NCBI GenBank assembly: GCA_017499595.2
Contig: CM039007.1
Span: forward strand, 1,364,001 to 1,428,000
Reading direction: 5' to 3'
DNA length: 64,000 bases
Source: Psilocybe cubensis
Taxonomy: Eukaryota
Shown: piece after piece, positions 1 through 64,000 of the stretch
Position numbering within the stretch: position 1 is the stretch's first letter
Layout of the letters: each line of letters opens with the position of its first letter
Notes under the pieces: generated by a model
Told to the model about the DNA's origin: nothing
The model's database searches: none
The model's input: the letters and a program-made list of their open reading frames with translations, nothing else
Program-made: the position numbers and the translations under genes

Positions 1-725
1 TGGACCGGTTGTGCCTCGATGCTCGACAATGAATTTGTGTGGATACAAATCAGTCTGCTCCTTAGTCGGCGGATGGAAGCTGGAAGTTGCCATCTAAACG
101 AAAGACGAGGTTGAAACCTGATGTAGTGATAACTCACGTCTCGGATCTCTTAGAGTATTTCTCGTATTCAGCCCAGTTCCATCCTCGATTTCCTAGCTTC
201 TCGTATGCATTAATATCCTCCGCGGGTGGTTTTATCCATGCAAAAAAGTTCATGCCAGAACTGCCACCTGTGTTTCAAATTTTCAGTCGGAGATTTAATC
301 ACAGGTCTTGTCACACCGTTTACTTACCTAAACCTTTTCCTCTTTGCCACATGTGCTCAATATTATTGGCGTGCTTCTGCTTTACTACAGGAAATGCCCA
401 GTCATACTGTATCGGAATTCGTGAGTGCCTTCTAAAAAGGTCGTCCTAGTTAACAGCACTTACCTTAGGATTTCCGAAGGTCCTCAAAAATTGGGCTGGA
501 ACTTCAATCAAGGGATCATTGAGATTTTCCTCTCCCGCTTCTAGTACGAGGACCTTTACGGAGGGATCTTCTGAGAGACGAGCTGCAACAGTGAGTCCGG
601 CAGTCTATGTTGAAGGTGTGAGTAATTTGCCGCCCATAAGTTAAACGAGGTAAACGTACTCCTCCTCCTATCACGACGTAATCAAAAGGACTCTTGACTG
701 TCTCTTCGACGTTGACGATTGGCAT
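1..725 (-). CDS. GMC oxidoreductase (AA3 family), 5' part; gene runs off the left edge
   Basis: Spliced translation MPIVNVEETVKSPFDYVVIGGG|TAGLTVAARLSEDPSVKVLVLEAG...RGKGLG|GSSGMNFFAW...LGNRGWNW. This contains the FAD-binding GxGxxG motif and the GMC signature. GT-AG introns. Confidence 0.9.
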
Positions 726-2482
726 TATGGACTTCAAGCACAAGTTTCTAGCTGCACAGCTAAAGAAAAGTTCTGGTTTGATGCATCGTCTATCCTATCC
801 TTGAACGTATATATATTGAAAAGATGCGCTCGAGGTCGTATTATAAAAGGGCTCTCCGGTTACTTCGGTTGAATGATGATCAATGCCCACAAGGTTGTCT
901 TTCTTTGGATCATTAAGATCCAACGATCCTTATCGACATCTTCGAGACTCTGAACACCTTTGGTTAAGCTGCTTTTATCGCCTGGGGAAACCTAAGCAAC
1001 TGTTCGTGAGTGAATTGACTGTCTGTTCTCTGTGGTGACAGCGATGACAATTTGCTCACTGTGAATGAAACAATCAATCTATGTTTAGTTACTATAGTGT
1101 ATAATTCTCGTTCAGGGATGTGGCTGTATACACGAGTGGTTTGATGACAGTCGAGGCATAGTTTTGCGTTTTCTTTCGACATAAACCAAGGGCAGTATCG
1201 TGGCAAAGCAGTGTCGTCGTCCGATCATGTAGTTGGCGGCGGCTGCGCTAAGACATCACTGGAAGTAGCAGTAGATTCGTAGACACGGTAGGTATGCCAT
1301 TGTGGAAAGAGTGACTCTCCAGAGGGTCAACACGGATCGAAAGGTGCCGACGGAGGCGTGTGATTTTATTGCTCTAAAAGTAGAAAACAATCTAATCACC
1401 ACGGTCGGTATCATTTGTAGGTGATGACACTCAAAGCCAAGCAAGCGAAAAGTAGGCGCTGGCGCTGATTTCTGCAGTGGTTTATTGTGCGGAGGTTGAA
1501 TGAGATATGCACATGCTCTGAAGCTCCCCCAGTCACCACAGAGCTACTGTCCAGGGAATTGACACTTCCACACACTTACCTGAGTTGAACTTTTCTTATC
1601 GTTTGATTCGTTTTGGAACTAACCTGTGTGATTCACCATCATCTGATGCATCAAGCCGAGTATCTGTGTTGTATCAGCATCTCCAGGCTAGTTCCCTTCT
1701 TCGCACCTATGTATTCTTAGTCGATTCCCGATATAGCCGCCAGCTGACTTCGGAGTGAAGAACGTTTCTTCACATGGCATACAAAACATGCGGATATGCA
1801 TCAGTCAAAATCTGACAGGAGTATTTTTGGAGGTTTGATACGGCAGTAAATACCTAACGGTCTAGCCTAAGGGTGATATCTTCTCATGCTCACCAAAAAT
1901 GGCTGGTCGCAATGTTATCCTGCGCTGCGTAAGTGAAGGACAAGCAACCGCTGCATACAACTGATGTATCATTTCTTGTTTCCTGTTTTAAACGTATGTA
2001 CTTAACTAAGAGTTAAACCTTCATCTTCGAATGGCTGGCTATCGAAGCGGTCTGTATACCCGCTCAATCCTCCCACCTATCGGTGTTATCGATTGTGCCG
2101 ATTTGTGATAACCTGCACCGTCACGTATAACCTTCACCGCATCTGAATGAGCAAAGTCTGAAACACAATAACAGTTACATTTTGTCTCGGCGCCAACTTA
2201 TCGCCATCGTGGTCACTCAAGCTTCTGGGGTTTCCCGGCAACCTCGTACCAGCGTAATAATTTGGTCCAAATCCGGATCTGGAATAAATGGCACCTGTGC
2301 AACCTGCCAAACTCCCTGCCCGATCCGAGCGAGAAGCATCCGCACCTTTTACAGTCCTAAAAGTAAGTCACCGCAAGTTATATTATAAATAATGCTCCAG
2401 CAGATTCATACACACAAGTCCGGACCCCTCTTTGACCTCCCTCCACTAAATTTTGTCCGACGTAATTGTACCTTGTGTTCCG

Positions 2483-4160
2483 ATGAACTCAACGGTAGCG
2501 GGCACTGGTCCAGAAGTTCTGCAATCACTGGTTGATGGCCTCTGGGATGTTCAAATTACAAGAGTCTGTAGACGTAGGTTTTTGAATAATCTATTTATTA
2601 AAGTTTTAGACTCACCCACATCTTTACACTCAGTGAGCGCGATTTGCATCATTCTCTATGACTATGGTGGGTCAAGTGCCATATAGATTTATGAAGACCG
2701 TCGTATCTGACCGCTGACTCCTTGCACCATTGCCATTAGCCTTGACGTTCGACGATGAGGCAAGTTTTAGGATGGCCTGTACTTCAGCTGATTTGGTCTA
2801 ACATTCTTCGATTTTCAGATCAACGTTATGTGGGTGGGTATCCTGACGAGCTAGCATTATCACAGCTCCAAAGGCTGACGCTCATTGTGTGTAGAGGAAG
2901 GGGCTGTCCTTGGTCAAAGTCGTCTGGTTCTTGGTATGCTTTTTCTCAAAACCTGGCCAAGTCGCCTTTTTTTTAAATTCATTCATAGAATCGTTATTAT
3001 GTTATTGTCGCAGCAATGTAAGTTTTTATTTTAAAAGCCATAGTCCAGCATACTCAAGTACTTCGCAGAGTTCCAATTTATGGTAACGGTTTTTGCGCAA
3101 GCTTGGTCATGGCCCGATGCTCACGATCAGTGTTTCAGCATTCTTTTCTCCAAACATCACTACTGGAGTAAGTGTCCACGTATCATTGCCTTTCTGTCTG
3201 TCTGACCTCCCCTCTGCTAAAGTTGTATGTTCTCTGATTCAAACAATCGCATTGATCACTTAACCCTGTCTTTTTTGACAAATCTAGCTGTAGGTCCTGT
3301 TGCTATCTATAAATAGAGTGTACTAATCATCGAATTTTAAGGCATTCGCTTCATGTACTGGCAAGGAATGACAGGCGTCATCGGCGTCATGCTCGCTCAA
3401 GGTTAAATTCGACTTTCGTTAACTTCCAACATTCAAATCAAACTGATTGGTTAATTGTGCTAGCTATTTTACAAATACGAATATATGCACTGTATTCCAT
3501 GAGCAAAAGGCTTTTAAATTTCATGCTGCCAGCCTACGCACTGTCTACAGCGGCTTCTCTGACAGTTTTGATGAAGTCATTCAGTCAGCGTGAGAGTGGT
3601 GCGTTTGTTAAATCACTCTGAGCTTCAACGGACACGTTTTTAACATTGTTTTTGTAACAGAACATGCAATCCACGCCGGCGATATCCCTGGAGGCAAATT
3701 CTGTATCATTGACGGAGGCCTTCCAAGATATTCATACGCCTACTGGGTAGCCAATTTCTCCTTCGATTGCTTCCTCTGTAGTCTAGCACTCGTGCGAGGC
3801 TATAAGTATTACAGAACTAGCGGATCTGGTGCCCGGCTCATTGATATTTTGATTCGCGACTCGCTGTTTTACTTTTTGGTGTACGTGCCCTCCATGTTTG
3901 TAAAGCTAATGATGATAACACAAAATTACAGAATTGGCATCATCTACTGTGCTTGCCTTATTGTGTGGATTGTTGATCTGGTATATTCCCCTCATTATCT
4001 ACGTCTAGTTTAGGGATGCTTATAGACCCTGTAGGCTCGTTTTGATGCCCCTATTGGATTCTCGGTGGCCATCACAGCCTCATTATGCAACCGTTTAGTC
4101 TTAAAAGTACACGCAATGAAGGCTGGGCGAGAAGTGACCGATCGATATGCCCAAGTGTAA
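2483..4160 (+). CDS. Multi-exon, multi-pass membrane protein (DUF6533-like basidiomycete family)
   Basis: Hydrophobic exons with motifs IILYDY..LTFDDE, RIYALY, LIRDSLFYF and C-terminal SLCNRLVL. Exon boundaries are approximate. Confidence 0.7.
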
Positions 4161-4850
4161 TACCCCCACTGTGTATTGTCAGTGCCAGGCAACCGAACAC
4201 CAGACAATTGTACTACCTTAGTCCAAACTAGTATACTATGCACATTATACCCGGACTTATTACACACAACCTTAATTTGAGACCTTTATCATTGAACCAA
4301 AATTGATATCAGTGAGAAATGTAAATTTTTTTGTAGTCTAATTCGTGAATGACAACATATTCATTGTAATCTGAACGCATTCAAGCGTCCGTGAACGCTG
4401 CTTCACTCTGACGTATATGGTGGCAGAAGGGTGTGATAAACCAATGTATTTCATTTATTACCCTCTGTTCGCCTTATTAAAATAAAGGCAGTGTACACAT
4501 GTGTAAAATATGTAGCCCCTCTAGAGAGCCTGATTAGTGAGGGTTAAATTCTCCCATGATATACCTCGTCGGTAGTCCGCATGGTCTCCCGAGGTGTATT
4601 CGATATTTTCATTTCCCTTTCTCATTGAAGCAAGCGACAAGGAATCTTTCAATCAGATTTTTCTTGCATAACAGGTGAATGAATATTTGACCAGTTTGCC
4701 CTCCTGGCATCAGCGATTTGTTAACATAGAGGTATCTTAACATTGTGTCAAAGTCAATCGCGGGCAGCGTTCTCAAAATCTACCATGATCTGTCAAACGT
4801 CGATATTTCACGCGACGTTATTTAGGTCCTGATTGTTCCAACCCCTAACT

Positions 4851-7689
4851 TCACTCCCCTTTGATGATACTCGCAGCTAGAAAAGAATTTTACAGACAGC
4901 CTACTTTTATCATTTTTGACATGAACATACCTTTTTCTCCGAGGAAGTATGCTGTTGCTGTTGACAAAGCGTAATGTCAAATTTTGACCAAAGAATCTAT
5001 AAAAATCGATATAGCTTACCTTGCGTATGTGCGGCAATGTGAAGGGGAATGACTGATAAATCTACAACGCGAAGATTTGTCGTTCCGTAGACCTGGACCT
5101 ACCGTCGGCAAGATGAAAGGATAGAATTGAGATTTATTTTCTCACCTTAAGATTAGCATCAACCACACCCGACTTGCTTCTCGGAAGCATAGAGCAGCCA
5201 CCAATTGTATCTATTAGACGTGTACTTTTAGCTTATGAAGCACGAAAAAAACAAATTGTACATACGCCAAATGGTCAATACATGCTCTTTCACATACTCT
5301 GAAATATAAATACCAGGTCGTGAGTTATCCGCGACGCTGAAAAGCTTGATTTTTCTCACCTCGTATATCCCGATCAGAACTATAGTTTGGCCCTGGGTAT
5401 ACTTCGCGGATAATACCAGATTTCCAAGGCTCGGTATTGGCTAGACTTTTGATAAATTTAATGTGCTGGACAAGGACCTCAAGGTCTACAGAATTTGTTT
5501 ATTAGCATAGATTACTTTGATAGTCATATGGATATTCACCAGTATTGCTCTCAAGGTAGTGTGGATCAATGATCGGGTAGGCTAGCGGATCGACGCTTTC
5601 TGTGTGCTGTAGTGCCGAACGTCACTATGGTTATTGCATTCAAGTTACATAGGATACGGACGATAGTACCCCGAGAGATGGGGTGGTTTAAAATTGCAGT
5701 CACAGTCGCGTATCGTGTATTTGGTTCAGGGGTCACTATGTGAATAGCATGATCAACGTAAGATGTCTGTGAGATATTGATTGTACTTGCCCCTCCTAGA
5801 AAACAAGCCAGGCAGAACCAAGACCTCACAATCAGGTACATTGTTATCCCGAAGAATAGATAGCTGTAATTTGAGCTGTTCTTCTACACCAGGTCGCAGA
5901 GTACCACCATTCACAAGATCTTTCACCTCTTCTTCGGCACCTTTTATCACGGTTGCAGCTTCGTCAGCATTGATATCCACGAGTGGAAAATATGCAAACG
6001 AAGTCAGCCCAGTGCGATGGATTCCTTGTCCGAGAGTGCTGTTGGTTCATCAACATAGAATGTACAAGGTTTCCAGTCAAAATAACTCAACTGAAGTTCC
6101 TTTGCTTTTTCGGCATACCCTGGCTCCCTGAAGCGATCGATAGTTTCATGGGAAACGTCAGGATTTAACTCATAGGTAACAGAGCATCCGTAGTGTTCTT
6201 GAACATTTTCTCCTACTCCGGGAAGGTCAATATTGACATTTATACCCACTTTTTCCAATATCTTAGGGTTTCCAATTCCAGACAACTCTAGAACGTGTGG
6301 TGATTTGATTGCTCTTAGACACCAACATCAGCGCATAAAAAATAGGTGGAAGTTTCGTTCATACCCAGCGCTCAATATCACTTCTCGATCTGTATGTACT
6401 ACATGTGTTTCGCCTTGATAGATGAACTGAACACCGCTGCTTTTGAGTTTCTCATTTGATTTAACCCCGTCGAATAGGATTTTAGAAACATAGGCGCCGG
6501 TGAGGATCTTGAATCACATGGAAAAATTAATGTAATTCAGTATTACAGAATACTGTCGTTGAATAACTTTACTTACAGAGAGGTTCTCCCTGTCAAGGTT
6601 TGGAACGAGGTATGCAGTCGCGGCAAAAGATCGAGTCCAAGTTTTTGGGTCGATGCTCGACGATGCTATCCATGTTCCATTAATCTGACGGTTTGTATTG
6701 CCTGTGAGTACAATTCTGATATCTGGCTCAAAGGTCCTACATCACCGCTGTACGGATCTTTAACATCTTTAAATCCTTTGTTGATCATTGTTTCTTGGAA
6801 GAGCTTATCCAAAGTATGTGCTCCATGAGGAATGGCAACTTGAATGGGGCCAGATGTTCCTCGATGTTCAGTGATAGAATTGTCGGGATAGTGATACACC
6901 TCAATCTGTTCCTTTGAAGCAGGAAGGAAGCTGTCGATACAGAAGCATTTAGCGAGGAAGTGTTTATGATGTGGATGTCGAAAATTATCCTGTTACATAC
7001 GTTTCAGACCTCTTGGAATATTTCTCGAATTCAGACCAGTTCCATCCAGGGTTACCAAGTTGCTCAATGGCGTCCATGTCTGCCGCCGGTGGTTTGATCC
7101 AGGCATAGAAGTTCATCGCAGAGCTTCCACCTAAAAACCGCTAGAAACCTTGAAACACGCGCATATATTCACACCAAAAACTAACCTAAACCCTTTCCTC
7201 TTGACCATATGTGCTTAGAGTTGTTAGCGTGTTTCTGATCGAGTACTGGGAAGGCCCAATCGTACTGTTGGGGTCGGAAACATGAGGGCAGTGACCAGCC
7301 TCTGGAGATCATGATCTAACCTGTGGGTTACCGAGTGTCTTCAAAAACTGGCCGGGGATGTTGATAAGTGGATNNNNNNNNNNNNNNNNNNNNNNNNNNN
7401 NNNNNNNNNNNNNNNNNNNNNNNNNNNNNNNNNNNNNNNNNNNNNNNNNNNNNNNNNNNNNNNNNNNNNNNNNCATTCAGGTTTTCCGGACCAGCCTCTA
7501 GTACAAGAACGCTATTGGAAGGCTCTTCTGAGAGACGAGCAGCGACAGTTAATCCGGCGGTCTAATCAGATCATCAAGTGCCGCAGTCAGAAAACGCTCC
7601 TCCGTGGCCACAAGTGACCTTACCCCGCCTCCTATCACAATGTAATTGAATGTTTTACGAGCGACATCTTCGAGCTTGACGATGGGCAT
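4851..7689 (-). CDS. GMC oxidoreductase (AA3_2-like), tandem paralog of the gene at 1-725
   Basis: MPIVKLEDVARKTFNYIVIGGG..., EVILSAG, SGIGNP..LPGVGENVQEH, C-terminal TIWH/TIGGCSM, VYGTTNLRVVDLSVIPLHIAAHTQ, ATAYFLGEKAASIIKGE*. The gene spans the 100-N gap. Confidence 0.9.
7374..7473. other. Assembly gap (100 N)
   Basis: Run of 100 N inside an exon of the second GMC gene. Confidence 0.99.
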
Positions 7690-9803
7690 TGATTCAGATT
7701 GACAAGTCAGTGGGCTGAGGAAGCAATGAGCTGTCGAGGACCTTTAAAATGTCACAATCAGCGTTGAGAAGGATATATACTTCCGTTGGACTAGACATTG
7801 CCGGTACATTGTGGTAAGCATTCACCTCGGGCTCGGTGATGATTGACAAGTATACAAGCTGGTCGCTCTAAGAGCGCTTCGCCTACTGTAGCGAATCTCA
7901 TTTTTTATGCAGAGGAATTAGTTGCATGCCTGAGTACTACGCTCGTTGCAGACGCTGCAAAGGAATGAAAATGGAACTGAAACTGCTCACCATTGACCCC
8001 CAAAGAAACAAAAATAGGAACAAATTATAGCGAAGGGGATTCCGTCTATGCTGCGGCACACCCCTGTTCAGCATGATATTGTCCCATGCCATTGTCGTCG
8101 AGAAAACTGCGTGAGAGTTAAGAATCTAAGATAAGAAGCAAATGTGGTCATGAGTACCTAGATATTTGTGCCCGGGGTACGCAGAATTCGAAGAGTACTG
8201 AAAAAACTGTGAGAAACAAGATATACCAGATGATTTGCATTGGCACCACGATCTTTCGAAGTGTGCTAGTTTTATTTCAATGATACTCGGCATGAACTTG
8301 ATCCAGACGACTGACATGGCGATAGATGGTTGAGGTGACGATTTTTGGCTTTTTTAGCTATTCAAGGATCACGTGACAGGTACAATCAGTCGCGTCGGCG
8401 CTCCTTTAATTTGCACTTCTATTTTTGCTCAGGGTGCTCCAGATCAATCATAATGAAGTAGAACAAATTTCGAGGCCTATTAATTTATTACCCTGACTAT
8501 CGTACTGGCGAGCGACTGTCGTTTTCACTGGTCAAGTTCAGCCTAAGCCCCTGGCTAGGACCCTAACGGTTTTCGGCCCCAACCACTATGCACTATCCCT
8601 TGTGAGTTTCCTAAGATAAAATTGATAAGACTGCGTAGAACCTCTGTACTACAGTACCTAAAGCTTAAATAAACTCGGGCACAGTTCAGCTATTACTAGT
8701 GCTGTGGCAAAAACGGTATATACCTGTCAACAGCAATACCATCCCGACGTTTGGCCTATATAAGATTTTTTCAGATATGTACCACCGCCCCTCTTTCCAA
8801 TTAAAACTTGATCAACCAAGAAATCCGATGCATCTCGTCAAAAATGTTGTAACCTTCCTTCCAGAACTCCTCCGGTATTCATTCCTGAACAATCAAATAT
8901 CAGGTAAGACCGTAAGATTCACTGAATACTAATGCCCCACACAGCTCGGCGCAACACTGACAGAAAGTGAATAAGGCTAGTGGCGTATACATAAGTGAAA
9001 GTGCGGCCCGATCGACATTGTGATACTCATCATGATGAATATCTATATTAGTGTACATTGACACTGTACATACTACAGCTTCAACTCCATATAATAGCAA
9101 TTTAATGGGCGTAATCCGACGTCGGCTCATGGCACACTAGAACTCCCACACGGACAATCCATAAAGCCGTAGTTTGCGTTGGAAGCGATCATGGGCGCGC
9201 GCCGCGCTACGAGTTAGTAGGCTGGGCGCTTCAGCTTTCTAAAGGTTTACGCGAGTATAACGGGGTAAATGGTTTACGAGCAAACAGAAGTGGTGAATCG
9301 AAGGGATTGACAAAAATCAGACGGTAGTGTTATCAGAACTTGGCATTGACTTTTTTAATCATGATCTCAAGAGGTTTGGAACTTCGAAATCGAGGTGGAC
9401 ATTAGAAGCATTGATTTTACAACTTTCAAGGATCTCAGTAGCAATTTGTAGAAAATTGATACAGCTGATGGTATGGATGATCAACTTAACATCATCAAGT
9501 CTGCGTTTGAAATTTATCAGGCGCACCATGATTTACTAGAGCTTTGTGGGATAACAATCCTGAAGGAAACGCCAGATGCCTGAGCTAAGCAGAAAGTGAA
9601 AAGTTTATTCATTAATAATAACAAGTAATCCGTCAAAATAATTACATCCATACGTACAACTGCTCTTATGAATTAAAGCAAAGAAGGGGAATACAACGAA
9701 AAGCTTTCTTCGACGCTAAATTCGAGAAACAAACCAGTCTCCCAAATATCCGAAGGTAGGATGTGCGTAGATGGGTATCTGTACAAAAAAGTTACGAAAG
9801 CGA

Positions 9804-10796
9804 CTACCAATGGAGGCGGTGAGTTGGACATTGGTATCCACTTGGGTTCTTGAAAAGATACAGCTGATGGTAGTCTTCGGCATTCCACCATGGTCCTGCT
9901 GGGACAATTTCCGTCACAATTTTCTGGCCTAAATAAAAGATATGATGAGATGGATGCGTTACAGACATGCCACGTGTACAAGATCGACAATTCGGCGGAG
10001 GCGGAGGATCCGGGTAAACGGAATCGATGTACCATGGGAGGTGGAAAGAGGAAAAAACCGTTGAGGAGGGCAGAATTGACATACCTTTTGGCGTGAAATG
10101 CTTAGCCTGAACTTCTTCCGTGACGCGCTTTGCGACAGCAGCTTGTTCATCAGAGTGCGTGAAGATGGCAGAACGATATTCTATCCCGAATGAACAGCAT
10201 TAGTTTTGAATATAATTCGACATAGTTGCGGACAAAACTCATTCCGTCAAGCATGACCAATGAGAAGAAATGACTTACGAGACCCAGTGTCGGCGCCTTG
10301 ACGATTGACTGTCGTAGGATCATGCGTTCGATAGAAAAACTCTGACAAACAGAAACACAATGAAATCAAAAGCGCATAATGATGAAGCCTGCGAACAGAG
10401 ACATACCAACAAGCTGATCGTATGTCACAATACTTGGGTCGAACTCGATTTTGACAGCCTCTGCATGGTCTGTTGCCCCTCCACAGACAAGCTTGTAACT
10501 TGGGTTGGTAACAAGTGGGTTGCCACCTGTGTACCCGACAGTCGTCGACAGAATACCCTTGTTCTGCGAGGGTGGGAAGTGCTTAAGAAATATGTGTTCT
10601 ACTCCCCAAAAGCACCCTGATGCGAAGGTGGCTATTTGTGGTTGTACAGTTGACGCTTTTGACCAGGACGACGTAAGCCATGGCCCCTGGTGGGTAGATA
10701 TATAGAAAGGGCACACTTACAAGATGACATGGGGGCACGTAAAGAGTTTAGGTCGACGGCAGTTGAGGTGAAAAGACCTTTAAGTCGTCCCAGCAT
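9804..10796 (-). CDS. msrA: Peptide methionine sulfoxide reductase A
   Basis: Exons give [50 protein letters not shown] and AEDYHQLYL, all MsrA motifs. Confidence 0.95.
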
Positions 10797-11140
10797 TGTG
10801 ATATACCTTCCCAAGTCCAAGGATCGCGCAATTCAGTCGAAGCTATTGAGACACATGGATCAGTCATCACTAAGAAGATGAATCATCGAAACGTGACTTA
10901 TCCTCCCCGATTCTGATTGGCTATCTAAATTTAGAGGCGCCGCTTAAGGTTAAATATATACCATGAAGGCAGCCTATCAAATGACAATTGCTTTTCAATT
11001 TCTATGAGCGACATGGACAGTCTCAACATGATTATCGCTAATAAAACGACTTGATGCAAGCTTCAATGCAAAGAGACAATCTAGCCCACTGTTTAACTCG
11101 AAAAATATAATGATTACTCCTATCGTGAAAAGTTCGCAAA

Positions 11141-14100
11141 TTACAGGTCCGCAGAATCAATGGGATGCACCAAGCTCATCTTGACCCGTCCCCTCTGTGT
11201 ATTCCTGTCTTTTTCTACTTCTATGCGAACCTTTACCTTGTCAAACACGGCGAGGGTTGTCGTGCCCACAGTGATCGTATAATTCTCGGCATCGAATTGC
11301 ATATCCTTCTTGAACATCACCAAACCCTCAATACCCAACCTAAACATCCACACATATCAGAACCACAGACAAAGATAAAACTTCTCCACTCACTTTGACA
11401 CAAAGACACCAAGCCCATTCCTGAACGTTCTGATCACGAATGCCTCTTCAATCACCTCGGCTGAATTTTTCTTCTCCCTCTCTCCACGAGCCTTGAGCGC
11501 CAATCCAACATAAAATTCCACGCTGGCACGCCCTGCCATCTGTGCCATACGATGTCTGCGATTCACCACGTCCAACACGCGTTCAACGTGTTGCTTTGAG
11601 TGTAGCGAGGCATGTAGCGGCGAGTAGCCAATGGCAGCTGACAGTTGACGATGGGCTAATACATCTGTGTCAATTCAAAAGCAGCCATCAGTAACAATCG
11701 AACATAGAATAGAGTGAGACAATGCACCTGCATAACGTCGGATTGGACTCGTAAAATGCGTGTAAATTGGGCTTGCGAGACCGTAATGTCCAAAAGTGTC
11801 CTTTCCAACACTTCCAGAGCAGAAATATTCTGCAGATAACATACATCTAGTAGCCATGATACGGACCAGGGTGTTGAAGGCTGGTTCATTGATGTCCTAA
11901 AAAGGGTCAAGATCGACAGAACAGTGGACGAACGCCGATCAGTCAAAGTCAGTTAACTAATAACTAGGTGGAGCATATGCGCTGATTCCAGGGAGTAGAA
12001 AACGTACAACACATTGATCCAGAGACGCAGCAAGTGCACCTGAACTCGAGACATCGAGAGGCATACCCTTTCTCTTCATCAGAATATCTTGAAGCTTCTC
12101 GAAGTTAGTTCGTGGAGGTGGCAAATGTCGCCTGAAAACAGCGACGTGATGAATATTGACAAGAGACGCAGAAGAGAAAAATAAAAAAATGCATACCTTA
12201 GGACGGCAGTCTGAGGGAACGTTTCTTCTATTTTTTTGGCGACACTAATATTGGCAAGCAACATGAATTCTTCTACAAGGCTGTTTGTTTCTCTGAGTTC
12301 TTTTTGCTCAACGTCGATGGGATCCGATGACTCTGAGCTGTCTAGTTGGATTTTGACCTCAGGCGAAGCCAGATTGAGAGCACCCGCCGCCATGCGTTTC
12401 GCTTTCAACTTTTGTGCAAGCGAGTTAAGGAGACGAATGCCTTGAGTGAGCTCGTCTTGACGATGGCTTTAAAATAATGAATAAGCGGCCACCCTTGACG
12501 CTGTTAAAGGGTGGATACACACGGATCGTCTTTACGAATCTGAGCCTCCTCATAAGTGAATGCAGCCTTCGACGCGATAACAGACTTTGTAAACCTGACG
12601 TTCACAATTTCTGCATCAGGCGTCATTTCCTGCACAACGAAAAATTTGTCAAACTTCCTCCATTCACTAAGAAAATAAAAAAGCAGTACCCAGATAGCCG
12701 AAAACGCAAGGCGTTCAACAAAAGGTCGTAACGAGCACAAATTTGTCCCAAGAAGTGATGGCAACATGTCAATCCTCTTATCTACAAGATAAACAGTTGT
12801 TCCTCTTGACGCAGCCTCGCTGTCCATGGGAGTGTCAGCATGCACGAAATGCGATACATCCGCGATATCTGGTAATTGATATAGTCAGTGTCAGTATTTG
12901 GGTGAGGATGTAATATGGTTCAAACACGCACGGACACCAGCTTCGATATTCCCGTTTGGCAACGGTCTGGCGTGCAAGGCATCGTCAATGTCCTGACAGT
13001 CTGTGACCAACAAAGTATCAGCAATTATCAAGACAATGAAAGAATACTTAAAGACATACTCGGAGGATCAATACTGCAGATAATTAAATCTCTGAAGTCT
13101 TCTCTGTCCCTCCACTCTGGGCTAGAATCGCTTTTAGGAGGAACCACCCATTGGTCTCCTAATTCTGGTAAGCAATCCAAAATTGCCTTTCCGAAAGGCC
13201 GGTACGGCACTTCGAATTCCAGCAACAGGCTCTCTTGTTCGGCTTCCTTGCTTTCAACTTTTCCCAACGAACGTACAAAGTGACCCTCAGGATATCGTGA
13301 AGTGACGTCCCAACGGTCGATTGTAACTAGAATTTTTTGCCCAATCAACGAGGGTGCTTGACGGGTACGTAGGCGGATGCGCGGAAGAAGACGAGAGACA
13401 GGGGTGGCGAAGACGGTTTGTTGAGACAAAGAGGTTGCATTGGAAGATGTTAGAGAGGTACTGTCGATGTGGCACACATAACTGCGCATATATGCAATTA
13501 GAGTTAATGAATTTATGAATATGAAAAGAGTTCGACATACGCTCGCCAGTTTCGCTTGATAATGCCCACGATCCGTCCTGTCGGTTGCTTATCGTGGCCT
13601 CTGATTTCTGTGGTCTCGACAAATTTGGATTCCTTTACGAGAACTTCATGGTCTTCAACATCCCCTTCGTCAGCCGAATCTTCTGCATCATCATTTTTTA
13701 GAGTTGCTGTAGCCCTTGAATCAGTATACAATTTGCTAGTAGATCAGAAACATACGTACAGTCTTGATCCACTACCTCATCCCCCGGAGCCTTCCATTCT
13801 TTCTCCTCGAAAACCTCCACAACTACGATATCTCCGTCGACTGCTCTGTTCATATTTTCTCGACCAACAAGCAATACTGGTTTGGTGAATGCAGGAACAT
13901 GCACGCTGCCTTCCAAATAATTATATTGATTTGCATTGAAATGCCCTTGATGCAGCTCTCCTGCTTTGACCCCTGCCAATAATGTGGATGTCGGAAGATA
14001 CTGAAATCCAATGAGTATATACTCGACGAGTTAATATGAACGAAGGATACCTCCGGATACAAGGATTGGCGACCTGCCACAGCTTTCGTTGGCTCAATTT

Positions 14101-15092
14101 CGCTTGAACCTTCTGCGGACAGAAGATCCAATAATTGCGTTGAATTTTTCATGCTTTGAACATATTTTCGCACTATATACACCGCATTAGATCCACACAC
14201 AACGAGAAAAGAGTATCAAGTCACCTGAAGAAGCAGGAATTCCAGCTTTCTCCGCCTTCTGTCGATTGTCTGAATCTTCTGTCATCAATACTACAGTCGG
14301 TATTTGAGGAGTAGGTTGGCCCCGAATAGGCGGTCGACTAAGCTTGATGTGTTCATTATACCATGCAGTGGCTTTTCGGATACCTGATTGTATTGCTTAG
14401 GAACATAAAAAAGGCATTCAAATTTGAAAGTCTAACCTCGGTCATTTCTGTCGTTCGGTGTTTCGCCTTCTTCTCTGATGATTGCTGTTTCGCTAGAGGT
14501 GTGTCAACATCATCTCCAACCATCGAGCGTGCATGACATACGATCGATATTCATTGTAAAAGATCCAAATTTTCTTGTCATCCGCTTTTGTTAGAGCCTT
14601 GAGACGGTTATACAATGGCAGAGAACGATGTCGGACTTCCTCGAGCACAGTTTGTAACAGGATAATGGGTGGATTAAAAAGAGGAGATTCGACGAGGTCC
14701 ATCTACAGAAGCTAGTCATTAAACATTGGCATATACCCCATATACCTTGCACGAGGCAGCAGTAAATAATGAAGCGTACCTGTGATAGGAACACATTCGT
14801 ATCCGGCAAAATGAAATGACCATTGGGAAATGCTGGGTGGTTTTTATCGCCAGAGGCAGGAAGGACACCTTGGTCGCATTCGCGACATCCTTCAATTCCG
14901 CATGCTACGTCATCTCGTAGATATCGTTCGCGGAGGACTGTAGGATTCGTCAACGAAGTCCTGATATGTGATAGATCTAAATTATAATGCTTCACCTTTA
15001 ATGACTTTTCCGCGTGCGGTTTTCTTGAAAAACTTCCGCTGTGTAACCACAGCTTCAGACCTTGGTCTCTTCAACACCTTGATTTCGACCAT
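11141..15092 (-). CDS. DIS3: Exosome catalytic subunit Dis3/Rrp44 (PIN + RNB + S1)
   Basis: N-terminal [27 protein letters not shown] motif [11 protein letters not shown] motifs [26 protein letters not shown] and [21 protein letters not shown]. Confidence 0.96.
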
Positions 15093-15851
15093 CGACGCAC
15101 AATGTCACAAACGAGGACAGAAGCGCAGCACGATAAACGAGAGAGACAATGGAAGTCGAGTTTTGAGATTTGCCACAACCTGATAGGGCGTTCCGAATGC
15201 GGAAGTTATTTGTTAAAAATCGAGGATGACGGTGTTCAATCACAATATCAACATACCCCTTGGCATTTGACCAACATCTACATCGCTGAAGCACGCAATT
15301 TCCCCAGTCAGAAATTTGCTACACATACGCGCCGAAGCCTACTATAGTCTTTCTAAAACCTTATCTTATACATGAATATTGCTCCGGTACTACCCAGGGG
15401 AAGGGGACTCGGACGTTCCAAAACTCTGTCAACCGGCCTCCGCGTTACTATTTACACTATACAGTTGCCTATACCTTTAACTTTTTTCGACACACGAACG
15501 AACCCATTAGCTTTTGCTACGCTAATCACAATCAACTCGCACACTCGGACCTGCGCCAGTATTCGTCAACCCTGGAGAACAATACAAGCCAGTCAGTACC
15601 CATTCCTCCAATATAGGCTGCCCGCACATTAGCGTCTATTGGTTGGTGCAAAACTCTGCTAAGCTCTCTTCAACGTCAACAACTGTCAACCAGAATGCCG
15701 TTTTAGTGGAATGGGTTGCTGCCTTCCACTTGAGTCGCAAAAACCAACTTGTGTTCGCTACTAGCTATTAAAGCTTAGTTTGTCTAGAAGACTGGATTTC
15801 CTTACATATAGGTCAAAGACCCTTGGCGAATATCACGATTTAACGGTAACA

Positions 15852-17186
15852 ATGACTACCTCCCATTCGACCAACCATGTTGTTTTGAATCCGAATCTTT
15901 ACTTGAATTTTTTATCGCCAAAAGTGGCGCAACAGTTTGAATACTCTCGAGACCTATATCTTTCTACATTGGGGGTACGTAAGAGTTGGACGATAGTGGC
16001 ATTGTTGGATAATATCGAATAGCAAACAGGCGCTTCTCTGGGACATGTTAGTGACGCTGCCTGACGACATTGTACTTTTAAGGTCTGGGTTGTGTCCCGC
16101 CATGTGCGCATACATTGTTTCACGGTACGACTACATATTCCATTCCATTATCTTCCAGGATAATTTTTTTCCAGGGCTTCTACTTTAACCTATGTGCTTC
16201 TGTCGGTCGTGATAAAGAGTTGGTATTATTGTCTCACTCCCAATACGCAAACCCCGTACGTCCTCTGAAAACCGCATTTATTCAGCTCACGATGTTTGGC
16301 ACTGCAAAGCCATTGAATATGGTAATACCATTTTCTGGGTTCTGGGTTCAGGATCAACATCCTTTCTCTTCTTTCAGAGAGTAAAATCCGTGTACGCAGA
16401 CAAGAAGCTGATACGTTGGATTTTTATCCTTTTCTTCCTGGCGGATGTTGGCCTATCTTGCCTAGTACCCATTGGCTTTCACCTAGAGAGATTGGCAAAT
16501 ACCGGCTACTGCGTAAGCACAGTTGAAGCATTCTCCGCAGTCCCCACGTTTTCTCGCCTGGCCTTCGATCTTTGTGTATTTTTGGCAATCGCATTCCGCG
16601 TTGTGACAATGCAAGGCCTCTCCGGAGAGCAGGTGCAATGGAGAGCGATATTTTCTCAACAATATTCTAGTCGAATGATACGAGCGGCATTGCGAAGTGG
16701 GCAACAGTATTATTTGTGGGTGTTATGTGCCATTATGATCTTTCAGACTTTGATTAGAAACCTAGGATGTGTGTATGCGCTGATATACTTGTCGCAGGCC
16801 TTGTATTGACGCCGACGGTTCCTCAAACGTACCGAACTATGTTTATGGTTCCCAACCTAGCTTTGTACTCTTCTATGGCATGTCGAGTCTTTCGGAACCT
16901 TAAAATTACGGGTGATAAAGTTGACCATGCGATGTCCGACCTTTTATTCAAGAACTTTGGTCCTGTGGAATTCCCAAATCGCAGCAACAGACCCTCGGCA
17001 TCAATGAGCGCATATATAGCCTCTCCTACCAGTACTCTGCACCTGCCACCTCCTGACGTCCGCGTCCGCTCTGTCAGCACCACTTCGCTTCGCCCACGAG
17101 ATGGTGAGGTGGAGCGGTACTCAATTCTCAAAGTCAAGCCCGCCTCTAGATCGGCGGTAATATCGAGACCAGAACGCAATCCATAA
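15852..17186 (+). CDS. Multi-pass membrane protein of unknown function (basidiomycete family)
   Basis: Hydrophobic exons: LNPNLYLNFLSP, FRV..VYAD, FDLCVFLAIAFR, LRSGQQYYL, PNLALYSSMACRVFRNL. Ser/Pro-rich tail. Confidence 0.7.
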
Positions 17187-18010
17187 ACTTAGAGCAAACT
17201 AAGTTCAATCTTAGTAGGCAGCTTTGGCATGATAGGTAATAATTTATCTACTCTTTCAGCAATCCAGAAGAATCATTAATATTTCATTCCGACTAGGAGG
17301 CAGATAATGGCGCATACAAATCGACTAATTCTTTTGAATACCTGGTCAAGGAGCATTCGTGATCCACGATGTAGAAATAAAGTTTCAACTTGAACATTAT
17401 AATAATTTGGACACACTTTGTGGCTAAATGTGTCGATGAATGAGTCCTGAATTCTAGAATTCATGTCCGTCTCTCGAGTAACAAAATGTGTGATAAGTGA
17501 TACTGTTCAGTGTCAATATCGAGTCAGTGTGCACCTTTTGCTCTGGCACCGTTGCAAAACCTCAACCTTAACATAACGTAATAACCGGTTTCAATGATAT
17601 TCTGGTTTGAATACTCAGTTCCGAACTATCCGAAGGATAGCCAAATTTTAGACAAGTTGTGGAGTCTACAGCAGTACTACTACTACGACTAGTAATCAAT
17701 TCAGAGTCATCAGTACAACAGCATCTAATCTGATAACTGCGGTGGATATCCATAGCCGGACTGCGCCCATTCAAGAACTGGTGAACTCAATGGAACATCA
17801 AATTGCGTGGTGCATGTTCAATTATTATCAATAAGTTGGCGAGTGCCCGAAGTTCGACATTCAACGTTCAACGTTCAAACCTTATGCTGAATGATGATAT
17901 AAGTACATCACATTTGAAGGTATCTCGGATATCCTGAACTCAGTTCTAACGGTTTCACTGCGTCAGTTTTTTTTTTCAAACGATCATAATAAAGAGGCCA
18001 ACCAGCAAAC

Positions 18011-18854
18011 ATGCCTTTCTACAAATCCACAACTACAATCGAGGACTGGGCTCGTTCTGAGAAGTTCCATGATTCTTTCCTCCTCTCCAAAGACTACATT
18101 CTCGACGCTGTTGCTAACCACAGCGCCAGTCTCGGACTTCCAGACGTAGCTGTTTCCGAGTCCCAGGGCAAATTCCTGAATCTTCTCGCCCGGAGTATTG
18201 GTGCAAAGCGTATTCTTGAAATAGGAACTCTCGCAGGGTATGGCTCTCCTCATCATCCAAAGAGTTTCGTGAATTTAATCTATTTCGTAGATTCTCTGCA
18301 ATCCAATTCGCCCGTGCCGTTCCGGATGATGGTAATGTTACCACACTCGAGTTAGATCCTCTCCATGCCAAAGTAAAGCCTTTTCTTCCTATTTGAAAAG
18401 TTCTTTTGATACATATCTTCGTTAGGTCGCCTCAGAGAATTTTGAAAGAGCAGGCGTAGCCAAGAAAATCACCCTGTTAGTTGGACGCGCAGCAGACTCA
18501 TTGGTCGCATTGGATCCCGAGAAATTGTTCGATCTGGTTTTCATTGACGCCGATAAGTTGTCCAACGTCATATACTATACTGAAGCCAAACGCCTCCTTC
18601 GATCTGGGGGTATCATAGTCAGTATTTAGACTTCATTCATCCCGTACAATTAAACTCACCATCATCTTTCTCAGATCGTCGACAACGCAGTGTATGACGG
18701 AAAAGTTGCAGATCTTGAGTTCAATGACGACTGGGCGTTAGGTGTTCGTGAACTTCTTGCAGTGATGAAAGATGACAAGGAGGTAGAAGCCGTTACTATC
18801 CCAACTGTTGGAGCGAGAGGATTCGATGGTTTTATATACGCGATTCGGAAGTAG
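18011..18854 (+). CDS. SAM-dependent O-methyltransferase (Methyltransf_3 / CCoAOMT-like)
   Basis: QGKFLNLLARSIGAKRILEIGTLAGFS, FDLVFIDADK, GGII|IVDN, GFDGFIYAIRK*. Confidence 0.9.
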
Positions 18855-18929
18855 ATGAAGAATCCAGGCCATTAGATTTTTGTACTTATGTAAAAATAAG
18901 CAAAGGTTGAAGCGCTCGTTACACGACAG

Positions 18930-19869
18930 ATGGTTCCAAAAGAGCGAAAGGTGATTGAGGAGGCATCTGAGAAAAAAGACCCTTGGCACAGTGAAATATT
19001 GCCTATCTAAAAATAAACACCCTATTGACGAGAGCCTGGATGGAGCGTTCGATGAATCAGCTGAATCATATCTACGACTCAGTTTCGCACCTCTTGCACA
19101 AATAAATATCAGCATGCTTGGCCTCGACAAACTTACTCCAAACATCCGTCGCGTCAATCTCGCCTTCTGAAGAGTCAATATATGCCTCGGCACGCAACCC
19201 TTACTATACCTCTTGGTAAATGCAGACGTTTTATGACAGCGCGGCGCCACCATCCTACATTCGACATCCAAATGGAATGGAAATGAAAGAAATGGTCACT
19301 TTTCTGGATCAAGACCTATATGCTAGCGGATATGCATACGAGCCATATGAGCTGGCAACAAACTATACACGTAACCGGAAAATATTTGAACGTTTCCGAG
19401 CCCTAGAAATGAACCAATTTGCGCCTCGAGGCACGGTGTACGCAAGAGCTGCCGATGTCAGTAACAGATATCAATCTGAGCGTATGTTTACAGGTCTTGC
19501 ATCTTCTGTACTTCACTCATTTACCGACCATAAGTTTATGGGCGATGTGCCAGGGGAGAACATGAACAATCTACGAAATATGGACTCTGTGGGGTCTTAT
19601 CAGCAATCGTGAGCCATATCACGCGAATTCATATTCATGCAAGAGCACTTACTTTTGTACGCCCAGTTCCTCTTTCCAATTGGGCTACTTTGTTTGTTGT
19701 AAGCTCCTATACCGATCTCGTTGATAGAAAGCCTCTTATTGACGCTTTTCCAAAAGAAAAGATAAACATAACTTCTGCAAACGTTGCGGACAGCCATTAT
19801 AACCTCATCGTCAGAAAGATCTGTTGTGTATGGCACTCAGCTACTAGTTGGTGGTTTCTCGGTCCCTAG
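18930..19869 (+). pseudogene. Possible degraded coding remnant of unknown family
   Basis: Four consecutive protein-like + strand segments in different frames, separated by stops or frameshifts. No recognisable motif. Confidence 0.3.
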
Positions 19870-20700
19870 TCCAGTTCGTTTTTCTCTTGCTAAATTGCGG
19901 GCTTACGTCAAATTCAACAGTTTGAAGTTTACGAGTTAGGACAGTGTATCAACCTACGGATAGGTCGGCATATGTGAGCTACCTTAGTCGCATGTGCTAT
20001 AATGGCTAGGAGATGTAAATCCTTGAGCGGGAGGCACAGCATGCATAAAATTGCCGCTTACAGTTGTCATTATTGCATGCCCCTGGCCGCTTGTAGGATT
20101 TCCTTTCTGTTGGCAGGAGCAATATCAAACCGAAATCACTCACAGTTACTCATCGCCGCGTCCCGACATATGCCCTCCATGCATATCACAGTCAACAATG
20201 GCCGAAGTGTAGTCTCTGCCACAGCTTGTAGAAGTTCAACGCTATTTCTGCGTGTCATAGGAAAGAACACAAAGGAAGACACCTCAATCATTCGATACGC
20301 GATTGTTCATTATAGAGGGTGATGAGGGGTTCAGAAAAAGAGTCCTCGTCCATTTATTTAGGGTTGTGCAGGGTATGTAGTCGATGATCTCCGCATTGAG
20401 AGTGTGGTTCATAGCCACCGGGACTTTGCATCCATGCAGAAAATAATTCCCAGAAGGCATACTTGTTTATCCAAGCTGGCCATAGTATGCCATGTTCATG
20501 TGTTCCAGTGGCTCTAAATACTGTATAATTATCCCCTGGGTGTACGAAATAGCGAAGAGGCAATTACGAATGTTGGGTGTCGGTGGCAAGTTGGTGGCGG
20601 GGCAGTAACAAGCACGGACAATCAAAACAGGATTGATCGTGAGTCGTGACTGTATAGACCTCACCACTAGCACCCATCATATCCACCTACCTCAACATCC

Positions 20701-23375
20701 ATGAGCATACGTGCGCCTCGCAAGGGTGAAAACTATGAGCTCAGTGTCGACTTGAACAGCGAGTATCGCGAAAAGCGCAAGGATGCCATCAAACGCACCA
20801 TCGCCTCTATGACTGTAGGAAAAGGTGCGACACTAAGATCTGCATTGTGTAATATCGGCAATAATCCTTTTCTAAGATGTCAGCGGACTCTTTCCTGATG
20901 TTCTTAAGAACATGCAAACAGACGATCTCGAGCAGAAGAAGCTTGTCTATCTGTACTTGATGAACTACGCGAAGACTCAACCAGAGCTCGTCATTTTGGC
21001 AGTCAATACCTTCGTCAAGGATACGGACGACCCCAATCCCCTTGTGAGGGCGTTAGCGATCCGGACGATGGGTTGTTTACGCGCGGAAAAGATAATCGAC
21101 TACCTATGCGACCCTCTACAAAAATGTCTACGGGACGAGAACCCCTACGTTCGCAAAACTGCGGCTCTCTGCGTGGCAAAACTTTACGATCTTAAACCGG
21201 AGTTGGTGATCGATAATGGCTTCTTAGAACAGTTGCATGAGATGATTGCAGACAGTAATCCTATGGTGAGTCTACTTGACTTCCAGCAGTAAATCCTTTC
21301 TTGTCTAAGCATCCGCAAAGGTCGTCGCAAATACCGTCGCGGCGTTGACAGATATCCACATTGCCGCCACTTCACAGCCCGGGACATCGTCTTCTGATCC
21401 TGGAGTCTTTGTCATTACGACCTCCATTCTCAACAAGCTCTTGATCGCCCTGAACGAGTGTTCTGAATGGGGCCGTGTAGCTATCCTAAATGCTTTGGCT
21501 CGATATGTTGCGCAGGATGAGAAGGAGAGTGAACATATCTGTGAACGAGTCGTGCCACAGTTCCAACATGTAAACGGGAGTGTTGTCCTTGCCGCCGTCA
21601 AGGTATGTACTTCATGCAATACATTCAATTCAGTGAACTCAGAACTTATAGGTTATCATGATTCACATGCGTGGTGTACGCCGAGAAGAACTCACGAAAC
21701 AACTTGTCCGCAAAATGGCACCACCATTAGTCACATTGCTATCATCTCCCCCAGAAGTCCAGTGGGTCGCATTGAGAAACATTAATCTGCTTCTCCAGAA
21801 GCGGCCTGATGTCTTATCAAATGAAATGCGTGTCTTTTTCTGCAAATACAACGACCCCCTATACGTGAAAGTTGAAAAGTTGGATATCATGGTTCGATTA
21901 GCCTCAGAAAATAACGTCGATGCACTACTAAGTGAACTGAAGGAGTATGCGTCGTTGTTTCTTCGATACTGTGTAAAATCTGATAGTGATGGTATAGGTA
22001 TTCTTCGGAAGTGGATGTTGACTTCGTACGGAAAAGCATCAAAGCCATTGGTCAAACAGCTATCAAAATCGAATCTGCGGCAGAGCGATGTGTAAATGTC
22101 CTGCTGGACTTGATATCAACACGTGTCAGTTACGTTGTGCAAGAAGCTGTTGTGGTCATGAAGGTATTTTGACTAGTCGCCTTTCTGGAAAGAAAATTTC
22201 ATGACATCTTTTATCAGGATATTTTCCGAAAGTATCCATCAACATACGAGGGGATCATCCCAGTTCTTTGCTCAAATCTTGATGAGCTCGATGAACCAGA
22301 GGCTAAAGCATCTCTCATCTGGATTATCGGAGAATACGCGAATACAATTGACAACGCTGATGAATTGCTCGGAATATTTGTTGATAGTTTCACTGAGGAA
22401 GCATATCCAGTACGTGAATCGCGCAACTTTGACATTGGTGTCTAACTGAACAAATTAGGTGCAACTACAAACGCTAACAGCAGTAGTTAAGTTATTCTTG
22501 AAGAAACCGGACTCGTCACAGGGCATTGTTCAGAAGGTCCTAAATACAGCAACGAAAGATTGTGACTCCCCTGATGTCCGCGATCGTGCATATATTTATT
22601 GGCGTCTGCTCTCCATGGACCCTGCCGCTGCGAAGGTACATTCGTCGCTTTCTTCAAACATTAGAAATTGTATAGCTGACTTTTTTTCGTTCTTTTGGTA
22701 AGGCTGTTGTCCTTGCTCATCGTCCACCCATCTCGATCCCTCGGACAACTGTGGCGCCAGCACTCCTGGAAGAGCTTCTTGGAGAAGTTGGCAGTCTGGC
22801 TAGTGTCTATCATAAACCTGCTGAAACCTTCATTGGAAAAGGAAGAGTCGGGGCGGACTCCGTGCGCAAAGGTGGAGAGTAAGTGGAGAGTGACATTTTA
22901 GCAAATAAAAATGCTGATCAGTGTAAAGTAGACTCTCCGAGGATCAATTCTCCACGCAAAAGGCGTTACAAACCGTTGTTGCTGGTCAACAGGCGGAGAA
23001 CCTGCTGTAAGATTGTATTTTATGCTTAGTCTTCTTGTTTTGAACATTTATTTGTTTGTTATCAGTGACTTCGACGATGGACCTGGGCTCGAAGGCCAGC
23101 CGTCAGGGTTGGCAGCTACCGAAGTACTTTCCAACACACCTGCCGCTGCCAATCTGCTCGCCGGTACATCAAGCAATCCCCTGGATGACTTGGTTTCAAT
23201 ATTTGGTGGAGGAGGGTCTGGAGGACTATCTTTGGCACCCTCTACCTTTGGCGGTGGTGGATTCGGTATGCCAATAACACCCGCTCCTGTTACTCCTGCT
23301 TCTGGATACCCGGCCTCCAAGCCTAATGTACAATCACCACCCCAGCAACAGGACGACCTTCTAGGGTTGTTCTGA
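20701..23375 (+). CDS. APL2: Adaptor protein complex beta subunit (beta-adaptin, probably AP-1 beta)
   Basis: [68 protein letters not shown]. Clathrin-box-like NLL(D)FDD and DLLGLF tail. AP-1 versus AP-2 is from recall only. Confidence 0.88.
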
Positions 23376-23991
23376 CCCATTTGTGCTTTCACATCTCCTG
23401 GTGTTTCAGGGGTTTGGTTCCAATACTTCGCCTTCTCTTGCATACTTACTGTTTGTGCCCTTCTATTACATCATTTTGCTATTTTTCTCTTTATTCGGGT
23501 TCAATTTCTAATGAATTTAGAACCTGATCTCAGCACTCTTTTCTTGTATGGAGATCAGCAGTGAAAGGCCCCTATGAGCATTGTTGAGTAATCGAATGGT
23601 GAAATTGATCACAACTGCGTACATAGCTCATTCGTCGGGCGCCAAAACGCAGTTACGTAATTATCTTGTCCAATGGCACAGAGCTCATGATATACTTAAT
23701 CATCAAGGATCGTGGATATTTCGAAATGTATCTGGCAGACTTTTTACTAAACCATAAACCTGGACGGATTTAGATGGACCCAAGTTTCAGGCATGCTCTC
23801 CGCCATTCACCGTTTTTCCCGCACTTCTGGATTTACTAGCCAGTCACTTTGCAATTTCAACTTTAAATGGATGGCAGGGATTGCTGGTTGTGTTCGCTGA
23901 ACATATATTCTGTTGAAAATTGGTAATCTCGGTCCATGGATGACTGTATAAGAGCAGGAAAACTACGTAAATCTTGTCCAAATATTCTTAA

Positions 23992-24376
23992 ATGGCTTCA
24001 ACTACCGACGCGCAGCGCAAAGAATGGGCGCAAGTTTACGAGGTAACTCTAGCTTATACCTGACCCAACATCAGCTTCTCATCGGCTCTGACCCCATCCT
24101 ATGTATAATCACCGACCTCGATGCCCGATATCTTTACAATATACATATCACAGTTTCACATCCAATCCTCAAGGCCTCAAGTCTCATGACATGTTGTCGC
24201 CTGACATATCGGCGGTCCTTGGAGACAATAATACATCGAGTGATGAACCCGCACCTTACATACAGTTCCATTTCAATGGTATGGTTCTCAGATGGAGATA
24301 GCATACTCAGAAAAGAAGTTGGATACTTCCAACAGGAGCTCCAGAGGAAATGTTCCGCAATGACACGGCTGACTGA
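23992..24376 (+). CDS. Possible small spliced hypothetical gene or remnant
   Basis: ATG exon MASTTDAQRKEWAQVYE followed by a GTAACT donor, and a later exon ending at a GTATGG donor. No homology recognised. Confidence 0.25.
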
Positions 24377-26808
24377 AAAATTACTGCTATTTTGGAATGG
24401 AATCACGGTTCGGAATTTAGTGACCATTGCTTATGCAAATCCTGGATAGATTGAATAGTGTAAAGGTTCTTTAATAAGGTAATGTAGAGTTCGGTAGATT
24501 CACCGTCCGTATGACATTGGGTAATGGGCAGTCGTCACTCCATGTAGCATTGAACGGATTGCCATATGGGAAAAAATGTAGACCTACCCTACATACTAGT
24601 ACAATTCAGTAGCCGAATTGTAATAAAATTGACCGTGATGAAAACTCTCAAAAATAAACTTTCTGTTCACTCCTCTCATGAATGGGGTTGAAATCAGTCG
24701 CATTTGATTGCACCTCGAGAGCTTTACTAATCTTTATAGCTGTCTGCTCTAGGCTTGGAGTCGATTTCATTTCGACGGTCGACTGTAAATGATCGCCATT
24801 CTCCGATTTAAACTTAAACTTCTGGAACAATCAGCTAAGCTTGACTTGCTTGTCTTACCAGTATATACCGTCGTCTGATTTTACTTGCTGTGTATCAACA
24901 GATCCATGTGCGGCGCCTGCTGATATTGTTGATAGACTTATCATCTTAGCGCCTCCTAGCAAAGATTTCGTCATTACTGCGCAGCAAATCGGCGATGGCC
25001 AAATAACTTCATGCTGAGTATGAGCGTCCGTGTTTGGCTGTAACATTATTATTATTGTAGGGATTATCTACGTTATACAGATTGCGGTCGTTGATATAAT
25101 TATTTCTTTCCTACAAGTCGGCTAGTTTAGAACGACGCCACATCATGTTGCAACAGCCTCAAAATATGGACCGTATGAAGTTCTATTTTAAGATCAATAA
25201 TGCCCCATGAGGAGCGATACTTAAGTTCAAGAAATAAAGGGCCGAGCTCTTAACAATGTCCTAGAATACATTAAACAGGCTTTGAGTCCCAAGTAAGATT
25301 TTGCACTGTCTTTACGGATTCCGTGTCGGCTCTAACTTTCAGCCAAGCTCGTTGTTAGATCGGGAGGAATGTTTGCGCATGGGTATTCCTCGGTAGCATC
25401 AATTCCTACATATGGCTGAGCATACACCGGCAATCGGGCGTAGGACCACGACATAAGTAGATAAGCTTGGGAAGCTGATAAGAAGCATGCCACAAGAAGT
25501 TGACGTAAAGTCCCAATAACAGTTCTCAGCGAGTCCCAGAATAGAACCGACGATACAACCCCATCATCCGACAATCCCTAAGTTGAAGACTGGTTCTGTG
25601 AATGAATTATAATTATGACCAAAGATAACAATGTCAACTAGGCTTCAGTGTGATTTGAGGGTGGCCCTCTCAGTGACATTATCTCAAAAGAGAAGAATAT
25701 ATCATGACAGCCCTGAGAGATAAAATGTAGAAGGTCAACAGAATCTGTAGTCGTCATTTTCTAGTAAAAAACTCATCAGAAATAATAAAGCGAGAATTTA
25801 TACAGCGAAAACATCTCAAACTAGTATGCGCTTGGCGCCAGTGCCACTGACGCGCAGCGGTGTCTTATTTTACACGTGATGTGAATTTATGCGAAAAATA
25901 AAATGAATATTTCTTCAGAACTATCGTTACATCCAAACTATAGCTTGAACTGCACCCACTACGATCCTGTTGTCCATAAATCAATCACACGTCACCAGTC
26001 TACATACTGCTCAATGTTGGATTGAAAATTCGAAAAAGATATAAAGCTCGGATCCCTACTACTACTAGTAGTAGTAGTAACCCTTTCTGGACTTGCTATC
26101 CAACCCTTGGATGCGATATTGTCAGGACATGTTGGGAAATTTTCACGTATACAGGCTTATTGAGCCTTTCCCGCCAGGAGCCGGTTCCTTGTACTAAAAG
26201 CTCGATTGCCTCTAGTTTGGTGTATCAGGAGAGCGACAAGATCGGGGTTTTTCATCTTCCCTGTGAAGTTATCTCTTTTCATCATGCCATCAACGGCAGA
26301 CGAAAGGGACAAAAAGAACCAAGGTTATATATGAACGTGTCCTTTCTTTGTCCAGTCGCAGCTTCTTGAGCTGACTTGACATACCGCAAGCCATGCCTAT
26401 TCCATTCATCGGACCTTCACCTTTCGACTCTTTTTGCGGCAAGCGTCAGAATTTGCCTTCGTGGCCCCCATTCAACGTCATTTCTGCCACACTTACACGA
26501 CGGGGTTTTGCTATCTGCGCCTAGAACGGCAATGTCCAAGCAGTGCAACCGCGGTTGTGCATCTCGGTCCGTGCTTTCAGTTGGGGCATTCTCCCTGATG
26601 TGAATTATCACGAGTGCCTTCAGAAAGGAATACACCAGCGACCCTGTCTGTGACAGCCTGTTCAAACTATAATTTCCGATTTCTATTTTGGCGAATGCAC
26701 ATTGCCACCTGTCAAAAAATTCTGCGGGTCCTGTTAAAAGGGCACCCCTTTTCCACAAGGACAGACTTGTTAATTTCTACCTCCCCACATTTCTTGTAGT
26801 CTTTGGTC

Positions 26809-29170
26809 ATGGGTCTTGCTTTTCTTTCGCGCTTTCTTTCTGTGGAAAGCGCGTTTGGCACGGTCATTTTTCTATCAGTCATTCTTCTTGCCTATCGGAT
26901 ATTTTCACCTTCTAGCAACAATCTGCCTCCTGGGCCTAAGCCGTTACCAATAATCGGGAACGCTTTGCAAATGCCTACCGACCTTATGGAAGAAGTATTT
27001 ACTGAGTGGGGAGCGCAATACGGTGAGCCTTGGCATAGGCGAATATCGCGTAACTAACTTTGTACAGGTGATATCGTGCATATCAGTGTATTTGGGCAGC
27101 CAATGCTCGTTCTAAACAGTCTTCAAGCCGCTAGAGACCTGCTTGATAGAAGAAGTTCGATATATTCAGACAGGCCACGATTTGTACTCTTATCTGAATT
27201 GTAGGGGTCATTTCAACGATGCTACCTATCCTTTAATTATTCATGCTAACATGACTACCGTTTCAGAATGGGGTGGAGTAGTGCGTCAACGCATGTGAGA
27301 TAGTGCGCATGGCTTCTCCCTTAAGCCTCTGTATGCGCGTTAATTTCTACTCTCTAGTGGACCGCGATTCAGAAAGCATCGCCGATTTATAAATCAAGTT
27401 TTCAATCACCGAGCCATTGCCGCTTTTCGGCCTCTCCAGATGAAGGAAACAGTGATTCTTCTGGAGTCAATGTTGCACAATCCCGACCATTTTGTCGATC
27501 ATTTTAGGCGGTAAATACCTATCTTCATAGGTAAAATAATTTTGCTAATGCTACAATCTGAATAGATTTGCTGCAGCCACTATACTGAAAATCACGTATG
27601 GACACGACGTCGTTTCAGTTGATGACCTTTTTGTCCGGTTAGGTGCACGATGCTTGACACTACGCCTATATTTTTTTACTGATCCACTTTCATTGCGGAC
27701 AGCGGAGCGTGCTGGTAGCCTGACCGTCGAGGCTGGTTCGGCTGCGGCAAATTTGGTCGATTTTTTTCCGTCCATGAGGTAACTCTCATAAATGTCTCTA
27801 AAAATCTGGCTACCAATACCAGAGATTGCACCAGGCATATACCTACTTGGGCTCCATTTTCTACATTCAAAATCAAAGCACTTGAATGCCGTAAAGCGGT
27901 TGAAGCCATGATGGACGTCCCTTTTGAACAAGTAAAGGCCGACATGGTATGTCAGATTCTTTAGCTCGTGAAAGTCATATGTGGCGCGAGGATTCGCATT
28001 CATCTTTTCTCAGAAATCAGGAACCGCTGTTCCGTCGTATACGTCGATGCTGCTCGACGGCCATCGTGATTCTGACGGGTCTATTGCGCCTGAAGATGAG
28101 GAGGATATCAAAGGATCGGCTGGGACATTGCTGGCTGGTATGGGTCATTTAGGCTTCCTCTTTCTCTTTCCGTCTCATTGCGTAATTGACCATACGATTT
28201 TTCCTTTATCACAGCGGCTGAGGATACAGTAAGTGTACGAAATGCTCGGGGGAAAGGATAAGACGAGTCTCAAGTACTTCATCTTAGACCATTGCATCGA
28301 TGCATACGTTTGTTCTTGCGATGGTTCTCAACCCGCACGAATTTAAAAAAGCACAGGAAGAGATAGATTTGGTGGTTGGCCGGCAGCGCCTTCCTACTCT
28401 CGACGATAGGCCTTCTCTTCCATATTTCGATTGTGTCTTGAAGGAGGTTCTTCGGTAAGCTTGTGACCCCTCCCTTGATATGCGGGGACTTTGGAGCTGA
28501 TTCAATAAAACCTTTGGGTCTGAAGTTGGAGTCCTATGGTCCCTTTAGGCATGCCCCATCGGCTCATGGAGGATGACTTCTACCGAGAGTTCTTCATCCA
28601 AGAGGGTACAATCGTCATGGCAAACATATAGTAAGCCTCCCCGGACCTAATGCTCACGCGTCCCGGCTGATAACTTGGTTTACAACAAGTGCTATTTTAC
28701 GAGACTGTGACGAACCTGATGCATTCAAGCCACAGCGTTACCTCGATGATGAGACTCTACCTGATCCTTTAGGGGTCATATTCGGTTTCGGAAGACGGCA
28801 AGTCGTCATATGTATTCAGTTGGGTAAGCTAACATTTTGATAACTAGGATATGCCCTGGCAGGCATCTGGCGGAAGCCAATTATTGGACCATGGCCGCGG
28901 CTATGGTTTCATCATTCAACATATCTAGGGCAGTGGACGAACATGGAAACGAAGTTGGTAAAGCCAAATATGAATTTACACATGGATTCGTACGGTTAGT
29001 CTCATTGAATTTTCGTATTTGCGCACATCTTCTGATTATCTTGTTTTTTGCTCGTACAATGTGACCTCTTTGCTTGCAGCCATCCTAAGCCCTTCAGGTG
29101 TTCCATAAAACCTCGATCATCGAACTTGTCCAGCATCATCAATGAGGCAAGGTTAGGGCTCGACTCATAG
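26809..29170 (+). CDS. Cytochrome P450 monooxygenase
   Basis: N-terminal TM plus [19 protein letters not shown]-helix AGTLLA|AAEDT, KEVLR (ExxR), FKPQRY, heme motif [14 protein letters not shown]. Confidence 0.95.
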
Positions 29171-29526
29171 TTGGAGCTCTGCCTATACCAATGGGCAGAG
29201 ATAGCACCATTCATCAACCTCCAACCCCTTTGCTGAAGTGATAATTACAGTTCATGCTCATGGGTTCCTAGTGATTGATGAATTCACCTTTCCCCAGCTA
29301 ACCTTGCACGCCCTTTTCGTTCCTTTTCAACAGCGACGCTCGTTTCATGGACTTCACTTTCTTTTACTTTCGGTTAATTTCTTTTTCTGGAATGTTCTAG
29401 AGACTACCACAGGAAATTGCTCTGTATTTATTGTAATATCAATTCGTGGAACTATCGTGACTCTCACTTTCCTCTACTCAGTAGCTGTCGTTTTGTGAAT
29501 ACTCTACTACAGTAATTCTGTAGATC

Positions 29527-30552
29527 ATGGACACAAGCCAGAATCAACTTCCCTCCATTTCCCAGACTTCATCATCTCCTCTGATGTCCATTGCCCAGCC
29601 TCCTTCGGCCACACCGGGCAATTTCATTGATGCTGGCGACAACAACTTAAAGCAGGGCTCTCCAGATCCCCGACCTGAAAATGCAACCCAACAAACAATA
29701 AAATTAGACGATCTGGGTCCCATTGTAGTCAACAGCGACGGGGTTTGTATCATTTTTTCCAGGATCACTTGGATTGCTTATGATTGATAGCTAACCTTCT
29801 CTTTGCCTTATTTTCTACCCATGTACTTTTTCATCCTGAAATGTCTTAAACTCTCGAAAAAAAACATCACATCGGCTCAAACGGCGATGTTTGCGGCTTC
29901 GAATTTTCGATGTTGACCATGATTCGATCATTATATCACCGTCTGGGGTGTGCTGACTTCCGCCGAACGATTTCCTTGTTTTGGGTATCCAGACACTCTC
30001 GAGAATAGCCAATTGGGCGAACATGACGGATGCCGAACGCGAACGGACGCTTCGCGTCCTTTCTGCTAGAAACAGGTGAGAGAAACTTTGAACTCTACGC
30101 CATTCCGTGTAAAACAGGCTACACGACCTGTGCATTTCCGCAGAGGTTATTTTGCATGGATTCTGTGCTCTGCTGTACAGAAACCTGCTTCAATATCCGG
30201 CGTCTAGATGGCCAGTCCATGGAAGGTTGAATCTTCCTCCTCCCAGGACCGTGGTTGGCCGTGGCCCTCTACTACCGGAGTGGGCTGTACACACGCTTAC
30301 ACACACGCACCCTCTTTCTTATGATTTAATCGTCGATGTAATTCATATTTCTGACATTTCCCCCTAATTCCTTTTATGTATCCCGACAGACAGCGCATAG
30401 CGAATGAGGAAAAGAAGCAACGGGAGCGGGAGCATGGACAGGAGGCGGACGAATCCGGGTCCGCTAGGTCTGCACCGTTGTCGCTTATGGGAACGGCTTC
30501 GACCAACTCGGACAATTCGAATTTAAGCTTGCAGCCAGGCGCTGCTCAATGA
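29527..30552 (+). CDS. Small conserved hypothetical protein (3 exons)
   Basis: Spliced core IKLDDLGPIVVNSDG|TLSRIANWANMTDAERERTLRVLSARN|RQR resembles a conserved fungal motif of unknown function. GT-AG introns. Confidence 0.75.
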
Positions 30553-31426
30553 ATGAAGGTCAGCATTTCAATTTACCCCCTATCCTTTTTTTGCGATGAG
30601 AAGGAGAAGTTTGGGAAGGACCTATCTCAAGTCAGCAAAGAATTGTCGGCGAGTCTTCAATCTTCAACGCTATTTCATTTTTTTGTTACCGTCTGTTGTT
30701 GTAAACTGGAGTCGGAATGCTGACGACTATCGGTTATCTGCATAGGTCCAATTGTGAGACTTTTCGAGCCTGAAGGTGTACTTTGTGCTATTTGATCGAA
30801 CACTACCCACCGAAGTCAAGAAGGAAGATATTGTTGTGATAGAGAAGATCAGGAGTGACCCGGCACGCCACGCAAGGCCACGCACTGTTCGTACTTGTCC
30901 TATCTGGTCGGGTCGGAGTATCGGCCGTAGGTAAACATCCCTTCTATGTTTGAATAGGGGTCCATCCGCCCGATGGAGTGCTTTGGACATGGGACAGTGG
31001 GATGTGCAGCGGACGTCATGGTTAGAAGGACATTGAGAGGTGTCGACATCCACGGTCAAGTTTCAACAGAAGATCGACGAAAGGGCATATGTAAATTATT
31101 TTATTTCTACGAAATTATTTAGTCCTCTTCAACACGAATCCCCCGTTCCCTCAATGGGTATTATGCATCCAGTATTTGTCTTTAAATTATGTTTGTGATT
31201 TTGCATTGTGTTTCTACAACAACCTTAAGTGAATCGGTAGTTGTCATCTTAACACCTGGACCGCAGGTTCCATTTCGATACCAATTGGTTCTAACTGTCT
31301 AAAGGAATTGCAGCGCTCTTTTCGGCATAAAACACTGTAGCAAGTTCTACGATTTGTTATTTACCGACGGACGATGGTGCGGGCGCTTAGCGCTTAAGCC
31401 GCATCACTCGGGTAGCATTTGAGCAT

Positions 31427-32325
31427 TATGGAAAGCCGGAAGAGCGAGGTGCCCAGACACAAACCAAACATCGTCCGGCAGGTATGCCGAGTGATCGATA
31501 GGCAACACACAATCCCGCTATGCCTGAATGACTTCCGACACCCTGCACCGAGTCCACTATACAAATAAGTATATTCCATTACATACTTAGGTATGCTATT
31601 TTTTGCCCTCTATCGTTTAGTTCTGCCCTTGAAGAAAGGCAATAAATTCAATATTGTTGCATGACTAAGCTGACCGCGATATTTGGGCCTTGGCTAGCAC
31701 AACGATGATACGAGAGGAAGTGAACTAGGACAGGTAAGCTGTTTTTAAAAAGAGCCTATTTCCCAATTAACCCTCTTGTATCTCTTTCTTTGTCTACTTC
31801 TTTTGAACACCTTATTTATACAGTATAAATGCAGCTATGTAGTAGCTAGAGAACCGGTGTCGAGTACAGAAATACAGAGTACTTTAATTTGTCTATTCGA
31901 CCTCTAAGCATCATTTTTGAATATTTTCCGTGTGCCGCTAAGGAATCGCTGTTACTTTCAGAGTCACATTAAAAAACTTGCAACTGACGCAACACCTTTC
32001 TCACAGGCCATAACTAAATAATAGAGGGCAAAAGATAACTCGAAAAGTCGGCTTCGACGCAATTACCTGCCATGCCAGTAACCAGTAAATTTGCTTGATA
32101 TTGTGTACTAATGTAATAATTATGTGTGTATCCAATTTACCTACCCATGGCAGGTAATACGTAAAGAATGTAACGGAATATATTTATTTGTATAGTGGAC
32201 TCGGTGCAGGGTGTCGGAAGTCATTCAGGCATAGCGGGATTGTGTGTTGCCTATCGATCACTCGGCATACCTGCCGGACGATGTTTGGTTTGTGTCTGGG
32301 CACCTCGCTCTTCCGGCTTTCCATA
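31427..32325. mobile_element. Non-autonomous TIR element (MITE-like, IS3EU-type ends), 899 bp
   Basis: 142-bp TIRs (31427-31568 / 32184-32325) starting TATGGAAAGCC. 6-bp TSD GAGCAT at 31421-31426 and 32326-32331. AT-rich non-coding interior. Confidence 0.93.
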
Positions 32326-32386
32326 GAGCATGAACCTCAGCCCGCCCCGGATTCATTTTTAAAAGTTTGGAAATGGGTCGTTTATC

Positions 32387-32439
32387 TATGGAAAGCCAGA
32401 CTGATCTGCTCAATGTTTGGCTCATGCCGCGTGATGGCC
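32387..32439 (+). repeat. Left TIR (53 bp)
   Basis: TATGGAAAGCCAGACTGATCTGCTCAATGTTTGGCTCATGCCGCGTGATGGCC is the exact reverse complement of 45645-45697. Confidence 0.97.
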
Positions 32440-32803
32440 TTTGTAAATTAAACAATAAATAAATAAATAGTCATTTTGCTTTATAAATCAAGGTGTATCA
32501 CGATGTCACCGTGACTGATTAAATATTTGTTCGGTACTGAATGTGTAGAGCACAACTCGCTGCAGAGTACTTTCAGTATTGTTCACATACCTTCATATTT
32601 TTGCTCCTATAAATTACTTTTAATAATTAAGAACCAAACCTCCCGCCCTATGGAAACCCATAGAACTTTAGAACATTGATATCAATTTGAAATGTCACGA
32701 CAGGAGTAGGTGAATAGGAGTCCATTGAACCGATGGATGACTTGGACACTTTTATTCCTTAACCATTTCCACGATTATCCTGCTTTATTCACCATTTTCT
32801 ATT

Positions 32804-35561
32804 ATGAACAAGCCAACTGGAGATTATGAGGCCGAGTTTACATCGGAGCAGAACATGCCAGTTCAATGTAATCGATGCAAACAGCAATTTGCACCGGGTA
32901 CCCGGCTCCAATGGATGCATAATAAGCATCAAGGCGAAGGGTGTTACCTTTGTGGCTCATGCTACGAGTACTATTTATCGAAGAAAACTACGATACGTCG
33001 TGATAACAATCAGGGTCACAGTTAGTCTATCTTTAATATTTATTGTTAATTGACTTTATAATCTTTATTAGAGTCCGAAATAGCAGCTCGTAATGTTAAA
33101 GCTTTGCCGGTTGCTTCAGCTGCCGCTCACGTTGGTCGTGGTGAGTAATGTTTAATCTTTGGAATAATGGTTTCTCATTTAAATTGAAAATTAATAGTAG
33201 ATAATGCTGCAACTTCCGAAGCAGCTGTAGTCCAGAAGCATATTGCTGCAGCGCAGCGTGATGGTAAGTTAACCAACTATCCGGTAATGTCCAAATCTGA
33301 ATAATAATTAGAGCGCCTTGCACCTGTTGTTGCTGTGGGAAGAAATATTACACAAAGTGTTGCATATGGTTCTCCAGTCACAAATAGGCCTGCTCGACAA
33401 CAAGGCGTTAGCTCCTTTGGAGCTCTGTCTGGTCCTGGATCGACTGTTGTGAATGTTGGTCTTAAAGCCAAATCGCTTACCTTTCCACAAAAGGATTTAC
33501 TCAATCCGGGCTATCAAGAAGCACATGGATTTTATAACGAGATGCGCCAACATTTTGCGGCTATGGCGTATAGCTCCGTAGCCAATGCAGAGCTTGTAGT
33601 GGTCAAAGTTTGGCTTTCTGTCCGTGTTCCGACCAAAAAAAGCCCAGTTCATATCGCTGTAAGTAATTTGGTTCTTATTTCTATGATATATTCAGCTTAA
33701 TATTGGTATATTTTAGGGTCTTCATGAGGCCGTTTCAAATATTCCAGTTCATATAGGTCTAACTGATCTTAAACGGGTAATGTATTATGCTTTACTTCCT
33801 CAATTTTTGGAATGGTCAAAGGGGTTTCCTTTGCGTATCAATGACTGTGTTGTTAGGAATAAGTTATGGGTTGAACTTATTCCAAAACAGCCAGATGTTG
33901 ATGCTATATCGGAACACTTTTTCAGTTTCAAAGGTCGGAATAAGCTTTCAAAGATTTTTACTCCGAAGCAAGGAATTGAACTATACCTTTGTATTACTCA
34001 CCGCCTTTATGAGTCTATAATAGACCATATTACGGAGCCAAAGGAAACTTCTCATCGGCGGAATGATGAAATGCAGGTAAGTATTTTACTAGGTTTCTTT
34101 CGTAATGAGAATGACTAATATATTTTAAAGCCTTCAGCTTCGCTTCATGGAAGTATAGCATCTAAGGCTGTAAAGCGCAAATATTGGGAATCAGATGTTA
34201 GTAAACATTTTTGTTCTACTTACGACCACAGACTTACTGCAATTTTAGAATTTTGAGGCTGATCCAGTAGAGGGTCCATCACTTCAGCATACAGCAGATG
34301 AGCTAAAAAATGCACTTCAGCTTCAAGTCCCACCGCGCAAAAAAAATATGAAATCGTTATGTAAGTTTTAAATCTTTTTCTATGTTTAAAGTTAGAAAAT
34401 GTACTAAATTCATGTTTTTTTATAGTTCAGACAGTTATTGAAGATGTTTCGTTCTTCAAACTACCACCTCCAGTTTCATTCAGCGACTTGGTTAAAAACC
34501 CAGATGAGCTTCAAAATCCCCAGCACTTTGCACCAATGAATGCAACTATTTCCTATGATCCTTCAGCTATACCGTTTAAAGGAGCTTTTAAATTGGCTCG
34601 CGTGGGATATACTTCTACGCCCTTTCTCGGCAGTCGACTTTCAAATACTTGTATTTGTATCAAGCAAATATTTGGTGGTATTGACCCAGTAACAGACAAG
34701 CCTATTGTTTACGAGGGTCAAACTCAGGCGAAAAAGGTCAGCATTGAATTGAACTGTCTTGGTTGGGCATCTGCTCTTATGGAACTCGTCTATCAGTAAG
34801 CTTTTATTCTCAAATATACTAAAAAGATTCCAATTGCACTAATGCATGGTAAATTTATTAGGTTTATTCAAAGGAAAAAGCGCACCAGAGGAGTGCCTCC
34901 TTTTACTATTCCGGTTATGCGCTACGTCAACTCGGGTCTTGCTATTTCCAAGACCAACAATGCCAATGTCTACCTTTTGGAAGAATACATTGAAAGCAAA
35001 TCTCCTACTGGTGATGCATGGTTTGTGAAATATCTCAATAACAGCTCAGCACACCCCGTTTATTTCGCGAATCCGGAACAAAATGAATGGTCACAATTCC
35101 TCTCGTTTGCACAACACATTCAATATATTGAGACAAAGGGACTTGCCTTTGTTTCTGATTTTCAAGGCACGTATATCTTGTTTACTAAATTGTTACTTTT
35201 CTAACTAGTGCAATTCCTGATTATTATAGGCGGACGAACCCTTCTAACAGATCCTCAAATTATAACCCATCCGTCAGTAACCAGTTACTAATTTACATAT
35301 AGCGGTAGCTGATATTAGCCTTATTGTTTTAGCTCAATACCAGGCCTTATATTTGGTGACGGAAACACAAAATTTGAAACATTTGCTCTCGAGCACGATT
35401 GTAACAAATTTTGTCAATTTTTTGGACTTCCTAAAATTGACCGACCTCGTATCAATCTGGCCGACATTCCACCGCTAGTGGAATCGGATTCACTTCCCAG
35501 CCAAATTCGTCGTCAGAAAAGCGATTCCGGGAGTGCAGATATGGAATTATCAGAGGATTAA
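32804..35561 (+). CDS. Alpha-kinase (eEF2K/MHCK-like atypical kinase) with N-terminal CxxC...CxxC putative zinc finger, transposon-borne
   Basis: Exons encode CNRC..CGSC, FKGAFKLA, CIKQ, YLLEEYI, FVKYLNN, FAQHIQY, VSDFQG, LTDPQI, FGDGN and HDCNKFC..GL. The start codon is uncertain. Stop TAA at 35559-35561. Confidence 0.87.
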
Positions 35562-36199
35562 TAGCTTTCTTCAGACATGCTCTTAAATTGCTGAAGTCTT
35601 GTGTGCCATAATAAATGAATTGTGTGACAAAACTAATATTCTAAACAATGATCCTAGTAAATAAAATGATACACAGAGCGATCAGACAAAACTAGCAGCA
35701 CGGCAAGCCAATGCTAGATACCGTCCTGCTCGAAGACGCGACTTTGTAACTAAATGTGACGTGACTCGATTTTGTCACAGGCTCTTGGTTGATTATTCTG
35801 ACGTGTCTTAACTTGTGCTTTGTCGCCTCCCCTCCACTGATGCTCTCTCTGGCAACACTAAGAGGTTCACCGGTGTTTTTGAAAGCCTGCTGCTCACTTC
35901 ATAACACCAAGGATCATCCCTGGGCCAGGGTTATGGTGTGAGCAGCAGTTAATCAAACACAGTGGTGCCACAGGGTGTTCTTTACTGCCGTCCATGCCAC
36001 AACAAGCAGCCTGTTCAAACCAGCAACAAGGGAAAGGTGGAGGGGGTAAAGGGGAGGCCCATGAAATGGGGAATCCATAAGGTGTGTAACCTGCCATTTT
36101 CAGTGGCAAACATCACTTCCAACATCTCTATGAATAGGGCCCTACTTGCCCCCACCCCTCCCTCACAGTTTGCACCAATTAAGACGTCGGCGGGCATGT

Positions 36200-36600
36200 C
36201 TCTGCCGCCGCCGTGTTCCTCCGTTCGACGAGCAGCTTAAGCTGCTCGTTTCTGCCGCCGCCGCCCTCCTTCGTTTGACGAGCAGGAGCGCCGCTGCCGC
36301 CCTCCTCCGTTCGACGAGCAGCTTATGCTGCTCGTTTCTGCCGCCACCGCCCTCCTTCGTTCGACGAGCAGCTTAAGCTGCTCGTTTCTGCCGCCGCCGC
36401 CCTCCTTCGTTCGACGAGCAGCTCCTGCTCGTCTCTTGCCGCCGCCGCCCTCTCCTCCGTTCATGCTCGTTTCTGCCGCCGCCGCCTCCTCCGTCTGTTC
36501 GTCTCTTGCCGCTGCCGCCCCCTCCTCTGTTTGACGAGCAGCTTATGCTGCTCGTCTCTGCTCGTACAAGACGACGAGCAGTAACCTCGGCATTGCTGCT
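36200..36600. repeat. CpG-rich tandem array, ~50-bp unit with a 22-bp palindrome
   Basis: ACGAGCAGCTTAAGCTGCTCGT or close variants at 36228, 36314, 36364, 36414 and 36534, separated by (GCC)n-CTCCTTCGTTCG tracts. Confidence 0.9.
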
Positions 36601-37080
36601 TGTTTCGCCGCCTCCCGTCCCACCCATGTTACGACAAGCAGCGCCGACGTTGCAATTCATCCCGCCCCACCGCCCAGGTCATATCTACGAGACGACGAGC
36701 AGCAACTGTGAGGCTGCCGATTGTCTCGCTGCCTCACCGTGGCCCATCCATGAACCTACGAGCAGCTTTGCGACTGCTGCTCATCCCTCCACCCCAACGT
36801 CTCACCCTGTCCGAGCAGCGCAAAGAGGCGCGCGCGCAATGCCGCTCTTGTGTTGATGAGAGCGGCATTGCTGCTGCTACTCGTCCCGCCTCCTCCCAAC
36901 AACGCGCATTGACATAGCGACTCAACAGTGGCCCACCTTTCCTATCAACGACCAGCTGCTTCGCGCAGCTGGTCTGTGTCCGAGACTACAGCCGCCGCTG
37001 CCGCCGGTGTGTCCCGCCATCCCCGACGACTAGCATTCCGCTTCCACCGCCTCCATCGACGACCACCAGCACGAGGCAGC

Positions 37081-37530
37081 TGTCAGGGTTTCTCCAGTTT
37101 CCCCTCTTTATCTTCACAGAATTATCTTATCCTTTCATTATCTTATCAATTATCTGATTAGATAGTTTATTTCTTTCATCACAGCCTTCTTGTTCCACTT
37201 TTTTCTAGTAAATTCTATATGATTCCTAGTCTTACTCATTCTTTTTCTATATGATGTCACTTTTATTCTTTAACCTTCCTTTATGATGTAATGTAGGGAA
37301 TATTCTAGAATAGCTGTAGAGTATAAATACTGGACTTGTAGGTAGCTGTAGCTTCAGCTTCAATCTCTTAGGATATCCACTATCATTGGTGTGATCTCTT
37401 AGAACCATTGAATCTCTCTCACTCTCTTATTCTCTCTTTGCTCTCTTACTCTCTCTCTGCTCTCTCTCTCTCTCTCTTGCTTAATCTTTGTTGGTGGCCT
37501 TGTCACACTGATTATAGTGTTGCCCTGACA
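37081..37530 (+). repeat. 5' LTR (450 bp)
   Basis: TG...CA ends with 8-bp terminal inverted repeats, TATAAATA at 37322-37329. Appears identical to 43024-43473. Confidence 0.97.
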
Positions 37531-37532
37531 GA

Positions 37533-37543
37533 AGATTGAAGCT
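37533..37543 (+). promoter_or_regulatory. Primer-binding site, self-priming type
   Basis: AGATTGAAGCT is the exact reverse complement of AGCTTCAATCT at 37356-37366 in the LTR. It lacks the TGG start of a tRNA-type PBS. Confidence 0.75.
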
Positions 37544-38035
37544 CTCTCAAGACAACTCCACCATCTCTCTTTCAACACCAAACTCTTCACCTCTTCAACC
37601 TCTTCAACACCATCACCTCAACCTTCTTCCTCCACTTCCAACCCACCAACCTCTTCATCAACCTCTTCACCAATCTTCTTACCAATCTCTACATCTCCAC
37701 CAATCTTCAACATCCTCCTCAAAACCTTTCCTCAAGACCTTTCCTCAAGACCTTTGGCTCATCATCTTTCCTACTCTCTGTTGTGTGCTGTGTGTGAACT
37801 TAGTAGATAGGGATACCAACTGTTGGGGCAGACACAGTCCTACTAGTGTTCTGTTTTTGGTGGTCTAGGAAATATCCAGTAACCCTGTGATCCTAGGTTT
37901 AGAGCCCTGAGTGGTGTGACAACTGGGTATCCAGTAGATAGATATTTTTTTTAGAATACTTAGTATAGTTTCAAGGGCACTTTCAGTAGATAGCTTCTCC
38001 CACACACACATCAGAGAGCCTACCTACCCCTACCC

Positions 38036-39145
38036 ATGGACATGGACCCCTCCCAATTGCCTCCCACCACTCCTTCTGTGGAAGAGCTCATGCATCAGGT
38101 CCAGCTCCTTACCCAAGAGTTGAATTTTCTTAGACAGCAGCAGCAGTCATTATCCACTCCACCACACCCTCAGCAACCAGTCAGTCAGTCACCATCACCA
38201 CCACCACCACCACCACCTGCTGCTCTAGATATTCACTCTTTCCCTACCCCTCATGTTGCCCCTTCCTGTTCACACTCTGCCATTAAAGTCTCACCTCCAG
38301 ATCCATTTGATGGTTCTATGGAGAAGGCAGAAAACTTCCTCAGTCAGCTTAAATTATATTTCTATGGGAAAGGGATTACAGATGACTTTCAGAAAGTTAT
38401 TTGTGCTCTATCTCATATGAAAGGAGGTACTGCTGGGAAGTGGGCATATGAGAAGACTAAAGTAATAGACAATGCTCAGTCCCAAGAAGGTCTTTGGGCT
38501 GACTTTGTTTATGAATTTAGGGAAGTGTTTGCAGATCCAGACCCCTCCAACACAGCTAAGCATAAAATGCACATGCTCAAGCAAGGCAGACAGACTGCTG
38601 ATGAGTATGTTGCTAGCTTCAGGGCTCTGATCTCAGATACTGGGTATAATGATGCTGCTTTGGTAGACCAATTCAAGGCTGGGCTTAATGAAAATCTCAG
38701 GAATGCAGTCTACTATGTTCCTGACATGCCCAAAACCTTGGATGGATGGATTAAATGGAGTACTAGGCTAGATAGGCAGTGGAGACAGAGTGAGGCCTTT
38801 ACCAAGTCTCTTTCCTCCTCCTCTTCTTCTCCCTTCCTTAAAGCCCCAACTCCCAAGGCTGTTCCTAAGCCTACTCCAAATCCTCCAGTCTTTTCCAACA
38901 GCAGCTCAAGGACCTTTGGTGCTCAGGCAAAGCAACCAGATGTAGTTCCCATGGAGGTTGACTCTGGATGGAAGTCAGTTAGGCCAATTGTTTGCTTCAA
39001 GTGCAGAAAGCCTGGTCATAAGGCTGTAAACTGCAGGTCATCAGTTAACATCAATGCTATGACCCATGAAGAACTGGCTGACTACTTTGGGAAATTAATC
39101 TTGGAAGGCAAGGAGCAGAAAGATGAGGAAAAGAAAAATTTTTAG
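38036..39145 (+). CDS. gag: Gag (retrotransposon capsid with CCHC zinc knuckle)
   Basis: 369-aa ORF with PDPFDG, LKQG...EY..F and CFKCRKPGHKAVNC. Confidence 0.95.
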   Translation: MDMDPSQLPPTTPSVEELMHQVQLLTQELNFLRQQQQSLSTPPHPQQPVSQSPSPPPPPPPAALDIHSFPTPHVAPSCSHSAIKVSPPDPFDGSMEKAENFLSQLKLYFYGKGITDDFQKVICALSHMKGGTAGKWAYEKTKVIDNAQSQEGLWADFVYEFREVFADPDPSNTAKHKMHMLKQGRQTADEYVASFRALISDTGYNDAALVDQFKAGLNENLRNAVYYVPDMPKTLDGWIKWSTRLDRQWRQSEAFTKSLSSSSSSPFLKAPTPKAVPKPTPNPPVFSNSSSRTFGAQAKQPDVVPMEVDSGWKSVRPIVCFKCRKPGHKAVNCRSSVNINAMTHEELADYFGKLILEGKEQKDEEKKNF

Positions 39146-39153
39146 AAGCACCA

Positions 39154-42100
39154 TTGGTGAAAGACATGTCCCAATGGAATAGATTTAATGTACTAGAAAA
39201 TGAAATTGACAGACTTGATCCTCAGTCTTCAGATTCTGGTGCAGAAATCATGTCTTCTTCTTCCTCTCTTTCTACCTTCCCTGAAAAGATCTACATCCTC
39301 AACCATAATCCTAAAACCTCTACCCATTTGTCTGTCATCTTAAAGACAATGGACACAGAGAAAAGGTTATCTGTTGATGCTTTGCTTGATTCTGGAGCTA
39401 CTGGCCTCTTTCTGCATTCTGGTTTTGTGAAGTATCATAATCTCAACACAAGGAAACTTCCTAGAGCCATTCCAGTCTATAATGTTGATGGTACTCTCAA
39501 CAAGAGTGGCTCTATCCATGAGGAAGTAGACTTAATTATGGTACACAAAAACCATACAGAAAGGGCCACCTTTGCTGTTTGTGACTTGGGAGACAAATCT
39601 GCTATCATTGGACATACTTGGCTTTGGCACCATAATCCAGATGTTGATTGGAAGACAGGGGATGTCCAGTTTATTAGATGTCCCTCTGACTGCCAAATGG
39701 AAGCCAAAAGAGCCAGAAGAAAGAGGCAGAGAATAGCTGCAGTCAAAAGGAGGAAACTCCCTCAATTTGATGAAGAAGAAGATGATTCTATTGAAGATTC
39801 TTCTAATTCTGAGATTGAGCCTGAGGATAGAATTTTTATCTCATACCTTCATCCTCAGAAGCAGTCTATTAATGCTACTTCTACTATGTCTCAAAGATTA
39901 GCAGAAGAGTCTCATCAGCAAGCTGATTCCCCTAAGAAAACCTTTGAAGAAACTGTTCCTAAGCACTATCATCAGTTTAAAGGTGTTTTTTCAAAGGAAT
40001 CTTTTGATAGGCTACCAGACAGAAAGCCTTGGGATCATGCTATTGAGCTGAAACCTGGTTCTGAACCTTACAGATCCAAGATTTATCCTCTTTCTCCCAA
40101 TGAACAAAAGGAACTTGATGCCTTTTTAGAGGAAAATCTGAAGTCTGGCAGGATTAGACCCTCCAAGTCACCTATGGCCTCCCCTGTATTCTTTGTCAAG
40201 AAGAAGGATGGATCTCTTAGGCTTGTCCAGGACTATAGGAAACTGAATGAAATGACCATCAAGAACTCCTACCCCCTTCCATTGATTTCTGACATCATCA
40301 CCAAACTCAGCAAAGCCAAATACTTCACCAAACTTGATGTTAGGTGGGGATTTAACAATGTCAGAATCAAAAAGGGAGATGAATGGAAAGCAGCCTTTAG
40401 AACCAATAGAGGGCTGTTTGAACCATTGGTCATGTTCTTTGGTTTAACCAATAGTCCTGCTACCTTCCAAACTATGATGAATGATATCTTTATTGAGCTC
40501 ATTGATGGAAATGTTGTCATTGTCTACATGGATGACATTTTAATTTTCACTGAGACTCTTGATCATCATAGAGAGGTAGTCAAGCAAGTTCTGCAAATCC
40601 TAGAACAGAACAAACTCTACCTTAAAGCAGAGAAATGTGAATTTGAAAAGGAAAAGATTGAATATCTTGGACTAATCATTTCACAAGGCAGGATTGAGAT
40701 GGATCCTGTCAAGGTAGAGGGAGTTTCTAAATGGCCTGAACCTGAAAATGTCAAGGATGTCCAATCATTCTTGGGATTTGTTAATTTTTATAGAAGGTTT
40801 ATAGAGGATTTTGCAGACATTGCTAAGCCCCTTCATGAATTGACAAAGAAAGGAACAGTCTGGAGATGGAGTCTTAGACAGCAGGAAGCCTTTGACCAAT
40901 TAAAGAAGAAAGTCACTTCTTCACCTGTCTTGATTTTCCCTGATGATAACAAGCCATATAAAGTTGAAGCAGACAGTTCAGATTATGCTACTGGGGCTGT
41001 TTTATCTCAGGAAGGATCAGATGGGAAATGGCATCCTGTAGCCTTTATGTCTAAGAGTCTATCTGAAGTAGAAAGGAATTATGAGATCCATGACAAAGAG
41101 ATGCTGGCTATTATCAGAGCACTAGATGAATGGAGACATTATCTTGAAGGAACCCAACATTCCTTTGAGATTTGGACAGACCACAAAAACTTAGAGTACT
41201 TTATGGTTGCCCAAAAGCTTAGCAGAAGGCAAGCCAGATGGTCACTCTTCCTGTCCAGATTTGATTTTACTCTTCATCATAGGCCTGGTAAAAGATCTCT
41301 TAAGCCAGATGCTTTGTCTAGGAGACCAGATCATAAAAAGGGGGAGAATGATAACCAAAATGTAGTTCTCCTCAAACCTTCCTACTTTAAAATCCAGGCT
41401 CTCAAGCAGGGTCATGCTACCATTACTGGTGCAGAAAATGATCTTCTTAAGAAGATTAGAGAAGCTAAGGAGATGGATGAAAAGGTGGTCAAGGCAGTTC
41501 AGGAGCTCAAGAAATCTTCAACCAAGAAGATTGAAGGACAGGAATGGTCAGAAGAACAAGGTCTTATTCTCTATAGGGGGAAGGTGTATGTTCCCAAGGA
41601 CAAAGATCTTAGAAGAAAGATTGTGGAACTGCACCATGATGCCTTCATTGCTGGACATCCAGGGAAATGGAAGACAATTGAGCTAGTCTCTAGGAATTAT
41701 TGGTGGCCAGGAATGTCACATTTTATTGCAGCCTATACCAGAGGTTGTGATAGATGCAACAGAACCAAAACCTTTCCAGCCAAACCTCTTGGTCTTTTAA
41801 TTCCTACTGAGATTCCCTCTGATGTCTGGCAATGCATCTCTGTGGACTTTATTATGGGGTTACCAGAATGTCAAGGGTATAATGCCATTATGGTGGTTGT
41901 GGATAGACTTAGTAAAATGATCCACATTATCCCTACTACAGATGAAGTCACTTCTGAAGGGACAGCCAGACTATACAGAGATTATGTCTGGAAACACCAT
42001 GGCTTACCCATTAAAATTCTATGTGATAGAGGTCCACAGTTTGTCTCAAGGTTTATGAAAGAACTCAACTCAATACTTGGTATCCAGACAGCCTCATCTA

Positions 42101-43023
42101 CAGCCTACCATCCCCAAACTGATGGTCAGACTGAAAGAGTTAACCAAGAAATTGAGCAGTATCTTAGACTCTTTATAAACCATAGACAAGATGATTGGGT
42201 TGAATGGTTAGCTCTAGCTGAATTCTCTTATAACAATAGAGTTCAGGCTTCAACCAGGCAGACACCATTCATGCTCAATAATGGCAGACATCCCAGAATG
42301 GGCACTGAACCCCTTAGAGATAGTAAAATGGACACTGTGGATACCTTTGTGAAAAATATGGAAGAAGCCAGGAAAGAAGCAGAGTCTGCACTTAGAAAAG
42401 CTGCTGATGATATGGCTAAATTCTATAATAGACACAGAGGTACTCCAACTCAGTACAAAGTTGGGGATTTGGTATGGTTGGATGGCAAGGACCTCAAAAC
42501 TGATAGGCCCTCCAAGAAATTGGATGATAAAAGATATGGGCCTTACAAAATTACCAAAGTTATTAGCCCTAATGCCTATGAGCTTAAGCTGCCATCTACC
42601 ATGAAAATCCATCCAGTGTTCAATGTGGTTAAACTTCTACCTTATCATCCAGATATTGTAGGAAGAAAGCCTCCTTCTAGACCACCTCCTGTCATTCAAG
42701 GAGAAAATCCTGAGTGGGAAGTTGAATTTATCAAGGACAGCAGACTTTTTAGAAACAAACTTCAATATTTGGTCAAGTGGAAGAACTATCCTAATGAAGA
42801 ATGCACTTGGGAGCCTGCAGAGCATTTGAAAAATGCTTCTAAGGCTATCAAGGACTTCCATGCCAAACATCCTTCAGCACCTAGAAGGATTTCTGCTGTG
42901 ACCTTTGATAGACTTTCTTTCACTCCTATTATTAACTTTACTGAACCTCCTCCTCTTCTTAAACCCTCTAAACTAACCCATCCATGTGCACATTGTGGAA
43001 AATGTGCCTTAGAGAGGGGGTGA
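39154..43023 (+). CDS. pol: Pol polyprotein (PR-RT-RNaseH-IN-chromodomain), probably expressed by -1 frameshift
   Basis: 1289-aa open ORF: LLDSGAT protease, YMDD RT, ADSSD RNase H, HH..GH..C..C and D,D,E integrase, GPY motif, chromodomain WEVE..YLVKWKNY...TWEP. Confidence 0.98.
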   Translation: MVKDMSQWNRFNVLENEIDRLDPQSSDSGAEIMSSSSSLSTFPEKIYILNHNPKTSTHLSVILKTMDTEKRLSVDALLDSGATGLFLHSGFVKYHNLNTRKLPRAIPVYNVDGTLNKSGSIHEEVDLIMVHKNHTERATFAVCDLGDKSAIIGHTWLWHHNPDVDWKTGDVQFIRCPSDCQMEAKRARRKRQRIAAVKRRKLPQFDEEEDDSIEDSSNSEIEPEDRIFISYLHPQKQSINATSTMSQRLAEESHQQADSPKKTFEETVPKHYHQFKGVFSKESFDRLPDRKPWDHAIELKPGSEPYRSKIYPLSPNEQKELDAFLEENLKSGRIRPSKSPMASPVFFVKKKDGSLRLVQDYRKLNEMTIKNSYPLPLISDIITKLSKAKYFTKLDVRWGFNNVRIKKGDEWKAAFRTNRGLFEPLVMFFGLTNSPATFQTMMNDIFIELIDGNVVIVYMDDILIFTETLDHHREVVKQVLQILEQNKLYLKAEKCEFEKEKIEYLGLIISQGRIEMDPVKVEGVSKWPEPENVKDVQSFLGFVNFYRRFIEDFADIAKPLHELTKKGTVWRWSLRQQEAFDQLKKKVTSSPVLIFPDDNKPYKVEADSSDYATGAVLSQEGSDGKWHPVAFMSKSLSEVERNYEIHDKEMLAIIRALDEWRHYLEGTQHSFEIWTDHKNLEYFMVAQKLSRRQARWSLFLSRFDFTLHHRPGKRSLKPDALSRRPDHKKGENDNQNVVLLKPSYFKIQALKQGHATITGAENDLLKKIREAKEMDEKVVKAVQELKKSSTKKIEGQEWSEEQGLILYRGKVYVPKDKDLRRKIVELHHDAFIAGHPGKWKTIELVSRNYWWPGMSHFIAAYTRGCDRCNRTKTFPAKPLGLLIPTEIPSDVWQCISVDFIMGLPECQGYNAIMVVVDRLSKMIHIIPTTDEVTSEGTARLYRDYVWKHHGLPIKILCDRGPQFVSRFMKELNSILGIQTASSTAYHPQTDGQTERVNQEIEQYLRLFINHRQDDWVEWLALAEFSYNNRVQASTRQTPFMLNNGRHPRMGTEPLRDSKMDTVDTFVKNMEEARKEAESALRKAADDMAKFYNRHRGTPTQYKVGDLVWLDGKDLKTDRPSKKLDDKRYGPYKITKVISPNAYELKLPSTMKIHPVFNVVKLLPYHPDIVGRKPPSRPPPVIQGENPEWEVEFIKDSRLFRNKLQYLVKWKNYPNEECTWEPAEHLKNASKAIKDFHAKHPSAPRRISAVTFDRLSFTPIINFTEPPPLLKPSKLTHPCAHCGKCALERG
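43011..43023 (+). promoter_or_regulatory. Polypurine tract
   Basis: AGAGAGGGGGTGA lies immediately upstream of the 3' LTR and overlaps the pol stop codon. Confidence 0.85.
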
Positions 43024-43473
43024 TGTCAGGGTTTCTCCAGTTTCCCCTCTTTATCTTCACAGAATTATCTTATCCTTTCATTATCTTATCAATTATCTGA
43101 TTAGATAGTTTATTTCTTTCATCACAGCCTTCTTGTTCCACTTTTTTCTAGTAAATTCTATATGATTCCTAGTCTTACTCATTCTTTTTCTATATGATGT
43201 CACTTTTATTCTTTAACCTTCCTTTATGATGTAATGTAGGGAATATTCTAGAATAGCTGTAGAGTATAAATACTGGACTTGTAGGTAGCTGTAGCTTCAG
43301 CTTCAATCTCTTAGGATATCCACTATCATTGGTGTGATCTCTTAGAACCATTGAATCTCTCTCACTCTCTTATTCTCTCTTTGCTCTCTTACTCTCTCTC
43401 TGCTCTCTCTCTCTCTCTCTTGCTTAATCTTTGTTGGTGGCCTTGTCACACTGATTATAGTGTTGCCCTGACA
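43024..43473 (+). repeat. 3' LTR (450 bp)
   Basis: Direct repeat of 37081-37530, followed by TSD GCAGC. Confidence 0.97.
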
Positions 43474-43760
43474 GCAGCTGGGTTGTGTCGCCGCTGCCGC
43501 TGCCGCCCTGCCCCGCTCTAGCCACCATCGACAATCACCAGGGCGAGGCTGCTGGGTCGGCCGCCGCTGAGGGGGAAGAAGAAGACGGCACAGCTGTGTT
43601 TGCATTTCCATTCGCATTTGCGTGTCCACCAACCCTTGATTGGCGAGGAAGTATCTACTTTCTATTGTATTTTAGCACAATTAACTGTTTTTTATGCCCA
43701 ATAACTGATCATTGTGTAGTTGATACTAAGACTAAGTAATTTATAGATTTACTGTGTTAT

Positions 43761-45488
43761 TTATTCTTCATCTGTATCTGTAAATGAAGCATAGTTTCTA
43801 TCGTCTGAGTGTTCCTGCAACCCAACAACTTTATCACCTTGTCGCAGGTCTTTCATTCCATCAAGTAAAGATATTTCCTCTTGATCAATACCTTGTTCTT
43901 CAGCAACACGCGCAGTCAGAACAACTTCAATTTCTTCATCAACCTCACCACAAAAGCGCTCGAGCATGGTACGATAAATTTCCCAAAAACTGGCCATTGT
44001 TACCTCAGGAGTCCCAATGTCCTCATAAATCTTTCGGGCTCGTTCGTCAAAGGCAGGTGGTGTAAGTTGAAAAACTGGGTGATCTTTGGGTGCATACTCG
44101 TTTTCAAGGTCATCAAGAAGGTCTTCTGTAACAGGAATCTATTCAATGTAAATTGAATTTCTGGTCTATAGCATCTACACAATAAACATACCTTAAAGTC
44201 AAGAGCATTGAATTTTTCGGGCTTGGTGCGAATTAACAGAGGAGCACCGAGTGGGAGAATTTTCTTGCGGTCTGAACGTGGTGCCGTTCGATTTTTGGTA
44301 TTTGCCCACTTGTCAAGCTCGTTTTGCAGCCATGGAATTGCGATCCAGCGGAAAACCAAGCTATGTAAACAATAATTAAAACAGATATCACAAAAAATTA
44401 TGATCAAACATACTTTTCAACAACATTGGTAACTTCATACCATCCAGAAACAACTCCTTGTTGGAACAAATCCTCATAACCAGGAGCAAAGTCACGACGA
44501 AATACCGACCAATTGATTTCAGGCTTGATGTTGGCTTTATGCCGAAGCCACCTATGTTGCAGAGTCCCAACAAGAGTAGGATCAAGCCGGTGTCGAGCCA
44601 AGGTCTGAATGTTGGCTACACCAAAATTTTCTGATCCTGGGTCACTTTGCGTCGTAAGAGGAATAGCTGTTTAAAGTTAACTTTATTCAGTAAAAATAAT
44701 AGAAGAGTAAAATTAAACCTACCGCCATATTTGCGAGCCGTATCAATAAAATAACCAGCAATTAGACAGGGATTCTTGTTAGTCCACCATACCTTTAACC
44801 AATTCAGGAATCCAGTGAATGGATCTGCACTGTGGTGAAGCCACAGTCCAAACCGAGGACCCCATTTGTCATGTTGGTCTTGGGCCCAAGTATCGTTAAC
44901 ACCAGCAGCATGGTAGCGTCTGCGTTTGAATCTACGAGCCTTCCGAGCCTTTAGCGCATCGGGCTCAGTCATTTGAAGATAATTATAAACAACACTTCTG
45001 GTGTAGACTATATTTGAGCAAGTTCTTCCAAAAATGATAATATTCAATTCATACCGAGGAACTCTGATATTAAACTCAACCCGTAGCTGCTTTCTAATCA
45101 TTTCCACACCTCGAGTAGGGAATCTAGTTCGCATTTCCTGAATGGCAGGGGCAATTGACTCCAAGGTGTGCTTTTGTTGTCGAGTACTGAGAAGATCCCA
45201 CTTTTTTCTAAGCCTTTTAATGCTCGACACACTAGAAGTAGATTAATTGATACGTATTCCCGTGTCCGTAGAGGTAATAACAACGCACCTTAGGCCATAC
45301 AATTCTGTATTGTAATGGTCTTTCATATTGTCCTGAATCTCACGATCGTTCTGACCTAGATCATAGTAGAACTGTACGTATTCCTTGATTTCATCCTCAG
45401 GGGCTTGTGGATCAATAGATGACTTCAGTTTCTATTACCTATTGTACAAAACACAAGACTTACGAAGTGGTTTATGCTGGTTCGGCAT
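43761..45488 (-). CDS. IS3/IS481-like (IS3EU-type) DDE transposase with N-terminal Clr5/HTH-like region, intron-containing
   Basis: MPNQHKPL|PPEDEIKEYVQFYYDLG..|SIKRLRKKWDL..RRRYHAAGVNDTWAQDQHDKW (D1)..TQSDPGSEN (D2)..NIKPEINWS (E). Starts about 210 bp inside the right TIR. Confidence 0.88.
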
Positions 45489-45644
45489 TGATTTTAATAC
45501 AAAAAGAATAGAAGAGACGGCGCTGAGTAGGGATTTTCAATTGTCGCCCTATCACGATGAGAAACAAGGTAGGAAAATATATTTCATTCAGAATAGGAGT
45601 CTACGGATAACACAAGCATGTTTTAGCTAGACGTTAGCAGGACC

Positions 45645-45697
45645 GGCCATCACGCGGCATGAGCCAAACATTGAGCAGATCAGTCTGGCTTTCCATA
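45645..45697 (-). repeat. Right TIR (53 bp)
   Basis: Reverse complement of 32387-32439, followed by TSD TTTATC. Confidence 0.97.
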
Positions 45698-46393
45698 TTT
45701 ATCAGCCGAAGATCAAGGCCAGGCCTTGGATGGAGGGCATATTCAACAAAATGAACAAGATGCCGATCAGGGTACTAGGAGATACAGCCGTAGAGGGTCG
45801 AGACTGAGGCCAGGGAACTATGCGATTCTCAAATAAGTAATAAGTGACGTAATACACAACAGCGTGTTTACGGCAGCGAGCTTGACTGCGCTCACAATGA
45901 AACTTCTACCACTCACGCTCAAGCTCTCAAAGTTTCGACCAAGGCTGATCAGGGGCTGATCAGGGGCACCTAGTTCGTTTATAGAACATTATGGCTTCGA
46001 ATTCACATTTATGCTCAGCGATGATGAAGTTTGAACCCCCCACCGATTTACGCAGCAGATGATGCTGAACAAAACAGGACTCATCAGCGGAGACCACAAC
46101 ATGGAAATTAACCTCTGTTATGCCATTCGTTATAATATGCAAGCGCGACCAGCATGTTGAAGGTTGGATGAAAGTCTCACTGCTGTTGTTCGGTAGGCAT
46201 TGATTGCACACCAAAAGGAGCGATCTTGGCCCTCTTGGCGATATATAACCAAAATTTCTCCTTGCGGCTTACTTGTGGACTTCATAATTGAACGCGACAT
46301 TTACCCCAAACTCATTCTCAAAAATACCCTTTCTTTTTATTTTCTTTCTTATTTTCTACTTCATAGGCGTTAGGCTGCAGAGCAAAAGGCGAA

Positions 46394-48860
46394 ATGCTTG
46401 CCTCCGCTTTTCTGCTGCTTCCAAGCATTGTTTCAACGGCTCGAGCGGTCACTGTGTATGGCCAAATACCGCTTGCTCAAACTGCGTCGGGTACATCAGG
46501 CATTCCAACAATTCCAACACTGGCGGCCTACGATAAAACGCAGCTTGTCCCTCCAGCAATCGTTGAACCTGCCCCCGCCAATGCGTACACATTAACGCTT
46601 CAAGACAATGCGGCGGCAGTAGACGGCCTTTCAATTCCTCACGTTGGGCCTGGATTTTGGGGTTTCTCTCTTGAAATGTCGGTGCTCAATCAAGTCTGTG
46701 AGTATACAGTCAATCATCGCGCTGTCCCATCGATTTACTCATTGGACATACGAACTTTCAGTGGGCAAAAACTCGTATGTTTTTAACATGCATGACAATG
46801 TCCTACAACTTATTTGCATCATTCATAGATCACTCATTCAGGTCCCGTTTTTAAACCTTATGTCCAATCTTATCGAACGCTCAGGTGGTGTTCTAATTCG
46901 AATCGGCGGGAACACTCAGGAATTTGCGACAATGGTACCATTCCTGGAAGGTGGAAAAACATTCGACAAGGAAGATTCAGGAAGTACACAGACGGTATGT
47001 GATCAGAATTCACCTTGCTGAAATACCGTCTGAGGTTCCCTAGACCAAAACTCCCGCTGTCCTTTATACAATCGATATGTTCTACATGGCGGCCAATATC
47101 TCGTCAATGTTAAATGTCAAATGGTTTTTCGGTCAGTGTCTAAAATCATTGAGTGTTCACCACACCATAATCAAATTGTGTAAAAATAGGCATACCTTTC
47201 AATGATTCAGTAAACTGGCGTTTGACCATTGCAGAAGAGGCTCAGAGCATTGTCGGTGACAACTTGATTGCCCTTCAGGCTGGAAACGAACCTGATTTCT
47301 ACGAGGAGTATGTACTTTTACCTTTCATCAAAATGACTTTTGTTCTGAAACCATTGAAGATTCGGGCGTCGTCAAACTTACTCTCCGGAAATGTATACTC
47401 AGGAAGTCGAGCAACTTGTTGCTGTTATTGACGCCAATGATCGTATTCCAATCAAGAATATGTTACTGGGACCAAGTGTCGCCACAGGACCATGGACGCC
47501 TGAACAAGTTTGGGAAACAAATTTCATTGAACGCCTGAAAGACAGATTGCATGCCTTGACTGTTGAGCAGTAAGTTCAGTAAATTTTAAGGCTATCGCGT
47601 TTTTATTCATTGTGGTAAAAGCTATCCCAACAACAATTGCGCAGCTGCATATAACAACGGAGGAAGAGTTGTAATTCCACAAGAAATTTTTCCTGAATAT
47701 CTTTCGCATACAGCTGCAGTTGAACTTGTTCGACCATACTGGAATTCCGCAGCGCTTGCCGTGGAAGCAGGAAAACCGTTATACATGTTCGAGACTAATA
47801 CGGCATCTTGTGGTGGCTTCGCTGGAGTCAGCGATTCGTATGGTGCCGCTCTCTGGGCCATGGATTATGGATTCCAGATGGCGTATGCCAACTTTACTCA
47901 CGGAATGCTCCACGTCGGTGGACAGAACGTATTCTACAATGTGCGCATTCATTGATGCAAAATGCTATCGTGGCTTTATCCTGATCGTCTGTGACCTTTA
48001 TCCAGCCTTTCACTGCTCCCCCCACAAATCAATCCTCATACAACCAGTGGACTGCAGGAGCGGTCTATTACTCCACCGTCGTACTTGCAGAAGCGTTTGG
48101 AAAGAGCAACACATCTAGGATTGTCGATCTTTTGGGAAACGCAGGCTCGGTTTATACGCCATCCTATGCCATATACGAACAGGAAAAGCTTAGCAAAGTC
48201 GCTTTATTCAATTACATGGATGATGCGTCAGGTGCTCACGACCTGAGTGTTACTATTTCCGTACCAACAGGAGTACCAACAACGGTTGAAGTCAAGTAAG
48301 CAGCGTTTAGGATCTTGTTACCTCATATCAGAGTTGACAAAGAACAGATATCTTGCCGCAAGTTCGGTTTCTTCCAAGGATAATATCACTTGGGCGGGCC
48401 AGGTAAGGAAATATCGCCCTGCCTGTCGCAAGTACGAATGTTGATCTGTAGCCTCTAGACACTCGGTAACCAGTATGAAGTCGATGGACGATTCAAAGGC
48501 GAGCTGAACGTCACCACCATCAACTGCGATACTGTAGCAAGCACCTGCATAATTCCAATACCCGCTCCTGGCTTTGCCCTTGTCTTCTTCAATAATGCTG
48601 CAGAACAATTAACCATCGGCCAGGCCACTCAAACGTTCGGGACGACCGCTTTCAGCAGGGGCCACAACACAGCGACTGTCGATCCTGCTGTGCTTCAGAC
48701 ATCAAACGGACACTCTGGAGCCAACCGAGACTCCTATAGGAGTACGAGTCTTGGAAGTGCAAGCTCTGCCGAAAAGAAAGTCGCCATGATTCCAGGTGTC
48801 ATTGCGTTATTTTCGGTGATTGTAGGCAGCTTTTGGGTAGCGCGAAATCTTGTGCAGTAG
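46394..48860 (+). CDS. Glycoside hydrolase family 79 (beta-glucuronidase-like), secreted, with C-terminal hydrophobic/GPI-like tail
   Basis: Signal peptide, IRIGGNTQE, catalytic QAGNEPDFY, and MFETNTASCGGFAGVSDSYGAALWAMDY. Confidence 0.9.
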
Positions 48861-49893
48861 ATGAAGGCTGCTACAGCTCGTCATACCATTTCAGCATGTT
48901 ATTCCAGCCACGGTCTGGGGTAACTGTTCACCGACGGACACTTACACTTATTTAGTTAGGTTTATGGCGCATGAGGAACACCATTACCAACCTTTGACCA
49001 GGACATTTAGCTAATGAATTTTTGTTTCTTTAGAGATGTAGAATATTAATGATTACTCACTGATGCAGGATGATAGCTCGAGTTTAGAGGTGCTAGACGC
49101 TTGAAGCTGACCTCAAACCCTGGGAATTTTGCTATCAATAGGCATTCACGTACATGCCAATTCCATTACTGTTTCCTGCTTTTACTCTTGTATCACACCC
49201 ATCGAAGTCCAGAAAAGCGAAATAACGTCAAGTAAGCCCTTTCTTTAGAGCATTTAATGCCCTAGATGTCAAATAACGTGTTACAAAGCAGAGATCAGGC
49301 AAAGACAAAGCTGGACACAATCAAGGAGACATGAAGGGAGAAATGTCTTCCGGGTATTAATACACGTAAAACCCAGCGCCAAAATGGATGAGCAAGAAAT
49401 AGTCGAACAGGTACCAAGATGCTCTCATACCTTTGCTCAGCCCTTGCTGAACCCCTTTCTTAAGTACTTTTGCCAAGTCGGGGCCAAGTCTTTCTGATAC
49501 CCCGTTTCCACAACACCAAACCTCTTGCACACGTTGGAGACGTGATATGGCAGGATATTGGCCCGGATAAGCTCAATTCTCGGTCCAAATACGCACATTA
49601 CTTTGTCCGATGCTCCAGTAAGGCAGCCATTGTCTTGAAAAGGATCTGGCCAAGGGCCAAGTCGCTGCAATTATCCTGGCGCTCGAAAAATTCGTGGCAA
49701 AGACTCCACATTCACACAATCAAAGTGACGACAGGATAACCAACCGCAACACCATTTCTTCCTTCTCCTAACTTTTCCGCACCCCTCCCCCTCTTGATCC
49801 CAGTCAGCTCACCTGTCCATTCTTTTCCATTCTTTTCAACTTGAATTGTCTTCTAGAACCTAATATTTCTATAACAAGCTGGCGTGAAAAAGG

Positions 49894-52369
49894 ATGTTTT
49901 GGTCATCTCTTCTGTTGCTTTCTAGCTCTTTGACTGCAGCAAGAGCAGTGACTGTCTACGGGCAAATTCCTCTCGCCCAAACCGCGACCGCTGGATACTC
50001 AAAGCCCACTCTCAAGGCTTATGACCCAATCGAACTTATTCCCCCTCCTATACCCCAACCTCCGCCAGCACCAGCCTATACCCTCAACCTGGAACGCAAT
50101 GCAGCAGCAGTTCCCGGATTGTCAATGCCTCATGTCGGTGGTTCATTCTGGGGATTTTCGATAGAAATGTCTGTTATCAGTCAAGTTTGTAAGTAACTAT
50201 ATATTTTTCGACCTCCTTGTGCTGATAGCGTCATTTTAGTAGGAAAAAACTCGTATGTCGAACAAAACCAGTTATTATCACAACCATTGACTTGGAGCGA
50301 CCATCCAGATCATTTCTCGCAGTCCCTTTCCTCAATCTTATGGCGAATCTTCAGGAACGATCAGGGGGTGTCGTTATTCGTATTGGAGGAAATACGCAAG
50401 AGTTTGCTACTCAAGTGCCAGAAGGATCGCTTGAATTTGGTCACACATTCGCAAAAACTGACTCTGGATCGAACCAAACAGTGCGGAGTTTCTACGTAAC
50501 GAAAGTATTCTTTCTGACTTTTCGAATAGACTCAAACTCCCGCTGTACTGTATACTCCCGACATGTTCTATATGGCAAACAATATATCGTCAATGCTAAA
50601 CGTCAAGTGGTTCTTCGGTGCGTCCTGGTTACTTTCAACTTCGTATGCGATTGAACTCATTCTTCCCCAAGGCATACCATTTAACGATTCCGTCAATTGG
50701 CGGCTGACCATTGCTGAGCAAGCGCAAAATATCTTGGGCGATAATCTTCTTGGTTTGCAAGCCGGAAACGAACCTGATTTCTACTTGAAGTGAGCCAGGA
50801 CGTCAACGTAATTCTGTTATTGCTGATTTCATGGTTCATCTAGGTTTGGTCGACGTACTACATATAGCCCACAAATGTATACGGATGAGGTTGCGGATCT
50901 GATCAGAGTCATGGACGAAAACCCAAACATCCCCAACAAACATATGTTGATTGGTCCCAGTGTCTCCAGCATCGAGTGGATACCCGAACAAGTTTGGGAA
51001 ACGGGGTATATTGAACGATTCAAGGACAGGCTATACTGCCTCAGCGTTGAACAGTACGTCGTCTATGTATCCTCTGGCAAATAGCTCCATTGAATGACGC
51101 CACTCGACCCTTCTTTTTCAAAGCTACCCCATGAACAATTGTGCAGCATTGACTGGCGGTGGCCCAGGAAACCCCATTATCAACCCCCAAGATATTGTCG
51201 ATACATATTTCAAGCACGACCTGCCAATGTCTCTTATGGACCAATACCGAGAATCAACGAGGCTCGCACAACTCGCCCAGAAGCCTTTTATCATGTTCGA
51301 AACCAACACTGCCTCGTGTGGTGGCTTCCCTGGATTGAGTGATAGCTATGGCGCTGCTCTTTGGGCGTTGGACTACGGCCTTCAACTCGCATATGGCAAC
51401 TTCACACATGCTCTTCTGCACGTCGGTGGTCAGGACACGTACTACAACGTAAGACGAAGCTGTATTGGTTATAACTCTTTCTTTCGTATTCATCTCTTTT
51501 CATAGCCGTTCACGTCGCCACCAACTAACCAGTCCTCCTTTAACGCATGGAGCGTCGGTGCCGTGTACTACTCAGCCCTAATCATCTCTGAAGTCTTTGG
51601 AAAGACCAACACCTCGCAGATTGTCGATATAAGGGGCAACTTCGGTAACACCTACACCCCACAATATGCGATCTACGAAAGAGGAGTACTTAGCAAGGTG
51701 GCCCTTTTCAACTACGTCAATGATAGGTCAGGTGCGAGCGACTCGCTAGTTACGTTGAACATCCCCGGTGGCGTACCTGCGTCCGTAAGAGTCAAGTAGG
51801 TCGAAGTTCTGACGACTCAATACTTTCCTTCTCCTAACTATTATTCCCTAGATATCTATTGGCACCCATGATTACTTCAAGAAGCAACATCACATGGGCC
51901 GGCCAGGTAAACAAATCTCTTATTTGACAAGTTTCATTCTATTCATCGTTCAAATGTCTATTAGACATTCGGGCCTCAGTTCACAGTCGATGGTCGCATC
52001 AGAGGCGATCTGAACGTCACCACTATCAGCTGCAACACTGCTGCCAACACATGTATCATCCCTGTTCCCGCTCCTGGTTTCGCCCTGGTTTTCCTTGACA
52101 GCTCCGCCGAGGCACTGTCGCTCGGTCAAGCGACAGAGACCTTCTCAACGTCTGCGTTTACCCAGAAGCACAATACTGTCACATACGAGCCCGCGACCGT
52201 TTCGCTCTCGAATGGACGGTCAGGTTCCGATCGCGACAAGAATCTAGGCACCAGCTATGGCTACAAAGAGAGCGGAGATGTAGCATTGAGGGTGCCCCTC
52301 TTGTCATTCACCCTATCGCTGGCGATTTTGAGCGGGCTATGGATCGTACGAGCAAGAGCCCTCCTATAA
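49894..52369 (+). CDS. Glycoside hydrolase family 79, tandem paralog
   Basis: Same exon layout and motifs as 46394-48860 (GNEPD, FETNTASCGG), with signal peptide and hydrophobic tail. Confidence 0.9.
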
Positions 52370-52943
52370 TCTATTCTGAAGGAATTTGCAGACACTAATT
52401 TGCTACATACTATCACTTGCATACAACTAACACTGGATTATACATCATGTACCGTTACTTCGATACTACTACCTTGTTGGGGACTCACTCTTTTTACCAA
52501 ACACCATTTTGAGTAAATCAATGTTTCTGCTAAGAATATGTACAGGCGGCAAACAAGGTAAGTAGGTACATGCCCAACAAAAACTCGTCTCATGTGGGCA
52601 CCCAAATTATAGAGCAAGGCTGATTATAACGCATGTTATAAGCTACTCTATAAAGATATTTCGGAAATGATAAGCGTCCTTGGAATCGAGACAAAAAGGA
52701 TCAGGGGTAGTGAACGAAAGCAGGCAACAGCAATGATGGACAGCCAGGTGTAGGTATAAATGTACAGTAGATGAAAAAGGGGCAATTGAGTGATTCTGGG
52801 AAAGGGGGAAAATGTGTTGATAATGCAAGAGATGGTACTGGACTACGTGTTAGACACAGCCAGGTAACGAGAACCAAGAGGAATAATTCCACTGCATGGA
52901 AAAGACGCGTCGTGATAAAATGGAACCCTATCGAAGAGACACT

Positions 52944-55322
52944 TTATGAGTGTTTGTACACCTCCTGTAAAAGTAACGGGACAAAAATTCTATGAGCATG
53001 TGGAATGACAGACAATCTGAAAAATTTACATACATCGATCTGTGACTTGAAAGTCTTTGCAATCTTCGCGCGTTGAATCTTCTGGGCAGCGGTAACGAGT
53101 CCACTTTCAGGTGTCCACTCATCTGGCGTCAACACGACGGCTTGCAATAGCTCCATCGCCTTGAACCCGTTCTTCTTTCCAATAGCATTGCATCCCTTCA
53201 GTACGAGTTCTTGAACAACAGGATCTTTGCACAGCGTGGCAAGGTCGCGGGTGGCGTCGATATCCTTGGCCTGAAGAGCGTTTCGAAGATGCGCCTCGTG
53301 TGGGATGATGATGGCCATAGGCTGTTTCGCCTCTTGGGTGGCGTGGACGCAGATGTTACCGACCAAGTTGCAGGATTTGAAAATGGCTTCAAGACGCTCG
53401 AGGGCGATGTACTGATGAAAGAAATTTCATTAGACGCGAAAATTTAGTTGAATGAACTTTTGCACTAACCTCGCCAGAGGCCAATTTGATGAGATTCTTC
53501 AACCTGATACCAAAATTTTTCAGAATCTTCGTTCAGTCATGTAACCTGGAAATGCAACGCACCTGTCAATTAAGGACAAGGTTCCGTCCGAGTTCCACTG
53601 TCCAACATCACCGGTCCTCAACCACCCGTCTTTGGTGAAGATGTTCTCGTCTTCGTTCAAGTCCGGTCGCTTGTAGTATCCTTTCACAACGGAAGGTCCG
53701 CGGATGCAAACCTCGCCTTGTTGGGGATTATTGGTGGATAAGTAACCAGCGTCGGGTACATCAAGGAGTTTGACTTCAATGGAAGGCACTGGAACACCGA
53801 CAGATCCATAGCGCATTAACTCAGGGGGTAAAATGGCACACATTCCGCACGACTCTGTCATGCCGTAACCTGTATTATGTCGAAACGACAGTTAATATCC
53901 AAGAGAACGGAACAGGGGTGGATAGTCTGACCTTGAAGAACTAAAACAAGAGCGGTGGTCAAAAACTCTTGCGTCTCGCGACTGATAGCGGCGCCACCGC
54001 TAAGGGCGATGCGTAGTCGCCCGCCAGTAGCTGCCCTGACGCCCGCCAAAACTACGGTGTCAGCCAACTTGGCAAGAACAGGCAAGTTCTTCTTCTTCGC
54101 TGCCATCGCACCATTGAATAGGGTTTTCTTGACGGATCCGGCAGCATGAACATTGTTGAGGATACCCTTTCGAATTGTTTCCCAAACTGCTGGAACACCA
54201 ACCATAATGGAGGGTCGGAAGGCACCAATGTCACCTTTGCAATTTCTGACAGAAGCGTCTGTAAGGGTCTTGACACGGCCGTAACCGATGGGCATGCCAA
54301 CAAAGAGCATAATCATCTCCACGATGTACTCCAGGACGTGAGCCAGAGGTAGGTAGGCGAGGTAGGTGTCTTCGTAGGTGAGATGATGTCCAAGCAAAAC
54401 CTTTACTGATCCGACGGAGGCAATGAGATTAGAATGGGTGATGGTAACGCCCTTGGGAGCACCAGTACTCCCACTGGTATACATGATCAGGGCAATGTCA
54501 TCAGCCTTGGGTCGTCGCGATGCAAGGATATCAATAGACTGAGTCTTCCCAAGCTCGCGAAGCTTGTTCAAGCTGAATACTTGAATGGTCTCACGGACGG
54601 AATGTAGGTCGTCAACAATCGCTTGCGTAGGCTCGCCGTCGAAGACGACATATTTGACGGTAGGAGTTTTCGCAAGAACTCTGTGAAGAGTCGGCAGTAG
54701 CTCGGCATTGGTGAAAAGACCAACACATTCAGGTTCGTTCAGAGAATGGGCAAGACCGTCTTCTCCGAGAGTGTCGTATGCAGTTGCAATGGGCGTTGAA
54801 ATAGATGCGCAAGCATGTGCCATGAGTTGCCAGTTTGGGCTGGTGGTGCCGTTAGACCATGAAGCAAGGGGCTACGCAACGAAAAAATACCCACCTGGTC
54901 TGAGCATATACATTGAAAACGTCGTCCTTCGTCACACCAAGATGAACGAGCGCCCGAGCAACCTCAGAAATTGCTTCCTTAAGCTCGATAAAAGTGATGT
55001 ATTTGTAGTCGCTGAGTTCGAAGAACTTCCACTTCTTCTTTTCGGTCACTTCTTTGCCGTCGACGACCTTCTTCACCTCCTTCTCCTCCTCGACAATGTT
55101 AACAACGTCTCTCCAGCCAAGAGATTTTCTGTTTCCGTGCGTGCGCGCGGCATACTCAATCACGTCGTGCACAGTGTCGATGCCCTCGAATGGCTGGGTG
55201 ACGAGACCGTCTTTGGAGAGGTAACATCTCCTTGTAGGGCCCTCCCCAGGACGAGCAGGAGGAGCGACCTCCACGGAGCCGGTGCCATGGTACCCTGGTT
55301 TGTTGGTGTGGAGCTTGGACAT
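52944..55322 (-). CDS. Long-chain fatty acyl-CoA synthetase (Faa1/Faa4-like)
   Basis: [49 protein letters not shown]. Confidence 0.95.
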
Positions 55323-57151
55323 TCCTGAGGTATTATGTGGGTGTTGGAGAAAGAGAGCGGGATGATGCTCTTATGTCACTCTCTTACCTTTTGCCTGCTG
55401 TCACGCGATCCGCGCCGTGCCTAACTGTCACGCCACATACGCGCCAACTCCGATTCCACGCTTTGTTTTTCCACTTTTTTCGGCGACAAATTCCATTGCA
55501 AATATCTCAAACCCCAAAACAACTTCGGTCGGTGTAGAGGCATACTCTACGCTCCTCAACTAGCCCGTATCTTTCTTTTCTTCTCTACTTTCTGCTTGAG
55601 GCTCCTGACGGCCGCCCAACCAAGTGTCCATTTCAACGCTTGGAAGTTGTACACTGAATTGCCCCATGGCTTGGCACTTCCTTGGAAGAAATTCAAGTAA
55701 AATGCATTTTGAGACCGTCAGAAACAAGGCATATTTATATTCCAGAATAGTATTCTTTGTGATCACGAGTCCGCACTGGCAATCATTTCATTGAGGACGA
55801 TAGGACTGCTTATCGTAGTCCGCAACTTGAATCGTCTCGTCCTCATCACATTATCGGTATGATATGATCAATAGCAGGCGGGTTACTGGTCGCTATCCTG
55901 TGCCGAACGTTTCTTTCTTCCCTCCTGTGCTGAGGTATAACCCTATTATTTTATTGAATTCCTCAATAGTACTCCTCGATCCTCCTGCCTCCTCACCTGC
56001 ATTATCCATGCTTGGCAAATGTCCGGATCATGATGTTTGGCTCCTAATTAGACTCTAGACGCCCCTTTAACCGAGCTCCACTTTTCCCCAGTCCCAGAAC
56101 TTACCTATTAGGTGCGACTACAATTATCGGCGGAGGCAATGAGAGTCAAACAAGACACCCAAGCATCACTTGCTATCAATAACCAAGGTGCTGTGTATCT
56201 CACGCCGAGTCATAACCCCACCAATTGACTGTGCACAGCGAATCCAGTGACATAAACCTAAGCTATCCTAGGAGTCATAAGTCTAACGTCTTCAATTTCA
56301 TAATGACTTGTAACCAGATAAATGAAAACACGAATGCTTGTCATCTACTCATCATTATTGGTCGGGGAATTTATTAATTAACCACTGCCTTTTGGCTCAC
56401 CTCCGGATTCTGTGGAAATCCAAGCGACTGGGCGCTCTATGCACTCTCTATCGGTGTATCACGAAGGCAACCTACAGTCGGCGACGAAGTTGATTATTCT
56501 TCAAAGAGTCAGAAAGCGTCAACTTTCAAAGTCATTGAATAGTACATTATTAAGCTTATGCCCATAAGGATTTTTCTACCTCTAAAGGGCCAAAGACTCA
56601 CTCGACGATCATCAACGTAATGCGTTAATCCGAATGTGTGAATATCTTCCGGAAGTCAGAAGTTGATTCCGCGTAGATGGCTCACAATAGCTCTCAATAG
56701 CTCTATGTTTTAGCATCACGGATACAAACATATCTAGAGTGGAAGTCTACAGACCACTACGACTCTAAAAATACGTCGCCATGATGTAATACTAATAGAA
56801 CTAAGCAGAGCATGTTGTTCCTTTGTGCCGAAGACTTCGCGAAGCTGTCCAATAGGCATATAGAAAATTGACATCCATAACCTCGTGTAACTTCCTAGAA
56901 CACAGCACAAAGATATTATTGGCCAACCATCCGTCGGCAATGGCGAATGTCATCATCGAAGCTCACACAGATGCCATCTAAGCGACAGGCCAGACCTAAA
57001 AGATAAGATCGAAGGACTGAAACGATATAAAAATTATAATTGGCAAAGTATTCAATAGATGGATGGTATATAAGTATGATGATGATGGATATAGAATTAG
57101 AGATGTCCAAAGAGTTGAAAGAAAAAAGAAAAGATATGAACCAAAAGTGTA

Positions 57152-59523
57152 CTATCTGGACTTATAAGCCTCCTGAAAACAGAGATATAGATCAGAATTT
57201 CACAACTGAGCCGTTAACGCAGTAAAAGAAAAAGACATACCACAATCTGATTCTTAAACACATTTGAGATTTTCGAGCGTTGAATTTTGCGAGCAGCAGT
57301 GACAAATCCATTTTCTGGAGTCCACTCATCGGACGTCAGAATGACAGCCTGGAGCAACTCCATAGGCTTGAAGCCATTCCTCTTGCCAACATTATTACAT
57401 TCTGTTCTGATGATCTCCTGGACGAGGTGTTGCTTGCAGAGTTCAGAGAACTCGGCTGTGGCATCGACATCATGAGCCTTGAGAACCAGGCGAATGTTTC
57501 CTTCGTGCGGGATGATGACTGCGACAGGTTGCTTTGCATCTGGTAGAGCAAGCACACAAATGTTAGCGACCAGGTTACATGATCGGTAGATTGATTCCAG
57601 TCGCTCTAGAGCGATGTACTATCAAAGTTGCCTGTTAGCGTTATATAATCAGACGATAGGTACCTATCTCACCTCTCCGGTAGCGAGTTTGATGAGGTTC
57701 TTAACTCTGTAAATTCAACGTCAGCAAGCATTCAGGGGAAAAAAGTTAGATATACACACACCTGTCAATAACAGAAAGTGTTCCATCAGCATTCCACTGC
57801 CCAACATCGCCTGTCCTCAACCACCCATCTTTCGTAAAAATGGTTTCATCTGAGTTCAAATCAGGCCGTTTGTAGTATCCAGCGACAACAGAGGGGCCAC
57901 GGATACAAATTTCGCCTTGTTGGACTTCGTTTGATGAAAAATACCCAGCATCTGGTACATCACGTAGCTTGATGTCAACAGAGGGTACTGGAAGTCCGAC
58001 AGAACAGTATCGCATCAGCTCAGGAGGAAGGATAGCACACATTCCACAAGATTCCGTCATGCCGTATCCTGAAGATTAGATAAAATTTTCAGCATTAAAC
58101 AATTAGGATATTCCATATTCAGTTTACCTTGGATAATAGTGACGAGTGCCGTGCTCAAAAATTCCTGTGTTTCTTGGCTAATTGCCGCTCCTCCACTCAT
58201 AGCAATCCTCAAACGACCACCCGTAGCTGCCCTGACGCCTCCGAGAACGATGCTATCGGCCAACTGAGCGAACAAGGGGATGTTGTGCTTCTTTGCGGCC
58301 ATAGCGCTATCAAATATGCCTTTCTTGATGAACCCGCTGTTATTTACTTTAGTCTGGATGCCCTTCCGAATAGTTTCCCAGACATCTGGTACACCGACCA
58401 TAATTGACGGTCGGAAAGCGCAGATGTCACCCTTGCAATTTCGCACCGACGCGTCCGTCAGTGTCTTTACACGTCCATATCCAGATGGCATGCCGACAAA
58501 AAGGATGGTGAGTTCGACCATATATTCCATGACGTGCGCGAGGGGTAGGTACGCCAGGTAGCTGTCGTCGTAGGTCAGATGGTGGCCGATGAGCACGTAA
58601 ACGGCGCCGACGGATGCGATGAGGTTCGAATGGGTGATACACACGCCTTTGGGTGGGCCTGTGCTGCCGCTAGTATACATGATCATGGCAAGGTCGTCGG
58701 GTTTGGGACGGCGTCCTCGAAGGGTTTCTGTAGACAGTGTTCTTCCTATTTCCCGAAGCTTGTCCAAACTGAAGATCTTAAGCGTTTCCCTCACCGAGTG
58801 GAGATCGTCAATGACCGCCTGGCTGGGTTCTCCATCGAACACGATGTATTTGATTGTAGGTGTTTTGGCCAGTACCCTGTGCAACGTCGGCAAGAGCTCC
58901 GCGTTTGTGAACAGCGCGACGCATTCAGGCTCATTGAGTGAATGTGCCAAACCATCTTCACCGAGAGTGTCGTAGCTCGTTGCCATAATCACAGAAATAG
59001 AGACAATCGCGTGTGCCATGATTTGCCAGTTTGGACTGGCAGCCGACTTTTATCAGTCGCGACATTACGGACGGGGTTGGTATACAATAACTCACCTTGT
59101 CTGTGCGTATACGTTGAAAACGTCTCCTCCTGTTATACCAAGATGCACAAGTGCCCGAGCGACTTCTGAAACGGCTTCTTCCAATTCAATGAAGCTGATA
59201 TACTTGTAATCAGTGAGCTCGAAGTACTTCCAGATCTTCTTCTGCGTCACTTCCTTCCCATCTATGACTTTCTTTACTTCCTTTTCCTCCTCGACGATCT
59301 TGACGACATCCCTCCATCCAAGAGCTTTCCTGTTTCCGTGTTTCTCTGAAGCGTAGGTGATAACATCGTATACAGTGTTTATCCCATCTAACGGTCTCTC
59401 CACGAGTCCAGCCTCCGCCAACCTGCACCGTCGGGTAGGCCCTTCTCCTGGCTTTGTGGGAGGAGAAATTTCTACAGACCCAGGGCCGTAATATCCAGGT
59501 TTATTGGTGCGGACGTGGGCCAT
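57152..59523 (-). CDS. Long-chain fatty acyl-CoA synthetase, tandem paralog
   Basis: [39 protein letters not shown]. Same intron positions as 52944-55322. Confidence 0.95.
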
Positions 59524-62500
59524 CTCGTTGAAGTTGAAGTCGACGTGGAGGAAAGAGTCTGCTGCAAATAGCAACAAAAAATCTAGTCTTGGATTTGGTG
59601 GAGTTGCTATAGTAAATTGCCATCAGATTCAAGGATCACAAAACCACCCGATAAACTATCGTACGTTGCGATTGGAAGGGATTGGCGGCGGGCGCGGTAA
59701 TCTGCGGTAATTTGTTGCTAGTGATTGCGCGACTATAGCCAGCGAGTGCACGATGGGCACGATGGGTGGATGATATCGAAGAAAATCTTGGGTGGGTCGT
59801 CCGTCGCCAAAGAGCTTGCTTTATCTATTTCCTAAAGTCAACCAAAAGGTTGTCTCGCTCGAATGATTGTCCAGGATTAAGTGCACACCACTTAAAGATT
59901 CTCGATTAAACTACCTTCGTAAGTTGCGAGTGTTTTCAGGATCCGGGGTCGACGAGACGATAGCTGGACGACTCTTCTAGTTTGAAGCCAATCGATGTCG
60001 ATCAACATTTTGGGAAGTTTAGCCAAAGTTCACATTTCCGCAAATTTTGATCATAGGAGATCCAAATTCATAATTAGGGTGCCGAAATGTTTCTCTTTAT
60101 GAGCTGAAAGAGGTTGAATTATGGGTATGAATACCGAGGGATCAAGATTTAGCAGGAAATGCCGTGGAAGAGTAAGGGAGACCTTTTTACAGGCTTTTTG
60201 CAGAGCGTAACGAATCACATGATCGTATAAATTGACGCGTCGCATTGATAGGGGTACTATCTGACATAGAACGCGTCGCTCGAAGAACAAAAATATGCAA
60301 TCTAACCTATTCTATTGAGACAAAAGCTCCTCCTGTATTGTACTTATTCATATTTTGGACATCATAAATAAAATCTATTGTCTCAGACGAACCAAATCAA
60401 TTTCATGCCTTTCTAAAGTGGACGGACCTCTTGAACGACTCCTTTAATAAGGCGCAATTTTTATACTGTCGAAATTCACTGATAGGACAATTGACTTGAC
60501 TTTATATATGCACTCATATGAGATAATAGAAGTATGCTTAGTACCTTCTGGGTCCGAAGAAAATGTGCTATATTGGTTTTTGATATCAACTTACTAGTAG
60601 CGTCAACCTAGTAGTAGTAGTAGTAGTATGCCACATAACAGTTCTAGAGGCACTGAGACATGTGAGGAGGGTAGATTGATGGCTCTCTGTAAAAATGTAA
60701 CCTTCTAACTAGCCTTTCCTGGTGGACCTATCGTGACAAAGCATTGGGACGTATACGTATATAGCTCTTAACGTGACTTCAGGAGTCGCTTGACTTAGCC
60801 GTAAAGTGGTTCAGTTCATCCTGTAAGGCACACCAAGCATCTCGGTCACCAACTGCCGTGGAAATCCGACATTTCCCCTAAAGTCCCATAATAAACACGT
60901 CTCGCGGACACGACTGTATTCATTATCATGGACCCAGTCGTCTATAAATATAGTGAGTAGTTGAGCCGGTGTAGAGTAACCTTCTCTACAAACACTTATT
61001 GAGGTGGTGGTTTTCTCATCGAAAATTGTTTCGTTGAGCTTCCGCAGCAAGTTACTGAAATAGATGTTAGAACGTTTAGTCAAACCGTTCAATCTTCTAG
61101 AGACTGGGGCTCAATTAAAAGCCTTTAATGAACATCGTATATTAATGAAAGAGTGTCGCAACATACCGTACCCCAAATGAAATTTGCCAATACAGTTAGA
61201 AACAAGGTGCGCCCCTTCTTTCAATATAAAGCAGCTCGTGCCATGCAAGCAACAGAAGATTGAATGATCCCAGAATACCATAGCGTAAAGTTCCTTCATC
61301 AGGGTTCAGATGCCGGACAGGGACTGAATGCATCAAAGGATATACCAGTGGAGTACACACCTTTCTACGCTCACGCGCTGCCGCATTCTGCGTCGAAGAA
61401 CCATCAAACAGGACCAAGGTTGAGCCATGAAGTGAAAATCATCATCAAGCTATCAAACAACTCGGCTTAGTAGATGGTTCACCTTCTCCAACCCTTGACC
61501 CACCCATGGGCCTCTGAACAAGACCTTTGGACGATGTCTGACTAGATACTAAACAAATCTACACGCGTGTTTGATGCAGGATGCTATGGCCGTTACGAAA
61601 ACCTTGAAAGCGCAGTTACCCCGCTGCAAACCGCCGCCAAGGTCTCTTAAGCGTCAGCAGCTTTCATGTGGACGCTTGGCAACATACAGATGGCATGAAT
61701 TTGAAGTTTCTGATATCTGTAGTTCTGGAATTTGACAAATACTCTTATCCACATCTTAGTCTTCTTGAGATAAGTAGTATCGTTATCGCAGTGTCAAACT
61801 AATGCATTGATCTATCCCGTGAACAGCGAAGAGAGATCATCGCCGGTGACCTTTTGGATATTAGCGAAGATTGTACTCGGTGTGGAGTTATTTTTGAATC
61901 CTATCAACGCATGTGACTCTGCCGCAGAAGTCGAAAAGTGCTGACAAAATCGACAGGAGAATATGAGGGCCCCAGTTCATAATTTACACGCTCAGTGATG
62001 CATATATCATGACAGTTGACGCTTCTAGACTATTTCGAAAGTAATCATAGAAACGACAACCGTTGAAGAATTGGTGAAGAATCCAAGGGTGCTCACATCT
62101 TTTACTTCCACTGACACATAGCTAGCACCAGTACATTGGCCCTTCGACACAAATCCGCATCTTTGGTGAACATCCGTGAGCATTTTTTGAATGTACACGG
62201 AGGCAGATACCAGGCCTTGCATGATGCAGCATGAGCAAATTTGAAAAAAGGAAAAAAAGAAGCTTCGTCAAGAAAGAAGATAGGGGAGAAATTCCATAAA
62301 AAATCAGAACACGACCGGCGGGGCTACCCACGAAACGCCGTATATACTACACGAGGTAGATAGTTATGCAAACGGCTGAAAAGCAAAGGGACACTGGTCA
62401 CGTATGTGTGAAGCTCATGCGTATTTTGCATAAGGCGAAAAGGGTCGCGGCAGACTTGCCAGACGATCAAGGGCCCTCACCTTCAATTTGCCGAGCGGAG

Positions 62501-64000
62501 TGTATTCGTGTTTAACCCTATGCCCCAACATCCAACTTCGCCCACAAGGCTTAAATTTTTAGCTTCGAAGGAGCCATGCTCGAACCCCACCCTGCACAAC
62601 GACTTGATGATTATTACGGGTTTCCATGAATAACCACTGAATCGAATAGGTGAATTTTTGGTGGACGGACATGCTGGCATCCAAATTAACGACGGATCTT
62701 TCCACTAGCAACTCCACGAATAAAGAAAGTCGCGCAGGTGCTTGCAGAGAGATTGTTGTATGCTGTACAGCAGCATGCTATCTCTGCCCGTGCGCGTCGT
62801 ACGAGGAGAAGCAAAGCCGGTGCATTCTAAACGCAAATCCAATCATTAGTGCACTTCCCTGACACAACGAGAATCTGATGCGCAGAATGGAACCTCTGAA
62901 GAACTTGTGAAAAAAAGAGAGGGTGGTGTTCGAATTTGTCCTTGCCATCGGATCAGCGGAGCGGCAAAATCGTTTCTCTGCTCGAAAAAAAAATTCGACG
63001 TGGTGATTCCAGGGTGCGGTGATTCGTGAACAGGTTGCTGGGAGGGAGCACGCTTGCACAGTGCTGCACATTGACACGACGCACGTCTACGCAGTCTGTC
63101 CACGCAGAAATGATGGAGTGGAATCGTGGAACACAATAATAAGCCTGTGCGAATTCGCGAAGGCACGGCACAGAAATGGAATCGTATCACCGTACCGTAA
63201 CCGCATTTATTGCGATGCAGACAATTGGTGTCCACGTTGTGACTTTGGTGAAGATGGTAGTAGGACACGTCGTCGTCGTGAACAACCATGGATCATCCGA
63301 GGTAGAGATATCCCACTGTTAATTTAGTCAGTAATGATCCTTACTTGTTCTTTATCTTCGAGGTCGCTCCGGGTGACTATATCACAGCCAAAAAAAACAT
63401 AGGAGTGCATATCAGTACCCGTAATACATCAAAAAATAGGAATTGCACCCACAACACAGAGACTTCACACAAGTCCAGAAGTCAAAAAAAAAAATAATCT
63501 CCTATTTGAAATCGAATCGAATCACAGACGTACAAAAAAACTCGTACACCTGCAACGCAACTCGGACCAAAAAAAAAAGAGAATTTAAATAAACACAAAG
63601 CGCACTATGTTGATTGATAAGTAAATAACTATAACACGAACTACGCGTAATATACACAGGTGTTGGGGCAGAGAGGCTCGGTCGAGGAGAGGGGCTCGAT
63701 GCGATAAATGAGAAGAAAGAAAGAGGAGGAAAAAGGAAAATTTTAAATAGATAATCATTTCGTCGTTGGTTTGGATTGATTGAGGATAAGACAGGAGATG
63801 CTTTTTTCTTCTCTTTTGGGGACTCGGGAACGCGCAAGCCCTTCGCGATAGGGATAGGAGACTCGGTATACAGTAATGTTGAGAGGCGGAGAGAGAGAGG
63901 AAAAGAAAGAAGAGAAAAGAGGTATATGAAATGTGTATGTGCTACAGACGCAAATCAGACAAGTGATGATGATGACGATGATGCATGGTCGAGCCGAGGA

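What the first reader, a model, noticed from the sequence alone, without database searches (positions are those of the whole stretch)
32387..45697. Complete IS3EU-like DNA transposon carrying an intact alpha-kinase gene
Seen: perfect 53-bp TIRs and a 6-bp TSD (TTTATC) enclose two convergent intron-containing genes, an integrase-like DDE transposase (-) and a zinc-finger + alpha-kinase (+), each starting near one TIR. Known: TAY..RTA termini, 6-bp TSDs and an IS3-like transposase are the described hallmarks of the IS3EU superfamily. Alpha-kinases are atypical kinases of the eEF2K/MHCK family. Inference: the symmetric layout and intact motifs suggest the kinase is a standing component of the element rather than a decaying captured fragment. 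That would make this a mobile kinase system, and possibly a route for alpha-kinase family expansion in mushrooms. I cannot confirm whether this pairing is already described.
Basis: partly seen in the sequence, partly recalled or inferred. Interest (0 to 1): 0.85.

Follow-up and report, generated by a model that had tools for sequence, protein, structure and literature searches.

The report
Mushroom jumping gene carrying a kinase
This is a real, recently mobile DNA transposon of a magic-mushroom genome that always travels with its own atypical protein kinase gene, a pairing that is old and conserved in fungi but has already been mentioned in print.

Summary
Perfect 53-bp inverted ends (TATGG..CCATA) and a 6-bp duplication (TTTATC) bound window 32387-45697. 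Inside lie an intact 725-aa zinc-finger/alpha-kinase gene (+) and an intact 463-aa DDE integrase-type transposase gene (-).

A related 899-bp MITE lies 61 bp upstream.

The proteins are 463/463 and 711/712 identical to neighbouring Psilocybe cubensis genes.

Two other sequencing runs show the precise empty site, so this is an insertion polymorphism.

The kinase is a standing component:
- All 4 annotated P. cubensis transposase copies sit beside a kinase copy.
- 36 of 80 metagenome loci with a related transposase also hold the kinase (25 of 33 loci of 5 kb or more).
- Four of those loci are complete elements with different 6-bp duplications.
- Kinase and transposase trees show the same clades.
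- Between families, kinase dN/dS is 0.12-0.21, like the transposase.

The features match the IS3EU superfamily. A 2025 paper already states that TET-carrying IS3EU families of other fungi have transposase and alpha-kinase genes in opposite orientations. This is therefore a new member of a known kind. What the kinase does is unknown.

The parts
32381..32386 (.). Left copy of the 6-bp target-site duplication TTTATC
   Evidence: Read directly. Only a single copy is present in the empty-site contig and reads.
32387..32439 (+). Left terminal inverted repeat, 53 bp, starts TATGG
   Evidence: 100% complementary to 45645-45697; unique in the window.
32804..35561 (+). Zinc-finger / beta-grasp-like / alpha-kinase gene, 11 exons, 725 aa, intact. 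Exons: 32804-33020, 33072-33140, 33201-33263, 33312-33658, 33717-34092, 34138-34196, 34249-34360, 34426-34795, 34874-35166, 35230-35272, 35333-35561.
   Evidence: Spliced model gives one open frame. It is 711/712 identical to P0106. Pfam Alpha_kinase matches. The predicted fold matches solved alpha-kinases. The 43-nt exon 35230-35272 carries LTDPQI; it is missing from the NCBI models but present in UniRef protein P0263.
36201..36529 (.). G+C-rich array of 50-bp and 33-bp tandem units with a 22-nt palindromic core, in the spacer between the two stop codons
   Evidence: G+C 0.51 in this 2-kb bin. Function unknown.
37081..43473 (+). Nested Ty3/Gypsy (chromodomain) LTR retrotransposon. LTRs at 37081-37530 and 43024-43473 are identical; 5-bp duplication GCAGC at 37076-37080 and 43474-43478. 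It is a later insertion, not part of the DNA transposon.
   Evidence: Open gag and pol frames carry Ty3_capsid, RVT_1, RNase H, rve and Chromo domains. Contigs and reads that join 37075 to 43474 show copies without it. Protein P0259 reads across the site.
43761..45488 (-). DDE integrase-type transposase gene, 7 exons, 463 aa, intact. Exons: 45488-45464, 45403-45289, 45231-45055, 44997-44723, 44666-44414, 44360-44192, 44138-43761.
   Evidence: 463/463 identical to P0001. Pfam rva_4 matches. The predicted fold matches IstA, TnsB, MuA and retroviral integrases. The acidic residues in DQHDKW, TQSDPGSEN and KPE are invariant in 15 relatives.
45645..45697 (-). Right terminal inverted repeat, 53 bp, ends CCATA
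   Evidence: A contig of run X1 runs from 45669 into the right flank.
45698..45703 (.). Right copy of the target-site duplication TTTATC
31427..32325 (.). Neighbouring 899-bp non-coding relative (MITE-like). 162-bp inverted ends 98% alike, the same terminal TATGGAAAGCC, own 6-bp duplication GAGCAT at 31421-31426 and 32326-32331.
   Evidence: The empty site (31420 joined to 32326, 6 shared letters) is seen in X6 and in 16 reads of X12.

Best explanation

Shown:
- Its DDE integrase-type transposase gene is intact.
- The element has 53-bp TATGG..CCATA ends and made a 6-bp target duplication on insertion.
- It is absent from the same site in two other sequenced isolates, so it moved recently.
- The second gene encodes an N-terminal CxxC..CxxC zinc finger, a small beta-grasp-like domain and a complete alpha-kinase domain.
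- This gene is an ancestral part of this fungal transposon lineage. It has diverged in step with the transposase through three different gene arrangements and is kept under purifying selection.

Inferred:
- The transposase recognises the ends and moves the element by cut-and-paste.
- Selection on a transposon gene acts through the element's own spread. The kinase protein is therefore most likely an element-encoded helper, a second subunit or regulator.
- My best guess is that the zinc finger brings it to the element or to chromatin, where it phosphorylates the transposase or a host chromatin or repair protein to permit transposition or avoid silencing.

The retrotransposon in the middle is a later, unrelated insertion that hit neither gene.
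For: Element and mobility:
- Inverted ends and duplication.
- Precise empty site in X6 (one 19,255-bp contig whose flanks differ by 8 and 4 letters) and in X12 (19 reads). The right junction is present in X1.

Transposase:
- rva_4 matches; HTH_21 matches 3 of 15 relatives.
- Fold hits to IstA (E 5.9e-4), TnsB, MuA and RSV integrase.
- Invariant acidic residues.
- No cysteine in the first 145 residues, so no HHCC motif.

Superfamily features in print: 6-bp duplications, TA..TA ends, and TIRs over 30 bp ending TAYGG..CCRTA (PMC10045372 and PMC12730594, passages seen).

Kinase as a standing part:
- Four transposase genes (all 463 aa) and four kinase genes lie on the same four contigs with neighbouring locus tags.
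- 36 of 80 metagenome loci carry the kinase: 12 convergent, 9 tandem, 15 divergent. That is 25 of 33 loci of 5 kb or more.
- Complete elements with matching 6-bp duplications enclose both genes in L002, L018, L043 and L070.
- Distances of the two genes correlate, r = 0.62, with 0 of 2000 permutations as high.
- The same clades appear in both trees. The three layouts need 3 changes on each tree, against a shuffled mean of 12.6.
- In five pairs with dS 0.6-1.8, kinase dN/dS is 0.12-0.21 and transposase dN/dS is 0.10-0.24.
- Of 13 listed coding differences among copies or strains, 8 are synonymous.

Kinase intact:
- Pfam Alpha_kinase matches.
- Fold hits to ChaK 1IA9 (E 4e-10), eEF2K and MHCK A.
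- The motifs CIKQ, QHIQY, DFQG, LTDPQI, GDGN and HDCNKFC are all present. Their key positions are conserved across the 18 aligned homologues: K494, Q622 and H623 invariant; Q639, G640, L645 and D647 in 90% or more.
Against: - No expression data. The one possible RNA run laid (X10) covered only the flanking genes.
- What the kinase does is pure inference; no substrate or partner is known.
- The kinase is not needed in cis. One of the four P. cubensis kinase models (P0259, 551 aa) lacks the kinase domain although its transposase is intact. Run X6 holds an internally deleted copy, 34304 joined to 44193.
- 44 of 80 loci show no kinase. Most have too little flank on the relevant side. Three cases are not explained that way. 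L008 has 10 kb downstream without kinase and without a matching right end. Its relatives L027 and L053 have over 4 kb upstream without kinase. A separate 7-locus clade has none within up to 2.6 kb. Loss in some lineages is therefore not excluded.
- L016 and L033 have perfect TATGG ends, but their flanks do not match as duplications.
- dS above 1 is near saturation, and the alignments come from tblastn segments, which favour conserved parts.
- Near-identical copies give dN/dS of 0.2-1.15.
- Direct similarity to Repbase IS3EU reference transposases could not be tested.
Confidence: 0.85

Rival explanations
1. The kinase is a host gene captured recently by this one transposon family. It would be a passenger with no role in the element's life, as in Pack-type gene capture.
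For: DNA transposons of fungi do pick up and exchange host-derived genes. TET/JBP genes have moved between transposon superfamilies (PMC12730594, passages). One P. cubensis copy has lost the kinase domain.
Against: The kinase is found with related transposases in 36 of 80 loci that are only 31-69% identical to this transposase. Its tree mirrors the transposase tree. Its dN/dS between families is as low as the transposase's. The same pairing is reported for rust and Tuber IS3EU families. There is no kinase at the empty site.
Confidence: 0.04
2. The kinase is kept because it acts on the host for the element's benefit only indirectly. It might interfere with genome defence or silencing, or trigger transposition under particular cell states. 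It would not be part of the transposition machinery and would have no contact with the transposase.
For: Fungal transposons carry anti-silencing-type enzymes such as TET/JBP, and in TET-carrying IS3EU families that gene sits between transposase and kinase. Alpha-kinases in other organisms are signalling enzymes (recalled). The gene order relative to the transposase changed three times without loss, so tight co-expression is not required.
Against: Nothing tested here separates this from the helper-subunit reading. The conserved N-terminal zinc finger fits a nucleic-acid or chromatin contact as well.
Confidence: 0.3
3. The two genes and the ends are an inactive relic. The identical ends and open frames would reflect a recent segmental duplication, not transposition.
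For: No direct observation of a jump. Copy number is low: 4 annotated pairs, and read depth on the element is about 1.6 times the flank in X12.
Against: The site is precisely empty in two other runs with a single TTTATC, while both still hold the element elsewhere. The four copies lie on four different contigs of 3.05-4.15 Mb. All four transposases are full length and differ at only 4-10 of 463 residues. The neighbouring MITE is polymorphic in the same way.
Confidence: 0.03

Closest known systems
IS3EU superfamily of eukaryotic DNA transposons (Repbase), in particular the TET-carrying IS3EU families of rust fungi and Tuber indicum described in PMC12730594
   Same: 6-bp target duplications; inverted ends longer than 30 bp that end TAYGG..CCRTA; DDE transposase of the integrase/IS3 type without an HHCC zinc motif; a second gene for an alpha-kinase in the opposite orientation to the transposase (passages seen).
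   Different: No TET/JBP gene lies between the two genes here. The host is a gilled mushroom (Agaricales), for which the passages I saw list no IS3EU families. Relatives in metagenome loci also show tandem and divergent gene orders. Sequence relatedness to the Repbase entries could not be tested. The paper's supplementary tables, which list the families, were not seen.
Styx / REP9 element of Zymoseptoria tritici (PMC8232023, PMC10853768)
   Same: A fungal IS3EU-related element with inverted ends, 6-bp duplications, an integrase-type transposase, extra genes, and observed recent mobilisation and insertion polymorphism (passages seen).
   Different: Styx carries four genes, including DUF3716 proteins. 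No alpha-kinase is mentioned in the passages seen. Its host is an ascomycete with repeat-induced point mutation.
PIF/Harbinger-type two-protein transposons (transposase plus Myb/SANT DNA-binding protein)
   Same: A cut-and-paste element that keeps a second, non-transposase protein with a putative DNA-binding module. The Nuwa lineage is said to encode two proteins in PMC12730594. That the second protein is required is recalled.
   Different: An unrelated transposase superfamily with 3-bp duplications. The second protein there has no enzymatic domain, whereas here it ends in a complete kinase.
Alpha-kinase family (ChaK/TRPM7, eEF2K, Dictyostelium MHCK A)
   Same: Pfam Alpha_kinase above the cut-off. 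The predicted fold matches 1IA9, 8GM4 and 3LKM. The lysine, the D-x-Q-G motif, the LTDPQ aspartate, the glycine-rich motif and the H-x-C-x3-C zinc site are present.
   Different: Only 16-19% identity to solved kinases. The N-terminal architecture is different (zinc finger plus beta-grasp-like domain). It is encoded by a transposon rather than a fixed host gene. Activity and substrate are unknown.

Membership tests
IS3EU DNA transposon superfamily | Target-site duplication usually 6 bp | tested here: met
   TTTATC on both sides and a single copy in the empty site. Four related complete elements have matching 6-bp duplications: CGAGTG, TAAAAT, GGCGCT, GGAAAG. Two others (L016, L033) do not match.
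IS3EU DNA transposon superfamily | TA..TA termini; in fungal families TIRs over 30 bp ending TAYGG..CCRTA | tested here: met
   53-bp perfect TIRs, TATGG..CCATA. The criterion is taken from PMC10045372 and PMC12730594 (passages).
IS3EU DNA transposon superfamily | DDD/E transposase of the integrase / IS3-IS481 type, with no HHCC zinc motif upstream of the core | tested here: met
   rva_4 30.2 bits against a cut-off of 26; 15 of 15 relatives match. Fold hits to IstA, TnsB, MuA and retroviral integrase cores. Invariant D146/D149, D206 and E247. No Cys in residues 1-145.
IS3EU DNA transposon superfamily | Transposase groups with Repbase IS3EU/GingerRoot reference transposases in a phylogeny | not testable with these tools
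No named IS3EU protein was among the hits.
IS3EU DNA transposon superfamily | Second gene: alpha-kinase, opposite in orientation to the transposase (stated for TET-carrying families) | tested here: met
   Convergent kinase (+) and transposase (-). The statement is in PMC12730594.
Alpha-kinase family (Pfam PF02816) | Profile match above the curated cut-off | tested here: met
   34.7 bits on exon 34800-35204 and 31.4 bits on P0106, against a cut-off of 21.3.
Alpha-kinase family (Pfam PF02816) | Alpha-kinase fold | tested here: met
   Model pLDDT is about 88-95 over residues 400-700. Foldseek hits: 1IA9 E 4.1e-10, eEF2K 8GM4 E 7.9e-9, MHCK A 3LKM E 9.1e-8.
Alpha-kinase family (Pfam PF02816) | Catalytic lysine, D-x-Q-G, metal-binding Asp in LTDPQ, Gly-rich motif, His/Cys zinc site | tested here: met
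   CIKQ 492, QHIQY 618, DFQG 633, LTDPQI 641, GDGN 658, HDCNKFC 671 in the window's own translation. Their key positions are conserved in the 18 aligned homologues: K494, Q622 and H623 invariant; Q639, G640, L645 and D647 in 90% or more. The roles of these residues are recalled from the ChaK/MHCK literature, not tested.
Alpha-kinase family (Pfam PF02816) | Protein kinase activity | not testable with these tools
   Needs an enzyme assay.
   No hit on the window's protein; 1 of 15 relatives at E = 0.1. Some sources name relatives 'Clr5 domain-containing'. HTH_21, the helix-turn-helix of IS3-type transposases, matches 3 of 15 (best E 9.8e-4).

The most novel reading that the evidence does not exclude
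The zinc-finger/alpha-kinase protein is an obligatory second subunit of fungal IS3EU transposition, and its kinase activity is required for movement. That would make these the first DNA transposons known to depend on their own protein kinase. As a corollary, most of the 'alpha-kinase gene family expansions' reported for rusts and seen in mushroom annotations would be copy numbers of this transposon lineage rather than host signalling genes.
Probability: 0.3. Interest if true: 0.7.

Novelty: new member of a known kind. Interest (0 to 1): 0.4.

Why it matters
For annotation: proteins filed as 'Alpha-type protein kinase domain-containing' or 'Integrase core domain-containing' host genes in mushroom genomes are the two genes of one mobile element. 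These include four gene pairs in P. cubensis and fused gene models in Galerina marginata. Counts of alpha-kinase 'family expansions' should be corrected for this.

For transposon biology: the kinase has travelled with the transposase through deep divergence and three gene orders, under selection as strong as on the transposase. That makes a role in the element's own spread likely, and it is directly testable with a two-plasmid transposition assay.

For the species: the element, its MITE relative and the nested retrotransposon are all polymorphic between isolates. They are therefore recent sources of structural variation and usable strain markers.

Tried and rejected
- No whole genome is held for this window. 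Copies therefore had to be inferred from protein clusters, metagenome loci and sequencing runs.
- Single exons of the transposase gave no Pfam hit; the full-length identical protein did.
- Sequence search of the Protein Data Bank found no kinase or integrase relative. P0106 hit only a weak zinc-finger match, E 0.009, and the A1 profile gave only spurious coiled-coil or ACP hits. Fold comparison was needed.
- Complex prediction with transposase 1-440 and kinase protein 185-700 gave 'no answer' (score 0.00; the tool did not use the alignments). This says nothing either way.
- No RNA holder was listed by the look-up of sequencing runs. X10, guessed to be RNA, covered only the flanking genes and a low-complexity stretch. 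I draw no conclusion on expression.
- Contig word depths of X1 and X6 are 2.5-5 times the flank on the element, but the tool warns that these are not copy numbers. Only the raw-read ratio in X12 (about 52 against 33, or 1.6) is used, and loosely.
- Kojima 2019 (the review cited for 'IS3EU encode two proteins') is not held. I know that statement only through PMC8232023.
- Supplementary tables of PMC12730594, which list the IS3EU families, were not seen. They may already include mushroom families.
- Literature searches: 'alpha kinase' + transposase + basidiomycete gave 0 papers. 'alpha-kinase' + Agaricomycetes gave 2 papers. IS3EU + kinase gave 13 papers, of which I opened 4 with the term kinase (PMC12730594, PMC10853768, PMC3520738, PMC8232023); only PMC12730594 links the two.
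- The search of earlier findings returned nothing on this genome or this element type.
- An early tally of 39 loci with kinase in my notebook was a miscount. The recount gives 36 of 80, which agrees.

Full report
**1. What is in the sequence**

The two arms 32387-32439 and 45645-45697 are 53 nt long and perfectly complementary. A 23-nt probe from the end occurs only at these two places, and none of 100 shuffles gave two matches. TTTATC flanks both arms. The ends read TATGG..CCATA.

The interval is not made of two genes only. Positions 37081-43473 are a complete Ty3/Gypsy-type retrotransposon:
- two identical 450-bp LTRs (TG..CA) and a 5-bp duplication GCAGC;
- open gag and pol frames with Ty3_capsid, RVT_1, RNase H, Integrase_H2C2, rve, SH3_Tf2-1 and Chromo domains.

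It sits in the G+C-rich, repeat-bearing spacer between the two stop codons and interrupts neither gene. Without it the DNA transposon would be 6913 bp.

An 899-bp non-coding element lies 61 bp to the left (31427-32325). It has 162-bp inverted ends, the same first 11 letters and its own 6-bp duplication GAGCAT. The wider neighbourhood holds ordinary host genes: a Dis3-like exonuclease piece and AMP-binding enzymes.

**2. The two genes**

*Transposase (minus strand).* It has seven exons, 45488 to 43761, and encodes 463 aa. It is identical at 463 of 463 residues to P0001, a hypothetical protein of Psilocybe cubensis.
- P0001 matches Pfam rva_4, 'Integrase core domain', above the curated cut-off.
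- All 15 aligned relatives match rva_4. Three also match HTH_21, the helix-turn-helix of IS3-type transposases. Clr5 is not supported.
- The acidic residues in DQHDKW, TQSDPGSEN and KPE are invariant.
- A model with mean pLDDT 81.7 is most like the DDE transposases IstA, TnsB and MuA and like retroviral integrase cores.

*Kinase (plus strand).* It has eleven exons, 32804 to 35561, and encodes 725 aa with no stop. It matches the neighbouring P. cubensis gene product P0106 at 711 of 712 residues.
- The NCBI models skip a 43-nt exon (35230-35272), which follows an intron with a GC donor and encodes GGRTLLTDPQIITHP. A UniRef model of another copy (P0263) includes it, and relatives conserve it.
- Pfam Alpha_kinase is matched.
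- The model has three confident parts: a zinc-finger region at about 20-60, a domain at about 210-340, and residues 400-700.
- The last part matches solved alpha-kinases: ChaK, E 4e-10; eEF2K; MHCK A.
- The middle domain has only weak beta-grasp-like matches, E 0.006 and worse.
- All motifs conserved in the family are present. Their catalytic and zinc-binding roles are recalled from the literature.

**3. Is it mobile?**

I laid four public runs on window 30000-47500.

| Evidence | X6 (contigs) | X12 (raw reads) | X1 (contigs) |
|---|---|---|---|
| Main element at this site | One 19,255-bp contig joins 32380 to 45698 with 6 ambiguous letters: the exact empty site | 19 reads show the same joint | A contig runs from inside the right end (45669) into the flank, so the insertion is present |
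| MITE at this site | The same contig joins 31420 to 32326 with 6 ambiguous letters: empty | 16 reads show the same joint | A contig ends 30 nt inside the MITE, so it is present |
| Element elsewhere | Pieces on the element carry 9-34 other letters | Read depth on the element about 52, against 33 on the flanks | not assessed |

Flank differences in the X6 contig are 8 and 4 letters. Joints from 37075 to 43474 in X1, X6 and X12 show copies without the retrotransposon. All three insertions are therefore confirmed by empty sites, and the main element is polymorphic between near-identical genomes.

**4. Is the kinase a standing component?**

*(a) Within the species.* The 90% cluster of the transposase has four NCBI members, all 463 aa, on four contigs of 3.05-4.15 Mb. 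The kinase cluster has four NCBI members on the same four contigs. Their locus tags are adjacent (three pairs) or one apart (one pair).
- Transposases differ at 4-10 of 463 residues.
- The three full-length kinases differ at 13-20 of about 709 residues.
- The fourth kinase model (551 aa) leaves the kinase gene after about residue 444 and reads on across the retrotransposon insertion site. That copy lacks the retrotransposon and probably the kinase domain.

*(b) Elsewhere.* A Galerina marginata gene model of 1132 aa on a 6-kb contig fuses rva_4, the zinc finger and Alpha_kinase.

*(c) In 80 metagenome loci* that encode relatives of the transposase (31-69% identity), tblastn finds the kinase in 36:
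- 12 downstream and convergent, as here;
- 9 downstream in tandem;
- 15 upstream and divergent.

The kinase is present in 25 of 33 loci of 5 kb or more and in 11 of 47 shorter ones.

On a tree of 76 loci, most kinase-less loci lack sequence on the side where their clade carries the gene (4 loci with too little of the core were left out). The exceptions are:
- L008, with 10 kb downstream, no kinase, and no matching right end;
- its relatives L027 and L053;
- a clade of seven loci with at most 2.6 kb on either side.

*(d) Complete elements.* L002, L018, L043 and L070 have TAYGG..CCRTA ends and matching 6-bp duplications, all different, that enclose both genes. L016 and L033 have perfect ends, but their flanks do not match.

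*(e) Co-divergence.* For 25 loci with at least 150 residues of the kinase domain, pairwise distances of the two genes correlate (r = 0.62; 0 of 2000 permutations as high). Near-copies inflate this measure. Maximum-likelihood trees of the transposase core and of the kinase domain (27 rows each, adding the window and Galerina) recover the same groups. On both trees the three gene orders need only 3 changes, against a shuffled mean of 12.6.

*(f) Selection.* In five pairs with dS of 0.6-1.8, dN/dS is 0.12-0.21 for the kinase and 0.10-0.24 for the transposase. Very young copies give 0.2-1.15, and three distant pairs were saturated. Among the differences listed by read laying in the kinase coding region, 8 of 13 are synonymous. 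That list is cut to the best supported 40 of 565.

**5. What it is and how it probably works**

All testable defining features of IS3EU are met:
- 6-bp duplications;
- TA..TA ends, and specifically TAYGG..CCRTA with long TIRs;
- an integrase-type DDE transposase without an HHCC motif.

The criteria come from passages of PMC10045372 and PMC12730594. Placement among Repbase reference sequences could not be tested.

Movement by the transposase and creation of the 6-bp duplication are inferred from the family. For the related Styx element, new insertions with 6-bp duplications were observed in crosses (PMC10853768, passages).

The kinase's conservation within a selfish element argues that it helps the element spread. 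Whether it acts on the transposase, on the element's DNA through its zinc finger, or on host chromatin or defence is not known. A complex prediction gave no verdict.

**6. Novelty**

PMC12730594 (December 2025) states that all TET-carrying IS3EU families, from rusts and Tuber indicum, have a TET/JBP gene between transposase and alpha-kinase genes that face opposite ways. [quoted passage not shown] A 2015 paper notes that alpha-kinases are 'highly expanded in the rusts', with 79 and 39 Pfam hits in two genomes of its table.

So the pairing is known. What this analysis adds:
- a TET-less, recently mobile family in a gilled mushroom;
- three gene orders;
- congruent trees and comparable selection on the two genes;
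- the point that many annotated fungal alpha-kinase 'genes' are transposon genes.

I found no paper in the searched library that makes these points for Agaricomycetes. The supplements of PMC12730594 and Repbase itself were not seen.

**Verdict.** This is a new member of a known kind, of moderate interest.

Noticed in passing
window 37081-43473: Nested chromodomain Ty3/Gypsy retrotransposon with identical LTRs and open gag and pol frames. Raw-read depth in X12 is about 1500 against 33 on the flanks, which suggests tens of copies; it looks recently active.
   Followed up: partly
window 31427-32325: 899-bp MITE-like element that shares only the terminal 11 nt with the main element. It has its own 6-bp duplication and is absent from this site in X6 and X12. 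Read depth in X12 is up to about 310 against 33 on the flanks. It may be moved by the same transposase.
   Followed up: partly
window 35230-35272: A 43-nt exon that encodes the conserved LTDPQI motif follows an intron with a GC donor. It is skipped in the NCBI gene models of all full-length P. cubensis copies, so those models lack a key catalytic motif.
   Followed up: yes
window 36201-36529: Array of 50-bp and 33-bp units with a 22-nt perfect palindrome (ACGAGCAGCTTAAGCTGCTCGT) in the spacer between the genes. One gene model of another copy reads it as coding. Its role is unknown.
   Followed up: no
window 34304 joined to 44193 (run X6): One contig joins the middle of the kinase gene to the transposase gene with one extra letter. 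This is an internally deleted derivative of the element in another isolate.
   Followed up: no
window 32158 joined to 45646 (runs X6, X12): A joint with 15 extra letters links the inner edge of the MITE's right arm to the inner edge of the main element's right end. It is unexplained and may be a hybrid or another family member.
   Followed up: no
P0068 (Galerina marginata) and P0193: Database gene models fuse the transposase and the zinc-finger/alpha-kinase into one protein. They probably merge two tandem genes of the 'tandem' clade.
   Followed up: partly
window 53858-59622: Two neighbouring AMP-binding enzyme genes on the minus strand, apparently a tandem duplicate.
   Followed up: no
window 7374-7473: A run of 100 N, an assembly gap.
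   Followed up: no
window 30071-30744: Contigs of run X10 skip two GT..AG introns here. So a spliced, probably expressed, host gene lies about 1.2 kb (1244 bp) left of the insertion; the X10 contig reaches 31143.
   Followed up: no

What the first reader, a model, noticed from the sequence alone, without database searches (positions are those of the whole stretch)
37081..43473. Intact, recently inserted LTR retrotransposon with apparently zero CpG in 6.4 kb: candidate methylation-evading element
Seen: reading every line from 37081 to 43473 I found no CG dinucleotide. GC, CC and GG are common there, and CG is dense immediately on both sides of the TSDs. A rough compositional expectation is a couple of hundred CpGs (estimate, not computed). 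Both ORFs are open, the LTRs look identical, and conserved arginines (DYRKLN, FYRRFI, RRQARW) are kept using only AGA/AGG. Known: basidiomycetes methylate transposons mainly at CpG, and 5mC deaminates to T. Inference: decay after insertion would turn CGN-Arg into Cys/His/Gln/Trp/stop and make the LTRs differ, which is not seen. The lineage therefore appears to have lost CpG over many replication cycles while staying functional, so it offers no substrate for CG methylation. The host DNA transposon's genes are not depleted in this way.
Basis: partly seen in the sequence, partly recalled or inferred. Interest (0 to 1): 0.9.

Follow-up and report, generated by a model that had tools for sequence, protein, structure and literature searches.

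The report
CpG-free active mushroom LTR retrotransposon
An intact, recently inserted jumping gene in a mushroom genome contains not one CpG, the site that DNA methylation mainly marks in this group of fungi, so it offers a natural test of whether a transposon can escape methylation by losing every target site.

Summary
Window 37081-43473 (6393 bp) has 0 CpG where base composition predicts 266. The CpG-free gap is 6417 bp; the next longest in the window is 196 bp.

The element is a complete Ty3/gypsy chromovirus. It has 450-bp LTRs with 0 differences, a 5-bp TSD, open gag and pol, a Tf1-like self-priming site and a -1 frameshift site. It is nested in a TIR DNA transposon whose CpG content is near normal.

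Public reads show about 30-45 near-identical copies, few solo LTRs and a precise empty-site allele. Of the 22 displayed coding variants between copies, 20 are synonymous. None of the 30 displayed variants inside the element creates a CpG.

Among 102 relatives with DNA, low CpG occurs only in broken copies. All 16 relatives with a long open pol have CpG o/e of at least 0.70. CpG absence is therefore an inherited property of a functioning lineage, not decay after insertion.

The cause is unproven: methylation-linked mutation, selection to escape methylation, or both. No methylation or expression data could be reached. I found no published precedent for a CpG-null active transposon.

The parts
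37076..37080 (.). Left target-site duplication GCAGC
   Evidence: the same 5 bases flank both ends; a contig of run X1 joins the left flank directly to 43474 with a single GCAGC (empty site).
37081..37530 (+). 5' LTR, 450 bp, TG...CA, 0 CpG
   Evidence: 0 mismatches to the 3' LTR; 0 CpG against 13.1 expected.
37322..37329 (+). TATAAATA box in the LTR (putative promoter)
   Evidence: It lies 34 nt upstream of the putative self-primer. Its promoter function is inferred.
37356..37366 (+). 11-nt stretch in the LTR complementary to the primer-binding site; putative 5' end of the transcript and self-primer
   Evidence: an exact 11-nt reverse complement of 37533-37543. The Tf1-type self-priming reading is recalled, not tested.
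37533..37543 (+). Primer-binding site (self-priming type), 2 nt after the 5' LTR
38036..39145 (+). gag: Ty3 capsid-like domain, Retrotrans_gag and a CCHC zinc knuckle
   Evidence: open frame 37994-39145 with the first Met at codon 15. Pfam PF19259 (3.3e-10), PF03732 (3.7e-9), PF00098 (3.5e-4).
39136..39142 (+). Putative -1 frameshift heptamer A AAT TTT, just before the gag stop codon
   Evidence: The pol frame is -1 relative to gag and overlaps it by 19 nt. Frameshifting itself is inferred.
39127..43023 (+). pol: DSG protease motif, RT, RNase H, integrase (H2C2, rve, SH3) and a C-terminal chromodomain
   Evidence: PF00078 1.1e-37, PF17917 5.4e-39, PF17921 7.1e-20, PF00665 3.2e-10, PF24626 3.8e-18, PF00385 2.5e-15; translation.
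43011..43023 (+). Polypurine tract abutting the 3' LTR, overlapping the end of pol
   Evidence: sequence shown. Its function is inferred.
43024..43473 (+). 3' LTR, 450 bp
43474..43478 (.). Right target-site duplication GCAGC
32387..45697 (.). Host TIR DNA transposon in which the LTR element is nested (about 6.9 kb without the insertion)
   Evidence: 53-nt perfect inverted repeats at 32387-32439 and 45645-45697. TTTATC on both outer sides; CpG o/e 0.88. ORF 44619-45242(-) resembles integrase-core (rve/rva_4) clusters; read depth steps down beyond about 45830, and contigs of X1 diverge at 45697.

Best explanation
This is a recently inserted, fully equipped member of a young, multi-copy family of Tf1/sushi-like Ty3/gypsy chromoviruses in an Agaricales genome. 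Its total lack of CpG is inherited from its replicating lineage. The most likely history has three steps. (1) Over many rounds of insertion and retrotransposition, CpGs in methylated copies were lost faster than other sites through 5mC-linked C-to-T change. (2) Only copies that stayed transposition-competent founded new copies, so CGN Arg codons were replaced by AGR, and NCG codons and C|G codon junctions by synonymous alternatives. (3) The last CpGs were removed and are kept out, probably with help from selection, because a copy without CpG cannot be marked by the CpG-specific DNMT1-RFD/DNMT5 machinery of Basidiomycota. The present result is an element with no substrate for CG methylation that is currently proliferating. 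Shown here: the anatomy, the recency, the copy number, the purifying selection between copies, and the derived, lineage-level nature of the CpG loss. Inferred: methylation as the driver, and any benefit from escaping it.
For: CpG absence: 0 CpG against 266 expected. Coding level: 0 of 92 Arg codons are CGN, against 42-98 CGN per intact relative. 0 of 403 NCN codons are NCG. 0 of 312 C-ending codons are followed by a G-starting codon; about 95 junction CpGs are expected even with the element's own codon usage, and the minimum in 2000 simulations was 71. The same protein encoded with the relatives' or the host's codon usage gives 287+/-12 or 272+/-12 CpG. Old rather than fresh loss: TpG and CpA o/e are 1.21 and 1.15 against 1.12 and 1.12 in the rest of the window, far too little to hold about 250 recent conversions. 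Recency and activity: the LTRs have 0 of 450 differences. One search gives the rest. A precise empty-site contig occurs in run X1. Raw reads of X18 give a summed depth of about 1500 on the internal region, against about 33 on the single-copy flank and about 53 on the DNA-transposon flank, so roughly 30-45 copies. The LTR bins have about 1.9 times the internal depth, so solo LTRs are few. 44196 of 70861 laid reads are at least 99% alike. Selection between copies: 20 of 22 displayed coding variants are synonymous. Family-wide CpG avoidance: 0 of 30 displayed variants in the element create a CpG. 20 of them are T>C or A>G, for which 4.7 CpG-creating changes are expected (P=0.0045). Contrast with relatives: of 102 relatives with DNA, the 16 with a pol ORF of at least 1000 aa all have whole-locus CpG o/e of at least 0.696 (median 0.97). 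All 56 with o/e below 0.5 have a longest ORF of at most 748 aa. None has zero CpG. Derived state: in the tree the window element lies in a 16-row clade (support 99) next to a clade holding CpG-normal L001, L002, L015 and L092. Depth of the state: Arg exchanges in the close protein clade favour AGR-type partners, K/T/M/I 457 against H/Q/C/L/P 109, versus 50 against 40 in CpG-normal controls (Fisher p=6.5e-7). Literature: CpG methylation confined to TE-rich regions, and DNMT1-RFD plus DNMT5, in Basidiomycota (PMC13297926, passages read). CpG transitions in Agaricomycotina TEs attributed to 5mC deamination (PMC3318451, passages read). CpG-to-TpG signatures in basidiomycete TEs (PMC4352252, passages read).
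Against: No methylation, small-RNA, chromatin or expression data were reachable, and no host genome is held. So it is not shown that this species methylates TEs, that other families are methylated, or that this family is unmethylated or expressed. The multi-copy DNA transposon around the element is barely depleted (o/e 0.88, or 0.76 without its GC-rich repeat, against 0.93 for the rest of the window). The host's CpG decay pressure on repeats therefore looks weak, at least on that element. There is no clear TpG/CpA footprint of deamination. Zero is only modestly below the floor seen in the most decayed relatives: 3.4-4.8 CpG expected at the 499 neutral proto-CpG sites, P(0) 0.008-0.03. Selection against CpG is therefore suggested, not demonstrated. 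Only 30 variant places in the element were displayed; 318 more rows across the four runs were not shown. DNA of the close relatives (65-88% identity) could not be obtained, so their CpG state rests on an indirect protein-level signal with a small control of 4 pairs. In mammalian cells a CpG-free transgene was silenced as well as the normal one (PMC1449906, abstract seen in the search listing), so lacking CpG need not mean escaping silencing.
Confidence: 0.55

Rival explanations
1. Neutral mutational end state. Lacking CpG brings no advantage, and the family is controlled, or not, by H3K9 methylation, RNAi or non-CG methylation like any other.
For: Decayed relatives reach whole-locus o/e of 0.04-0.05 (L073 and L102). 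Scaling their CpG/(TpG+CpA) ratio to the 499 neutral proto-CpG sites gives only 3.4-4.8 expected CpGs, so zero is not wildly improbable. LTR pairs of relatives differ by 411 transitions against 34 transversions, with CpG the most mutable context (0.36 per site). This shows that strong C-to-T processes exist in related hosts. A CpG-free transgene is still silenced in mammalian cells (PMC1449906, abstract in the listing).
Against: P(0) is 0.008-0.03 even against the two most extreme decayed loci, and below 1e-5 against the other six depleted loci tested. Variants shared by several copies never create CpG (0 of 20 T>C or A>G, P=0.0045). The family is proliferating now. The neighbouring repeat in the same genome is hardly depleted.
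Confidence: 0.28
2. CpG avoidance imposed on the RNA or cDNA rather than on chromosomal DNA. Examples would be a CpG-sensing RNA restriction factor (as ZAP acts on retroviruses in vertebrates; recalled) or a CpG-preferring deaminase acting during reverse transcription.
For: CpG is absent from the whole transcribed unit, coding and non-coding. The variant spectrum between copies is transition-rich, 179 transitions against 33 transversions in X18, with C>T plus G>A (118) exceeding T>C plus A>G (61).
Against: CpG is also absent from the 275 bases of U3 upstream of the putative transcription start (37081-37355). That stretch is in the RNA only at the 3' end, so this is weak evidence against. No such factor is known in fungi to my knowledge (recalled; no search was made for it). 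No strand asymmetry is evident: TpG 1.21 against CpA 1.15.
Confidence: 0.07
3. The CpG-null state evolved in another host and the family arrived here by horizontal transfer, so it says little about this genome's defences.
For: Near-identical copies are held by runs carrying several coded organism labels (A-G). In X10 the element is covered at depth about 10-14 while the flank is absent. The family is young here, with few solo LTRs. A preprint reports extensive horizontal transfer of fungal TEs (10.1101/2025.06.16.659975, abstract seen in the listing).
Against: The labels are coded and could be strains, synonyms or mixed samples. Depth about 12 for a roughly 30-45-copy family equals under 0.5x genome coverage, which explains the missing flank without any transfer. 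The element's G+C (41%) is close to the window's (44%). Transfer would not explain the CpG loss; it would only move it elsewhere.
Confidence: 0.08
4. Ordinary CpG decay of a dead copy after insertion, or an assembly artefact.
For: CpG-poor LTR elements are common among relatives (56 of 102 with o/e below 0.5).
Against: All of those are broken (longest ORF at most 748 aa). Here the 383-aa and 1298-aa frames are open and the LTRs are identical. The element is seen independently in several public runs. Both LTRs carry the same minority alleles at 43136, 43144 and 43183, held by 4-8% of reads in X18. This argues against a consensus-polished collapse.
Confidence: 0.02

Closest known systems
Tf1/sushi-group chromoviruses (Ty3/gypsy, Metaviridae), such as Tf1 of fission yeast, MAGGY, and marY1 of Tricholoma (names recalled)
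   Same: LTRs with TG...CA, a 5-bp TSD, gag with a CCHC knuckle, pol in the order PR-RT-RH-IN with a C-terminal chromodomain, and an 11-nt primer-binding site complementary to the LTR as in Tf1 self-priming.
   Different: No CpG at all in 6.4 kb. All 16 relatives with a long open pol for which DNA was available have CpG o/e of at least 0.70.
CpG-depleted, methylated transposons of Basidiomycota (Horns 2012, PMC3318451; Amselem 2015, PMC4352252; Clutterbuck 2017, known only from citations because it is not held)
   Same: The same dinucleotide is lost, in the same kind of element, in a group of fungi that methylates CpG in TE-rich DNA (PMC13297926).
   Different: Those are partial depletions seen in diverged, mostly defective copies and read as decay. 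Here depletion is total, the copy is intact, young and multi-copy, and variation between copies is synonymous.
Microbotryum TE lineages with a paucity of TpCpG at positions where C-to-T would be non-synonymous (mentioned in the discussion of PMC3318451)
   Same: The idea that a TE lineage is reshaped so that the host's hypermutation target is missing where it would hurt.
   Different: There it is a bias at one trinucleotide in the Pucciniomycotina. Here every CpG is gone, coding and non-coding, in an Agaricales.
CpG suppression in viruses (HIV-1 and other RNA viruses against ZAP; small DNA viruses and gammaherpesviruses) and restriction-site avoidance in phages (all recalled)
   Same: A mobile genome loses the short sequence that a host defence recognises.
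   Different: Other hosts and other sensors. Suppression there is partial, and none is a fungal retrotransposon.
Engineered CpG-free transgenes (PMC1449906, abstract seen in the listing)
   Same: A functional coding unit with all CpGs removed, which cannot be CpG-methylated.
   Different: Man-made. It was still silenced in mammalian cells, a caution against equating 'no CpG' with 'no silencing'.

Membership tests
Ty3/gypsy (Metaviridae) LTR retrotransposon | Direct LTRs ending TG...CA, flanked by a short target-site duplication | tested here: met
   450-bp LTRs, 0 mismatches, TG...CA, 5-bp GCAGC on both sides. The empty site with a single GCAGC is seen.
Ty3/gypsy (Metaviridae) LTR retrotransposon | gag with a capsid domain and a zinc knuckle | tested here: met
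   PF19259, PF03732 and PF00098, all above their curated cut-offs.
Ty3/gypsy (Metaviridae) LTR retrotransposon | pol domain order RT - RNase H - integrase (integrase after RT) | tested here: met
   RVT_1 at residues 357-518, RNase H at 581-712, Integrase_H2C2 at 825-882, rve at 902-996.
Ty3/gypsy (Metaviridae) LTR retrotransposon | Aspartic protease upstream of RT | tested here: inconclusive
   No protease family passed E 0.001. A D-S-G-A motif (LLDSGATG) is visible at about residue 88 and is invariant in alignment A1.
Chromovirus clade | Chromodomain at the C-terminus of the integrase | tested here: met
   PF00385 at residues 1197-1246, E 2.5e-15, after the Tf2-1-like SH3 domain.
Tf1/sushi self-priming group | Primer-binding site complementary to the 5' end of the element's own transcript rather than to a tRNA | tested here: met
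   the 11 nt at 37533-37543 are the exact reverse complement of 37356-37366, which lies 34 nt downstream of a TATAAATA box. The transcription start and the priming itself are not testable here. No tRNA complementarity test was run.
Post-insertion CpG decay or RIP-like mutated repeat | Stops and frameshifts, diverged LTRs, and an excess of TpG/CpA matching the lost CpG | tested here: not met
   Open frames, identical LTRs, and TpG/CpA o/e of 1.21/1.15 against a background of 1.12/1.12.
Methylation-evading transposon (functional claim) | Lacks the sequence the methyltransferases act on | tested here: met
   0 CpG. CpG specificity of basidiomycete DNMT1-RFD and DNMT5 is taken from PMC13297926 (passages read).
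Methylation-evading transposon (functional claim) | Is unmethylated and expressed or mobile while CpG-bearing families in the same genome are methylated and silent | not testable with these tools
   No genome is held, no RNA holder is listed, and no methylation data are offered. Mobility is supported indirectly by the insertion polymorphism and copy number.

The most novel reading that the evidence does not exclude
This family is a natural 'stealth' retrotransposon. Selection, not just mutation, has removed and keeps out every CpG, so the CG-only methylation system of Agaricomycetes (DNMT1-RFD and DNMT5) has nothing to write on. This lets a chromodomain-bearing element keep multiplying. It would be the eukaryotic counterpart of restriction-site avoidance in phages, and the first TE known to have purged its host's methylation target completely.
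Probability: 0.35. Interest if true: 0.85.

Novelty: new variant of a known kind. Interest (0 to 1): 0.7.

Why it matters
CpG methylation is held to be the main DNA-level mark on transposons in mushroom-forming fungi, but whether it is needed to restrain them is largely untested. A complete, currently multiplying retrotransposon family with no CpG at all sits next to a CpG-bearing transposon in the same locus, and so works as a ready-made natural experiment. If it is unmethylated and active while other families are methylated and quiet, that would show that a transposon can out-evolve a CG-only methylation defence by losing the target. If it is silenced anyway, methylation is dispensable for silencing in these fungi. 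It also shows how far synonymous recoding can go under selection: about 290 CpGs avoided in 1,681 codons, including every codon junction.

Tried and rejected
Whole-genome census of copies and of DNMT genes: impossible, because no genome is held (error).

RNA evidence: no RNA holder is listed. Run X14 is only guessed to be RNA and gave five contigs of 152-227 nt. I do not count this as evidence either way.

DNA of the close relatives (65-88% identity, P0001-P0051): not obtainable. The metagenome scan (best 80 of 594 confirmed stretches kept), two viral scans and the genome-contig scan returned nothing closer than 60% identity.

Column-wise counting of residues that co-occur with Arg was too noisy. 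I replaced it with nearest-neighbour pairs, all pairs and finally disjoint pairs.

Estimating the CpG mutability ratio from LTR pairs of relatives: those hosts show general C-to-T hypermutation (411 transitions against 34 transversions). The figure does not transfer to this host, so I report it only as an aside.

Pfam on ten flank ORFs gave one alpha-kinase hit plus a sub-threshold copper amine oxidase hit and no transposase. The protein atlas gave the integrase-like lead.

Earlier findings of this scan: nothing relevant.

Literature on a CpG-free or CpG-null active transposon: eight full-text searches found none. Clutterbuck 2017, the paper most likely to bear on this, is not held, and supplementary files were not consulted.

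Post-insertion decay and assembly artefact were considered and rejected (see the rival explanations).
Full report
OBSERVATION. Window 37081-43473 (6393 bp, 40.9% G+C) contains no CpG. Base composition predicts 266, GpC occurs 212 times, and the 5 kb on either side hold 226 and 206 CpGs. The nearest CpGs are at 37072 and 43489. That gap of 6417 bp compares with 196 bp for the next longest gap in the 64-kb window. Every part is CpG-free: each LTR (13 expected), the 5' leader (19), gag (61) and pol (157).

ANATOMY.
- The two 450-bp LTRs (37081-37530 and 43024-43473) are identical, begin TG and end CA, and are flanked by a 5-bp duplication, GCAGC.
- gag carries a Ty3 capsid-like domain and a CCHC knuckle. 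Its open frame is 37994-39145, with the first Met at 38036.
- pol (39127-43023, 1298 codons) carries RT, RNase H, the integrase zinc finger and core, a Tf2-1-type SH3 domain and a C-terminal chromodomain. A D-S-G protease motif is visible, but no protease family passed the threshold.
- pol is in the -1 frame and overlaps gag by 19 nt. The overlap holds the heptamer A AAT TTT immediately before the gag stop codon, a plausible -1 frameshift site (inferred).
- Two bases after the 5' LTR, 11 nt (37533-37543) are the exact reverse complement of 37356-37366 in the LTR. That LTR stretch lies 34 nt downstream of a TATAAATA box. This is the layout of Tf1-type self-priming (recalled).
- A polypurine tract abuts the 3' LTR.
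- The element is therefore a complete Ty3/gypsy chromovirus of the Tf1/sushi kind.
- It is nested inside a DNA transposon bounded by perfect 53-nt inverted repeats (32387-32439 and 45645-45697) with TTTATC on both outer sides. An ORF of that transposon resembles integrase-core (rve/rva_4) protein clusters (a lead only).
- A host gene fragment (an AMP-binding ligase) is 81-86% identical to proteins of Cyclocybe, Galerina, Panaeolus and Psilocybe. The host is therefore an Agaricales not represented exactly among the named proteins.

RECENCY AND ACTIVITY. No whole genome is held, so I laid public data on 37531-47473 (organisms and runs are coded).
- Copy number. In raw DNA reads of run X18 the internal region has a summed depth of about 1500. 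The single-copy flank beyond the DNA transposon has about 33 and the DNA-transposon flank about 53. This gives roughly 30-45 copies.
- Solo LTRs. The LTR bins have about 1.9 times the internal depth, as expected for two LTRs per copy, so solo LTRs are few.
- Similarity of copies. 44196 of 70861 laid reads are at least 99% alike and only 514 are under 90%.
- Empty site. A contig of run X1 joins the left flank directly to position 43474 with a single GCAGC, a precise empty site. The insertion is therefore polymorphic, or heterozygous.
- Not a polished collapse. Both LTRs of the window copy carry the minority alleles at 43136, 43144 and 43183, held by 4-8% of reads in X18. This argues against a consensus-polished collapse.
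- Selection between copies. Of the 30 best-supported variant places inside the element, 22 are coding, and 20 of those 22 are synonymous. The copies therefore diverged while under purifying selection, that is, along replicating lineages. Note that 318 further rows across the four runs were not displayed.

CpG ABSENCE BELONGS TO THE LINEAGE AND IS NOT DECAY.
- Codon level. All 92 Arg codons are AGA or AGG. None of the 403 Ser/Pro/Thr/Ala NCN codons is NCG. None of the 312 C-ending codons is followed by a G-starting codon, although 28-29% of codons start with G. With the element's own codon usage, random codon order gives 95+/-8 junction CpGs (minimum 71 in 2000 trials). With the usage of intact relatives or of host ORFs, the same proteins would carry 287+/-12 or 272+/-12 CpGs. 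The 14 intact relatives analysed in that call use 42-98 CGN Arg codons each, and host ORFs use 32 of 44.
- No fresh deamination footprint. TpG and CpA are barely above background (1.21 and 1.15 against 1.12 and 1.12). The roughly 250 missing CpGs are therefore not sitting there as recent deamination products. AG and CT are the enriched dinucleotides (1.38 each).
- Variants between copies. None of the 30 displayed variants creates a CpG. 20 of them are T>C or A>G, of which 4.7 would be expected to create one (P=0.0045).
- Relatives with DNA. I collected 102, at 33-60% protein identity. L094 was dropped because it is 29% identical and sits in an oddly labelled record. The 16 relatives with a pol ORF of at least 1000 aa all have whole-locus CpG o/e of at least 0.696 (median 0.97). 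All 56 with o/e below 0.5 are broken (longest ORF at most 748 aa). The Spearman correlation between ORF length and o/e is 0.68. The lowest o/e is 0.038 and none is zero. In relatives, low CpG goes with decay; the window element is the exception.
- Direction of change. In a pol tree the window element lies in a well-supported 16-row clade made only of protein-only relatives. That clade sits next to a clade that contains the CpG-normal L001, L002, L015 and L092. The loss is therefore derived.
- How deep the state goes. This could only be probed indirectly. In 23 disjoint pairs of close relatives, Arg exchanges with residues one step from AGR (K, T, M, I) number 457, against 109 with residues one step from CGN (H, Q, C, L, P). 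In 4 pairs of CpG-normal relatives the counts are 50 and 40 (odds ratio 3.4, p=6.5e-7). This suggests that AGR coding is clade-wide, but the control is small.

MECHANISM. Passages I read in the literature establish three things.
- Basidiomycota methylate mainly CpG, in TE-rich DNA, through DNMT1-RFD and DNMT5 (PMC13297926).
- Agaricomycotina TEs show excess CpG transitions, attributed to 5mC deamination rather than RIP (PMC3318451).
- Basidiomycete TEs carry CpG-to-TpG signatures ascribed to a MIP-like methylation process (PMC4352252).

The most economical account is long-term CpG-specific mutation pressure on a repeatedly methylated lineage, filtered by the need to stay transposition-competent. 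The end point is an element that cannot be CpG-methylated.

Is mutation enough? The element has 909 sites that are one transition away from a CpG: 165 non-coding, 334 synonymous and 410 non-synonymous. I applied the CpG/(TpG+CpA) ratio of the two most depleted loci (0.0069-0.0096) to the 499 neutral sites. One of these is the decayed relative L073; the other is L094, the oddly labelled record excluded from the relative statistics. This predicts 3.4-4.8 CpGs, so P(0) is 0.008-0.03. The other six depleted loci tested predict 12-26. Zero is thus below the observed mutational floor, but not overwhelmingly. Three points tilt me towards some selection against CpG:
- variants shared between copies never create a CpG;
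- the neighbouring DNA transposon has near-normal CpG (o/e 0.88);
- the family is expanding now.

I put the combined account at 0.55, a purely neutral end state at 0.28, and selection for evasion as the main driver (the boldest reading) at about 0.35 as a sub-claim.

What is missing is any measurement of methylation, chromatin or RNA. No RNA holder was listed, and the one run guessed to be RNA gave only five short contigs.

COMPARISON AND NOVELTY. Structurally this is an ordinary Tf1/sushi-type chromovirus. CpG-depleted TEs in basidiomycetes are known, but as partial depletion of decaying copies. The discussion of PMC3318451 mentions Microbotryum TE lineages that are poor in TpCpG where mutation would be non-synonymous, which is the closest conceptual precedent. 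Viral CpG suppression and phage restriction-site avoidance (recalled) are functional analogues.

Eight full-text searches found no report of an intact, active transposon with no CpG. Clutterbuck 2017, the paper most likely to bear on this, is not held, and supplements were closed. Prior description therefore cannot be excluded.

I rate the finding a new variant of a known kind, with interest 0.7. The adaptive reading is open and directly testable.

Noticed in passing
window 32387-45697: A TIR DNA transposon, about 6.9 kb without the LTR insertion. It has perfect 53-nt terminal inverted repeats and a 6-bp TTTATC duplication. ORFs lie on both arms, including an alpha-kinase-like stretch (34800-35201, PF02816, 2.4e-8) and an integrase-core-like ORF (44619-45242, minus strand). 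Read depth suggests it is present in more than one copy.
   Followed up: partly
window 36198-36900: A GC-rich (about 61%), CpG-dense block of 50-nt and 86-nt tandem repeats, each containing a short palindrome. It lies inside the DNA transposon, just upstream of the LTR insertion site.
   Followed up: no
L094 (OZ255840.1, labelled as a Lapillicoccus MAG chromosome), 22962 bases: A stretch labelled as an actinobacterial MAG chromosome has 40% G+C and CpG o/e 0.028 (26 CpG against 928 expected), with a degenerate gypsy-type pol at 29% identity. It looks like eukaryotic DNA under a bacterial label.
   Followed up: no
L092 and L093 (DATMDU010000027.1 and DATMDU010000048.1, labelled as a Pyrinomonadaceae MAG): Two contigs of a bacterial MAG are fungal-type chromoviruses. 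L092 has an intact 1304-aa pol at 58% identity and LTRs. This is probably fungal contamination of the bin.
   Followed up: no
L004-L092, 24 LTR-like pairs at 88% identity or more: LTR pairs of the metagenomic relatives differ almost only by transitions (411 against 34 transversions). C/T differences per site are 0.36 at CpG, 0.16 at CpA, 0.13 at CpC and 0.05 at CpT. This is a RIP-like, not purely CpG-specific, hypermutation pattern in the unknown hosts.
   Followed up: partly
window 46367-48857 and 49888-52366; also 53858-55370 and 58057-59622: Two pairs of tandemly duplicated host genes. One pair encodes a secreted-looking protein whose paralogous exons share stretches such as AVTVYGQIPLAQTA. 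The other pair encodes two AMP-binding long-chain fatty-acid-CoA ligase paralogues on the minus strand.
   Followed up: no
window 7374-7473: A run of 100 N, that is, an assembly gap.
   Followed up: no
window 40800-43183 against 37531-40300: The window copy carries minority alleles (2-11% of X18 reads) at the displayed variant places from 40800 onward. Upstream of about 40300 it matches the majority at all displayed places except 39805. This suggests a recombinant between subfamilies.
   Followed up: no
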